Below are positions 1 to 64,000 of a stretch of DNA of 64,000 nucleotides, in pieces. Numbering within the stretch: the stretch's first letter is position 1; the number at the start of each line of letters is the position of its first letter. Origin of the DNA: Mesotaenium endlicherianum (taxonomy: Eukaryota). The position numbers and the translations under genes are program-made. The notes beneath the pieces are model-generated. The model was given only the letters and a program-made list of their open reading frames with translations. It did no database searches and was not told where the DNA came from. Location of the stretch: positions 655,602 to 719,601 of the forward strand of contig WELA01003606.1 of the NCBI GenBank assembly GCA_009602735.1, written 5' to 3'.

Positions 1-409
1 TATGTACATGGAATGAGTTTACTGTTCAACGGTCAGTGCGATGGCACCGCCTACCCGGGAGTTAACCACGTTGGTAGGACCTCGGTTAACCAAATCCACC
101 GCCATCTCCCATCATCCCGAATAGCCATCCATCATAGGGATGTCATCTGGCTATTCATCTAGCATATCGCACTTAGATGCATATCAAGGCAGTTCGCTGC
201 TACCGAGTACGGAAGTCAGCTGGCTGTCAAAGAATGGGTCAGCAAGCTGACTTATATGGACTTCAGCTTGCTGCTTCCGGCTGAGTCATTAAACTGATAA
301 TTATGTAAAGTCCAGCAGACTGACTATTAACTAAAGTTCAGCAGGCTGAACTTAATTAACTATTATATTTAAATGAATATTATATCCACTAATATACTGA
401 TTCATTACA
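1..409 (-). repeat. Family A LTR (partial, runs off window), inserted into the extra ORF of another A element
   Basis: Reverse-complement match to LTR 1593-2313; terminates ...TTCATTACA at 409 (TG start on minus strand). Confidence 0.9.
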
Positions 410-1479
410 ACGGTATTCTACCTCACACTATTGCCAGCTTACAACGAAGTTGAGAGAAGGAACTGGGAGTACATGGCCAGGGAAGCAGGACAGCAGATGT
501 TCTCTCCCCACTGGTTCCCATGTGAATTGAGAAAAGCTGAGCACGGACCCCAGTACTACCAGCTGCCAACAGATTGGAGGTGGATGACCGCCACAAACAA
601 AAAGCAGGAGTGTGACCGAGCCCAACCGGACGATTTCCACTATGGCCTAGACGGCTACCTCATCCTGCCACCTCACATTGCCCCTTGGGACCCGAGGCTG
701 AATGGCTGCCTGAGCAACATGAATGCAGAGACCAAAGAGCACAGGAGGAGGGGAAGAGACTACTTCTTTAAGGGAAAGCATGCCTTTGTCAAATGGGCGA
801 AGAATGCAGGCCGGGTAGATATCAGCAGGCTGAAGGCCAAGCAACCTTCAGCGCCCCCTAAGAAAGGGAGATCAGTAGACTACTCCAGTCTACCAGGGAG
901 CAGGACGACTTAGTTGACGAGACTCCTACTCTCTCAGAGGAGGAGGATGAGGGGGATGAGGAAGAAGAACAAGGCAGAGGAGAAGCATCAGGAGCTGGTA
1001 CTCAGGAGATCCAGGGGCAGGCAGGGGCACTTCCTAAGGAACCAAGATCAGGTATATGGAACGTGATCCCGGTCATGGAGGCAAGTGGACTCCGCACTCG
1101 CTCCCCAAGCCCACCTGCCCAAGCAGGGGAAGAAGCTGATCTGACGGTACTTGGCAGCAGACACAGGCAGAAATCCCCGGAGGACAGGGGTTTCGAAAGA
1201 GGGCCACGCGGGGTGGCCAGAGGTATGCCGGCCTACCCCTCCGCTCAGGGACATGTACCTCTTGCCAATGTATTTCAACATCCTACGGGAATGCCTGTCT
1301 ATGTGGGAATTAATACCCAAGTGGGTGAAGAGCAGGCTACCATCTTTCGTTCTCCTCGAGGTCCAACTTTAGAACAAACGGGGTTCTTTAGAAGGCCAGC
1401 TGACAGACCTAGAGGGCTCTCCAGATCTAGGTCCAGATCTCAGTCTCCTGATCCTGAAGCCCCAGGAACAACCCCCTAA
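410..1479 (+). pseudogene. Family A additional 3' ORF of unknown function (copy 1, 5'-interrupted, frameshifted)
   Basis: Shares YNEVERR.WE..ARE, LPPHIA.WD.RL.G, KGKHA..KWA, PKKGRSV.YS, an acidic tract and GHVPLA.V.QHP.GM..YV with copy 2. Confidence 0.8.
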
Positions 1480-1592
1480 GTGACAGGCTAAAAGGGGCAG
1501 TCAGTGGGGAAGGCTGGTCACATCCAGTCCCCTTATTTAAGACTTCTGCAGTTTAATGTTGTCGAGGCGACAACAACTTAAGTTGGAGGAAT

Positions 1593-2313
1593 TGTAATGG
1601 ATCAGTATATTAGTAGATATAATATTCATTTAAATATAATAGTTAATCATGTTCAGCCTGCTGAACTCTAGTTAAATATTCAGTTTGCTGGACTTTATAT
1701 TTTATAGCAATTTAATGACTCAGGTAAAAGCAGCAGGCTGAAGTCAACTTAAGTTAGCTTGCTGACACATTCTTTGACATCCAGCTGACTTCCGTACTCG
1801 GTAGCAGCGAACTGCCTCACTATGCATCTAAGTCTGATAGGCTAGATGAATGGCCAAATGACATCTCTATGATGGATGGCGATTCGGGATGATGGGAGAT
1901 GGCGGTGGATTTGGTTAACCGAGGTCCTACCAACGTGGTTAACTCCCGGGTAGGCGGTGCCATCGCACTGGCCGTTGAACATTAAACTCATTCCATGTAC
2001 ATAGGCTAGGATTGCTCTCGAGTTCGGCATTCGGAAAAGAGGCCAACTCTCTTGTACAGCTTACTGAGAGAGATCTGAATCCAAGGCGAGAAGCCATTGA
2101 TACGCACTGTCTTCTAACCTTGCTTATGTATGAGTTTTACTGATTGCATTATTGATGCTAGTTTACTCGCATTTGACTTATGAGTGTTGTTCACTGCTAG
2201 TGTGTTGTCCTTTTGCCGTTTAATCTGTTAACGAAAAATCCATAAAGATTACTTGCTGATATAAAGATCTTTATTAATTGTTAATCGCCTATTTGGTAAG
2301 TCGATTCATTTCA
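1593..2313 (+). repeat. Family A 3' LTR (721 bp)
   Basis: TG...CA ends, preceded by PPT; matches 38784-39502, 1-409 and 60906-61463. Confidence 0.9.
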
Positions 2314-3600
2314 GGTCTCCATTCTTCATCAGCCAAAGTAACGGCAAGTGATCTGTGATTAACGTGAAAGGTCTTCCCCATAAATACTCTCTGAAATGTG
2401 TGACAGTCCAAACCACTGCCAACAGCTCTCATTCGTAGGACAAGTAGTTGCTCTCGGCTGGGTTGTTAGAACGCGAGGCATAGGCAATGACGTACTCCTC
2501 TCTAGGTCTTGCGGCCTGAGTGAGTTCTGCGCCGATTCCCACATGACTCCAATCAGTGTGTAGATTGAACAGCTTGGAGTAGTCAGGCGTACGCAAGACT
2601 CGGGTCGTTACCAACCGCTCCTTGAGCTCGTTCATGGCCTTCTCCAGGGCTTCCGTCTACACAAAAGGTACATCCTTTTTTAGGAGTTCTGTCAAGGGTA
2701 TAGCAATTTTGCTATAATCCTTAACAAATTCACGATAGTATCCGCTTAGCCCTAACAGAAGTTTCAGCTTAGACACATACGCCGGTGCAATTATCTTGTA
2801 AATGGCTTCAGTCTTTACTGCCTGAGGGAACATAGCATTGTTCCCAATCTTATGTCCTAAGTAAGGCACATGTGCCTCAAAGAATCCGCACTTTCCAGGG
2901 TGCAGTGTCATCTGGAATTTCTCCAGGCGCTGGAACACTTGTTCCAAGTGCTCGAGATGCTCCTCTATGGACTTGCTGAACGCCACTACGTCATCAATGT
3001 ATGGTTTTGCAAAATCCAGCCCCTCCAGCACTTTATCCATGTCCTCTGAAATATGGCTGGGGCATTTTTCAGCCCAAACGGCATTACCGTCCATTGCCAA
3101 AGTTCCCTTTGAGCCCAGAAAGCGGAATTACCTCGATTTTTTGTTTTCACAGGGATTTGGTTGAAGCCTTGGCGTAGATCAATGATGCTGAGCACTTTCC
3201 CGGTGGTAGCAATCGCAGAGATCCGCTCTGGTGTAGGCATCACATAGTTGTCTGGCTCCGTGTGAAGATTCAGTCAATTGTAGTCTCCATACATACGAGT
3301 GGTTGTATAATGGCCAACCTCGTCCTTCTTGGCAACTACTACTATGGGAGCTCGATGTACTGAGGTTGATTTCTCAATCATGCCAAGCTTGTGCAACTCC
3401 TGGCAAGTTTTCTCTACACAGTCCCATTCGGTGTGACTGAGCTTATGCGGCCGAAGTCTGACTGGGTTATCAGTAGTAAGTGTGATCTCACACACACTGG
3501 CAGTGGTTCTACCAATCTCCTCCTTGGTAAAAAGAAACACCTTGCGGTGCTTTTCAGCAGCCTTTCTACTTGTGCTCTCTGTTGGGCTGAGACCATTTTC
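2314..3600 (-). pseudogene. Element D reverse transcriptase and RNase H
   Basis: APIVVVAKKD, IIDLRQGFNQI, MPFGLKNAPAIFQR, YIDDVV, YLGH; RNase H LHTDWS...IAYASR...ESNYLSYE; frameshifted. Confidence 0.92.
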
Positions 3601-5036
3601 CCAACGGTGAAAACCTCAATTTCCGGCTGCTTTTCCCCAACACAGGCCTCCAGTAGTTGCTACTCTTTGGGTCCAGATGGGGGCTACGTGTTCTCATCCT
3701 GACCTTCAGGCTTTTTTGCCTGATTGTTAGACGGTGGAGTGGCAGGCTTTGCAACTTGCTCCTCCGTTGTCTTAGGCACGGTGGCTTTGCTTCTTAGGCC
3801 TTTTACCTTTTCCGATAGATTGTCGCCTCTCCTGTTGCGTGGAGTATGTCAGACGCCTCCGAATGGGCTGCCTCAAGAACCTTTCTTCATCGGCTGCAGT
3901 CCAGTTGGTCCCTGTTCCTCCCTCTTCTCGTGGTGGGGGTGGGTTCGGCAAAGGCCACCCTGCTAGATCTGCTCTGGGGTCGATTGTTCAACCCCACTCG
4001 CGTTCAATGGTAGTAATGTGCGCAACGGTTGTGCCAAACTTCTCCCTGGCTAGTGGCGTAACCGTCCATGCTTGTGTCACAATCTGCGATTCTGAGTCAC
4101 GGATAGTTGTGCGTTTACAGCATTCACTACTGTCAAGCGGCTTATGGTACTTTTCAGCTCCACCAGTTCCCTTTCAAAAACTGCAGATGTCCTAGAAGCT
4201 GAACTGTTCTTCTCCCACGTTCCAGTGGATGAAGGGCGCACCATGGGGATGTGAATTCCCAATGCCATAGCTTTGCAAATCAAGCCATTCTCTCCCTCTC
4301 TCTGCAAAATCTCCAGGACAGGTTGTGGAGGAGGAGCCATGGTTCCTTTCGGAACCCCTTCTCTCTGAGCTGTTCCCCTGTACTTGAGATATCGCATCAA
4401 CATCCTTCTGAAAGGTGCATTCCCTTCCCGGGCCACCTTTCTTGGTCTGCTTGCGCGACCGTGAGGATTTCCTTGTGTTGGTTCCACCTTAGCGGTGCAG
4501 GCAGCAACTTCCTGCGGCTGTTGTAGCTGATGTGGGGTAGCTAATGATACTAGAAAACTGGCAATTGGAGTGCTGGATGTAGGCAACCTCAGGTCGTTGT
4601 AAAGATCAGCCGGGCTGGGCCCTTCCATTATCAAGTGGTCGTCCACCCAATCATCCGTCCTGAGCTCTTGTAGCTCCAACAAGTCCAGCTCTGGGGTAGG
4701 AAAACGTGGAATTTCTTCCCGAATTACCTCTTCATTAGTGACTGACGGCAGGTCAAGCTCTGGAAAGTCTAGCATCTCTGCCTCATCTTCAACTAAGTTC
4801 TCCACTCCAGGTGGTGGTGGCTCTACTTCATTATCTGTGATGAGCTTTGCTAGATTGACGATGGCTGATTGCAAAGCGCTTGCCGCCTTAGCCACTTCCC
4901 TTTCCTTGTGTTGTCGAGCGTCTGCGTCCAGCAGCTGCTCCATGATTTGCCTTGCGATGGAATCGGCTGTCTGACTGGCTAAACCCTGCTGTTGCCCCTT
5001 AGCCTGCGGCTCTGAGCTCATCAAAGAGGGTGTTAT

Positions 5037-5755
5037 TGTAAGGTCATAGGTTTATAAAGTGCATTTTTGAGTTTTATGAAAGTATGTTTTGATTATATAG
5101 AAGTATAGAGTGCATTGTTGTGGTCATTTTGATATAAAGTTCATCGAATTTGGTCAAGTATTGAGAGAGTTACGGATTCCCGAAGTTTAATTAGTTTTGA
5201 GGTCGGTTGACGACTATCCTTAATTTGCGGTGAGCGCGACCGTCGGATTGACCGACAGCGTCGAGCGATCTGGCCCGTTGGAATTAACTCGAACTTCACG
5301 TAAGTTCGGCTGACGCGGAGTGCCGACTAGGTCGATTTACCTAGAAGTTTCGGTTTAGCCTAGCGCGTCTAAGATAGAATATTCTAGTAATGTCGATGCA
5401 TGTATGTGGACGTCAATTCGGCCCGACACGTCAGATTAGACTGATCTGGCTTACTCACAAATATTCTGGAAGGGACGATTTGACGAACACTTATAAAAAT
5501 CCGTAGCTTCCTCCTAGAGAGGAGCATTTAGGCAAAAAAATTCTTATCAGTTTTCACTTCTGTAAATTTCTACGAGTTTGTAATGACAAGGCCTTTTATC
5601 CTACATCATTTGTGAGCAGTTTTTTGCAACTCAAAATGTCAAGTGATTTTCCTAAGCTTTCTTAGCAATATGCCGCTGCACTCTTGAGTATGATTGCAAG
5701 TAGCTTTGTTCCTCGTGAGTCACTACGCTTCCACTAGGGCACTCTGCCCCTTTCA
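5037..5755 (+). repeat. B1 5' LTR
   Basis: TGTAAGGTCA...CCCTTTCA followed by Met PBS; near-identical to 8500-9004 and to the reverse complement of 25726-26469. Confidence 0.92.
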
Positions 5756-5792
5756 TCTGGTATCAGAGCAGGGCTGGTTTGCACATTACATT

Positions 5793-6640
5793 ATGGAGTC
5801 GCAGCCGGCAGCTGGAGGAGGCGAACATGTCGAGCATGTTGAGCGCGCGGGGCAGCAGGCAGCACCAACGATGACCAGAGAGCAACAAGAAATGCAGGCG
5901 ATGCTAAGGCAAATGGCGAATGCAATTGGAGGAGAAGTCTATGCCCAGTTTCAACAAAATATGCGCGCGGAGGTGGAGAGAATGGTGCGAGTTGTTGTTG
6001 GAAACGCCGCTTCGACGAGTTCGGCACCTGCACCCGTTGTACCACCAATTCACGTTAACCCAGTGGTGCAACCAGTTATTCCACTCGCATCGGGAGTGCG
6101 TGTGCCTAAGCCTAAAGTTTATACTGGAGAGCGTGGATCGCCGCCTGTTCATCAATGGATTTTTGGAGTGAAGAAATTTATGGAGTACTCTGCGCTCCCA
6201 CCCGACAGGCACGTCGCCTTTGTCATAACTTTGCTGCATAAGAGTGCTGGAGCTTGGTATGAACGAGAAGAGCAACTGTCTGGAGTTCCTGATACTGTTG
6301 ACCAGCTATTTGAAGGCTTGAAGAGGCAATTTTAACCTATTGCACCCGACGCTACCGCTCGAGATCTAATGGTGCGCCTTCGTCAACGAGGAAGCGTTCA
6401 AGAATATGTATCGCGCTTCAACGAGCTGGTGCTTCAATGTCCATCCATGCACGAATTGGAGATGATGGACAAGTTGAAGAGGGGACTCAAGCCAACTGTG
6501 GCCAAGGAAGTGGCGCTCAAGGACCCTACCAGTCTTGGAGAAATGATGGCATTGGCAACAAGGGTCGACGCTGTGGAGTATAGTCAGAGACAGTGGGACA
6601 GCCACAACTTTGGAGGATATCGAGACTTTGGATCTCAAAG
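5793..6640 (+). pseudogene. B1 gag (in-frame stop at 6333-6335; zinc knuckle and protease deleted)
   Basis: Retrotrans_gag-like LRQRGSVQEYVSRFNEL; collinear with B2 gag. Confidence 0.88.
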
Positions 6641-8512
6641 TGCACTGGAGCACAGGACAAGTGAAATTCCAAGGGCGTGATGGTCGAATGGAGAAAGCAA
6701 AACAGGTGGAGGTAGATACGACCACAAGTAACTGTCTTCTGTCGAGCCTGCAAGTTAAGAAGCTATGCAGGGCGAATCAGGTGAAGGAGATGTACCTTGT
6801 TTTGGTGGCCCTGGCCAGGTCATCAGATGGAGCAAGCGTGAGTCCTAACAGCCTGGGCGAATGTACATCGCCGGAGGAGCAAGTAGTGGTGTCTGATCCC
6901 CTTGCTCAGAAGGAGCAGAGCCCAACTCCTCAAGCAAAGAAGCCTGCTGAGATGCCTGCCCAAATTAAGGCGCTGTTGGAGGAGTTCAAGCGCGTATTTC
7001 CTGAGGAGCTACCTGCAGGATTACCTCCACAGAGAGCTATAGAGCACAAGATGGAGTTGGAACCAGGGAGCAAGCCACCAGTGAGACCCGCCTATCGTCA
7101 ATCGTTTGCGGAGTTGGATGAGTTGAAGAAGCAGCTGACAGAGTTGTTGGAGAAGGGATTCATTCGACCCAGCGAGTCTCCATTTGCAGCGCCAGTCTTA
7201 TTTGTGAAGAAGAAGGATGGCACTATGAGGATGTGTATCAACTACCGGGCACCCAACAAGGTCACTATCAAGAACGGGTACCCACTTCCACGAGTGGACG
7301 AGTTGATTGACAGGCTTGTTGGGGCGAAGTTTTTCTCGAAGATCGATTTGAGGAGTGGCTATCACCAGGTACGGATTGCGGAAGGAGACGTTCAGAAGAC
7401 TGCTTTCAGAACTCGCTATGGTTTGTTCGAGTTCACAGTCATGCCTTTTGGATTGACTAATGCACTTGCTACATTTATGGGACTCGTGAATAGTATCTTC
7501 AGACCCTACTTGGACCAGTTTGTGGTGGTATTTTTGGATGACATCCTGATCTATTCGACGACCTTGGAAGAGCATGTGGAGCATCTGAGGAAGGTTTTGG
7601 AGGTCTTGAGAGATCAGAAGTTATATGGGAAGATGAGCAAGTGCGACTTCTGTCTAAGTTGAGTATGAGCACTTCCTATCACCCTCAGACAGACGGGCAG
7701 AGTGAGAATCTCAACAGAACTCTATGCAAGAGGTGCTCAGGAGTTTCACTATGGAGGACCCTTCAGAGTGGGACAAGAAGCTGCCAGGGTTGGAGTTTGC
7801 CTACAACAACAGCATGCAGGGATCGACCAAGCAGTCACCATTCGCTATGGTTTATGGGAGAGAAGTATATCATCCAGGTAACATCTTGTTGGAGAAGGCC
7901 AAGGAGACTCAGGTTCCTACTACACAAGCTTTTGTGGAGCAGATGGCCAACACTTGGGATATGGCGAAGACGTGTATTCGGAAGGCACAGGAGGAACAGG
8001 GCAAGCATGCTAACAAGCACAGATGGGAAGTGACATTCCATGTGAGCGACAAAGTACTCTTGTCCACAGAGAACCTACCTTTCACAGGCAAGAGGAAACT
8101 GCGGCCACGGTTAATAGGTCCCTTTGTAGTGCTCAAGCAGGTTAATCCAGTGGCCTACAAGTTGGAACTTCCTTCAGGCTGGCGTATCCATGACGTGTTC
8201 CATGTCAGTTGTTTGCGGCCATATGTTGACCCGAAGGAAGGACATCCAGGACGACTACCTACACCGCCACCACCGGTCGAGATCGATGATGTATTGGAGT
8301 ATGATGTGGAGGCAATTGTCGGCGATCGACGAGTCAAGCGAGGTCAACGACTTGTTCAAGAGTATCTGGTCAAGTGGAAGGGCTACCATGCGGACGACAA
8401 CACTTGGGAGCCAGAGGCCAACTTGACTCATTGTAAGAGTAAGTTGAGACGTTATTTGCAGAATGCGTCGAGGACATCGCATCTTGAGGAGGGGGATGAT
8501 GTAAGGTCATAG
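6641..8512 (+). pseudogene. B1 pol remnant: RT, then integrase C-term and chromodomain (RNase H and most integrase deleted)
   Basis: [40 protein letters not shown] motif, YDVEAIV...YLVKWKGY...NTWEP. Confidence 0.92.
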
Positions 8513-9004
8513 GTTTATAAAGTGCATTTTTAAGTTTCATGATAGTATGTTTTGATTGCATAGAAGTCTAGAGTGCACTTTTGTGGTTGTTTTGATACGA
8601 AGTTCATCAAATTTGGTCAAGTATTGAGAGAGTTACGGATTTCTGAAGTTTAATCAATTTTAAGGTCGGTTGACGACTGTCCTTAATTCGCGGTGAGCGC
8701 GACCGTCGGATTGACCGACAGCGTCGAGCGATCTGGCCCGTTGGAATAAACTCGAACTTCACGTAAGTTCGGCTGACGCGGAGTGCCGACTAGGTCGATT
8801 TACCTAGAAGTTTCGGTTTAGCCTAGCGCGTCTAAGATAGAATATTCTAGTAATGTCGATGCATGTATGTGGACGTCAATTCGGCCCGACACGTCAGATT
8901 AGACTGATCTGGCTTACTCACGAATATTCTGGAAGGGACGATTTGACGAACACTTAGGAAAATTCGTAGCTTCCTCCTAGAGAGGAGCATTTTGGAAGAA
9001 AATT
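8500..9004 (+). repeat. B1 3' LTR, 3'-truncated
   Basis: Matches the 5' LTR up to ...GGAGCATTT, then switches to element D sequence. Confidence 0.85.
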
Positions 9005-9691
9005 GCTTGCCCGACTCCTCCTTGCGTTCTCCTAATGTCATTTCAAGACATATGGTCCTTGCAAACCCTCCAGAAACTCCCGAATTCTGGCTGCCCTCTT
9101 CAGCCCATTCACCAATATTGCACTGGCGTTCTTGCATTGTGAAGACGATAGATACTTTTGGCTAGCTTCCCAGCTACTTGAGCTTTCCTGCCAACAATCT
9201 CCGCGCCCAGTTGGTCTTGGGCTGAGGTGGGTTTCATACCCTGAATTGGCATCTTCTGGAGTCTCCTCACGCCTTGATGTCATGGCTCCGGAAGGTAGTC
9301 TTCCAAATATCTGATTGTGAGTGGCATTTCTCACAGACGACGGGGTGTCCTGCGTACTGTCTTCTGCGCTTGGCAACGGCGTTGCCTGCTCAAACGTCTG
9401 GTCCCCCATGGATGTATCTTCTCTTTCCAGAGGTGCTTGTATTTCAGCAATCCGATTATCGATCCGGTCCAACAGATCCTGGTATCTCATCAGTTCAATT
9501 GCTCCAGCTTGCCTGTATGCTCTGTTTCTGGCAGCTTCAGCTGCGTCTCTTTGCACACCGTATTCTTCTTGTTGCTGATATGCCGTCTTGATAGCCCTCT
9601 GATCAAATGTGGGGACCACATGGGCTCCAATTGTCACTGGTCTTGGCCTTGGCATAGGCTTGTCAGTGAAGGTCAACTGCTGCCACGTCAT

Positions 9692-10660
9692 GATTGTTTC
9701 CACCAGCCAAGTCATAGAGTGCTGTCCAATCATGTTGCCGAAGATCTTCGCAGCCTCGTCTGACCCTACAGCACCGGCTATCTGCCGAACTATAGTGTCG
9801 GGTATTCCAAGGCATTTGCCCTTCTCCACCGCAGTAGGCTCTCTCCAAACGTCATCTCTTTCATGCATGTCTTTGACCATTCTTGGTCCATCTTCTATGA
9901 AGGCTCAAGATCCTGGATATGCTGTGAAGGTAGGCAGTACCACCCTTGGCAATCCTGATTCGTTAATGACGCACTGGGGATAGATATCCCTCTTGGTACC
10001 TGGCCTGGTACATACTGCCAGCACCTTTTCTATTGTCAATGCTGTCGGTGATTGCCGTATAATGTCCTCCATCTCTCTCAGGACCTCAATAGATATGCCG
10101 TTGGCCCAAAATATTCTGGCCCTATGGGATGATCCTCCGTGCTTGGCGTCGTTGATTAGCACATGATGACCCAAGGTGGAGTCAAAAATCAGCCATGGTT
10201 CTCCCGGCTTCATCTGCTTGTAATCCATTCTTGGATGCACATTCTCAATCACAAACACTGGTGGGTAGTAGTGCTGTCGTTCCCGCAGCATGCTGATGAT
10301 TTTCACCATCCATCCCAAGTGTTGTGCTCGTGGATCACTGAATCCCCTCCTTTTTCCAGGTTGAGAAAACGGTTAACAAGGAAATCCAGCAAACATCCAG
10401 TCAATCCTGTAGCCATACAAGCCTTCAGGCTTCACATCAATAATGTTGCCTCCGGCGATGCGCTCGACATTGATATATGCGGGCACCAACCCTTTAAAAT
10501 GTTGCATTAGCCGCATCTAAGTCATGACTTTTCTGAATGCTAGGAAATCGTGGTCATCATTGTCCACATACAGAACTTTGGCCACCTGTATTCCTCGCTG
10601 GATCAATGCTATGGTCCCATACCCAAGTCCGGCAAATAATTCAACACCACTACTCCTCTT
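9692..10660 (-). pseudogene. C5 cytosine-specific DNA methyltransferase domain in the element D polyprotein (~320 aa, 3 premature stops)
   Basis: One frame: VELFAGLGYG (I, from 10645), YVDND (II), GNIIDV (III), DWMFAGFPC*PFSQPGKRRGFSDPR (IV), VFVIENV (VI, 10246-10238), SSHRARIFWAN (VIII), REPTAVEKGKCLGIPD (IX), KIFGNMIG (X). Confidence 0.93.
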
Positions 10661-13434
10661 TTACGAAAAAAAACTTCCATCCTGACAATGCCTTGCGGCA
10701 GCGGCTCAACTTGAGGCATCAGATTTGCAGTAGAGGTAACTGGGTAGGGAATTGGCACTAGCCCTTGCGAGCCACGGTCCCTGCTACTCACAGTTTCCAA
10801 TTGCTCCATAATCCGAGGTTGCCATACCAACGGTGTTGGCATGTTGATGCTCGTATAGCTTTCCTTTTTGCGCTTCATGATGTCGTCGCGAGATTCTGGG
10901 TACCTGTCGTTAACGCAGCAGTCTAGTCGCCCGTAGTTTGCTTCTCCTGTGTAAACCATCTTCTCAGGAATTTCTCCTGCCGGCTGCTGATTTGTTGACT
11001 GGTAAGTCACCCTCTGCTTCCGCAGATCAATGACCATACCCAAGGGAATCAGTGCTTCTGTTCCCAAGAGAACATCATAGTTCTCTGCCTCCGTCACTGT
11101 GCACTCCATGAGTAGTGACGCCTCTTCAGGTTTCCCTAGATTTACAGTGATTATCACAGGCTTGCGGGTAATCCCACAAGACTTTGAGACTTGCCCTGAG
11201 GTAGTTCTCAACTGGAAAGGAACTTCTTTTAGGTCCCTTGCCGTCAATCCTAGAGCTTTCACAGATCACTTTTCCAAGATGACTGGCTGTGCACCCGTAT
11301 CCAACAAAATGTTCAACAGAATGTTAGGGACTGCCAAGTTATTGAACATTAGTCCACCATCCCTAATCTGCACTCTTACGGTGCTAAAATTGGTAGGCAA
11401 TGAGGCGCTGTTTGCACCCTCCTCAGCTGTATCCGGCTGATGTCCGGCTTCTTCAACCGTGAATGGGTAAGTGATATGCAAATCAGCGAGAGAAAGCAAA
11501 GGAGCATGCTGGATCCGGTGATCCACCAGGGCCTTCAGCTTCTCCAGCAAAAAACTAAATGTCTTACGCGTCCTAGGCCTGGCTTGTCGTAGCTGCCAAA
11601 TCTCATTTTCATCCAGAGTGATCCGAAAAGTCTGAGGAAGCTTCCTAGCATTCCTTTGTACCAGACGGTTGTGATCTGCTTGCTCGGCAGCCGTTGCGTC
11701 CACAGCCTTTTCAGGCATCAGCTTCTCGCCTTTGCAAACGGTCCTTTCTGCGAAATGTGCATCATAATAGACATTGGGCGTATTTAGTTTCGCAAACTGA
11801 GCTTTCAACTCAGCGATTTCTGCACTCATAGCTTCATACTTCTGGTTACCCTTGCGGTTACCAGAGCCACCCTTTTCTTTCTTCGTTCCCTTGTCTGCCT
11901 CTTTCATGGCAACATTTGCCCATGGCGGCTTTAAATTTAGATTCTTAGACCAGCACTCATCTTTTGAGTGTCCCTTCTTGCTGCAATGTGCACATATCTG
12001 TGCATCCGGGTACGGACAATCTCTCTTCAGATGTCTTGATTTCCCGCAATTCCAACAACTCTCTGCTCTTTCAGCAGTGTTGGCATGCTTAGCAAACTTA
12101 TTGAAAGACTCGCTCTTTTTCTTAAACTGAAAATTAGAGCCGTTGGCCTTAGGCGAAGAGAATTCCTCCCTCCTCTCAGGGGCCATAAGCGTCCTCAAAG
12201 CCTCTTTATACCACACTTTACCTTCTTCGACATTGCGTGCTATTTCAACCGCCTCGTTGATGTCCCAGTCAATCCCGTGCTTCGCAGACAGGTGTGGCCT
12301 GACTTCACAATCGGTTTCCTTGCCCAAGCACAACAGAAACTTGTCAGCCACAATTCTGGGTTCGTGTATTTTTGCCTTTTTGGCGAGGTCTACCAATCTG
12401 GATTTGACCTCCATGACTGTCTTGTTCTTTCGACGGACAAAATGCACATAACGGTGCATCTTAAGACTGCGATCCTCTTGGAATCGTGCTTCAAGCAACT
12501 TTAAGAAACGGCGCAGGCAATGCTCGGAGTCTAGAAAGTCATCCCTAGCCTCCATATCCTTACGACAGTTAGCCAAGGCTTGCGCATGGCTTGCCTCTGT
12601 CGTGGCACTATTGCTTTGCTGACTATTAAAAGGTACAGCTCTGCGCCTTACTCATTCCTGAGCATTAGCAATCTTTTCAGACGATTCTGCACACACCTTT
12701 CGCAACTCTGCGACAGAGCCGGCATCACCATTCTGAGTAGCAGCCCTTTGCTGGCCCTCAGCGAGTTGCCTCATGGCCTCTGTTAATTCTTGTGTTAATG
12801 CAGCTAAGACTATGCTCTCAACAAGTGCAGTTGGCACTGCTCTTCCTAAAGATAAAGCAGACATTCGGGCTTTCGCAGCCTCTTTCTGGATTTTCAAATC
12901 CCTAGCCCTTTTTTGCTCTCCAAATGCCCATTCCTGGGTGAGATCCTCATCCTTCCGGAATTGGTGATATAGCAGCAGGGCATCCTTGTCCAAGTACTGA
13001 ACCAAGCCTATAAATGCAACAATTTGCGTATAAGAGGAATCTTTTCGAATCTTCTCAAAAAATTCTGCCTAATAGATCTCATCAAACTCTTTGAAAGTGA
13101 GACCGTTTTCGCTGGTTTGTCCGCTAAAACACTTTGCAGACAGCTTAAACTTAGGATACTCATCCCGATCATCACCGGCCATTTCAAACGGTGACCAGGA
13201 CTCACTGACTCTGCCCCACACGTCTTGCTCTCTGCCCAAATCAGGTGCAAAGGCTCGCGTGTTATCCGGGTTCTCCCCGCTTGCGGAGATATGGCAAGAC
13301 TTGTCTCTCGATGGTTGCTCACTCCACCGGTTGTCAATATGCTCACACGTCTCACTTCCTCGTGGACTCTGGCTAGAATCAGACACTTTTGCAGGCTCCA
13401 CAGAGTGGTAGAGTCTTCCACTTCTCAACCGCAT
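10661..13434 (-). pseudogene. Element D gag (two CCHC knuckles) and aspartic protease
   Basis: MRLRSGR start; CWNCGKSRHLKRDC and CAHCSKKGHSKDEC; ILLDTGAQPV ... YDVLLG. Confidence 0.9.
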
Positions 13435-14787
13435 ATACAGTTGAATTTCTCCGGGTCGCCTTCCAGGTTAAACACCGGCAGCCTTCACAGGCCTCAATCT
13501 CCAATTGACTTGGGAATTCTTGTTCACGTGAACCAGTCAGACCTCAAGTTTTTAGAAGTAGGACAGAAGCGTCTTACTTCCACACAGGCTTTTGCCCAAG
13601 TTGAGGGTTTACAGAACGAACAACTTTGTAGTTTGCAAAAATCACGTCTAAGCAGCTTAACAAGCAATGCCAGATTCAGAGAAAATTGCCCTTCAAGGCT
13701 TTCGCTTAACTTTCACAAGTTATAGCTTACAAAACTCTGAAACTGCACATCTATGCTGGCCTGGTCTGAGCTCTTCGCTCAACATCGCGCCTTAACAGCT
13801 CTTCACTGCTTGGCTGGGCTCACTCAGTTATTCACTGAGAGCTTTACTTGTTAATACTACTCTTGCTATCAGCAATTCGACAATTGAGACTTCTGAGAGC
13901 TTGGAAACTAACACAGCACTCACCATTTTAAGTGACTCTCGCCCGCTTGTGGCGTTTGACCCGAATCTGTGCTAATCTCCTAACAGATTCTATTCTGCAG
14001 CTCTCTAGTTTCTACCAGTGAGATCCTCTCCTGGGAACTCCTGAGGTCTAACCTTTCTATGATACACTTAGGAAGAAATCTTCCAGCGTCGGCAGAAGCG
14101 TGGCGTCTCGGCTCTTCTATGGCCTTGGGAACTCCTTCTTCTTTGCCCTCCTTCTGCTCTTTCAACTTCCTTGACAACGATGCTAGCAAGAATGAGGCAG
14201 CTTCAGGCAAGACTCGTGCCTTTCACAGGCACCGCACATTATCCTCTCTCGAGAATGCCAGTGCTTGGTCATAGCGCTTAGCTTGCATGCCGTCCTTACC
14301 TAGCAGCTCTCACATTGCTTAGAAATTGTCATTTAGCATGCATGCATGCCTTGGGATTGTCGCGCGTGACCGCTTAGCCTTTCAGCTGACAATCACGTCT
14401 ATGTGGCTGGCTGGCAGCGTTTAAGATGAACACTTAAGCCGTGACTAGTCGCCTGAGAGTCTTGGCCGAGGTGGCACACAATACCTCTGCAACATCCCTG
14501 CTGTACTTGGCTTAGATAGCCAATTGATCAATACCTTTCTTGGCACTTGCTGGGTCGGCTCATTGCTGGTTCCATCCCCCTAGCCTTCCGGCTGACTACT
14601 CCGTCCAAATCCCCATCCATCCCTGGGTGTGGGTTTGACGTGTCGTGACCACTTTGACAATAATAATGATAATGACTTTGACATGACCGCTGACTGAGAT
14701 AACTCGGTCCTTTGGTTGGTGAGTCAACGCTGACTTCCCGTACTTGGGCGGCCGTGACTTGCGCTGTGCGTGCGGCACTGTCAAGTG

Positions 14788-15286
14788 TGTAGTGATTTGA
14801 GTTATTATATATTAGTTTGCATATATTTTAATGTTTTCAAATATATGTGGAGTAGTATTGTGTAGAGTCAAGTGTGAATAGGTACTTTAGTAACTTGGTT
14901 CATGTCCTTTGAACCTTCCAAGGCATTTTTGAAGTTAGAGGGAAGACCTAGAAGAACTCCATGTGGCAAAAGTCAAATGTGCCATTTTTAGGTCAAAAGG
15001 ACATGTGTACATTATTCTAGAAAGAGGTGGCAAGTTTTGGGATGTGTTGGGTGCCAACACATCAACATACACTTTCCTAGAAATTACTTATGTAGCAAGT
15101 ATATAAACAAGAGCTAGAACATAGAAAGACATTCCAGAATCACTCTTGTACTTGCCAAAATCCAGAAATATATTAACTTTCAAGAAGCCATCTCTCTTTC
15201 AAGAAGCTACCACTTGTGTTCAAAGATCCTTGTCTTGAATAAAGTATTCTATTTCACAAAGTACTTTATCTATCTGTTTCACTACA
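14788..15286 (+). mobile_element. Family C solo LTR with 5-bp TSD AAGTG
   Basis: TGTAGTGA...TCACTACA; AAGTG at 14783-14787 and 15287-15291; matches the LTRs of 44959-51652. Confidence 0.95.
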
Positions 15287-16196
15287 AAGTGGATAGCGGT
15301 CGCGACATTGTGTATAAATATTGTTTGTACGTATGTATATGCATAGACATGTGTATATATGTCATAGCTATGTGCATTACATTATTAAACATAACACTTC
15401 AATAGATAGCGCGATAAATGATATACACTAACGTACATGCTATGGCACGATGACACTTTGTGCTGTCATCTCGTTGACACCTACGTGATGTCATGAGACT
15501 GTTTGTTTACACTTAGGGTCATACATTTAACACCTATGAAAAGGTTTGTCTCCTCTAACTCGTCAAGTTTAGAGATTGATTTGTTGTTTGTCACAAACAA
15601 TTGAAACAATTGTCCTGTTATAACAACCTAAAAATAGGTGTTGGAGGAGTGTCAAGTGCACCCAGTGACTTGCGTTGGCAAGTAAATATATTTGCATATT
15701 CATTCTAATGCAAATCCCAGAGCATCTCGTCATTATTTTTGGTAAATTATTGCACAAGTCTTTATTAAAAAATGTGGTAAAGATTCTCTTGAAAGGTCCA
15801 TTGTTACATTGGTGTTAAAGTAAATCATTATTCCACTCAAATAACCTGTGAATGATTGTTCAATATTACTTTGGTTCGTTAAGATTTGAAAAGCAAGCTT
15901 GTGTTTTTTGCTTTTTGCAAAAAAAAAACGTTGACTTTCAAAGGTTTATGTCTAAGAAGTTAACAAGAAGGAAAGGGGCTTGCTAGGACCGAAATCTTGT
16001 CAAATTCTTGGCAATCAACCACGTCAAACCGGTCAAACCGAGACAACCTCTCGGCAAGCGGGGAGTAGCTTTGCCTCATTTTCGTCAATCAAGCCAAGGA
16101 ATTTATTGGCCCAGGACGGTGGCGAGGGTGACCTCGACAAGCTCTAGGTCTCATTGCCCTGCCATATCAGTTAACGAGGGGGGGCGGGGGAGAGGG

Positions 16197-16596
16197 NNNN
16201 NNNNNNNNNNNNNNNNNNNNNNNNNNNNNNNNNNNNNNNNNNNNNNNNNNNNNNNNNNNNNNNNNNNNNNNNNNNNNNNNNNNNNNNNNNNNNNNNNNNN
16301 NNNNNNNNNNNNNNNNNNNNNNNNNNNNNNNNNNNNNNNNNNNNNNNNNNNNNNNNNNNNNNNNNNNNNNNNNNNNNNNNNNNNNNNNNNNNNNNNNNNN
16401 NNNNNNNNNNNNNNNNNNNNNNNNNNNNNNNNNNNNNNNNNNNNNNNNNNNNNNNNNNNNNNNNNNNNNNNNNNNNNNNNNNNNNNNNNNNNNNNNNNNN
16501 NNNNNNNNNNNNNNNNNNNNNNNNNNNNNNNNNNNNNNNNNNNNNNNNNNNNNNNNNNNNNNNNNNNNNNNNNNNNNNNNNNNNNNNNNNNNNNNN
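16197..16596. other. Assembly gap (N run)
   Basis: About 400 N. Confidence 0.99.
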
Positions 16597-17259
16597 GGGG
16601 GGGTCCTAGCTTGCCCTTGGCTCCTTCTTTATTTAGGGGGAATTTTTGACCTCCTAATTGTCATCCGGGAAAAGAAGTACCTTGGCCCAAATCATCAGGT
16701 GATGGGGGTGGCCATGACAAGCCCGTCCCTTGTAGCCCTGTCCTTTTTGTCCTTGTCCCCTAGCTTGTCTGTTGTTGGCCGAGAGAGTTATGTGTGGTGC
16801 TGTGTGGTCCGTTCAGCTTTGCATTTAGTAACACACGGCCAGAATGTACCCGCGGTCAACTCGTGATTAATTTTGAGCTCCTTTTTCTGTCCTTTCTCCT
16901 TGTATTTCAGCTGCTACTTGTGTTGAGTATGCAAAGTTCCATATTAGTAACGAGTTTTAAAGATGTTGAAAGTGCAAGTAAAAGTACTCAATAGTAATTT
17001 CTCAAAGTTAAAATGAATGTTCCAACTTCTAATCAACCACTAATAATTTTGTCTCAACAGATCATTTTGTATTGAGAATGCGTAGTCCAAGAGATTTTTA
17101 GATGATTTTTGTTATTATTGTTTAATTCAAAAATATTAATTGTAGGCATTGACTCTATTATGAGATATTTATCTAAGCAAATGAACAACATTTATAACCA
17201 AAACAATATTCTTATCTAACTATGTGTATCTAACACTATCCTTTTCCAAAAAAGGTAGA

Positions 17260-18985
17260 CGCGGCTTAGCCTGGTTGTCGTAGGAGGTAGAGATTGATGC
17301 GGATCACATGGTTAAATTGGGTGATATGCAGGGAACAAATATGTAAATTGCACATGTAACCATGGTTGCCTAAGAGCTGATGGGCTCAGTAGGTATCTAA
17401 GCCAATGGGTAAAGAATTTTGTCAACCAATGGTCAAAAAATTTGTAAAACATGAATCATCTTAATTTTCATGATGTATAAGCATGATATATAAGGCGAGC
17501 GTTGCCTTGATAGAACATACAAAGCATGGCGGCCTCATCGCCTTGAGAAACTTGCTACTGGATCTTCGTCAACTATTGAGTGATATAAGAACGTAGAAGA
17601 GCCGTTTGCATCATTGGATTGGGTATGTCAACTGGTAGCATCCTTTGAGGGTTGAGCAAATTGCTTGAAGAGGAGATTTGCGGGTGATGTGTCTTCACAA
17701 ACGTATAAGACTTAGAATAGGGAGACTCTAGTAGAAGCTCAAATGGAGGAGTTGTTGGAAGCGATGAGGTAGGACCAATGGACGTCCTAGACTCCTGTTC
17801 GGAGTTTTGGAAATTGATGTATTTGGCCAGGATGTCCTGAATGGTTCGATTGTTGCTTTTGGCCAAGCTATCAGTTGTCAGTGCGGAGACGGCAAAAGAA
17901 GAGGGGTTGGCAAATAATGCGATCAAGGAAGACCTTGGCGATGCAAGAGACGATGGCCTTCGGAATAGCTGTGTCAAATGACCCACCGCGCGAGGAAGTT
18001 GGTAATTAGAAGAATGTGACGTTTCTGCTTTTCGAGAGGATCTTTCCTCGGTATTCAAGGAATATTTAATTCAAGTGGAAGGAAAATCTGTATACTTGTG
18101 GAAATTGACGAATACTCGAAAGAGCGAAAGTGAAAACTAACGTAGAATGTGTGCTTGTGAGAGTTGCACTCACAATGACTCTTCAGGTATTTATACTTTC
18201 ACAACATGAGGCACTGGAGTACTTTGAGTCACCACCTAGGGCACTGGTTCATGTTCAACGAAAACGGTCAAAGGGACGTGTCCCATTCGGCCGAATGCTC
18301 GAAACGCGCAGTTGGCCGTTTGGAGACTTTTCGACGGTTTCTGAAAAACCGTTTCGCGCCAAACGGGCGTTTTCGCGTTCTCGCGACTTTTTTGGAAAGT
18401 CGCGATTGATCGCGGAGTCGCGAACACATGCTTTCGTCATGAATCGATAGTTTAAAAAGCTACTCTGGCCAATCGGTTAGGTGTGAACGTTTCAAACGAA
18501 AGTCGCGGGCTCAAATCCGCTCGGATGCAAAGCGACTTTGCATATTTCGTTTCGTTTGACTTTACGACTGTTTGTTCGTAATAATGATACGACAGTTTCT
18601 TCGTATTACGACTAGTCGTAATCCGAAATCTGTGATTGTCCATTATTCGTAATAATGACAATCAAAATAACTTAATCAAACAATGATTAATCAAATTATC
18701 ATCTCATAATCATTCAAAGTAACTGCATGAATTATGTCGTACTTTTGCAATGTAGTCGAATTACGTTACGACGCTTTTTGCAATAGTATCTCGGTCGTTT
18801 CGCCAATCGACCGGGAATTAATTGGCACACGTGTGTGGCGAATAATTCAATGTGATGCAATTGTTTATCAAATAAGTTATTATAAATAGTATAACGTATT
18901 TTAGGTAATTGGGAAAACGTCTCAAATACGCTTAAAAAGCTCAAATCGTTACAAAGAAAGGCAAAATTTGGACCCATAATAACCA
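17260..18985 (-). mobile_element. Highly decayed retroelement relic (gag-like ORF remnant with upstream LTR/UTR-like sequence)
   Basis: Ser/Pro-rich ORF 17573-18058 continuing into a stop-riddled gag-like stretch; termini not defined. Confidence 0.3.
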
Positions 18986-18989
18986 TGGC

Positions 18990-19540
18990 CACGAGTTCAC
19001 AGTGAGGAGGCGCCGAAGCTAAAGTTGCTGGCATATGATGCAGTCGAGAAAGAACTCGGCAACGTAAGAGGTGGTGGCCTTTGAACTAGTTGTGTCAATG
19101 ACCTACCACGTGAGGTGGTTGATAGCTAGGACTATGTAAGAATTGTCCTTGGCAAACGGGAAAAACGGGCCCATAATATCCATGGGCACAAGATCAAAGG
19201 GCTCGTTGCCTTGAACGGGGGCAGTTGCCTTAGAGCGAAAGTGCCTTGTTCCAAGTTTGTATGAAGGTCGTGGCCAAGGAATATCTAGTAACAATTGCAC
19301 AACCTTCTTGAAGGTTATATAGAACTCCAAGCGGCCACTTCCAAAGACTTGGTCGTGGGCGGCAGCAAAATAGTGATGTCAATTTTTTCCGAGAATCGCT
19401 AAGCGGTGGTAGTCCTATGTCATAAGAAAGATGACATCATTGAGAAGGCAAAAATGGCTGGGGAAAGTGGTTGCGTTTGCAAGACATCCGAAGCATTGGA
19501 CGTTGTCGTTGGTCAGAGTTGTGTGTTCGGACTTCCCAAA
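18990..19540 (-). pseudogene. Gypsy integrase fragment
   Basis: EPFDLVPMDIMGPF...YIVLAINHLT (first Asp of the integrase core). Confidence 0.7.
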
Positions 19541-20662
19541 AATAATTTAGTAAATTTTGAAGAATGACAATATAAAACTAGTACAAGATTAAACATAATA
19601 TACACACTTCATGTCATAATCTTATTTAATAAGTTTTAAAATAAAAAACAAAGCATAACATCACATTAATAGAGTTAATATATAGATTATTTAACATAAT
19701 CATATGCATGCATTAAAATAATTGTTATCTTACAAATGTCACAAAAGATGCAAGAGTCTAATTCAACATGTAAAAGAAAAATAAAGAACGTCCAATTAAA
19801 CATGATGCTCTTGTCATGAAAGTACATACATTTATACAACATTTCTTTGGAAAACAACAATTGGCAGTAATTTGATACTCGTAATCATTAACACAACATG
19901 TCTTTTAAATTTTCTATTATATATTAATACACAAATTAAAATGTAATAAACGTATCAATTTTGATGAGTAGATTACACTCTATACATAAAAAATCAATAA
20001 AATAATTTAATAATATCTAATGAATAGCTTGATCAAAACAACTTAGAAAAATCAAAAGTATGTTTTAAAGCCTAAAATCATTCAAAATTACTTTGTGAAA
20101 AAAAATGATAAAACATATTTACAATAACATCTTGTTTTTCCTGTATATTTAAAGATTAAATTTTTTAAATTAATCTTATTTTTCACCAATATAATAATGA
20201 ATGCGTATTTTCTCTTTTCTACATATGTCATGATAATTACATTCGATATATTCAGTACATTATTTTTTAAATAGTACATTATTTAAAATTTATATTTATT
20301 TGTAATGCACGTGCTCTATAATGTATACAATTGTCTACATTGCGATATTTTAACAATATTATTTTTTGAACATTGTACGTAAGTCATTTACTCTGATGTA
20401 GTTATCACTCCATAAATTGTTCTTATATAATTTAATGATGATTAATAAAATACATACTTAAAAGATTGAAGATATAATAGTTCTTAAAATAATTTCATTG
20501 TACCAATAAAACATGTGTAATAAACATCACTTAGTAAACAAGATATTTTCTTGTTGATATGTAGAGAAATTCATGTTACATAATTAATTTGTAAACTAAG
20601 TAAATTTTCACAACTGTAAACTTCAATTTATTCTATTCATAAATAGACTATATCCTAAATCA

Positions 20663-20738
20663 AAATGGATCGTTGGTTCATAATGATATGATATCGATCA
20701 TTATATATATTGATAATCGGTGAACCAACGATCCATTT
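20663..20738. repeat. Perfect 18-bp inverted repeat with 40-bp AT-rich spacer
   Basis: AAATGGATCGTTGGTTCA (20663-20680) / TGAACCAACGATCCATTT (20721-20738). Confidence 0.9.
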
Positions 20739-20915
20739 AAGTTCAAGAAGATGCATCATATCAGCATCAGTTGCTGTATGTATATAGATTAGTAGAATGG
20801 TTCGATATGTATAAATTGTGAACCAGTGACTAATTTCAGTCCAAAAGATGACTTATTTATAAAAAGAAAAAATATTGATCCAGTGCATGAGCAATATTGA
20901 CGCTATTGGCCTTCT

Positions 20916-21174
20916 TGTTGTGACTGAGACTGTCGAAGGGCGCTAGGCATCAGCAGGGAAAGGAAGTACAGGACTCACAAAGGAAATACCCTTAGAATAG
21001 GCAAGGACTGACTAATCTAAGTGCTGGTGGCAAAAAATCTCCTCTAACAGGAGGAAAGTCCACGGTTTATGAGCTGTAAATACGAAAAATAATATGAAAA
21101 ACCTGGGCATAAATGGGCACAACTAGGGCAGCTAAATTCGCAAAGAACTAAGAAAAAAGTGAACAATGAAACCA
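20916..21174 (-). repeat. Family E short LTR (older copy)
   Basis: Diverged direct repeat of 22770-23027 (TGTTGTGACTGAGAC...TGAAAC). Confidence 0.75.
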
Positions 21175-21739
21175 TTCTAAAAGACTAAGAGTGTGGGCGG
21201 ACGAACTAGTAATACAAATACGTTAGTGGGCAAGATCAATAAAATGTCTAATGACTAGGCTAGAAATATTATGGCGGGCTTTGGCCTCGCGAGGTTCTAT
21301 ATTAGCGAATCCGTGGCATGTATTGATTATGAGAGTGTCTCACTACAATGAGTAAAGCAACAGGCAAGTACGAGCAAGGGATAAGCATAGACGAGAGCTC
21401 GAGAGAAAAAGTAGTGTAGAAGCATCAAACGACATACAAATGCTGACACTCTGTGAGTGTGAGCTCGCGACCTAAATAGCATGCCCACAAACATCTAACC
21501 CACTGCCGAAAGCAAAAAATCCTACCTACGAGGGTGACGCACTATAACGCTACATTGACGAAGCAAAAAGACTACCAAATAAAATATGAAAAAAACTCAG
21601 GTTAAAAAGGACAACATAGTACGAAGAGACGACCACCCAAACCCCATATATACGCCCGTACCCTCCCTAAATCCCTAGCAACCCGGTGGGCATACCCGCC
21701 GGAGTTGCCTATCGTACATGACGACCAAGTCACGGGCAA

Positions 21740-22451
21740 TGAAAGGGGGAAGGGTGCGGGGAGTGCGCCCATACACACTCACGCACCCTCACCCGCGAGT
21801 GGAAGCGTGCACGAGGACCTTTCCTAGTTGCATACATAAGGTGGAGTGGCCTGGTGGTATGCCACCCTTGCAAGAGTTAGAGGGTTACATGAGAGAGGAG
21901 TGGAAAAGAACTCACTTTATTAAGAAAAGTCGTGTACAAGATACGAAGGTTAGACTAGAATAAGCCCCGTCTACTTCCTTGTGCTTCCCATTTATCCTTT
22001 AACTCTAAGTGTCGTCTCTAGCAAAGTACCTCCAGAACCTTCTCCTATGGCTCCTTCCATGTAGGTGACCTTGCCTAGTTGGACAAGCTAGCACACTCAC
22101 ACGCACACAATCACCCTCTAGAATATTCTACTTCACAATCCACTAACTTCTCACGGAGTTTCTAGAAATTCCACGATCACTTTCGCACTCTACGTAATTG
22201 TACGTAGTTTCTGGAATCCTCATGTTTCAATGTCCTACTTCCTGGACTCCAACCAAAATTTTCGTCACAGGACCTGTTTTTGTCATTAAATAGAATCTGT
22301 GACATTAAAAAATCACTACAAACTTCCAAAATTCATAACTTTTCCAATACTTGTCCAAATGACTTGAAATAAAAGCCAAAGTTCTTCTAAAATTACACTT
22401 GATGCATATAAAATACTAGAAAGATACAAACTACACATTCATAACCTTACA
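21740..22451 (-). mobile_element. Solo LTR (family G, termini resemble B) with 5-bp TSD GGCAA
   Basis: Minus strand TGTAAGGTTATG...CCCCTTTCA; GGCAA at 21735-21739 and 22452-22456. Confidence 0.88.
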
Positions 22452-22769
22452 GGCAACTACAGCTCTCACTTGGTACCAGCGCCGACCCAATGAGCAAGGG
22501 AACTCGTGGCTCGACCTCCACACGTGTGGGCGGCAAAACCACGTGTGGAGGAAAAGGGATTGCGGGGGATCCGGGCGGAACCTCACAGCTGCTCAACAAC
22601 AGAACGTCGTGAGCGGATCATAGGTCCAAGTGTTTGCTGCAGTCGTTTGTGAACCAGGCCATCCTCACCTACCACCCTAATCCAACTAACCACTAGCCTG
22701 TCAACACCCACCACCCCAGATCACTTGGATTAAACATACATGAGACTCTACAGTACAAAACACGACAGC

Positions 22770-25725
22770 TGTTGTGACTGAGACTTTTGGAGGACACTAG
22801 GCATTGGCAGGGCAAGGAAGGACGGGACTTACAGGGGAAATACCCTTGGAATAGGCAAGGACTGACTTATCTAAGTGCTGGTGGGTAAAAATCTCCCCTA
22901 GCAGGAGAAAAGTCCACAGCTTATGAGCTGTAAATATGAAAAATGATACCAAAGGTTTGGGCACAAATGGACATTACTAGGGCAACTAAATTCGCAAAGA
23001 ATCAAGTGAAAAGTGACCTATGAAACACCCTCCCCCGGCTGAGGGCGAGGGGGCAAGAGCGCAACTGAATGTGGAGGCTCCAAAATGCAATCGTCGGGGA
23101 CGATGAACAAGAGGACGGCCTCGAGCAAGCCAGGGAAATAAAACCCTGGAGGAACATACTCCAAGTGGTACACATGGCATTTGGAAACGGGATAGGAATC
23201 TATGACGGTGCGGAGGTGGGGCAAAACGGCCGACTGACGACCTATAGCGGCGGGCCACTTGGTGGGAATACGCGCGTCCACCAGGAAACTCCCGCAGAGT
23301 GCATCAGCGATGGAAGCCGTGAGCGTCGGGGGCGGGAGACTCCGCGAATCTGCGAGCAGAAATTGTTCCCACCACGGAAGGGTAGGGGGATCAGCAACGG
23401 CGAGGGAGCTAGCATAAAAAAATAACGCGGAGTGTACGAGAAGGGAAGGACGTAGTGAGAGGGTCCTACGCAGCAGGAAGAGTAAAACCAGTCTCTTCCA
23501 GGAAAGCGACTTAGAGGAGTGAGACATGCAAGGTGCCACCTAGAATCGCAAGCGTTTCACAATAGCATAGATACGACGGCGGGAAGATCCACTTAGTGTG
23601 GTGCACTCTGACACTGGTTTGGGCCCGAACGCCCAAAAACGCCCCAGAACTGGATCTCCACTCATCTCTGCCCAAGGCGTAGACGGATATTTTCTCCACT
23701 AACTTAGGCAAAGGCGGAGAAAATGACATCCCTGCCACATGCGGAGATGGTATTTCTACGCTCAATGGCGAATATTGTGTCTCTGAACAGATTTTCTCCT
23801 TTGCCAAAACTGTCGAAAAATGGCTAAGTATGGAAAGCCAATTTGAAAATGGTCACTCTCCGAAAATGGTCATGGAAATTGACCACTTTGTTGTGATTGG
23901 TTAGTGCAATTGGCCAAGTGTGCCAATAACGTTATTGTGCACTAATAAGTTAAGAAAAATGAAGAGGTTGACTCTTCATTTTAGTTTGTTTGAGTTTCAG
24001 TCGTGTGGTGGCGGGAGTGACCCTTATGTGCCCGGCCCCTGTTGCTTGGTTGTTTTTGTTTGGGGAGTGGGCGAGAGTGTGCCAGAATGTGCAATTTCGC
24101 TCAAGCTCGCGTCAGATTAAAAAAGACTCTGATTGGCCCTTGCCTTTACGAGGAGCCCAAGTCGTCAAGTGGCGGGGGTTATTTTGACAAGCACGTACCT
24201 CCTTGACTTCCCCTTGCCCCCCCGCTTGTGTCTTATTGGTCAAAAAAACATATAGGGTACACCTGCGGGCGCCGAGAGCGAAACACAACGTTATTTTCAC
24301 GAAAGATCGCGTAATCCGCGTCATCCGAGATCATGTCACCCGCTAGATAACACCTCCCAAATAACACTTCCCAGGTAACTTAAGGAATTTGGGGGGCACC
24401 GCAATACTAATCTTTGTCTCTTACCCTCCATCTCGCATAGGGGGATGGCCGTCACTGGCCCGTGCCTCGTGTAATAACCAATCACATGCACGTTTTTAAC
24501 CCATACAAAAATATCCCATCCGGCCAGTCTGCCGAATATGATTCCACCCGAAATTTCAGGTTGGGTTTTTCTTCAGTCCCAAATCTCCAAAGTGACTCAG
24601 GGATCCGATGGGCTCAAAGCCAAACAGGCTAAGCCCCCGTCGAGTTCAAGCCCGTTGGAGTTAGGCCCGGACGGCCTTGACAGCCTACGGGCTGTCAGCC
24701 CTTTTGGGCTGACTGCCCACGTGGTCGTCAATCTCCTTGGTGTTGGCGGACCACAAGTAGGCGCACACGCTTTGCAGATTGGGGTTCAATTGACCACGTG
24801 GTATCCAGATTTTTTTTGTTGAGCTAGAGAATCCGATGAGACCTTTCACGTGCACCATGACTGGCGCTAGTTGACTTTTTAACAATGCAAATCGGAGATT
24901 CTGCTGGCGACACTTTCAGAAGGAGCAAAACCGGTCGGCACAGGTTGACATTTGGCGTTTTGTGCACTTAATTACTGTGATCTGATTGGCCAGTGAATAT
25001 GTAATTGCATGTAACTCCGCTTGCAAGCGGAGAATTAGACGGAGAATTTGTGTTTCTGAGCCGGAAAGTGGCGGAGTGAGGCCGAGGAATGCCTATCTCC
25101 GCCTCCAACCCTCCGCTCAAATGTGGCGGACAATTGGTCTTGTCCGCCTTGAATTGGACTTGACGAAAATGAATTTTTGTGTTAGACCCGTCTCAGAGTG
25201 TGCTCGATCATGACTAAGACGTAACGTATACTACGCTTAGGGAGGGGAAAAGGACCGGCAAGGTCAAGAGACCATTGGTAGAATAGACCGCGCAAAGGAA
25301 GGGGGTTGAGAACAGATGGAAGAGCGTTGAAGGTGTTCTTAACTCGATCACACGACTTGCATGACCGGACAAAAGCAACAACTTGTTAGATTAAATCTTC
25401 CCACAAGTACATGGTTTGTAAAAGACTGCTAGTACGCTGCTTAACACAAAAATGCCCAGATTTCTCATGAACCTTGCGGATCAAGGGAACAAGCTCAACG
25501 AGAGGAGGCACAATCCTGATGTGGTAGGGAAAGATACGTAGCAGCGTACCCTTATGCCAGTGATAACGAACACACCGGTGGAGGATATGATCACGCTCAC
25601 AACGCAAGGGAGGGACAAACCTAGCACAAATACACAGATATCCAAGGTAGTGTGAATTAGACCAGATATCAGACGTAACGCGAGACCCATTTGATGCAGA
25701 CCCGACAGCATACACAGAGGGGAGG
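22770..25725 (-). mobile_element. Element E relic: integrase Zn-finger/core start, PHD finger, C-terminal region, PPT, 258-bp 3' LTR; split by a DNA transposon
   Basis: 25201-25725: HEKSGHF...CKSCDR...DLAGPF...RYVLVMIEH; resumes at 23603 as HTKWI; PHD ~23470-23570; PPT 23028-23036; LTR 22770-23027. Confidence 0.8.
23604..25200. mobile_element. Non-autonomous CACTA/CMC-like DNA transposon (1597 bp)
   Basis: TIRs CACTCTGACACTGGTTT / CACTCTGAGACGGGTCT, 2-bp TSD TG, subterminal (G)GCGGAG repeats; removal restores the host integrase frame. Confidence 0.82.
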
Positions 25726-28700
25726 TGAAAGGGGCAGAGTGCCCTAGTGGAAGCGTAGTAACTCACGAGGAAAGGAACTAGTTGCAATCATACTAGAGAG
25801 TGCAGCGGCATATCACTAACAAAGCTTAAAAAAAAAATTCAACATTTTGAGTAGCAAGAAACTGCTCAAAAATGAACTAGGATGAAAGGCCTTGTCATCA
25901 CAGACCCGAAGAAATTTACAGAAGTGAAAACTGATAAGAAACAAAGAAGTTATGCCTATTTATAATTTTCTGCCTAAATGCTCCTCTCTAGGAGGAAGCT
26001 ACAAATTTTCCTAAGTGTTCGTCAAATCGTCCCTTCCAGAATATTCGTGAGTAAGCCAGATCAGTCTAATCTGACGTGTCGGGCCGAATTGACGTCCACA
26101 TACATGCATCGACATTATTAGAATATTCTATCTTAGACGCGCTAGGCTAAATCGAAACTTCTAGGTAAATCGACCTAGTCGGCACTCCGCGTCAGCCGAA
26201 CTTACGTGAAGGTTCGAGTTCATTCTAACGGGCCAGATCGCTCGACGCTGTCGGTCAAGCCGACGGTCGCGCTCACCGCGAATTAAGGACAGTCGTCAAC
26301 CGACCTTAAAATTGATTAAACTTCAGAAATCCGTAACTCTCTCAATACTTAATCAAATTTGATGGACTTCATATCAAAATGACCACAAAAATGCACTCTA
26401 CACTACTATACAATCAAAACATACTTTCATGAAACTCAAAAATGCACTTTATAAACCTATGACCTTACATCATCCCCCTCCTCAAGATGCGACGTCCTCG
26501 ACGTATTCTGCAGATAACGTCTCAACTTACTCTTACAATGAGTCAAGTTGGCCTCTGGCTCCCAAGTGTTGTCGTCCGTATGGTAGCCTTTCCACTTGAC
26601 CAGATACTCTTGAACAAGTCGTTGACCTCGCTCGACTCGTCGATCGCCGACAATTGCCTCCACTTCATACTCCAATACATCATCGATCTCAACTGGTGGT
26701 GGCGGTGTAGATAGTCGTCCTGGATGTCCTTCATTTGGGTCAACGTATGGCCGCAAACAACTGACATGGAACACATCATGGATACGCCAGCTTGAAGGAA
26801 GTTCCAACTTGTAGGTCACTGGATTGACCTGCTTGAGCACCACAAAGGGACCTGTAAACCGTGCTCGCAGTTTCCTCTTGCCCGTGAAAGGTAGATTCTC
26901 TGTTGACAAGAGTACTTTGTCGCTCACATGGAATGTCACTTCCCATCTGTGCTTGTTAGCATGCTTGCCCTGTTCCTCCTGTGCCTTCCGAATACACGTC
27001 TTCGCCATATCCCACGTGTTGGCCATCTGCCCCATAAAAGCTTGTGTAGTAGGAACCTGAGTCACCTTGGCCTTCTCCAACAAGATGTTCCCTGGATGAT
27101 ATACTTCTCGTCCATAAACCATAGCAAATGGTGACTGCTTGGTGGATCCCTGCATGCTGTTATTGTAGGCAATCTCCAATCCTAGCAACTTCTTGTCCCA
27201 CTCTGAAGTGTCTTCCACAGTGAAACTCCTGAGCACCTCTTGCAGAGTTCTGTTGAGCCTCTCACTCTACCCGTTTGTTTGAGGGTGGTAGGAAGTGCTC
27301 ATACTCAGCTTGGTCCCCATCAAAGTAAACAATGACCGCCAGAAGTTGCTAGTAAACCTTGAATCCCGATCTGAAACAATCACCTTCGGCAACCCATGTA
27401 GCCTAAAAATATGATGAAAGAATAGCCGTGCCACATCTGCTGCCGTACAAGTCTCCTTCATGGGAATGAAGTGAGCCATCTTGCTGAGCCTATCAGATCC
27501 AACCCAAACTGCATCGTGGCCTTGACCACTCACTGGTAACGACGTGATGAAGTCCATAGCAATCTGCTCCCAAGGATACTCTGGAATAGGCAGGGGCTGC
27601 AATGTACCTCCCTTCTTTTGATTTGGTGCCTTGTTTCTCTGGCACGCATCGCAACTCCTGATCCACTCCTCGATGTCCTTGTCCATATTTCTCCAATAGT
27701 ACTCTCGCTTTAGCACGCGTGCCGTCTTCTCGCTTCCGAAGTGTCCAGCATATAAGCAATCATGATGCTCCGCAAGTAGTAAGTCTCGTAGCTCCTTGAT
27801 GTCAGGTACCACCACTCTCTTGGAATCACCATAATACCATATGCCGTCCTTCTTCTGCATACTCGAGTTGGTCTCAGCTGCTCCACCATCAGCAAACTCT
27901 GGGTCCTCCTCATAACCTCTTTGAAGCTTCTCCTTGAAGTCCATACTCTCCTTGATGACCGAGACAGCTGCAAGGTCACACCTTCTGGATAAAGCATTTG
28001 CAGGGTTGATCTTCCATGGTAAATACTCAATCTTGTGGTCAAACTGTTGCAGAAACTCCATCCACCTAACCTGTCTTGGTGTCAATGTTGGCTGCGTCAT
28101 AAACTTCTCCAAGCTCTTGTGGTCGGTCTTGACGAACACCTTCCGGCCGTCCACATAACATCGCCAAATCCTCAAAGCCTGGATAATAGCCAACATCTCC
28201 CGCTCGTGTGCTGCATAATTCTGCTCAGCAGGACTCAACTTCCTGCTCTCATATGCCAGGTTGTAATCCCTTGCCTTGGTCCTGGAGAAGAATGGCTCCC
28301 ACTGCAAAATATGATGCGTCCGTGATGATGGTGAAAGGAAGCTCTGGACTGGCGATTGCCAACTCAGGTGCCTGTGTCAATAACTCCTTAATCTTCTCAA
28401 ATGCTTGCTGCTCCTTGTCACCCCATAGCCACTTCTCCTGCTTCTTCAACATGTCCGTGAGCGGTGCACACACCATGGCAAATCCTTCAATGAAGCGTCG
28501 GTAATAATTCGCCATGCGGAGGAAAGTCCTGAGTTGATGAATATCAGCAGGTACCGGCCAATCTCTGACTGCTTGCACCTTCTTCTGCTCCACCTTGACT
28601 CCTTCAGCTCCCACTATATGTCCAAGAAATTTGACTTCATTGAGACAGAAGTCGCACTTGCTCATCTTCCCATACAGCTTCTGATCTCTCAAGACCTCCA

Positions 28701-31680
28701 ACACCTTCCTCAGATGCTCCACATGCTCTTCCAAGGTCTTCAAATAGATCAGGATGTTGTCCAAAAATACCACCACAAACTGGTCCAAATAGGGTCTGAA
28801 GATACTATTCATGAGTCCCATAAATGTAGCAGGTGCATTAGTCAATCCAAAAGGCATGACTGTGAACTCGAATAAACCATAACGAGTCCTGAAAGCAGTT
28901 TTCAGAACGTCTCCTTCCGCAATTCGTACCTGGTGATAGCCACTCCTCAAATCGATCTTCGCCTCGACAAGCCTGTCAATCAACTCGTCCACTCGTGGAA
29001 GTGGGTACCTGTTCTTGATGGTGACCTTGTTGAGATCCCGATAGTCGACGCACATCCTCATGGTCCCATTCTTCTCCTTCACAAATAAGACTGGCGCTGT
29101 AAATGAAGACTCGCTGGGTCGAATGAACCCCTTCTCCAACAACTCTTGGGCAGGCATCTCAGCAGGCTTTTTTGCTTGAGCAGTTGGGCTCTGCTCGTTC
29201 TGAGCAAGGGGATCAGACACCACTACTTGCTCCTCCGGCGATGTACATTCGCCCAGGCTGTTAGGACTCACGCTTGCTCCATCTGATGACCTGGCCAGGG
29301 CCACCAAAACAAGGTACATCTCCTTCACCTGATTCGCCCTGCATAGCTTCTTAACTTGCAGGCTCGACAGAAGACAGTTACTTGTGGTCGTATCTACCTC
29401 CTCCTGTTTCGGTGTCTCCATTCGACCATCACGCCCTTGGAATTTCACTTGTCCTGTGCTCCAGTGCACTTGAGGGTTGGCTTTTCTCAGCCATGGTCGG
29501 CCCAATATCACTTCATGGTGACCTAACTCTGCCTGCTCCATAACTTCAGTACTCTGGTGCCCCGCTACTTCCACGTGAATAGCTTTCGTAGGTGCACCAC
29601 ACTTGAGTTTCTGCCCATTCGCCAAAATTGCCTCCTTAGGCTCATAATGCTTCTGCACAGGGATTCGCCACTCTTTCACCAGCTTCTTGTGCACAAAATT
29701 TGCACTTGCGCCACTGTCGACCATACACTTTGCCTTGTTGCCGTCGACCACTCCTTCCACGATGATAGGCTTGTCAACATCTCGTCCTTCGCTTCTCGGC
29801 AGGCTCCTGGGGATAACCTCCTTGTGAGTTCTCGTCTTCACGCCAGTAGACACCCCAGAACAACTTACTAGCATCCTCCTTTTTCCTGCTGTTGAGGTTG
29901 TTTTGTCTTCACGTAACAGTCTCGAGCCAGATGTCCAAGCTTGCCACATTTATAGCAGGGTCCTTTCGGCTTGAGATTTTGCTGCCTGCGCTGGTACTGC
30001 ACAAGTCCCTACTCCATAGGTATTGGACCTTGTCCACTCGTGCTTGGCGCTTGAGATCCAAAGTCTCGATATCCTCCAAAGTTGTGGCTGCCCCACTGTC
30101 TCTGACTATACTCCACAGCGTCGACCCTTGTTGCCAATGCCATCATTTCTCCAAGACTGGTAGGGTCCTTGAGCGCCACTTCCTTGGCCACAGTTGGCTT
30201 GAGTCCCCTCTTCAACTTGTCCATCATCTCCGACTTGTGCACGGATGGAGATTGAAGCACCAGCTCGTTGAAGCGCGATACATTCTCTTGAACTCTTGCT
30301 CGTTGACGAAGGCGCACCAATAGATCTTGAGCAGTAGTCTCGGGTGCAATAGGTTGAAATTGCCTCTTCAAGCCTTCAAATAGCAGATCCACAGTGGCAG
30401 GAACTCCAGACAGGTTCCTGTCGCTCATACCAAGCTCCATCATTCTTCTTCAACGATAATCACAAAGGCGAGTTGCCTGTCGAGCGTGAGCGCAGAATAG
30501 TCCATAAGCTTCTTCACTCCAAAAGTCCATTGATGAATAGGCCGCGATCCACGCTCTCCAGTATACACTTGAGGCTTAGGCGCACGCACTCTCGATGCGG
30601 GTGGAATAACTGGTTGCACCACTGAGTTAACATGAATTGGTGGTACCACAGGTGCAGGTGCCGAGCTTGTCGAAGCGGCGTTCCCAACAACAACTCGCAC
30701 CATTCTCTCCACCTCCGCGTGCACATTTGTTGAAATTGGGCGTAGACTTCTCCTCCAATTGCATTTGCCATTTGCCTTAGCATCGCCTGCATTCCTTGCT
30801 GCTCTCTGGTCATATTTGGTGCTGCCAACTGCCCTGGGCGCTCAACATGCTCGACATGTTCGCCTCCTCCAGCTGCCGGCTTCGACTCCACAATATAATA
30901 TGCAAACCAGCCCAACTTTGATACCAGATGCAACCGGCAGAGTGCCCTAGTGGAAGCGTAGTAACTCACGAGGAAAGGAACTAGTTGCAATCATACTAAA
31001 GAGAGCAGCGGCATATCATTAAGAAAGCTTAGGAAAAATACTCAACATCTTGAGTAGCAAGAAACTCCTCACAAATGATGTAGGATGAAAGGCCTTGTCA
31101 TTACAAACCCGTAGAAATTTACAGAAGTGAAAATTGATAAGAAATGAAGTAATTATGCCTATTTATAGTTTTCTGACCTAAGTCCTCCTCTCTATACGGG
31201 AGGGCCGCTTAACAACGGATTTTCCTAAGTGTTTGTCAAATCGTTCCCTTCCAGAATATTTGTGAGTAGGCCAGATCAGTCTCATCTGACGTGTCGGGTC
31301 GATTTGACGTCCACATGCATGCATCAAAATATCTAGAATATACTAATTTAGACGCGCTAGGCTAATCTGAAACTTTTAGGTAAATCGGTCTGGTCGGCAA
31401 TTCGCGTTAGCCAAATTTTCGTGAAGGTTTGAATTTACTCTAACGGCCCAGATCGCTCGACGCTGTCGGTCAATCCAACGGTCGCTTACCGCAAATTAAG
31501 GACAGTCGTCAACCGACCTCAAATTAATTAAACTTTGGAAATCCATAACTCTCTCAATACCTAACCAAATTCAAAGAACTTTATATCAAAAAGATCACAA
31601 AAATGCCCTCTACACTTGTATACAATCAAAACCTTTTTTTTGAGACTCAAAAATGCACTTTATTAACCTATGACCTTACA
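25726..31680 (-). mobile_element. Element B2: near-complete but decayed chromovirus, probably recombinant
   Basis: 5' LTR 30929-31680, PBS ~30915-30926, gag/CCHC, PR VDSGA, RT, RNase H ITDAS, INT, chromodomain 26457-27236, PPT, 3' LTR 25726-26469; flanks GGAGG vs TGTTT give no TSD. Confidence 0.92.
26457..30890 (-). pseudogene. B2 gag-pol with chromodomain
   Basis: ORFs 30514-30990, 30440-30724, 30009-30443, 28249-29949, 27267-28307 and 26457-27236; RT active site degenerated to FLDN. Confidence 0.92.
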
Positions 31681-33190
31681 TGTTTCCTCCTGCACAGTCT
31701 GAAACTGAATGGAGGCGGCCTTCTCTTGGGCAGCCCTCAAACTGACAGGTACATATATCGACATCCCAGAAGGATGTTGCATGACATGAGCTAAGGGCAC
31801 ATGCCCTCTCTGCGAGGGAGATGCTGGCAGGCCTCTAGTTATTTCTCTAGCAGCCCTTCTGTCTGCCCTGTCTGACTAGGTCTCCGCGCCTGCAGATGGA
31901 CTTTGTCCTCTGGCAATTCCCAGCCAAGTGATATCTTCCTCTTTAGCGAGCTGATGCGGGGCCAACCCAGTCTTCTCCCTCACAGGGGAGGTGGCGAGTG
32001 TCAGGATCACGGCGGGGCTCGTGTCCTCCTCCTTGCCTTCCTCTTCTTCTTCCTCTGACCCCTCCTCCTCTCCTTCCTCTGGTTCCTCTGAGACTGCTGT
32101 GGTCTCTTTCATGAGCTGCTCCAACTCTTCCCGAGAAAAAGAATATCCCACTGACCTTCCCTTTTTGGGTGCTAGTGGAGGCTGTTGAGTCCTGACCGCA
32201 TACAGGTCTTTCTCTCCCTGCTTGCTTGCCCATTTGGCATAAGCGTGCTTCCCTTTGGAAAATGACTTTCGGGCCCTGCTCCTGTCCTCCTGCATTTCTT
32301 GACTCATGCAGTCTCTTACTCCATCCAGTCTTAGGTCCCAAGCTGCAATATGAGGAGGCAACATTATGTTCCCCTATGAGTCTCTTAGAAAATCTTCCTC
32401 CCTTGCCTTGTCATTTTGTTGGTCCCTCATGTTGATGGTCATCTACCGCCAATCGGTGGGCTTGTGGAAGAAGGCAGGGTCTGTTCTTTTCAGTGTACAA
32501 AGGTGCCAGTGCCCTGCAAAGTCCAGCTAACTGGTTTCCCTTGCCAAGAATTCCCACCTCCTTCTCTCCACCTCATTATATATGGCCTTGAACCTGTTAT
32601 GGGATGTAGAGTCCTTAAAGCTGTCCGCGTCCATAGAGATCATCCTGATGACCCTATCTTTCCCCCAGATACCCGTAATTGATACAACTCCTGCTTCATT
32701 TGCCTGGGCCATTACCTTGGCCTCTCTAACCGTATATCCTACCATCTTGGCGTAATCGTGGTAGAGGAGGAATCCTTTGCTGACCTCTCCCCTTCCCTCT
32801 GTGCTGCTGTGCCTCAATGCGACTTCTTTGGGCATACTTGAAGGCCTCCTCCAGTAGATCAAAGCTCTTGCCCAGCACTGTGTAGCGGTAGCTGCTGCTT
32901 CTCTTTTGTTCTTCTTCCGCCTGCTGCCTCCACCTCTCCTCAGCTTGCCTCTCCTCTTCTGCCTTCTTGGCTTCCTCCGTAGCTTTTCTGTCCAGTTCTT
33001 CCTGCCTCAGCCTGGCCTGTTCCTCCTCCTCCTTCTTCTTTTGTGCCTCCCGTTGTTGTTGGAGTCGTTGTGATTCCTGAGCGAAGATGGAGGATGATTC
33101 GATGTCGCCACGGAATTGCAAGTATTTTGCTTGTGCCTCTTCCCCTCTTCTCTTCCTCTTAAGTTCCGACTTCTGAGTCATCCTGCTCAT
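31681..33190 (-). pseudogene. Family A additional 3' ORF of unknown function (copy 2, ~500 aa when frameshifts are bridged)
   Basis: ORFs 32726-33190, 32527-32862 and 31876-32364; KRKRR basic motif, Q/E/K/R coiled-coil-like N-term, conserved core, acidic tract. Confidence 0.8.
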
Positions 33191-33559
33191 TCATAAACAC
33201 AATGCAGTTGGTGAAGTCATGATACGATGCCGCTATTGAGTACCCTTGTGGAGAAGAACGTGGTAGGGAGAGTTCCAAGTGTGTAATACCTTGTGTGAGT
33301 GAGTATAAAAGGAGACTGGAGTCAGAGAGAAAAAGTGAGTGTGTGCGCAGGTTGAGTGTGTAGAATAATTATATAAAAAGGTGTCTGGCTAATCTTGAGA
33401 CGAAACACACTCCCTCCAACTTGATTGTAAGGTGGGCTGCCTGTCACTAACTGTCACTAACTGTTACGTTCCCCTCCAACTTATATGGGAACAGGACCTC
33501 CAGTCACCTTTCCATGTCTACAGAAATGACGGTTAGGGAGGTGCCCAGCCGCCCGAAGG

Positions 33560-36500
33560 TGGAACCGTTTCAACGCCCCTTTGGCATTGGTCAGCTGGTT
33601 TTGAAATTCTCAAGTGTCCCCAGAGGCATCGTAACCCTTCCATCTGACCAGGTACTTCATGACATATTTAGATGATTGACGGACAGAGCGAGTGTCTAAA
33701 ATCTTCTCGACCTCATATTCCTCAAAATCACCATCCTTGACAGCGAAAACCGGTCTCGGTTGGACAGGTAACCGACCTGTGAACAATGTGTCACCTTTGA
33801 TATACGGTACCAGGAAGGAGACATACAAGATTGGGTGACCCTTGTAGTCCGCTGACATATTCAGTTTGTAAGCATTCTCACCGACACGGCCGCCACCGAA
33901 TATGGATCAACCCAGACCGGACCAAGCTTTTTCTTGACCACACCAGGCAGGTACAGGTGTTGAGAGTGCAGTTTGACCAAATTGCCCTTAGAAAATGTCA
34001 GCACGCGACGGTGCTGATTAGCATGTTTTTGTTGATTTTCTTGGGCTGTGTGCAGGCTTGTTTGGACTGCTGACAATGTGTCAGCAAAATCCTGAGCTAA
34101 CTGGAGAGACACTGGATTGTCGATGCCGTTAAAGAATCCCCTAGCACGTCTGAAGGAGACTTAGGGACTCTACCCAGACTGAGTTCAAAAGGGGTATTTC
34201 CCGTCGACGCGTGCACCGCACTGTTGACCGCAAATTGAATTTGAGGCAACAGGTCATTCCAATTATCTTGTTTTTGATTAATTTATGCTCTCAACACCTC
34301 TTGCAGAACTCGGTTAGTTCTTTCAGTTTGCCCATCAGTCTGAGGGTGGTTGGCTATGCTGAGCATCTGTTTGACTTCCATTAACCCCATTAAAGCTCTC
34401 CAAAACTTAGAGGTAAATTTTGAGTATCTGACTGACATGATATTATAGAGGAGCCCATGTTGGCATACTACATGGTTGTAGAACTGTCTCGCAGTTTTGA
34501 GTGCAGGTACTTTGACAGTGGTGGGGATGAAAATGACCATTTTTGTCAGTTTATCCACTACTACCAGTATGGAATCGTGCCCATTGGCAGTTCTCGGTAG
34601 TGTTACCACCCAGTCCATGGATATTGTTTTCCAATGTCCAGCTGGGATGGGTAGGGGTTGTAAGAGACCCCCGGGTGGTGTGTGCCAAGACTAATTTCTC
34701 TGACACTGATCACAGGACTTAACATATTTCAAGACCTCCCGAGGCAACAACGTCCCAATGATAATGCTTTGCCAATTTGCCAACAGATTTCGCCTGCCCC
34801 AAATGCCCACCCGGTAAACTGTCATGTGCTTGACTCAGTAAGAGGGACCTTATTTTCAAGTTAATAGGAATGACTAGCTTCAGCCTCCCTGAAGTGGTTT
34901 CAGTCGCCCAGACCCCTCCCTTAAGCCTATACCCGAGTGCAGTAGCGAGACACGCACCATCTGTGGGGCTGGGCTCAAATGTTGGGTCAAAAAGGTAGGC
35001 TTTCCTAAGTTGTTCAACGAAGGACTTTTTCACCTTTAGTGAAGTAAGTGCACACAGGACTTTATCTACAGCATGCTGACTAAAGTTCCTCTCTTGCAAG
35101 TCAGGTCTTCTAGAGAGTGCATCAGCAGGATTCAACTTCCCTGGTTTGTAGTCGATCTGGACTTGGAACTGCTCCAGGATCTGGCTCTAGCGGTTCTCCC
35201 TCCTTGACAGCTTGGACTTCTTCTGAAAGTGAGTCAGAGCTAGATGATCTGTAATCACCTTAAAAGCTTTACCATGTAAGTAAACTCTCCACTGTTTGAG
35301 CACATGAATGATAGCAAGCAGCTCTTTATCATGCACAAAATAGTTGATTTCCGCTGGGTTGAATTTCATAGATTCATACAGCACAAGATGCCACTCTTGC
35401 CGTACTTTACCATCCGTTGTGGTTTTCTCGGCAGGCTGTTACAAAATAGCACCCATGGCAAAGTCAGAAGCATCAGTAATCACCTACACAGGTTTGCTGG
35501 GGTCATACACGGCTAGGACTGGGCCAGAACAAAGAGCATCTTTAAGGGTTTGGAAGGCAGCTTGCTGGTCTTCCCCCCACACATACCCTATGTCCTTTTT
35601 AGTCAGGTCAATCAGTTTACTGGCCTTTGTAGAATAATTCTCACATCTTCTTCAGTAGTTAGCCAACCCAAGGAAGGATCTAACTTCAGACTGCGGTACT
35701 GGCCAGTCCCTTATGGTCTGGACTTTCTTATTGATGCCTGCTTTACTGACAACGTGGCCTAAGAATTCAATACTTTCCTTAAAGAAATCACACTTGCTCA
35801 TTTTACCATATAACTAATTTCTTCTCGAAGTATCCATGATTGTCTTTGAGTGTTCAACGTGCTGAGCTTCATCTTTAGAGAAAATTAAAATATCATCCAA
35901 GAAAACTTGCACAAACTTATCCAAATAAGGTCTGAAAATGTCATTCATAGCACCCATGAAGGTTGCAAGAGCATTAGTCAGTCCAAATGGCATCACATTA
36001 AACTCGTAGTGTCCATAACGTGTGCGGAAGGCAGTCTTGTGTTCATCTCCCTCAGCAATTCTGATTTGATGATAACCACTCTTGAGATCTATCTTACTGA
36101 ACACTTTAGCACCAGACAAGGTATCAAGCAAGTCCTCGATTCTGGATACAACAATCTTGTTCTTTATTGTAATTTTGTTCAGAGCTCAGTAATCCACACA
36201 CATCCGCATACTGCCACCTTTTTTCTTGATAAAGAGGATGGGTGTGCCGTATGGTGATTTACTGGGGGAAATATAACCATTTTCCTCAAGCTCTGCATTT
36301 TGTGTTTTCAACTCCTCGCTCTCCACATAAGACAAGCCATAAGTGCGTTGCCAGGGTGGCTCACTCCCAGGGAATAAATCAATCCTATGATCAACTTCCC
36401 TCTTAGGGGGTAGTCTTGGAGCCATATTAAAACATCAGTATACTGAGCAACAATTTTTGCAGCATGAGGGTGCTCCGGAGGGCGTACCTTTTTCTCAACC

Positions 36501-38665
36501 ACTTCTTCAGGTTGAGGAGGTACCTCTCTTAGCACCAGATAGAACATTCTGTTTTCCTTCTGGTTCCAGCTTTCGATGAACTGCATTGCATTCAGCAATT
36601 TGCATCCTCCTGGAAGCCTCTTCTTTTCCTTCATTTGCCATCCATACAAGACAAGAGGAAGAGCACTGGTGGGTGCCAAGTTAATCTGCCCATCACTGGC
36701 TCCTCTCACTTTAACTGCACCTTTGCTCCATCACACTTCAGCTTGATGTCTGTTAAGCCAGGACTTGCCTAGCACGAGATCATAAAAGCCAGTGTTGAGT
36801 ACCTCAAATGTAAGCATTTCAGTTATAATTGCAATGCTAGAACCTAACTGGACCTCAATAGGCTTGGTTACTACTCCTCCCGAGACACTTGAGGCATCTC
36901 CAAGGAATATTTTTCTATTCCCTTGTGACAGTGTGCAGCCTTAGCCGCTTAACTAAGTCCATATAAATAGAAGTGTGTGACGCCCCTCCGTCAACAAATG
37001 CCCTCACCTTCCTACCTGCAATCATGCAATGCAGTAGGATGAAGGGGACTGTCTTTTCCAGACTTTCGCATTGTTCTCCTGACTTAGCAAAGAAATGTTG
37101 GACACCAGGTGGAACAAGATCATCCAGAGTGTGCACTCTCTGGATGTCTATATTGCTGATGGTCTCTTTTATTTGGTTGTCAGGCATGCATAGTGAATCC
37201 AGTTCAGCAAGACCCATAATACGTGCTACGAAGGCAGCTAGTGACGACTCACTATCTTTAGCATCCTCAAAGTCAGTAGACTGAATCACAAACTATTGCT
37301 GTCTTTTAAAGGTTGGTCCTTTCTCTCGACCTTTGGCAGGTGCTTAACTGGACACTGCTCTTTGAAGTGACCCAACTGCTGGCAATGGAAGTAAACAGAT
37401 TTTGCTGAGGCTGGTCTCGGCTTAGTCCTACCGCCACCTCTTCCATAGCCACCTCGAGAGTAACCACCTCTCCCTCTAGACTGTATAGCATTATACTCAT
37501 ACTCGTACTCATCATCCTGATCATCCTTAGCCTGGTCTCCTTCATTTGCATTGTAGGAATCTTGGGGCTTTTTGACAATCTTAGACACCAAAGCGTTACT
37601 CTGGCGCTTGTGATTGAACTGTTGCTGATCCCAGACATCAGCGTCCTGGATCAAGTCAGCCAGTTTCTCATTCTTCTTCTCAGCAAAATGACCAGAGACT
37701 TCGGATGTCAAGCCATACCTGAAGTATGCTATCCTTTACCGCTCTGGCAAGTCTGGGTGCTTCATCATGTTCTTTTGAAACTTTTGAGCAAACTCAGCAA
37801 TTGAATAGGTGTGCTTCAATGTCAAGGAGATCATTGTGTACATAGCTTTCTCCTGCTGATTGATGACATCAAACTTCTCATGCAACTTCTCGACAAACTC
37901 TACCCACGTAGGGTCATCGAGTTGCTGAGCCTTACGCTCTCCTTTCCAATACAGCCACCAGTCTACTGCATTGCCTTTCAGTAAAGCATTGGTGTGCCTG
38001 CCCTTCTCGTAATCCTACAGCCCTGGGTAACTCTCCAACCAATGCTTAACATCAGCGAGAAACTTGATCAGGTAATATTTCTTGTTTCCCTTGTGATCAT
38101 AGTCCAGGGGAGGCTTCGGCTTAGGCTTACATGGCCCTCTGCCATTGCCACGCGTGGTTTGAGAACCCAGTTGGTCTCTGCCCCGCAGCAGGGACATTAT
38201 GATTCTTTTGTCCTCCTGTTGGGACTAGCATGTACTTGCCATTTGCGATTGCATGTGAACAAATAATGCTCCCAAATCCACACTCTTAGGTGAGAGTCTA
38301 GCAAATGCAGCAGCAGCAGTGGCATCTACCCGCTGAGTAGTGTCCTCAACAGTCCCTCTTGCTCCTGCAGCAGCCATTCTTGCCGCATTGAGCCGGTCTC
38401 GAATTTGACCTAGAGGCACACTGAAATGTACAGCAGGAGGTGGGTTCAGAATATTGGCCCTTGTTGCCATAAGTTCTTCGACAGTGCGCTCTTCCGCTGG
38501 CTGTCCCTCCCTCCTTTCTATATTGTCAGCAGCCTTTGTTAATCTGACTCTCTCCTCCTCAGCCTGCTGTGTTGCGATTGCAACAATAGCAACTGCCTCA
38601 TCTGCAGCCTCTCTAGCTGCAGTATCCGCCACTGCTTCAAAATAGGTACGAGTTCCCGCTACATG
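33560..38665 (-). pseudogene. Family A gag-pol (fragmented)
   Basis: [64 protein letters not shown]...YLVRWKGY. Confidence 0.9.
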
Positions 38666-40362
38666 GCTTTTAGCCTGGTTTTTGACATTCTTGTTATCCT
38701 GGTTGTCTATGTCTCGGTCGTTGCTAGTTTGAGACCTCGTCCTTACTATACAAAGAAAATTGTGATAACACCTCCGATACCATTGAAATGAATCGACTTA
38801 CCAAATAGACGAATAACAATTAATAAAAATCTTTATATCAGCAAGTAATCTCATTGGTATTTTCTTGTTAGTTGATTTAACAGCGAAGGATAACACACTA
38901 GCAATGGACAACACTTCGCAAGTCAAATACAAGTAAACTAGCATTAATAATGCAATCAGTAAACTCATACATATGCAAGACAAGAAGACAGTGCGTATCA
39001 ATGGCTTCTCGCCTTGGATTCAGATCTCTCTCAGTAAGCTGTACAAGAGAAATGGCCTCGTTTTCGAATCCAAACTTGAAAGCAATCCTAGCATATGTTC
39101 ATGGAATGAGTTTATTGTTCAACGGCAAGTGCGATGGCACCGCCTACTCGGGAGTTAACCTCGCTGGCAGGACCCTGGTTGACCAAATCCACCGCCATCT
39201 CCCATCATCCCAAATTGCCATCCATCCTAGGGATGTCATCTGGCCATTCATCTAGCATATCACACTTAGATGCATATCTAGGCAGTTTGCTGTGACCGAG
39301 TATGAAAGTCAGCTGGCTGTCAAAGTATGCGTCAGCAATTTGACTTAAGTTGACTTCAGCCTGTTCCTTCCGGCTGAGTCATTAAACTGATATTTATATA
39401 AAGTCCAGCAGACTAAATACTATCTAGAGTTCAGCAGGCTGAACATGATTAACTATTATATTTAAATGAATATTATATCAACCAATATACTGATTCATTA
39501 TAAATAGAGATCAAGGATTCACAAGCCATTTTCGGATAAATCTTTTCAAAAACTTGGGTACATCGCTGGATATGTCCACTGCCTACCACCCGCAATCAGA
39601 TGGGCAAACCGAGCGTATGAAATGTACCCTAAAGACCTCTCTAATGGCCTACGCGTCTACTCTAGAGCAAGACTGGGAAAACAACAACACTACGCAGGCC
39701 TCTACCCAAGAGTCCCCATTCTTCCTCAACAATGGCTTCCATCCGACCACACCACTGAGCTTCACGGCTGGCCATGATGAAGTTCTTGCAGCAACATATT
39801 TTTTGGAGACATTGAAAGCAACCCTTACAGCAGCGAAAAAAGCTCTACAACAGGCGCAAGATGCTCAAGCAAGAGTGACAAACAGATCCACAAGAGAAAT
39901 TACGTACAGAGTGGGTGACAACGTGTTATCATCATTCAATAATATTTCCCTGAACAACAGGCCTGCCGGCAGCAAGTTCTCTCTGTTGAAAATCTTCATC
40001 TGTCATTGCTTACTTGTTCTATAGCAAGACAAATACTTCACTTGCACCTCATACACAACACATATAAGCATGCACACGACACCAATAGGAGCACTCTCTT
40101 TCTCGGGGGCTCAACTCTTTCTTACTCAAGTGTGTCCCTTACAAGTTCCTCTGCCCTTCTATATTCACATTTGCGGCTGCTAACCTACCTCGAACTAATT
40201 GACAGTCCTAGTCATCAGAAGCCCTACACATCGACACTCTCAACCAACATTAGCTGGACTCGACCAACCACACACTTCAATCAACCTCCATACATGTGAA
40301 CGCACATGCTAAGCAATTAGAGCTAGGACTGCTTATTTTCTACACTCCCTCTCAGTTCTAAT

Positions 40363-43300
40363 CTATTTGCTCACTATCTCTTTTAGTCCTAGCATCTCAG
40401 CACACCATTGGTGCTTTACTCTAGGAACAGCCTTTGTCAAGGCATTAGCCACCATCTTATCGGTTCTAACAAACTTGAACTCTACACTACCATCAAGCAC
40501 ACACTCCCTGCACATATGATGTTGAATATCTATATGTTTACTCCTAGCATGCTCAACAGGGTTCTTTCCTGATGCTATGCAGCTCTGACTTTCACTCAAA
40601 ATAATAGTGGACCTTTTCTGCTCATAGCCCAGGTCCTCCAGAAGTCTTCTCAGCCACCGTGCCTCTCTCACTGCCTGTGAGGCTGCCATATACTCTGCCT
40701 CCATGGACGACAAGGCCACCACCTTTCGTCTCTTGCTCTTCCAGGTCACAGCACCCTTAGCCAGAGAGAATGCATAACCTGTTGTAGACTTCCGAGTGTC
40801 CATGTCTCCTCCCCAGTCAGCATCACTGCACCCTTCTAGCCTCACACTATTACTTCCTCCAAGGTGCAACCACAGGTTTGGTGTCCCCTTGAGATATCTC
40901 AGGATCCTCTTCATAGCCTCCCAGTGTGCAGGACCTGGATTCTCCATGAACTGACTCACTATCCCGACTGCGTTAGCAATATCAGGACGTGTGCACACCA
41001 TTTGATACATGATACTACCTGCAACCTTCCTCATGGGCACCTGAGACATCATCTCCCACTCATGCTCATCTTTAGCACACATACTCGAGCTCAGCTTGTG
41101 CTTAGGATTAAGGGGCACACTGACAGGCTTACAGCCCATCATATCAAACCTCCCCAGCACTGTCTGCAAGTAGGCTGGCTGACCCAACATTACAATCCTC
41201 TTGGCCCTATCTCTCTTCACCTCAATGCCAAGCAGGAACTGTACCTCTCCCAAGTCCTTCATATCGAAGGCACAACTCAGGGCATCCTTCACCTTTTGCA
41301 CCTCCACCATCTTCTTGTCAACAAGCAGCAGGTCATCAACATATAGTACCAGCATCACCCTGTCATCACCTGCTCCCTTCATATACAAACTGCTGTCAGC
41401 ATTGGACTTCACAAACCCCTCACCATGAAGAAAGGAGTCTATCTTCTGGTTCCACATTCTTGGAGAATGCTTCAGTCCATACAGGGACTTCTTCAGCTTG
41501 CACACCTTCTTCGGGAACTTCCCATCAATGAATCCCTCTGGTTGCTCCATGTAGACCTCCTCCTCCAGCTCTCCATACAAAAATGCAATCTTCACGTCGA
41601 TCTGATGCATCTCCATATCCTCCACTGCAGCAATTTGCGCCACGACTCTCATTGTGGCAATCTTGGCAACTGGTGCAAAAGTCTCATGATAGTCTTCTCC
41701 CTCTTTCTGGGAGTAGCCCTTTGCCACAAACCGCGCCTTGTATCTGTCCACTGATCCATCTGCCTTCCTCTTCTTCCTGTAGACCCACCTGCCTCCCACA
41801 ACCTTCTTACCAGGTGGCAGCTCTGCCAGGTCCCATGTCTCATTCTTTGCCAGTGACTCCATCTCCCTCAGAAGCCTTTCTCCACTTAGTTGCTTCTTCT
41901 ATTTGCATAGCAGCCTCAAAGGTCTTGGGCTCTGAGTCATCTACCATGTAGACCACCTCACTCTCTACAGCATCCTCCTCAACCATCGACTCAGCCACAC
42001 TTACATACTCATCAAAGCCAAATCTAGCAGGTGGCACATTCTCTCTTCTTGAGTGTCTAGATGAGCCATGGCTCTCTCCACTAGTGGACGCTTCTCCTCC
42101 TGCAGGTGATCTGGAGCTCCTCTCAGCTCCCTCTATCGCTTCTGGCTCCCTGCCTGCCAGTCTCCTTGATCTTCTCTCCTCTGGTGCTGTCGCTCCCTGA
42201 GGTCGTGGACCAGTTCTCTTCCTCTCCTGTGCTGCTCCCTCTGAGAGTCTAGGTCCTGTTCTCTCCCCAATGAACTCGACCTCGTCCTCAGAATCAGAGG
42301 CTGCTCCCTCTTGCTCATCACTCCTTGATTCAAGCTCCTCCTGAGCTTCAATGCCTGGTTGCGGCATCTCTGGCAGTGCCTGAGCTCCAGCAGCAGGGGC
42401 AGCTCTTGCAGCAGCTTGAAGTCGAGTCTCAACTCTGCTCTGCTCTTCTCCCTTTGGTACAAACTCTTCATAGAGTCTAGAGCTCCCAGGGTCCAGCACC
42501 TTCTCGTTAAAGATCACATCTCTGCTCACAATCACTTCTCTTGTTCTCACTTTCACCTGCTTGTACCCTTTGCTGTTGGTGTCATAGCCCACGAGTACAC
42601 ACCTCTCAGACTTGGGTTGCAGCTTGTGCCTCTTGACCAAGGGAATATGGGACCACACCTCTGTCCCGAAGACTCTCAACTCTTGCACAGAGAGTTTCTT
42701 CCCACTCCATACCTCCTCAGGAATCCTTCCACCAATAGCAGCCGATGGCAGCCTGTTACTCACATAAGCAGCAGTGCTTACAGCTTCTGCCCACAAGCTC
42801 ACGTTCTGACCAGACGCAAAGATCATCGCTCTTGCAGCCTCCACAAGAGTCCTGTTCTTCCTCTCAGCAACTCCATTCTGCTGAGGAGAGTAAGTGATAG
42901 TCAGCTCATGCTTGATTTCTTCGTCCCTCAGAAACTTGTCAAAGTAGCCGTTGACATACTCAGATCCATTATCAGTCCTCAGGGTCTTGATCTTCTTTCC
43001 CAACTGCTTCTCCACGGATGCCTTGTACTTCAAGAACTTTTCATACGCCTGATCCTTGGTTCTCATGAAATACACCTCAGTCTTCGGGGAGTAGTCATCT
43101 GTGAAGGTGATGTAATACAAGTTTCTTGACGATCTGGCTGTTACACTAGCAGGTCCCCACACATCTGAGTGCACCAACTCCAGCAGCTCACTAGCCCTTG
43201 AAGCTTCTCCCTTTGGGAATGCCTTCCTGGCCTGCTTTCCCATCTGACATCCCTTGCAGAATTCAAAACTCTGCCCTGTAAAGTCTGTCAGCCCTCTCTC

Positions 43301-44883
43301 CTTGTCTTGTGCCATCTGCTTCAATCTCTGCTCACTCACATGTCCCAGCCTCTGGTGCCACAGGTTGATGTCACTCTCCAGCTTGGCACCTCCCTTTGCA
43401 CCAAGTGCAAACTCAACCTAAAGAACCTGGTCTATTATAGATAGAGCAATCTCAGTTTGGCACTGGATTTTGAACAAGCTGCCTTGAACACTTGACTTCA
43501 CAGCCTTCGTTACCACATCACCGTCGGAGTCCATGACTCGACACTCACTTCCTTCAAACACCACTGTGTTTCCAAGGGCTGTGGTCTTTGGCACTGATCC
43601 AGATTCTTCACTAGTCCCGGACAGTGAAGCACATCCTGCATCGTAATCTTGTGCCTCATCTTGCCTAGCTGTGTCATGACTACCACCTTTCCAGTTCCAA
43701 TCTCTTGCAGCAGCATGCCATCACCAACTCTGACTGGCACTGGACTGCAGGACTTGTAGTCGAGCATGATCTCTCTCCTCGAAGTGGCATGTCTTGAAGC
43801 TCCTGAGTCAACAAACCAGGCATCCTCATCCTGCTCGCTGCACACCAGTGACTCTTCTATAGTAACAGCATTGGCATTTTCTTCAGCATCGTGAAGGGAA
43901 GTACCTTCTCTCTTCTGGCTGCAATCCTTGGCCAGATGTCCCTTCTTGTTGCACGTGAAGCACACTGCATCCTCGCAGCTTGGTGCAGAATGTCCTGTCT
44001 TTCCACAAATGAAGCATCTCCCTTTCTTGCTTCCACCTCCTCTGCCTTGATAGCCTCCTCTATGAGATCCTGACCTCCTTTCTCCCCATCCTTCTCCTTA
44101 CCGACTGGAACTGGCCACGCTAAGCTCTTCCATCTGCTCCACTAGCTGATTGCCCACCAGAAGAAACTTCCTGTCTCCAAACATGAGTAGAGCCTGTTCA
44201 GTGGATGAGCTTGCCTTTTCTTTGGTCTCCAACTGAACCTCCTTAATGAGCAACTTGGATTCAATGTTCTCCATGGTGAGTTCAGCAGTAGTCAGCACTG
44301 ACAGGGAGTCTCTAAAGGTCTCAAACTTTGAATCCAATCTATTCAGAGCTTGAATCACCTGATCTTCTTGATTCACCTCGGCATCCAAGGCTTTTAATTC
44401 CTCACACACTTCTCTAATGCGGGAGAAGTAAGACTGCACGCTCTCTCCCTTTTTCTGCTTCAACAGAGCAACCTTCTTCTTAAAGGTGCCTTTGTTAGCA
44501 ACACTATACTGCTGGTGCAGGTTCTTCAACGACTCCTACATCGCTGTGCTGGTCTCTAAATTCAGCACTCTCATGTAGGTCTCCTGACCCAAGCTCTTTG
44601 TAAGCAGATCAAATGCAAGTGCCTCCCTCTTTCGCCATGCAACTCTAGCTGCTCCATTCGTAACATACGCTTCTCTGGTTGCTGCATCAGCATTTGCAGC
44701 GGGCACTTGGAGTGGATCTGGGATCTTTTCATTTCCAAGCACTATCTCCTTGAGATCATGTCTGGCTAACTGTGCACACACTCTTCGCGACCACACAAGA
44801 TACTCAGTACCCTTCCCATCGAAGTGCGGGAGCCGAGAGTTAGAACCTCCTCCGATACCATGTTGAACATCTTCATCTGTCAT
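40363..44883 (-). pseudogene. Copia gag-PR-INT-RT-RNase H polyprotein (few stops/frameshifts)
   Basis: Two CCHC knuckles, WFVDSGAS, LVHSDVWGP, PQQNGVAERKNR, YKARFVAKGY, LYVDD, SDADW, KHIDIQHH. Confidence 0.95.
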
Positions 44884-46186
44884 TGCTTACTCGTTCTATA
44901 GCAAGACAAACACTTCACTTGCAGCTCATACACAACACATATAAGCATGCACACGACATGTAGTGAGACAGATAGATAAAGTACTTAGTGAAATATAATA
45001 CTTTATCTATTCAAGACAAGGATCTTTGAACACAAGTGGTAGCTTCTTGAAAGAGAGATGGCTTCTTGAAAGTTAATATATTTCTGGATTTTGGCAAGTA
45101 CAAGAGTGATTCTGGAATGTCTTTCTATGTTCTAGCTCTTGTTTATATACTTGCTACATAAGTAATTTCTAGGAAGGTGTATGTTGATGTGTTGGCACCC
45201 AACACATCCCAAAACTTGCCACCTCTTTCTAGAATAATGTACACATGTCCTTTTGACCTAAAAATGGCACATTTGACTTTTGCCACGTGGAGTTCTTCTA
45301 GGTCTTTCCTCTAACTTCGAAAATGCCTTAGAAGGTTCAAAGGACATGAACCAAGTCACTAGAGTACCTATTCACACTTGAATCCACACAATACTACTCC
45401 AAATATATTTGAAAACATTAAAATATATGCANATATATGCAAACTAATGTAGTAGAACTCAAATCACTACATCACCCCCCCGCCAAAAAAAGCGACGTCT
45501 CGGCGCGTCAAGTCAGGTCTTACACATGTGGAGCAAACTAGTCAACAGNGTCTTACACATGTGGAGCAGACTAGTCAACAGCTTCAAGTCAGATGCCACA
45601 CATGTGAAGAGGATTAGTCCAAGGCGCCAAGTCAGGTGCTACATATGTAAGGTAGACTAGGCAAGGTCATAGGTGGTGTGACCTTATTGGCTAGCCTACT
45701 CCTTAATGATAAAGAAAATTGTACAAGTTGGCCCAGAATCTGCCACGAATTCAAAAATTCATAGCGTCCACAGAACTGCTCCAAATCTGAAAATTCAAGT
45801 GCCAAACGGATTGCGTCGGAGAACTCTACCGGGTCACCAAATTTGAGAGCATTCAAATCCGTGGAGTGACGTTAAGAGCTGAGAGAGTAGGCACTCCTCC
45901 AAATCTGTGCAGAAACTTATGAAAATCATGTCCTTTTATACTTCTCCAAATTCTGCAATGTAAGTCTTAAAATGGGTGTTGTAAGATGTTCTACCAGAGT
46001 CTTGGGTTTCAAAGCATTCCAAGTCCAGGGGAGGGCACAATGTCAGAAGGCATATTCTGCCCTACCAATGCCAGCAGCTTGACCCCCTTCTACTTAGAGC
46101 ATCATATCTCTCTCACCAGTGCTCCAAATTGAGCAAACTTGGACTCTAAATGACCGGCTACTTATGGACTACAGCCAGGTAAATGT

Positions 46187-58119: not shown

Positions 58120-61100
58120 GTTGTCCGTGAATGGTAGATTCTCTGTTAACAAGAGCACTTTGTCGCCCACATAGAATGTCACTTCCCTCTGTGCTTGTTA
58201 GCATACTTGACCTACTCTTCTTGTGCCTTCCGAATACACATCTTTGCCATGTTATAAGTCTTTGCCATCTGCTCCATAAAAGCTTGTGTAGCAGAAGCCT
58301 GAGTCTCCTTGGCCTTCTCGAGCAAGATGTTCCCTGGATGATATACATTTTGCCCATATACCATAGTGAATGGTGACTGTTTGGTAGATCCCTGCATGCT
58401 GTTGTTGTGGGGAAACTCCAACCTTGGCACCTTCGTGTCCCACTCTGAAGGGTCTTCCATAGTGAAACTCCTGAGCACCTCTTGCAGAGTTCTGTTGAGC
58501 CTCTCACTCTGCCGGTCTGTTTGAGGATGATAGGAAGTGCTCATACTCATCTTGGTCCCCATCAAAGTAAACAATGACCGCCAAAAGTTGCTAGTAAACC
58601 TTGAATTCCGATTTGAAACAATCACCTTCAACAACCCATGTAGTATGAAAATATGGTCAAAGAATAACCGTGCCACATTTGCTGCTGTAGAAGTCACCTT
58701 CATGGCAATGGCGTGAGCCATCTTGATGAATCTATCGAACACAATCCGTACTGCATTGTGCCCTTGACCACTAACTGGTAATGATGTGATGAAGTCCATA
58801 GCAATTTGCTCCCAAGGATACTCTGGAATAGGCAGGGGTAGCAAGGTACCTTCCTTCATTTGATTTGGTGTCTTGTATTTCTGGCACGCATCGCAACTCC
58901 TGATCCACTCCTTAATGTCCTTGTCCATATTTCTCCAATAGTACTCTCGTTTTAGCACGCTTGCCGTCTTCTTGCTTCCAAAGTGTCCAGCATATAAGCA
59001 ATCATGATGCTTCGCAAGTAGTAGATCTCGTAGTTTCTTGATGTTTGGTACCACCACTCTCTTGGAATCACCATAATACCATATGCCGTCCTTCTTCTGC
59101 ATACTTGAGTTAAACTCAGCTGCTCCACAATCTGTAAACTCTGGGTCCTCCTCATGACCTTCCTTAAGTTTCTCCTTGAAGTCCATACTCTCCTTGATGA
59201 TCAAGACAGTTGCAAGGTCACACCTCCTGAATAAAGCATCTCCAGGGTTGATTTTCTCAGGTAAGTACTCAATTTTGTGGACGAATTGTTGCAGAAACTC
59301 CATCCACCTTGCCTGTCTTGGTGTCAACGTTGGCTGCGTCATGAATCTCTCCAAGCTCTTGTGGTTGGTCTTGATAAATATCTTTCATTTGTCCACATAA
59401 CATCGTCAAATCCTTAAAACCTGGATAATAGCCAACATCTCCCGCTCGTGTGCTGCATAGTTTCGCTCAGCAAGACCCAACTTCCTGCTCTCATAGGCCA
59501 TAAGTTGCAATCCTTTGCCCTGGTCTTGGAGAAGAATGGCTCCCACTGCAAAGTTTGATGCGTCCGTGATGATGGTGAAAGGAAGCTGTGGACTTGCAAT
59601 TGCCAACACAGATGCCTGTGTCAACGACTTCTTAATCTTCTCAAAGGCTTGTTGCTCCTTGTCACCCCATAGCTACTTCTCCTGCTTCTTCAACATGTTC
59701 GTGAGCGGTGCACACACCTTGGCAAATTCTTCAATGAAGCGTTAATAATTTGCCATGCCAAGGCAGGCTCAGGAAACTCCTGAGTTGATGAGTATCAGCA
59801 GGTACCGACCAATCTCTGACTGCTTGCACCTTCTTTTGCTCCACGTGGACTCCTTCAACTCCCACTATGTGTCCAAAAAACTCAACTTCCTCAAGACAAA
59901 TGTCACACTTGCTGATCTTCCCATACATCTTCTGATCTCTCAAGACCTCCAACACCTTCTCGAGATGCTCCACATGCTCTTTCAAGGTCTTTGATTAGAT
60001 CAAGATGTCCAAAAATACCACCACAAACCGGTCCAAGTCGGGTCCGTAGTATTCATGAGTTCTATGAATGTAGTAGGTGCATTAGTCAACCCAAAAGGCA
60101 TGACTATGAACTCGAATAAGCCATAGCAAGTCCTAAAAGCAGTCTTCTTAACGTCTCCTTCCCCAATCCGTACTTGGTGATAGCCACTCCTCAAATTGAT
60201 CTTCGAGAAACACTTCGCTCCAACACGCTCGTCAATCAACTCATCCTCTCGTGGCAGTGGGTACCTATTCTTGATAGTGATCGTGTTGAGCGCTTGGTAG
60301 TCGACGCGCATCCTCATAGCCCCATCCTTCTTCTTCACAAATAAGACTGGCGCTGCAAATGAAGACTGGCTAGGTCGGATGAATCCTTTCTCCAATAACT
60401 CTGACAGCTGCTTCTTCAACTCATCCAATTCCGCAAACCAATTGTTGATAGGCGGGCCTCACTGGTGGCTTGCTCTTTGGTTCCAACTCGATCTTGTGCT
60501 CTATAGCTCTCTGTGGAGGTAATCCTGCAGGTAGCTCCTCAAGATTACGCACTTGAACTCCTCCAACGGCGCCTTAATTTGGGCAAGCATCTCAGCAGGC
60601 TTTTTCTTCTCTTAAGCAATTGGGCTCTGCTCCTTTTGAGCAAGAAGATCAGACATTGTTACTTGCTCCTCTAACAACGCGCACTCGTCCAGGCATTTAA
60701 AATTCACACTTCCTCCATCTAATGATCGGGCCAGGACCACCAAAATAAGGTACATCTCCTTTACCTGATTCACCCTGCATACCTTTTTAACTTGCAGGCT
60801 CGACAGAAGACAGTTACTTGTGGTCGTATCTACCTCCACCTGTTCGCTGTCTCCATTTGACCATCACGCCCTTCAACTTTCACTTGTCCCGTGCTCTAGT
60901 GCACTCAGTAATGCAATCAGTAAACTCATACATAAGCAAGGTTAGAAGACAGTGCGTATCAATGGCTTCTCGCCTTGGATTCAGATCTCTCTCAGTAAGC
61001 TGTACAAGAGAGTTGGCCTCGTTTTCGAATGCCAAACTCGAGAGCAATCCTAGCGTATGTACATGGAATGAGTTTATTGTTCAACGGCCAGTGCGATGGC

Positions 61101-62656
61101 ACCGCCTACCCGGGAGTTAACCACGTTGGTAGGACCTCGGTTAACCAAATCCACCGCCATCTCCCATCATCCCGAATCGCCATCCATCATAGGGATGTCA
61201 TCTGGCCATTCATCTAGCATACCATACTTCGATGCATATCGAGGCAGTTCGCTGCTACCGATTACGGAAGTCAGCTGGCTGTCAAAGAATGTGTCAGCAA
61301 GCTGACTTAAGTTGACTTCAGCCTGCTGCTTCCGGCTGAGTCATTAAACTGATATTTAATAAAGTCCAGCAGACTGATTATTAATTAGAGTTCAGCAGGC
61401 TGAACTTAATTAACTATTATATTTAAATGAACATTATATTTACTAATATAGTGATTCATTACAGTGCACCACACTTGAGTCTCTGCTCATTCGCCAAATT
61501 TGCCTCCTTAGGCTCATAATGCTTCTGCACAGGAATTCGCCACTCTTTCAACAGCTTCTTGTGCACAAAGTTTGCACTTGTGCCACTGTCAACCATATAC
61601 TTTGCCTTGTTGCCGTTGACTACTCCTTCCACGATAGTAGGCCTATGAATATCTTGTCTTCCACTTCTTGGCAGGCTCCTTGGGATAATCTCCTTGTGAG
61701 TTTCCTTCTTCACGCCAGTAGACACCCCAGAACGACTTCCTGACGTCCTCCTTTTTCTTGCTGTTGAGGTTGCTTCGCCTTCACACAATAATCTGGAGCC
61801 GAATGCCCCAAGCTTGCCACAATTATAGCCGGGTCCTCTTGGCTAGTAATTCTTCTCCCTGCGCTTGTTCTAAACAAGTCCCAACTCCATAGGTATAGGA
61901 CCTTGTCCACTCGTGCTTGGTGCTTGAGATCCAAAGGTCAATATCCTCCAAAGTTGTGGTTGCCCCACTGCCTCTAGCTATACTCCACAGCATCAACTCT
62001 CGTCGCCAATGCCATCATTTCTCCAAGATTGGTAGAGTTCTTGAGTGCCACTTCCTTGGCTACAGTTGGCTTGAGTTCCCTCTTGAACTTGTCTATCATC
62101 TTTGACTTGTGCATAGATGGGTGTTGAAATACCAGCTTGTTGAAGCGCGATACATACTCTTGAACACTTCCTCGTTGACAAAGGCGCACCAATGGGTCTC
62201 GGGCCGTAGCTTCGGGTGCAATAGGTTGAAATTGCCTCATCAAGCTGATTAACAGTAGTAGGAACTCCTAACAGCTGCTCTTCTTGCTCATACCAAGCTC
62301 CAGCACTTTTTCTCAATAAAGTGATCACAAAGGCAACTTGCCTGTCCGACGTGAGCGCAAAATCCTCCATAAACTTATTTACTCCAACAATCCATTAGTG
62401 AACAGGCAGCGATCCACGCTCTCCAGTGTATACTTCAAGCTTTGGCGCACGCACTTGCGATGCGGGTGGAATAATTGGTTGCACCATTGGTTGAACATGG
62501 ATTGGTGTATAGCAAGTGCAGGTGCCAAGCTCGTCGAAGCAACGTTCCTCACAACATTTTGCACCATTCTCTCCACCTTTGCGCGCATATTTTGGTGAAA
62601 TTGAGTGTAGAGTTCTCCCCAATTGCAATTGCCATTTGGTTTAGCATCGCCTGCAT
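58120..62656 (-). mobile_element. Element B3: older LTR-less internal copy of family B gag-pol
   Basis: Collinear with B2 from gag to integrase C-term; many stops. Confidence 0.88.
60906..61463 (-). repeat. Truncated family A LTR inside the B3 protease
   Basis: Matches 1593-~2150; intact end ...CATTACA at 61463. Confidence 0.88.
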
Positions 62657-62944
62657 CTCTGAGTATCGCAAACAAGCACTATACATGAGCATCATCGCGG
62701 CCACCTTCATGAGCGATGCGGCGGTATCACGTGGCCCTGCGTGCTTTTCAAAAATTGCAGTAAGGGTGCAGGGTGCGACCGGCATCATGGTGTGCTTGGG
62801 TCTGGGCAGCAACCTTTGCGCTGCTTTCCTAAGGGTACTAATTTTGTCGTGCGATGTGGGGCTAGGTGGCTCCGCTAATCGATGCACGCAAAAAATTGTT
62901 GCTGACGACAAATGGTATATAGACCAGGTGACACGCTCCTGGAT
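62657..62944 (-). pseudogene. Tyrosine recombinase N-terminal fragment, DIRS-like
   Basis: PSPTSH...LRKAAQRLL...AAMMLMYSACLRYSE resembles YR box I (catalytic Arg, G.R.SE); recognised by eye only. Confidence 0.65.
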
Positions 62945-63452
62945 GCTCCGATACCACTGTAGTGAAACAGATAGATAAAGTACTTAGTAATACAGAATAC
63001 TTTATCTATTCAAGACAAGGATCTTTGAACACAAGTGGTAGCTTCTTGAAAGAGAGATGGCTTCTTGAAAGTTAATATATTTCTGGATTTTGGCAAGTAC
63101 AAGAGTGATTCTGGAATCCCTTTCTATGTTCTAGCTCTTGTTTATATACTTGCTACATAAGTAATTTCTAGGAAGGTGTATGTTGATGTGTTGGCACCCA
63201 ACACATCCCAAAACTTGCCACCTCTTTCTAGAATAATGTACACATGTCCTTTTGACCTAAAAATGGCACATCTGACTTTTGCCACATGGAGTTCTTCTAG
63301 GTCTTTCCTCTAACTTCGAAAATGCCTTGGAAGGTTCAAAGGACATGAACCAAGTTACCTATTCACACTTGACTCCACACCATACTACTTCAAATATTTT
63401 TGAAAACATTAAAATATATGCAAACTAATGTATAATAACTCAAATCACTACA
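62945..63452 (-). repeat. Family C LTR (62958-63452) with PBS (62945-62956) but no C internal sequence
   Basis: Matches the C LTRs; TGGTATCGGAGC follows directly. Confidence 0.92.
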
Positions 63453-64000
63453 TTTCTCCTGCTGGTTGATGACATCAAACTTCTCATGCAACTTCTCGAC
63501 AAACTCTATCCACGTAGGGTCACCGAGTTGCCGAGCCTTACGCTCTCCTTTCCAATAAAGCCACTAGTCTGCGGCACTGCCTTTCAGTAGCGCCCCGGTG
63601 TGCCTGGCCTTCTCGTAATCTTGCAGTTCTGGGTAGTTCTCCAGCCACTGCTCAACATCCGCAAGAAACTTGATCAGGTAATATTTTCTAATTCCCTCAG
63701 GAGCATATTCCTGGGGAGGTTTTGGCTTGGGCTTACTAGGCCCTCTGCCACCACACCAGTGATTTGAGACCCAAGTTGGTCCCTGTCTCGCAGTAAGGAC
63801 ATTATGATTCGTTTGTCCTCTTGTTGAGACTGATACATGGTCGCCATTTGCGACTGCATTTGAACGAACAATGCTCCCAAGTCTTCACTCTGGGGTGGTA
63901 GTCTAGCAAATGCAGCAGCAGCATTGGCATCTACTCGCTGAGTAGGGTCCTCAACAGTCCCTCTCGCTCCTGCAGCAGCAATTCCTGCCACATTCAGGCG
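63453..64000 (-). pseudogene. Family A gag fragment (continues beyond window)
   Basis: Homologous to ~37847-38400 (AAGARGTVED...DLGALFV.MQSQMA). Confidence 0.88.

What the first reader, a model, noticed from the sequence alone, without database searches (positions are those of the whole stretch)
9692..10660. Gypsy retrotransposon encoding its own C5 DNA methyltransferase between protease and RT
Seen: reading the minus strand through stops at 10517-10519, 10373-10375 and 9905-9907 gives the C5-MTase motifs in canonical order in one frame: ELFAGLG, YVDND, GNIIDV, AGFPC*PFS (catalytic PC; the stop is plausibly CAA>TAA), VIENV, HRARIFWAN, REPT..E...LGIPD and FGN. They lie one frameshift downstream of gag-protease and upstream of RT/RNase H of the same element. 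The ORF track splits the domain so that it is not obvious. Known: DNMT-carrying retrotransposons have been reported in dinoflagellates and charophyte algae (de Mendoza et al. 2018, cited from memory), so the concept exists but is rare. Motif VIII resembles DNMT3 (AHRARYFWGN), while motif IV resembles bacterial HhaI-type enzymes (AGFPCQ.FS). Inference: the enzyme would be packaged in the particle and could methylate the element's own cDNA or its target site; this family or host may be undescribed.
Basis: partly seen in the sequence, partly recalled or inferred. Interest (0 to 1): 0.93.

Follow-up and report, generated by a model that had tools for sequence, protein, structure and literature searches.

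The report
Methyltransferase retrotransposon with leaky stop
This is a broken copy of a repeated jumping gene that carries its own DNMT3-type DNA-methylating domain, a kind already described in a green alga; here the domain sits in the coat-protein reading frame ahead of a likely leaky stop codon, so it would be made in bulk and would likely methylate the element's new DNA copies.

Summary
Window 10660-9692 (minus), read with X at three stops, hits PF00145 (E 6.7e-14), folds confidently (pLDDT 88) and matches DNMT3A/B best by profile and structure. It belongs to the green-lineage Gypsy-DNMT3 clade, which includes Klebsormidium, Closterium, Mesostigma and Scenedesmus proteins. This kind is in print (PMC5890265). 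The domain is a family feature, not a later insertion. This copy is dead, cut by three nested insertions, and the DNMT region had no reads in three RNA runs.

Corrections: the protease-DNMT frameshift is most likely a lesion; the enzyme is DNMT3-type, not HhaI-type; RT lies 6 kb away across a chromovirus.

New here: TAG-CAA-CTA (3662-3654), a plant-virus-type readthrough context, precedes the RT leader; stop+CAR sits at the same place in 10 of 14 distinct related loci. The DNMT is thus likely made at Gag level. A tail of about 680 codons or more separates DNMT from RT. The scan noted the leaky stop before in other genomes. Verdict: new variant of a known kind.

The parts
15287..15307 (-). Probable 5' terminus of the element (begins TGTCG), cut off from the rest by a solo LTR; AT-rich DNA lies beyond
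   Evidence: terminus inferred from the TG start and the change in composition
14788..15286 (.). Solo LTR of another family inserted into the element's 5' end, with a 5-bp target duplication (14783-14787 and 15287-15291); not part of the element
   Evidence: four more copies of this LTR in the window
13183..14787 (-). 5' non-coding region of the element; more repeated than the gag region in organism A; no primer-binding site recognised by eye
   Evidence: depth tables
11800..13182 (-). gag with CCHC zinc knuckles; two in-frame stops
   Evidence: PF00098 E 0.0024, below cut-off; 20-27% to P0002, P0015, P0039, P0152
11000..11334 (-). Retropepsin-like protease (LLDTGA) in the gag frame; one stop
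   Evidence: 38.8% to L001, 40.8% to P0006; no Pfam hit on the pieces split by the stop
9692..10645 (-). DNMT3-type C5 cytosine methyltransferase domain; three stops; one frameshift from the protease frame near 10641; catalytic Cys, ENV and RxR residues kept
9005..9691 (-). Tail 1: 217 open codons continuing the DNMT frame, then two stops 30 bases before the insertion border; no known domain
5037..9004 (+). Inserted chromovirus (LTR 5037-5757, internally deleted gag-pol, chromodomain, second LTR cut short at 9004, no target duplication); not part of the element
3663..5036 (-). Tail 2: 324 open codons (to 4077), then a decayed stretch; acidic and proline-rich; no known domain; repeated in organism A at the same depth as the DNMT
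3654..3662 (-). TAG-CAA-CTA: type I (UAG-CAR-YYA) readthrough context, in frame with the RT leader; the only such 9-mer in the window
2314..3653 (-). RT leader, reverse transcriptase and RNase H; two frameshifts and three stops; cut by an insertion before the integrase
   Evidence: 52-54% to L001
411..2313 (+). Another element inserted into the RNase H end (LTR 1593-2313), itself cut by an inverted copy of the same LTR at 1-410; not part of the element

Best explanation
The window holds a dead copy of a repeated Ty3/Gypsy retrotransposon whose first reading frame likely ran gag-protease-DNMT3-long tail up to a likely leaky UAG stop, with RT and RNase H behind that stop, so the methyltransferase would be made and packaged at coat-protein level and would likely methylate the new DNA copy. 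Shown: the DNMT3-type domain, its place after the protease, its presence in many other copies, the stop and its context, and the clade of both DNMT and RT. Inferred: that the two halves on either side of the chromovirus are one element (about 0.8); that the stop is read through at a low rate, as UAG-CAR-YYA is in plants (about 0.7); that the protease frees the DNMT inside the particle and that it methylates CG in the cDNA before or at integration (about 0.5).
For: Domain: PF00145 E 6.7e-14; model pLDDT 88.1, pTM 0.87; the top 8 Foldseek rows are DNMT3A/B; the family profile ranks DNMT3A 1e-25, DRM 1e-14, HhaI 1e-11. Clade: 418 proteins at E<=0.001; named ones come from Closterium, Klebsormidium nitens (GAQ93235.1), Mesostigma and Scenedesmus. 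The window DNMT lies on the protease-DNMT-RT side of the tree; the RT-DNMT-integrase group is split off at SH-aLRT 97. The window RT/RNase H groups with L001 and seven more DNMT-before-RT rows (support 88), nearest L001 at 54%. Family feature: summed contig depth over the DNMT is 3,700-14,700 in X1 and 6,300-13,900 in X2, against 56-118 for single listed contigs; tail 2 has 9,600-11,900. Two of the three stops are not shared by the contigs that cover them. Leaky stop: intact L001 is a 1369-codon gag-PR-DNMT frame, one TAG-CAG-TTA, then a 1047-codon RT-RH-integrase frame in the same register, ending in a PHD-like Cys/His pattern read by eye. Stop+CAR stands at the matching place in 14 of 19 loci examined, 10 of 14 distinct; two more have a codon one base from TAG before CAA. 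The window has TAG-CAA-CTA 20 codons before the leader glycine, against 29 in L001 and 23 in L008 (counted by eye). Chance of the 9-mer in frame within 20 codons is about 7e-4. CAR-YYA after UAG gave 32% and 11% readthrough in planta for two viruses (PMC2754532, passages). Two Symbiodinium retrotransposon DNMT3 domains methylate CG de novo in yeast (PMC5890265).
Against: No contig bridging the chromovirus was shown (15 of 125 joints listed), and the insertion has lost its right end and target duplication, so an unknown stretch is missing. The DNMT frame ends in two stops at 9040 and 9034; whether other copies share them is not known. Tail 2 has 6 stops in its last 140 codons in the frame of the leaky stop; by eye it needs two frame changes to stay mostly open. 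One frameshift separates the RT leader from the RT core, so the motif's frame is tied to the leader, which I matched by eye. The 9-mer itself is not rare: 5 expected by chance in 64 kb, 1 seen; only its position is telling. Whether other copies share this stop was not shown (40 of 653 rows listed). P0015, P0160 and several Closterium proteins run from DNMT into RT without a stop. The window DNMT is a long branch (2.25) and keeps only 34 of 56 columns that are at least 80% conserved. The tree had no cellular DNMT3 or bacterial outgroup. The element shows no extra CpG loss: observed/expected 0.59 against 0.51 for the other LTR elements of the window. The Klebsormidium domain gave no methylation in yeast, a result its authors call inconclusive. 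Three RNA runs (3,650 million bases read) gave zero depth over 9389-11890 and 3134-4801.
Confidence: 0.6

Rival explanations
1. The domain is real and ancestral but does not methylate the cDNA. It acts on host chromatin around the insertion site, or it survives as a nucleic-acid-binding or weak enzyme part of the particle.
For: 77 of 140 homologues have EC instead of PC at the catalytic motif. No extra CpG depletion. The K. nitens domain was inactive in yeast (PMC5890265). Many relatives carry a PHD chromatin reader on the integrase.
Against: The catalytic Cys column is 100% conserved, with E (100%), R (100%) and R (99%) of motifs VI and VIII, and the window keeps all four. Related Symbiodinium domains are active. 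Host methylation of all transposons would mask a CpG signal.
Confidence: 0.25
2. The gag-PR-DNMT piece and the tail 2-RT piece come from two different copies or subfamilies of the clade, brought together by the deletion at the chromovirus. The long tail would then be partly an artefact of that junction.
For: No target duplication and a truncated LTR at 9004. No bridging joint shown. Relatives have 330-480 bases between DNMT and RT against at least 2,100 here.
Against: Both pieces are on the same strand, in the right order, at the same depth and of the same clade. Tail 2 holds no second protease or DNMT. The nearest DNMT relatives also have long tails before their frames end: 485, 182 and 167 residues in P0003, P0001 and P0006.
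Confidence: 0.18
3. The TAG at 3662 is one more decay stop, and the family is a single gag-PR-DNMT-RT polyprotein, as P0015 appears to be.
For: The copy has many stops, six of them in the 140 codons before this one. P0015, P0160 and P0152 have no stop at this place.
Against: The context is a full CAR-YYA, at the position where the nearest RT relatives have stop+CAR (10 of 14 distinct loci), and the residues after it resemble L001 (QLLEA against QLEA). Chance about 7e-4.
Confidence: 0.15
4. The domain is an independent capture of a bacterial or viral HhaI/HaeIII-type methyltransferase, or a secondary insertion into an ordinary Gypsy element.
For: Single-sequence search of solved structures ranks HaeIII (1.6e-4) and HhaI first and lists no DNMT3. 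Atlas look-alikes of one fragment were mostly viral clusters. Long branch.
Against: End-to-end collinear alignment with the Gypsy-DNMT3 clade, including a 51-residue segment that alone scores 34.5 bits on the clade profile. Same position after the protease as in relatives. No boundaries of its own in the repeat analysis. DNMT3 ranks first by profile and fold.
Confidence: 0.04

Closest known systems
KnitGypsy-Dnmt3 of Klebsormidium nitens (de Mendoza et al. 2018, PMC5890265; I read parts 1-4 of 7 and a term search; Fig. 4c and the supplementary figures were not visible)
   Same: Intronless, unrearranged DNMT3-related domain inside a Gypsy polyprotein. K. nitens GAQ93235.1 (P0028), which I take to be such a copy (inference), matches the window's protease (30%) and DNMT (27%) in the same order and has the same AGFPC motif IV.
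   Different: The paper places the domain in the Pol ORF, and the parts I read name no stop between DNMT and RT. Here the domain precedes a stop in a readthrough context and a tail of about 680 codons or more; P0028 ends 7 residues after the domain. The DIRS-like repeat layout cannot be checked for this copy.
L001, an intact metagenomic relative, and the related loci L004-L023
   Same: gag-PR-DNMT, stop+CAR, RT-RH order; nearest RT (54%); protease 39%.
   Different: DNMT only 29% identical; spacer 330-480 bases instead of at least 2,100.
RT-RH-DNMT-integrase-PHD Gypsy elements of green algae (for example Scenedesmus KAF8056149.1, P0034)
   Same: Homologous DNMT; RT in the same larger clade against the chromovirus outgroup (support 100).
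   Different: DNMT lies after RNase H; they form a separate branch in both trees (97 and 98).
EpiLTRs of Euglena and Cymbomonas (bioRxiv 10.64898/2026.05.21.726589; passages)
   Same: LTR retrotransposon with a cytosine methyltransferase.
   Different: They add a Dam domain and a chromodomain, and their DNMT is sister to DNMT4; the preprint sets them apart from streptophyte Gypsy-DNMT3.
Type I stop-codon readthrough, UAG-CAR-YYA (PMC2754532 and PMC3441728; passages)
   Same: Same nine-base context.
   Different: Measured in RNA viruses of plants. In retrotransposons the leaky stop described in those passages lies between gag and pol; here it lies after protease and DNMT. Readthrough was not measured here.

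Membership tests
C5 cytosine methyltransferase (PF00145) | Pfam hit above the curated cut-off; motifs I, IV, VI, VIII, IX, X in order | tested here: met
   52.5 bits against 22; motifs; motif IX/X residues partly altered
C5 cytosine methyltransferase (PF00145) | Class I methyltransferase fold | tested here: met
   Model pLDDT 88; Foldseek E 1.8e-12, TM 0.65-0.69 to DNMT3A/B
C5 cytosine methyltransferase (PF00145) | Methyl transfer to cytosine | not testable with these tools
   This copy has three stops in the domain
DNMT3 class | Closer to DNMT3 than to DRM, DNMT2 or bacterial enzymes, with unrearranged motif order | tested here: met
   Profile ranking 1e-25 / 1e-14 / 1e-11; Foldseek ranks 1-8 are DNMT3A/B, HaeIII is rank 9 with a similar E-value but lower TM
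DNMT3 class | Nests within DNMT3 in a tree with cellular and bacterial references | not tested
   No reference sequences were available to the script machine; the tree holds retrotransposon domains only
Streptophyte Gypsy-DNMT3 (KnitGypsy-Dnmt3 kind) | Intronless DNMT3-related domain in a Gypsy coding region, homologous to the Klebsormidium one | tested here: met
Streptophyte Gypsy-DNMT3 (KnitGypsy-Dnmt3 kind) | RT of the same clade as other DNMT-bearing Gypsy elements | tested here: met
   only DNMT-bearing relatives and chromoviruses were sampled
Streptophyte Gypsy-DNMT3 (KnitGypsy-Dnmt3 kind) | DIRS-like split repeats (A-coding-B-A-B) | tested here: inconclusive
   The 3' end lies outside the window. 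A related deleted element at 54115-57400 ends in B-A-B, but its repeats do not match this element
Streptophyte Gypsy-DNMT3 (KnitGypsy-Dnmt3 kind) | Purifying selection on the DNMT across copies | not tested
   No whole genome held; other copies seen only as difference tables
Streptophyte Gypsy-DNMT3 (KnitGypsy-Dnmt3 kind) | Streptophyte host | not tested
Ty3/Gypsy LTR retrotransposon | Order protease-RT-RNase H, with integrase after RNase H | tested here: inconclusive
   PR-RT-RH order seen; integrase cut off by the insertion at 2313; present after RNase H in L001 and P0015
Ty3/Gypsy LTR retrotransposon | Paired LTRs, primer-binding site, target duplication | tested here: inconclusive
   Only a probable 5' terminus is in the window
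EpiLTR | DNMT sister to DNMT4, with Dam and chromodomain | tested here: not met
   DNMT3-type; no Dam or chromodomain hit in the element's scanned frames; the 3' part is not visible
Type I readthrough signal | UAG followed by CAR-YYA, in frame with a downstream coding region, conserved in relatives | tested here: met
   frame tied to the RT leader, which is one frameshift from the RT core in this copy
Type I readthrough signal | Measured readthrough | not testable with these tools
   needs a reporter assay or proteomics

The most novel reading that the evidence does not exclude
Across the green lineage, a Gypsy clade puts its main translational switch not between gag and protease but after a captured DNMT3, so each particle would be loaded with many methyltransferases and few polymerases and would deliver a pre-methylated cDNA. 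This subfamily is a deeply divergent branch (no domain above 31% identity among 1.84 billion representatives) with an extra 680-residue tail of unknown role on the same polyprotein.
Probability: 0.35. Interest if true: 0.7.

Novelty: new variant of a known kind. Interest (0 to 1): 0.42.

Why it matters
Retrotransposons that carry the enzyme normally used to silence them are known, but what the enzyme does is open (PMC5890265, Discussion). The position of the leaky stop makes a testable prediction: DNMT made at capsid stoichiometry, and methylated cDNA. The trees suggest that the Klebsormidium case is one member of an old and wide green-lineage clade with two domain orders, rather than a one-off capture. 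The copy itself is dead, the kind is in print, and the scan has already noted the leaky stop in other genomes, which limits the score.

Tried and rejected

Word-index protein searches with the DNMT found nothing at longer or near lengths. The third search was run on a wrong reading frame by my slip and says nothing.

Viral contig scans with the DNMT, alignment A3 and the RT/RNase H stretch found no relative. Alignment A2 had no stretch conserved enough to scan with.

Folding the single sequence gave pLDDT 35; I used the alignment-based model instead.

No RNA holder was listed by the run search; this is not evidence either way.

The Atlas gave no usable hit for tail 2; Pfam gave none for tail 1 or tail 2; none of 164 stored proteins matched either tail, nor did any of 27 loci.

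The 5' region matched none of the 27 loci and had no internal repeat.

CpG depletion as a sign of self-methylation: not seen, and not informative where the host methylates all transposons.

A programmed protease-DNMT frameshift, an HhaI-type origin and a secondary insertion were considered and rejected (see rivals).

Eight of the 27 loci were left out of the stop count: L002, L003 and L006 have the other domain order; L005, L024, L025, L026 and L027 lack the DNMT-RT junction.

Literature: six full-text searches showed no paper on a leaky stop in Gypsy-DNMT3 elements. The library lacks most subscription journals, and Supplementary Information file 1 of PMC5890265 was too large to read; it and Fig. 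4c may show the ORF layout.

Full report
1. The observation. Read with X at the stops it hits PF00145 at 52.5 bits, E 6.7e-14, cut-off 22. The other two minus frames have 20 and 15 stops over the same 318 codons. A profile of 140 homologous domains built without the window scores it 179.9 bits, the reversed sequence -2.6 and the best of 200 shuffles -0.3. It is not chance.

2. Anatomy. The window is a nest of LTR retrotransposons. The element runs on the minus strand. It probably starts with TGTCG at 15307; a solo LTR with a clean 5-bp target duplication sits at 14788-15286. Gag starts at 13182 and has zinc knuckles; a retropepsin-like segment follows in the same frame at 11334-11000. The DNMT occupies 10645-9692 in another frame. 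That frame stays open for 217 more codons (tail 1) and has two stops 30 bases before position 9005. A chromovirus is inserted at 5037-9004; its right LTR is cut short and there is no target duplication, so some DNA is lost there. Beyond it lie tail 2 (5036-3663; 324 open codons, then decayed), the 9-mer TAG-CAA-CTA (3662-3654), the RT leader, RT and RNase H to 2314, where another element is inserted. The integrase is not in the window.

3. Family feature or secondary insertion? No genome is held. Four DNA runs of one sample of organism A hold 23-27% of the sampled words. Laid on the window, their contigs give summed depth 3,700-14,700 over the DNMT in X1, against 56-68 for single listed contigs; X2 gives 6,300-13,900 over tail 1 and the DNMT and 9,600-11,900 over tail 2. 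The tool warns that this is no copy number; it does show many distinct copies with the domain. All contig depth listed at the stops 10519-10517 and 9907-9905 differs from the window; the stop at 10375-10373 was not among the rows shown (40 of 1,066 and 40 of 653). At the frameshift near 10641, contigs with 35-45% of the depth differ by one base. Differences are mostly transitions. The lesions therefore look private to this copy. In three RNA runs of the same species label (3,650 million bases read) depth was zero over 9389-11890 and 3134-4801, while the neighbouring chromovirus drew reads, most of them fitting only in part. The family looks silent in those samples; strain identity is unknown.

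4. What kind of methyltransferase? A full HMMER scan found 418 relatives at E<=0.001, best 31% identical. A profile of the window and 61 of them ranks DNMT3A at 1e-25, DNMT3B/C at 1e-23, DRM at 1e-14 and HhaI at 1e-11. With that alignment the model reaches pLDDT 88.1, and its first eight Foldseek matches are DNMT3A/B. The catalytic Cys, the ENV glutamate and both arginines of motif VIII are kept; 34 of 56 strongly conserved columns are kept in all.

5. Relatives. Of 29 hits scanned with Pfam, 21 carry RT, 19 an integrase core and 3 more a zinc knuckle or protease without RT. Named members come from Closterium, Klebsormidium nitens, Mesostigma and Scenedesmus (30 of the 150 listed hits were looked up). 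Two layouts occur among 141 domains: DNMT before RT or just after the protease (23) and DNMT after RNase H (57); 61, the window among them, were not assignable by that script. In the DNMT tree the second layout is one side of a branch (SH-aLRT 97) and the window falls on the other side, on a long branch, nearest P0001, P0006 and P0003. In the RT/RNase H tree the window groups with L001 and seven more DNMT-before-RT rows (support 88), and all DNMT-bearing rows are separated from the chromoviruses (100). Both halves of the element thus point to the same clade. Neither tree had cellular DNMT3, bacterial enzymes or DNMT-free close relatives.

6. The stop before RT. L001, an intact relative from metagenome contigs, is a 1369-codon gag-protease-DNMT frame, a single TAG-CAG-TTA, and a 1047-codon RT-RNase H-integrase frame in the same register. 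Stop+CAR stands at the matching place in 14 of 19 loci with a DNMT-RT junction, 10 of 14 after merging near-identical ones; L004 and L007 have a codon one base from TAG before CAA; L017/L018 and L023 have none. The window has TAG-CAA-CTA, followed by QLLEA (L001: QLEA) and the RT leader. It is the only such 9-mer in 64 kb, where 5 are expected by chance, so the motif counts only through its position; the chance of an in-frame match within 20 codons is about 7e-4. UAG-CAR-YYA is the type I readthrough context of tobacco mosaic virus, with 32% and 11% readthrough measured in planta for two viruses (PMC2754532, passages). Against: P0015, P0160 and some Closterium gene models have no stop there; this copy has six other stops in the preceding 140 codons and a frameshift between leader and RT core.

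7. The tail. Relatives have 330-480 bases between DNMT and RT. The window has at least 2,100 once the chromovirus is subtracted, about 680 codons before the stop. The nearest DNMT relatives also run on for 167-485 residues and then end without RT. The tail has no Pfam, Atlas or homologue match. No contig bridging the chromovirus was among the joints listed, so the true length is unknown and a two-copy junction is not excluded.

8. Mechanism. Shown: domain, class, clade, order, repetition, stop context, decay. Inferred from retroelement biology (own knowledge): the first frame makes Gag, protease and DNMT in bulk; readthrough makes a minority fusion with RT, RNase H and integrase; the protease releases the domains in the particle. 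Inferred from PMC5890265: the DNMT methylates CG in the new cDNA; two Symbiodinium domains do so in yeast, the Klebsormidium one did not, inconclusively. I found no sequence sign of self-methylation: CpG observed/expected is 0.59 in the element and 0.51 in the other LTR elements pooled.

9. What is known. PMC5890265 (parts 1-4 of 7 and a term search; figure and supplementary figures not seen) describes KnitGypsy-Dnmt3 with the DNMT in the Pol ORF and DIRS-like repeats. PMC12344493 and bioRxiv 10.64898/2026.05.21.726589 (passages) treat streptophyte retrotransposon DNMT3 as established; the EpiLTRs of the latter are a different kind. PMC6338049 (passages) states that such elements are absent from land plants such as tracheophytes; I did not determine the host, and an unchecked note calls it a plant-sister alga, in which case that statement is not challenged here. 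Six searches showed no paper on the leaky stop in these elements. The scan itself has noted DNMT-bearing Gypsy elements in this genome and the leaky stop in other genomes; these notes are leads, not support.

10. Verdict. Real feature, dead copy, member of the green-lineage Gypsy-DNMT3 clade, with a divergent enzyme, a long tail and a likely readthrough switch. New variant of a known kind; interest 0.42.

Noticed in passing
window 54115-57400 (minus): A second, internally deleted element of the same clade: a gag-like piece (by eye), the integrase C-terminus with a PHD-like end at 56012-55575 (48% to L001 ORF2), then a 194-bp direct repeat (55147-54955 and 54308-54115, 82%) giving a B-A-B right end. 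B ends in GCGACA and A begins with TGTC two bases later; the DNMT element's probable 5' end also begins TGTCG.
   Followed up: partly
window 25200-25685 (minus): Integrase core fragment 42% identical to L001 ORF2, next to a chromovirus LTR; possibly another piece of the same clade.
   Followed up: partly
stored proteins P0001-P0164, motif IV: 77 of 140 homologous domains have EC instead of the canonical PC before the catalytic cysteine; 48 have PC. Whether EC domains are active is open.
   Followed up: no
stored proteins of the RT-RH-DNMT-integrase layout (for example P0013, P0019, P0034): A second layout with the DNMT between RNase H and integrase and a PHD finger at the end, forming its own branch in both trees; P0024 also has a G-patch.
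   Followed up: partly
window 13559-13975: Contig depth peaks at 3-5 times the gag level in organism A, and a few RNA reads fall at 13559-14780; it may be a repeat shared with other subfamilies or non-autonomous copies.
   Followed up: no
window 40363-44886 (minus): A Copia element with much stronger CpG depletion (observed/expected 0.26) than its Gypsy neighbours (0.54-0.67).
   Followed up: no
window 6700-6908 and 8463-8507: RNA reads in three runs fit short pieces of the chromovirus and then run on into other sequence at fixed points, suggesting a transcribed relative or a host transcript with chromovirus fragments.
   Followed up: no
window 411-1592 (plus): Internal part of an element between two inverted copies of one LTR family; decayed open frames without a Pfam hit.
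   Followed up: partly
window 16198-16597: Assembly gap of about 400 N; the ORFs listed across it are artefacts.
   Followed up: yes
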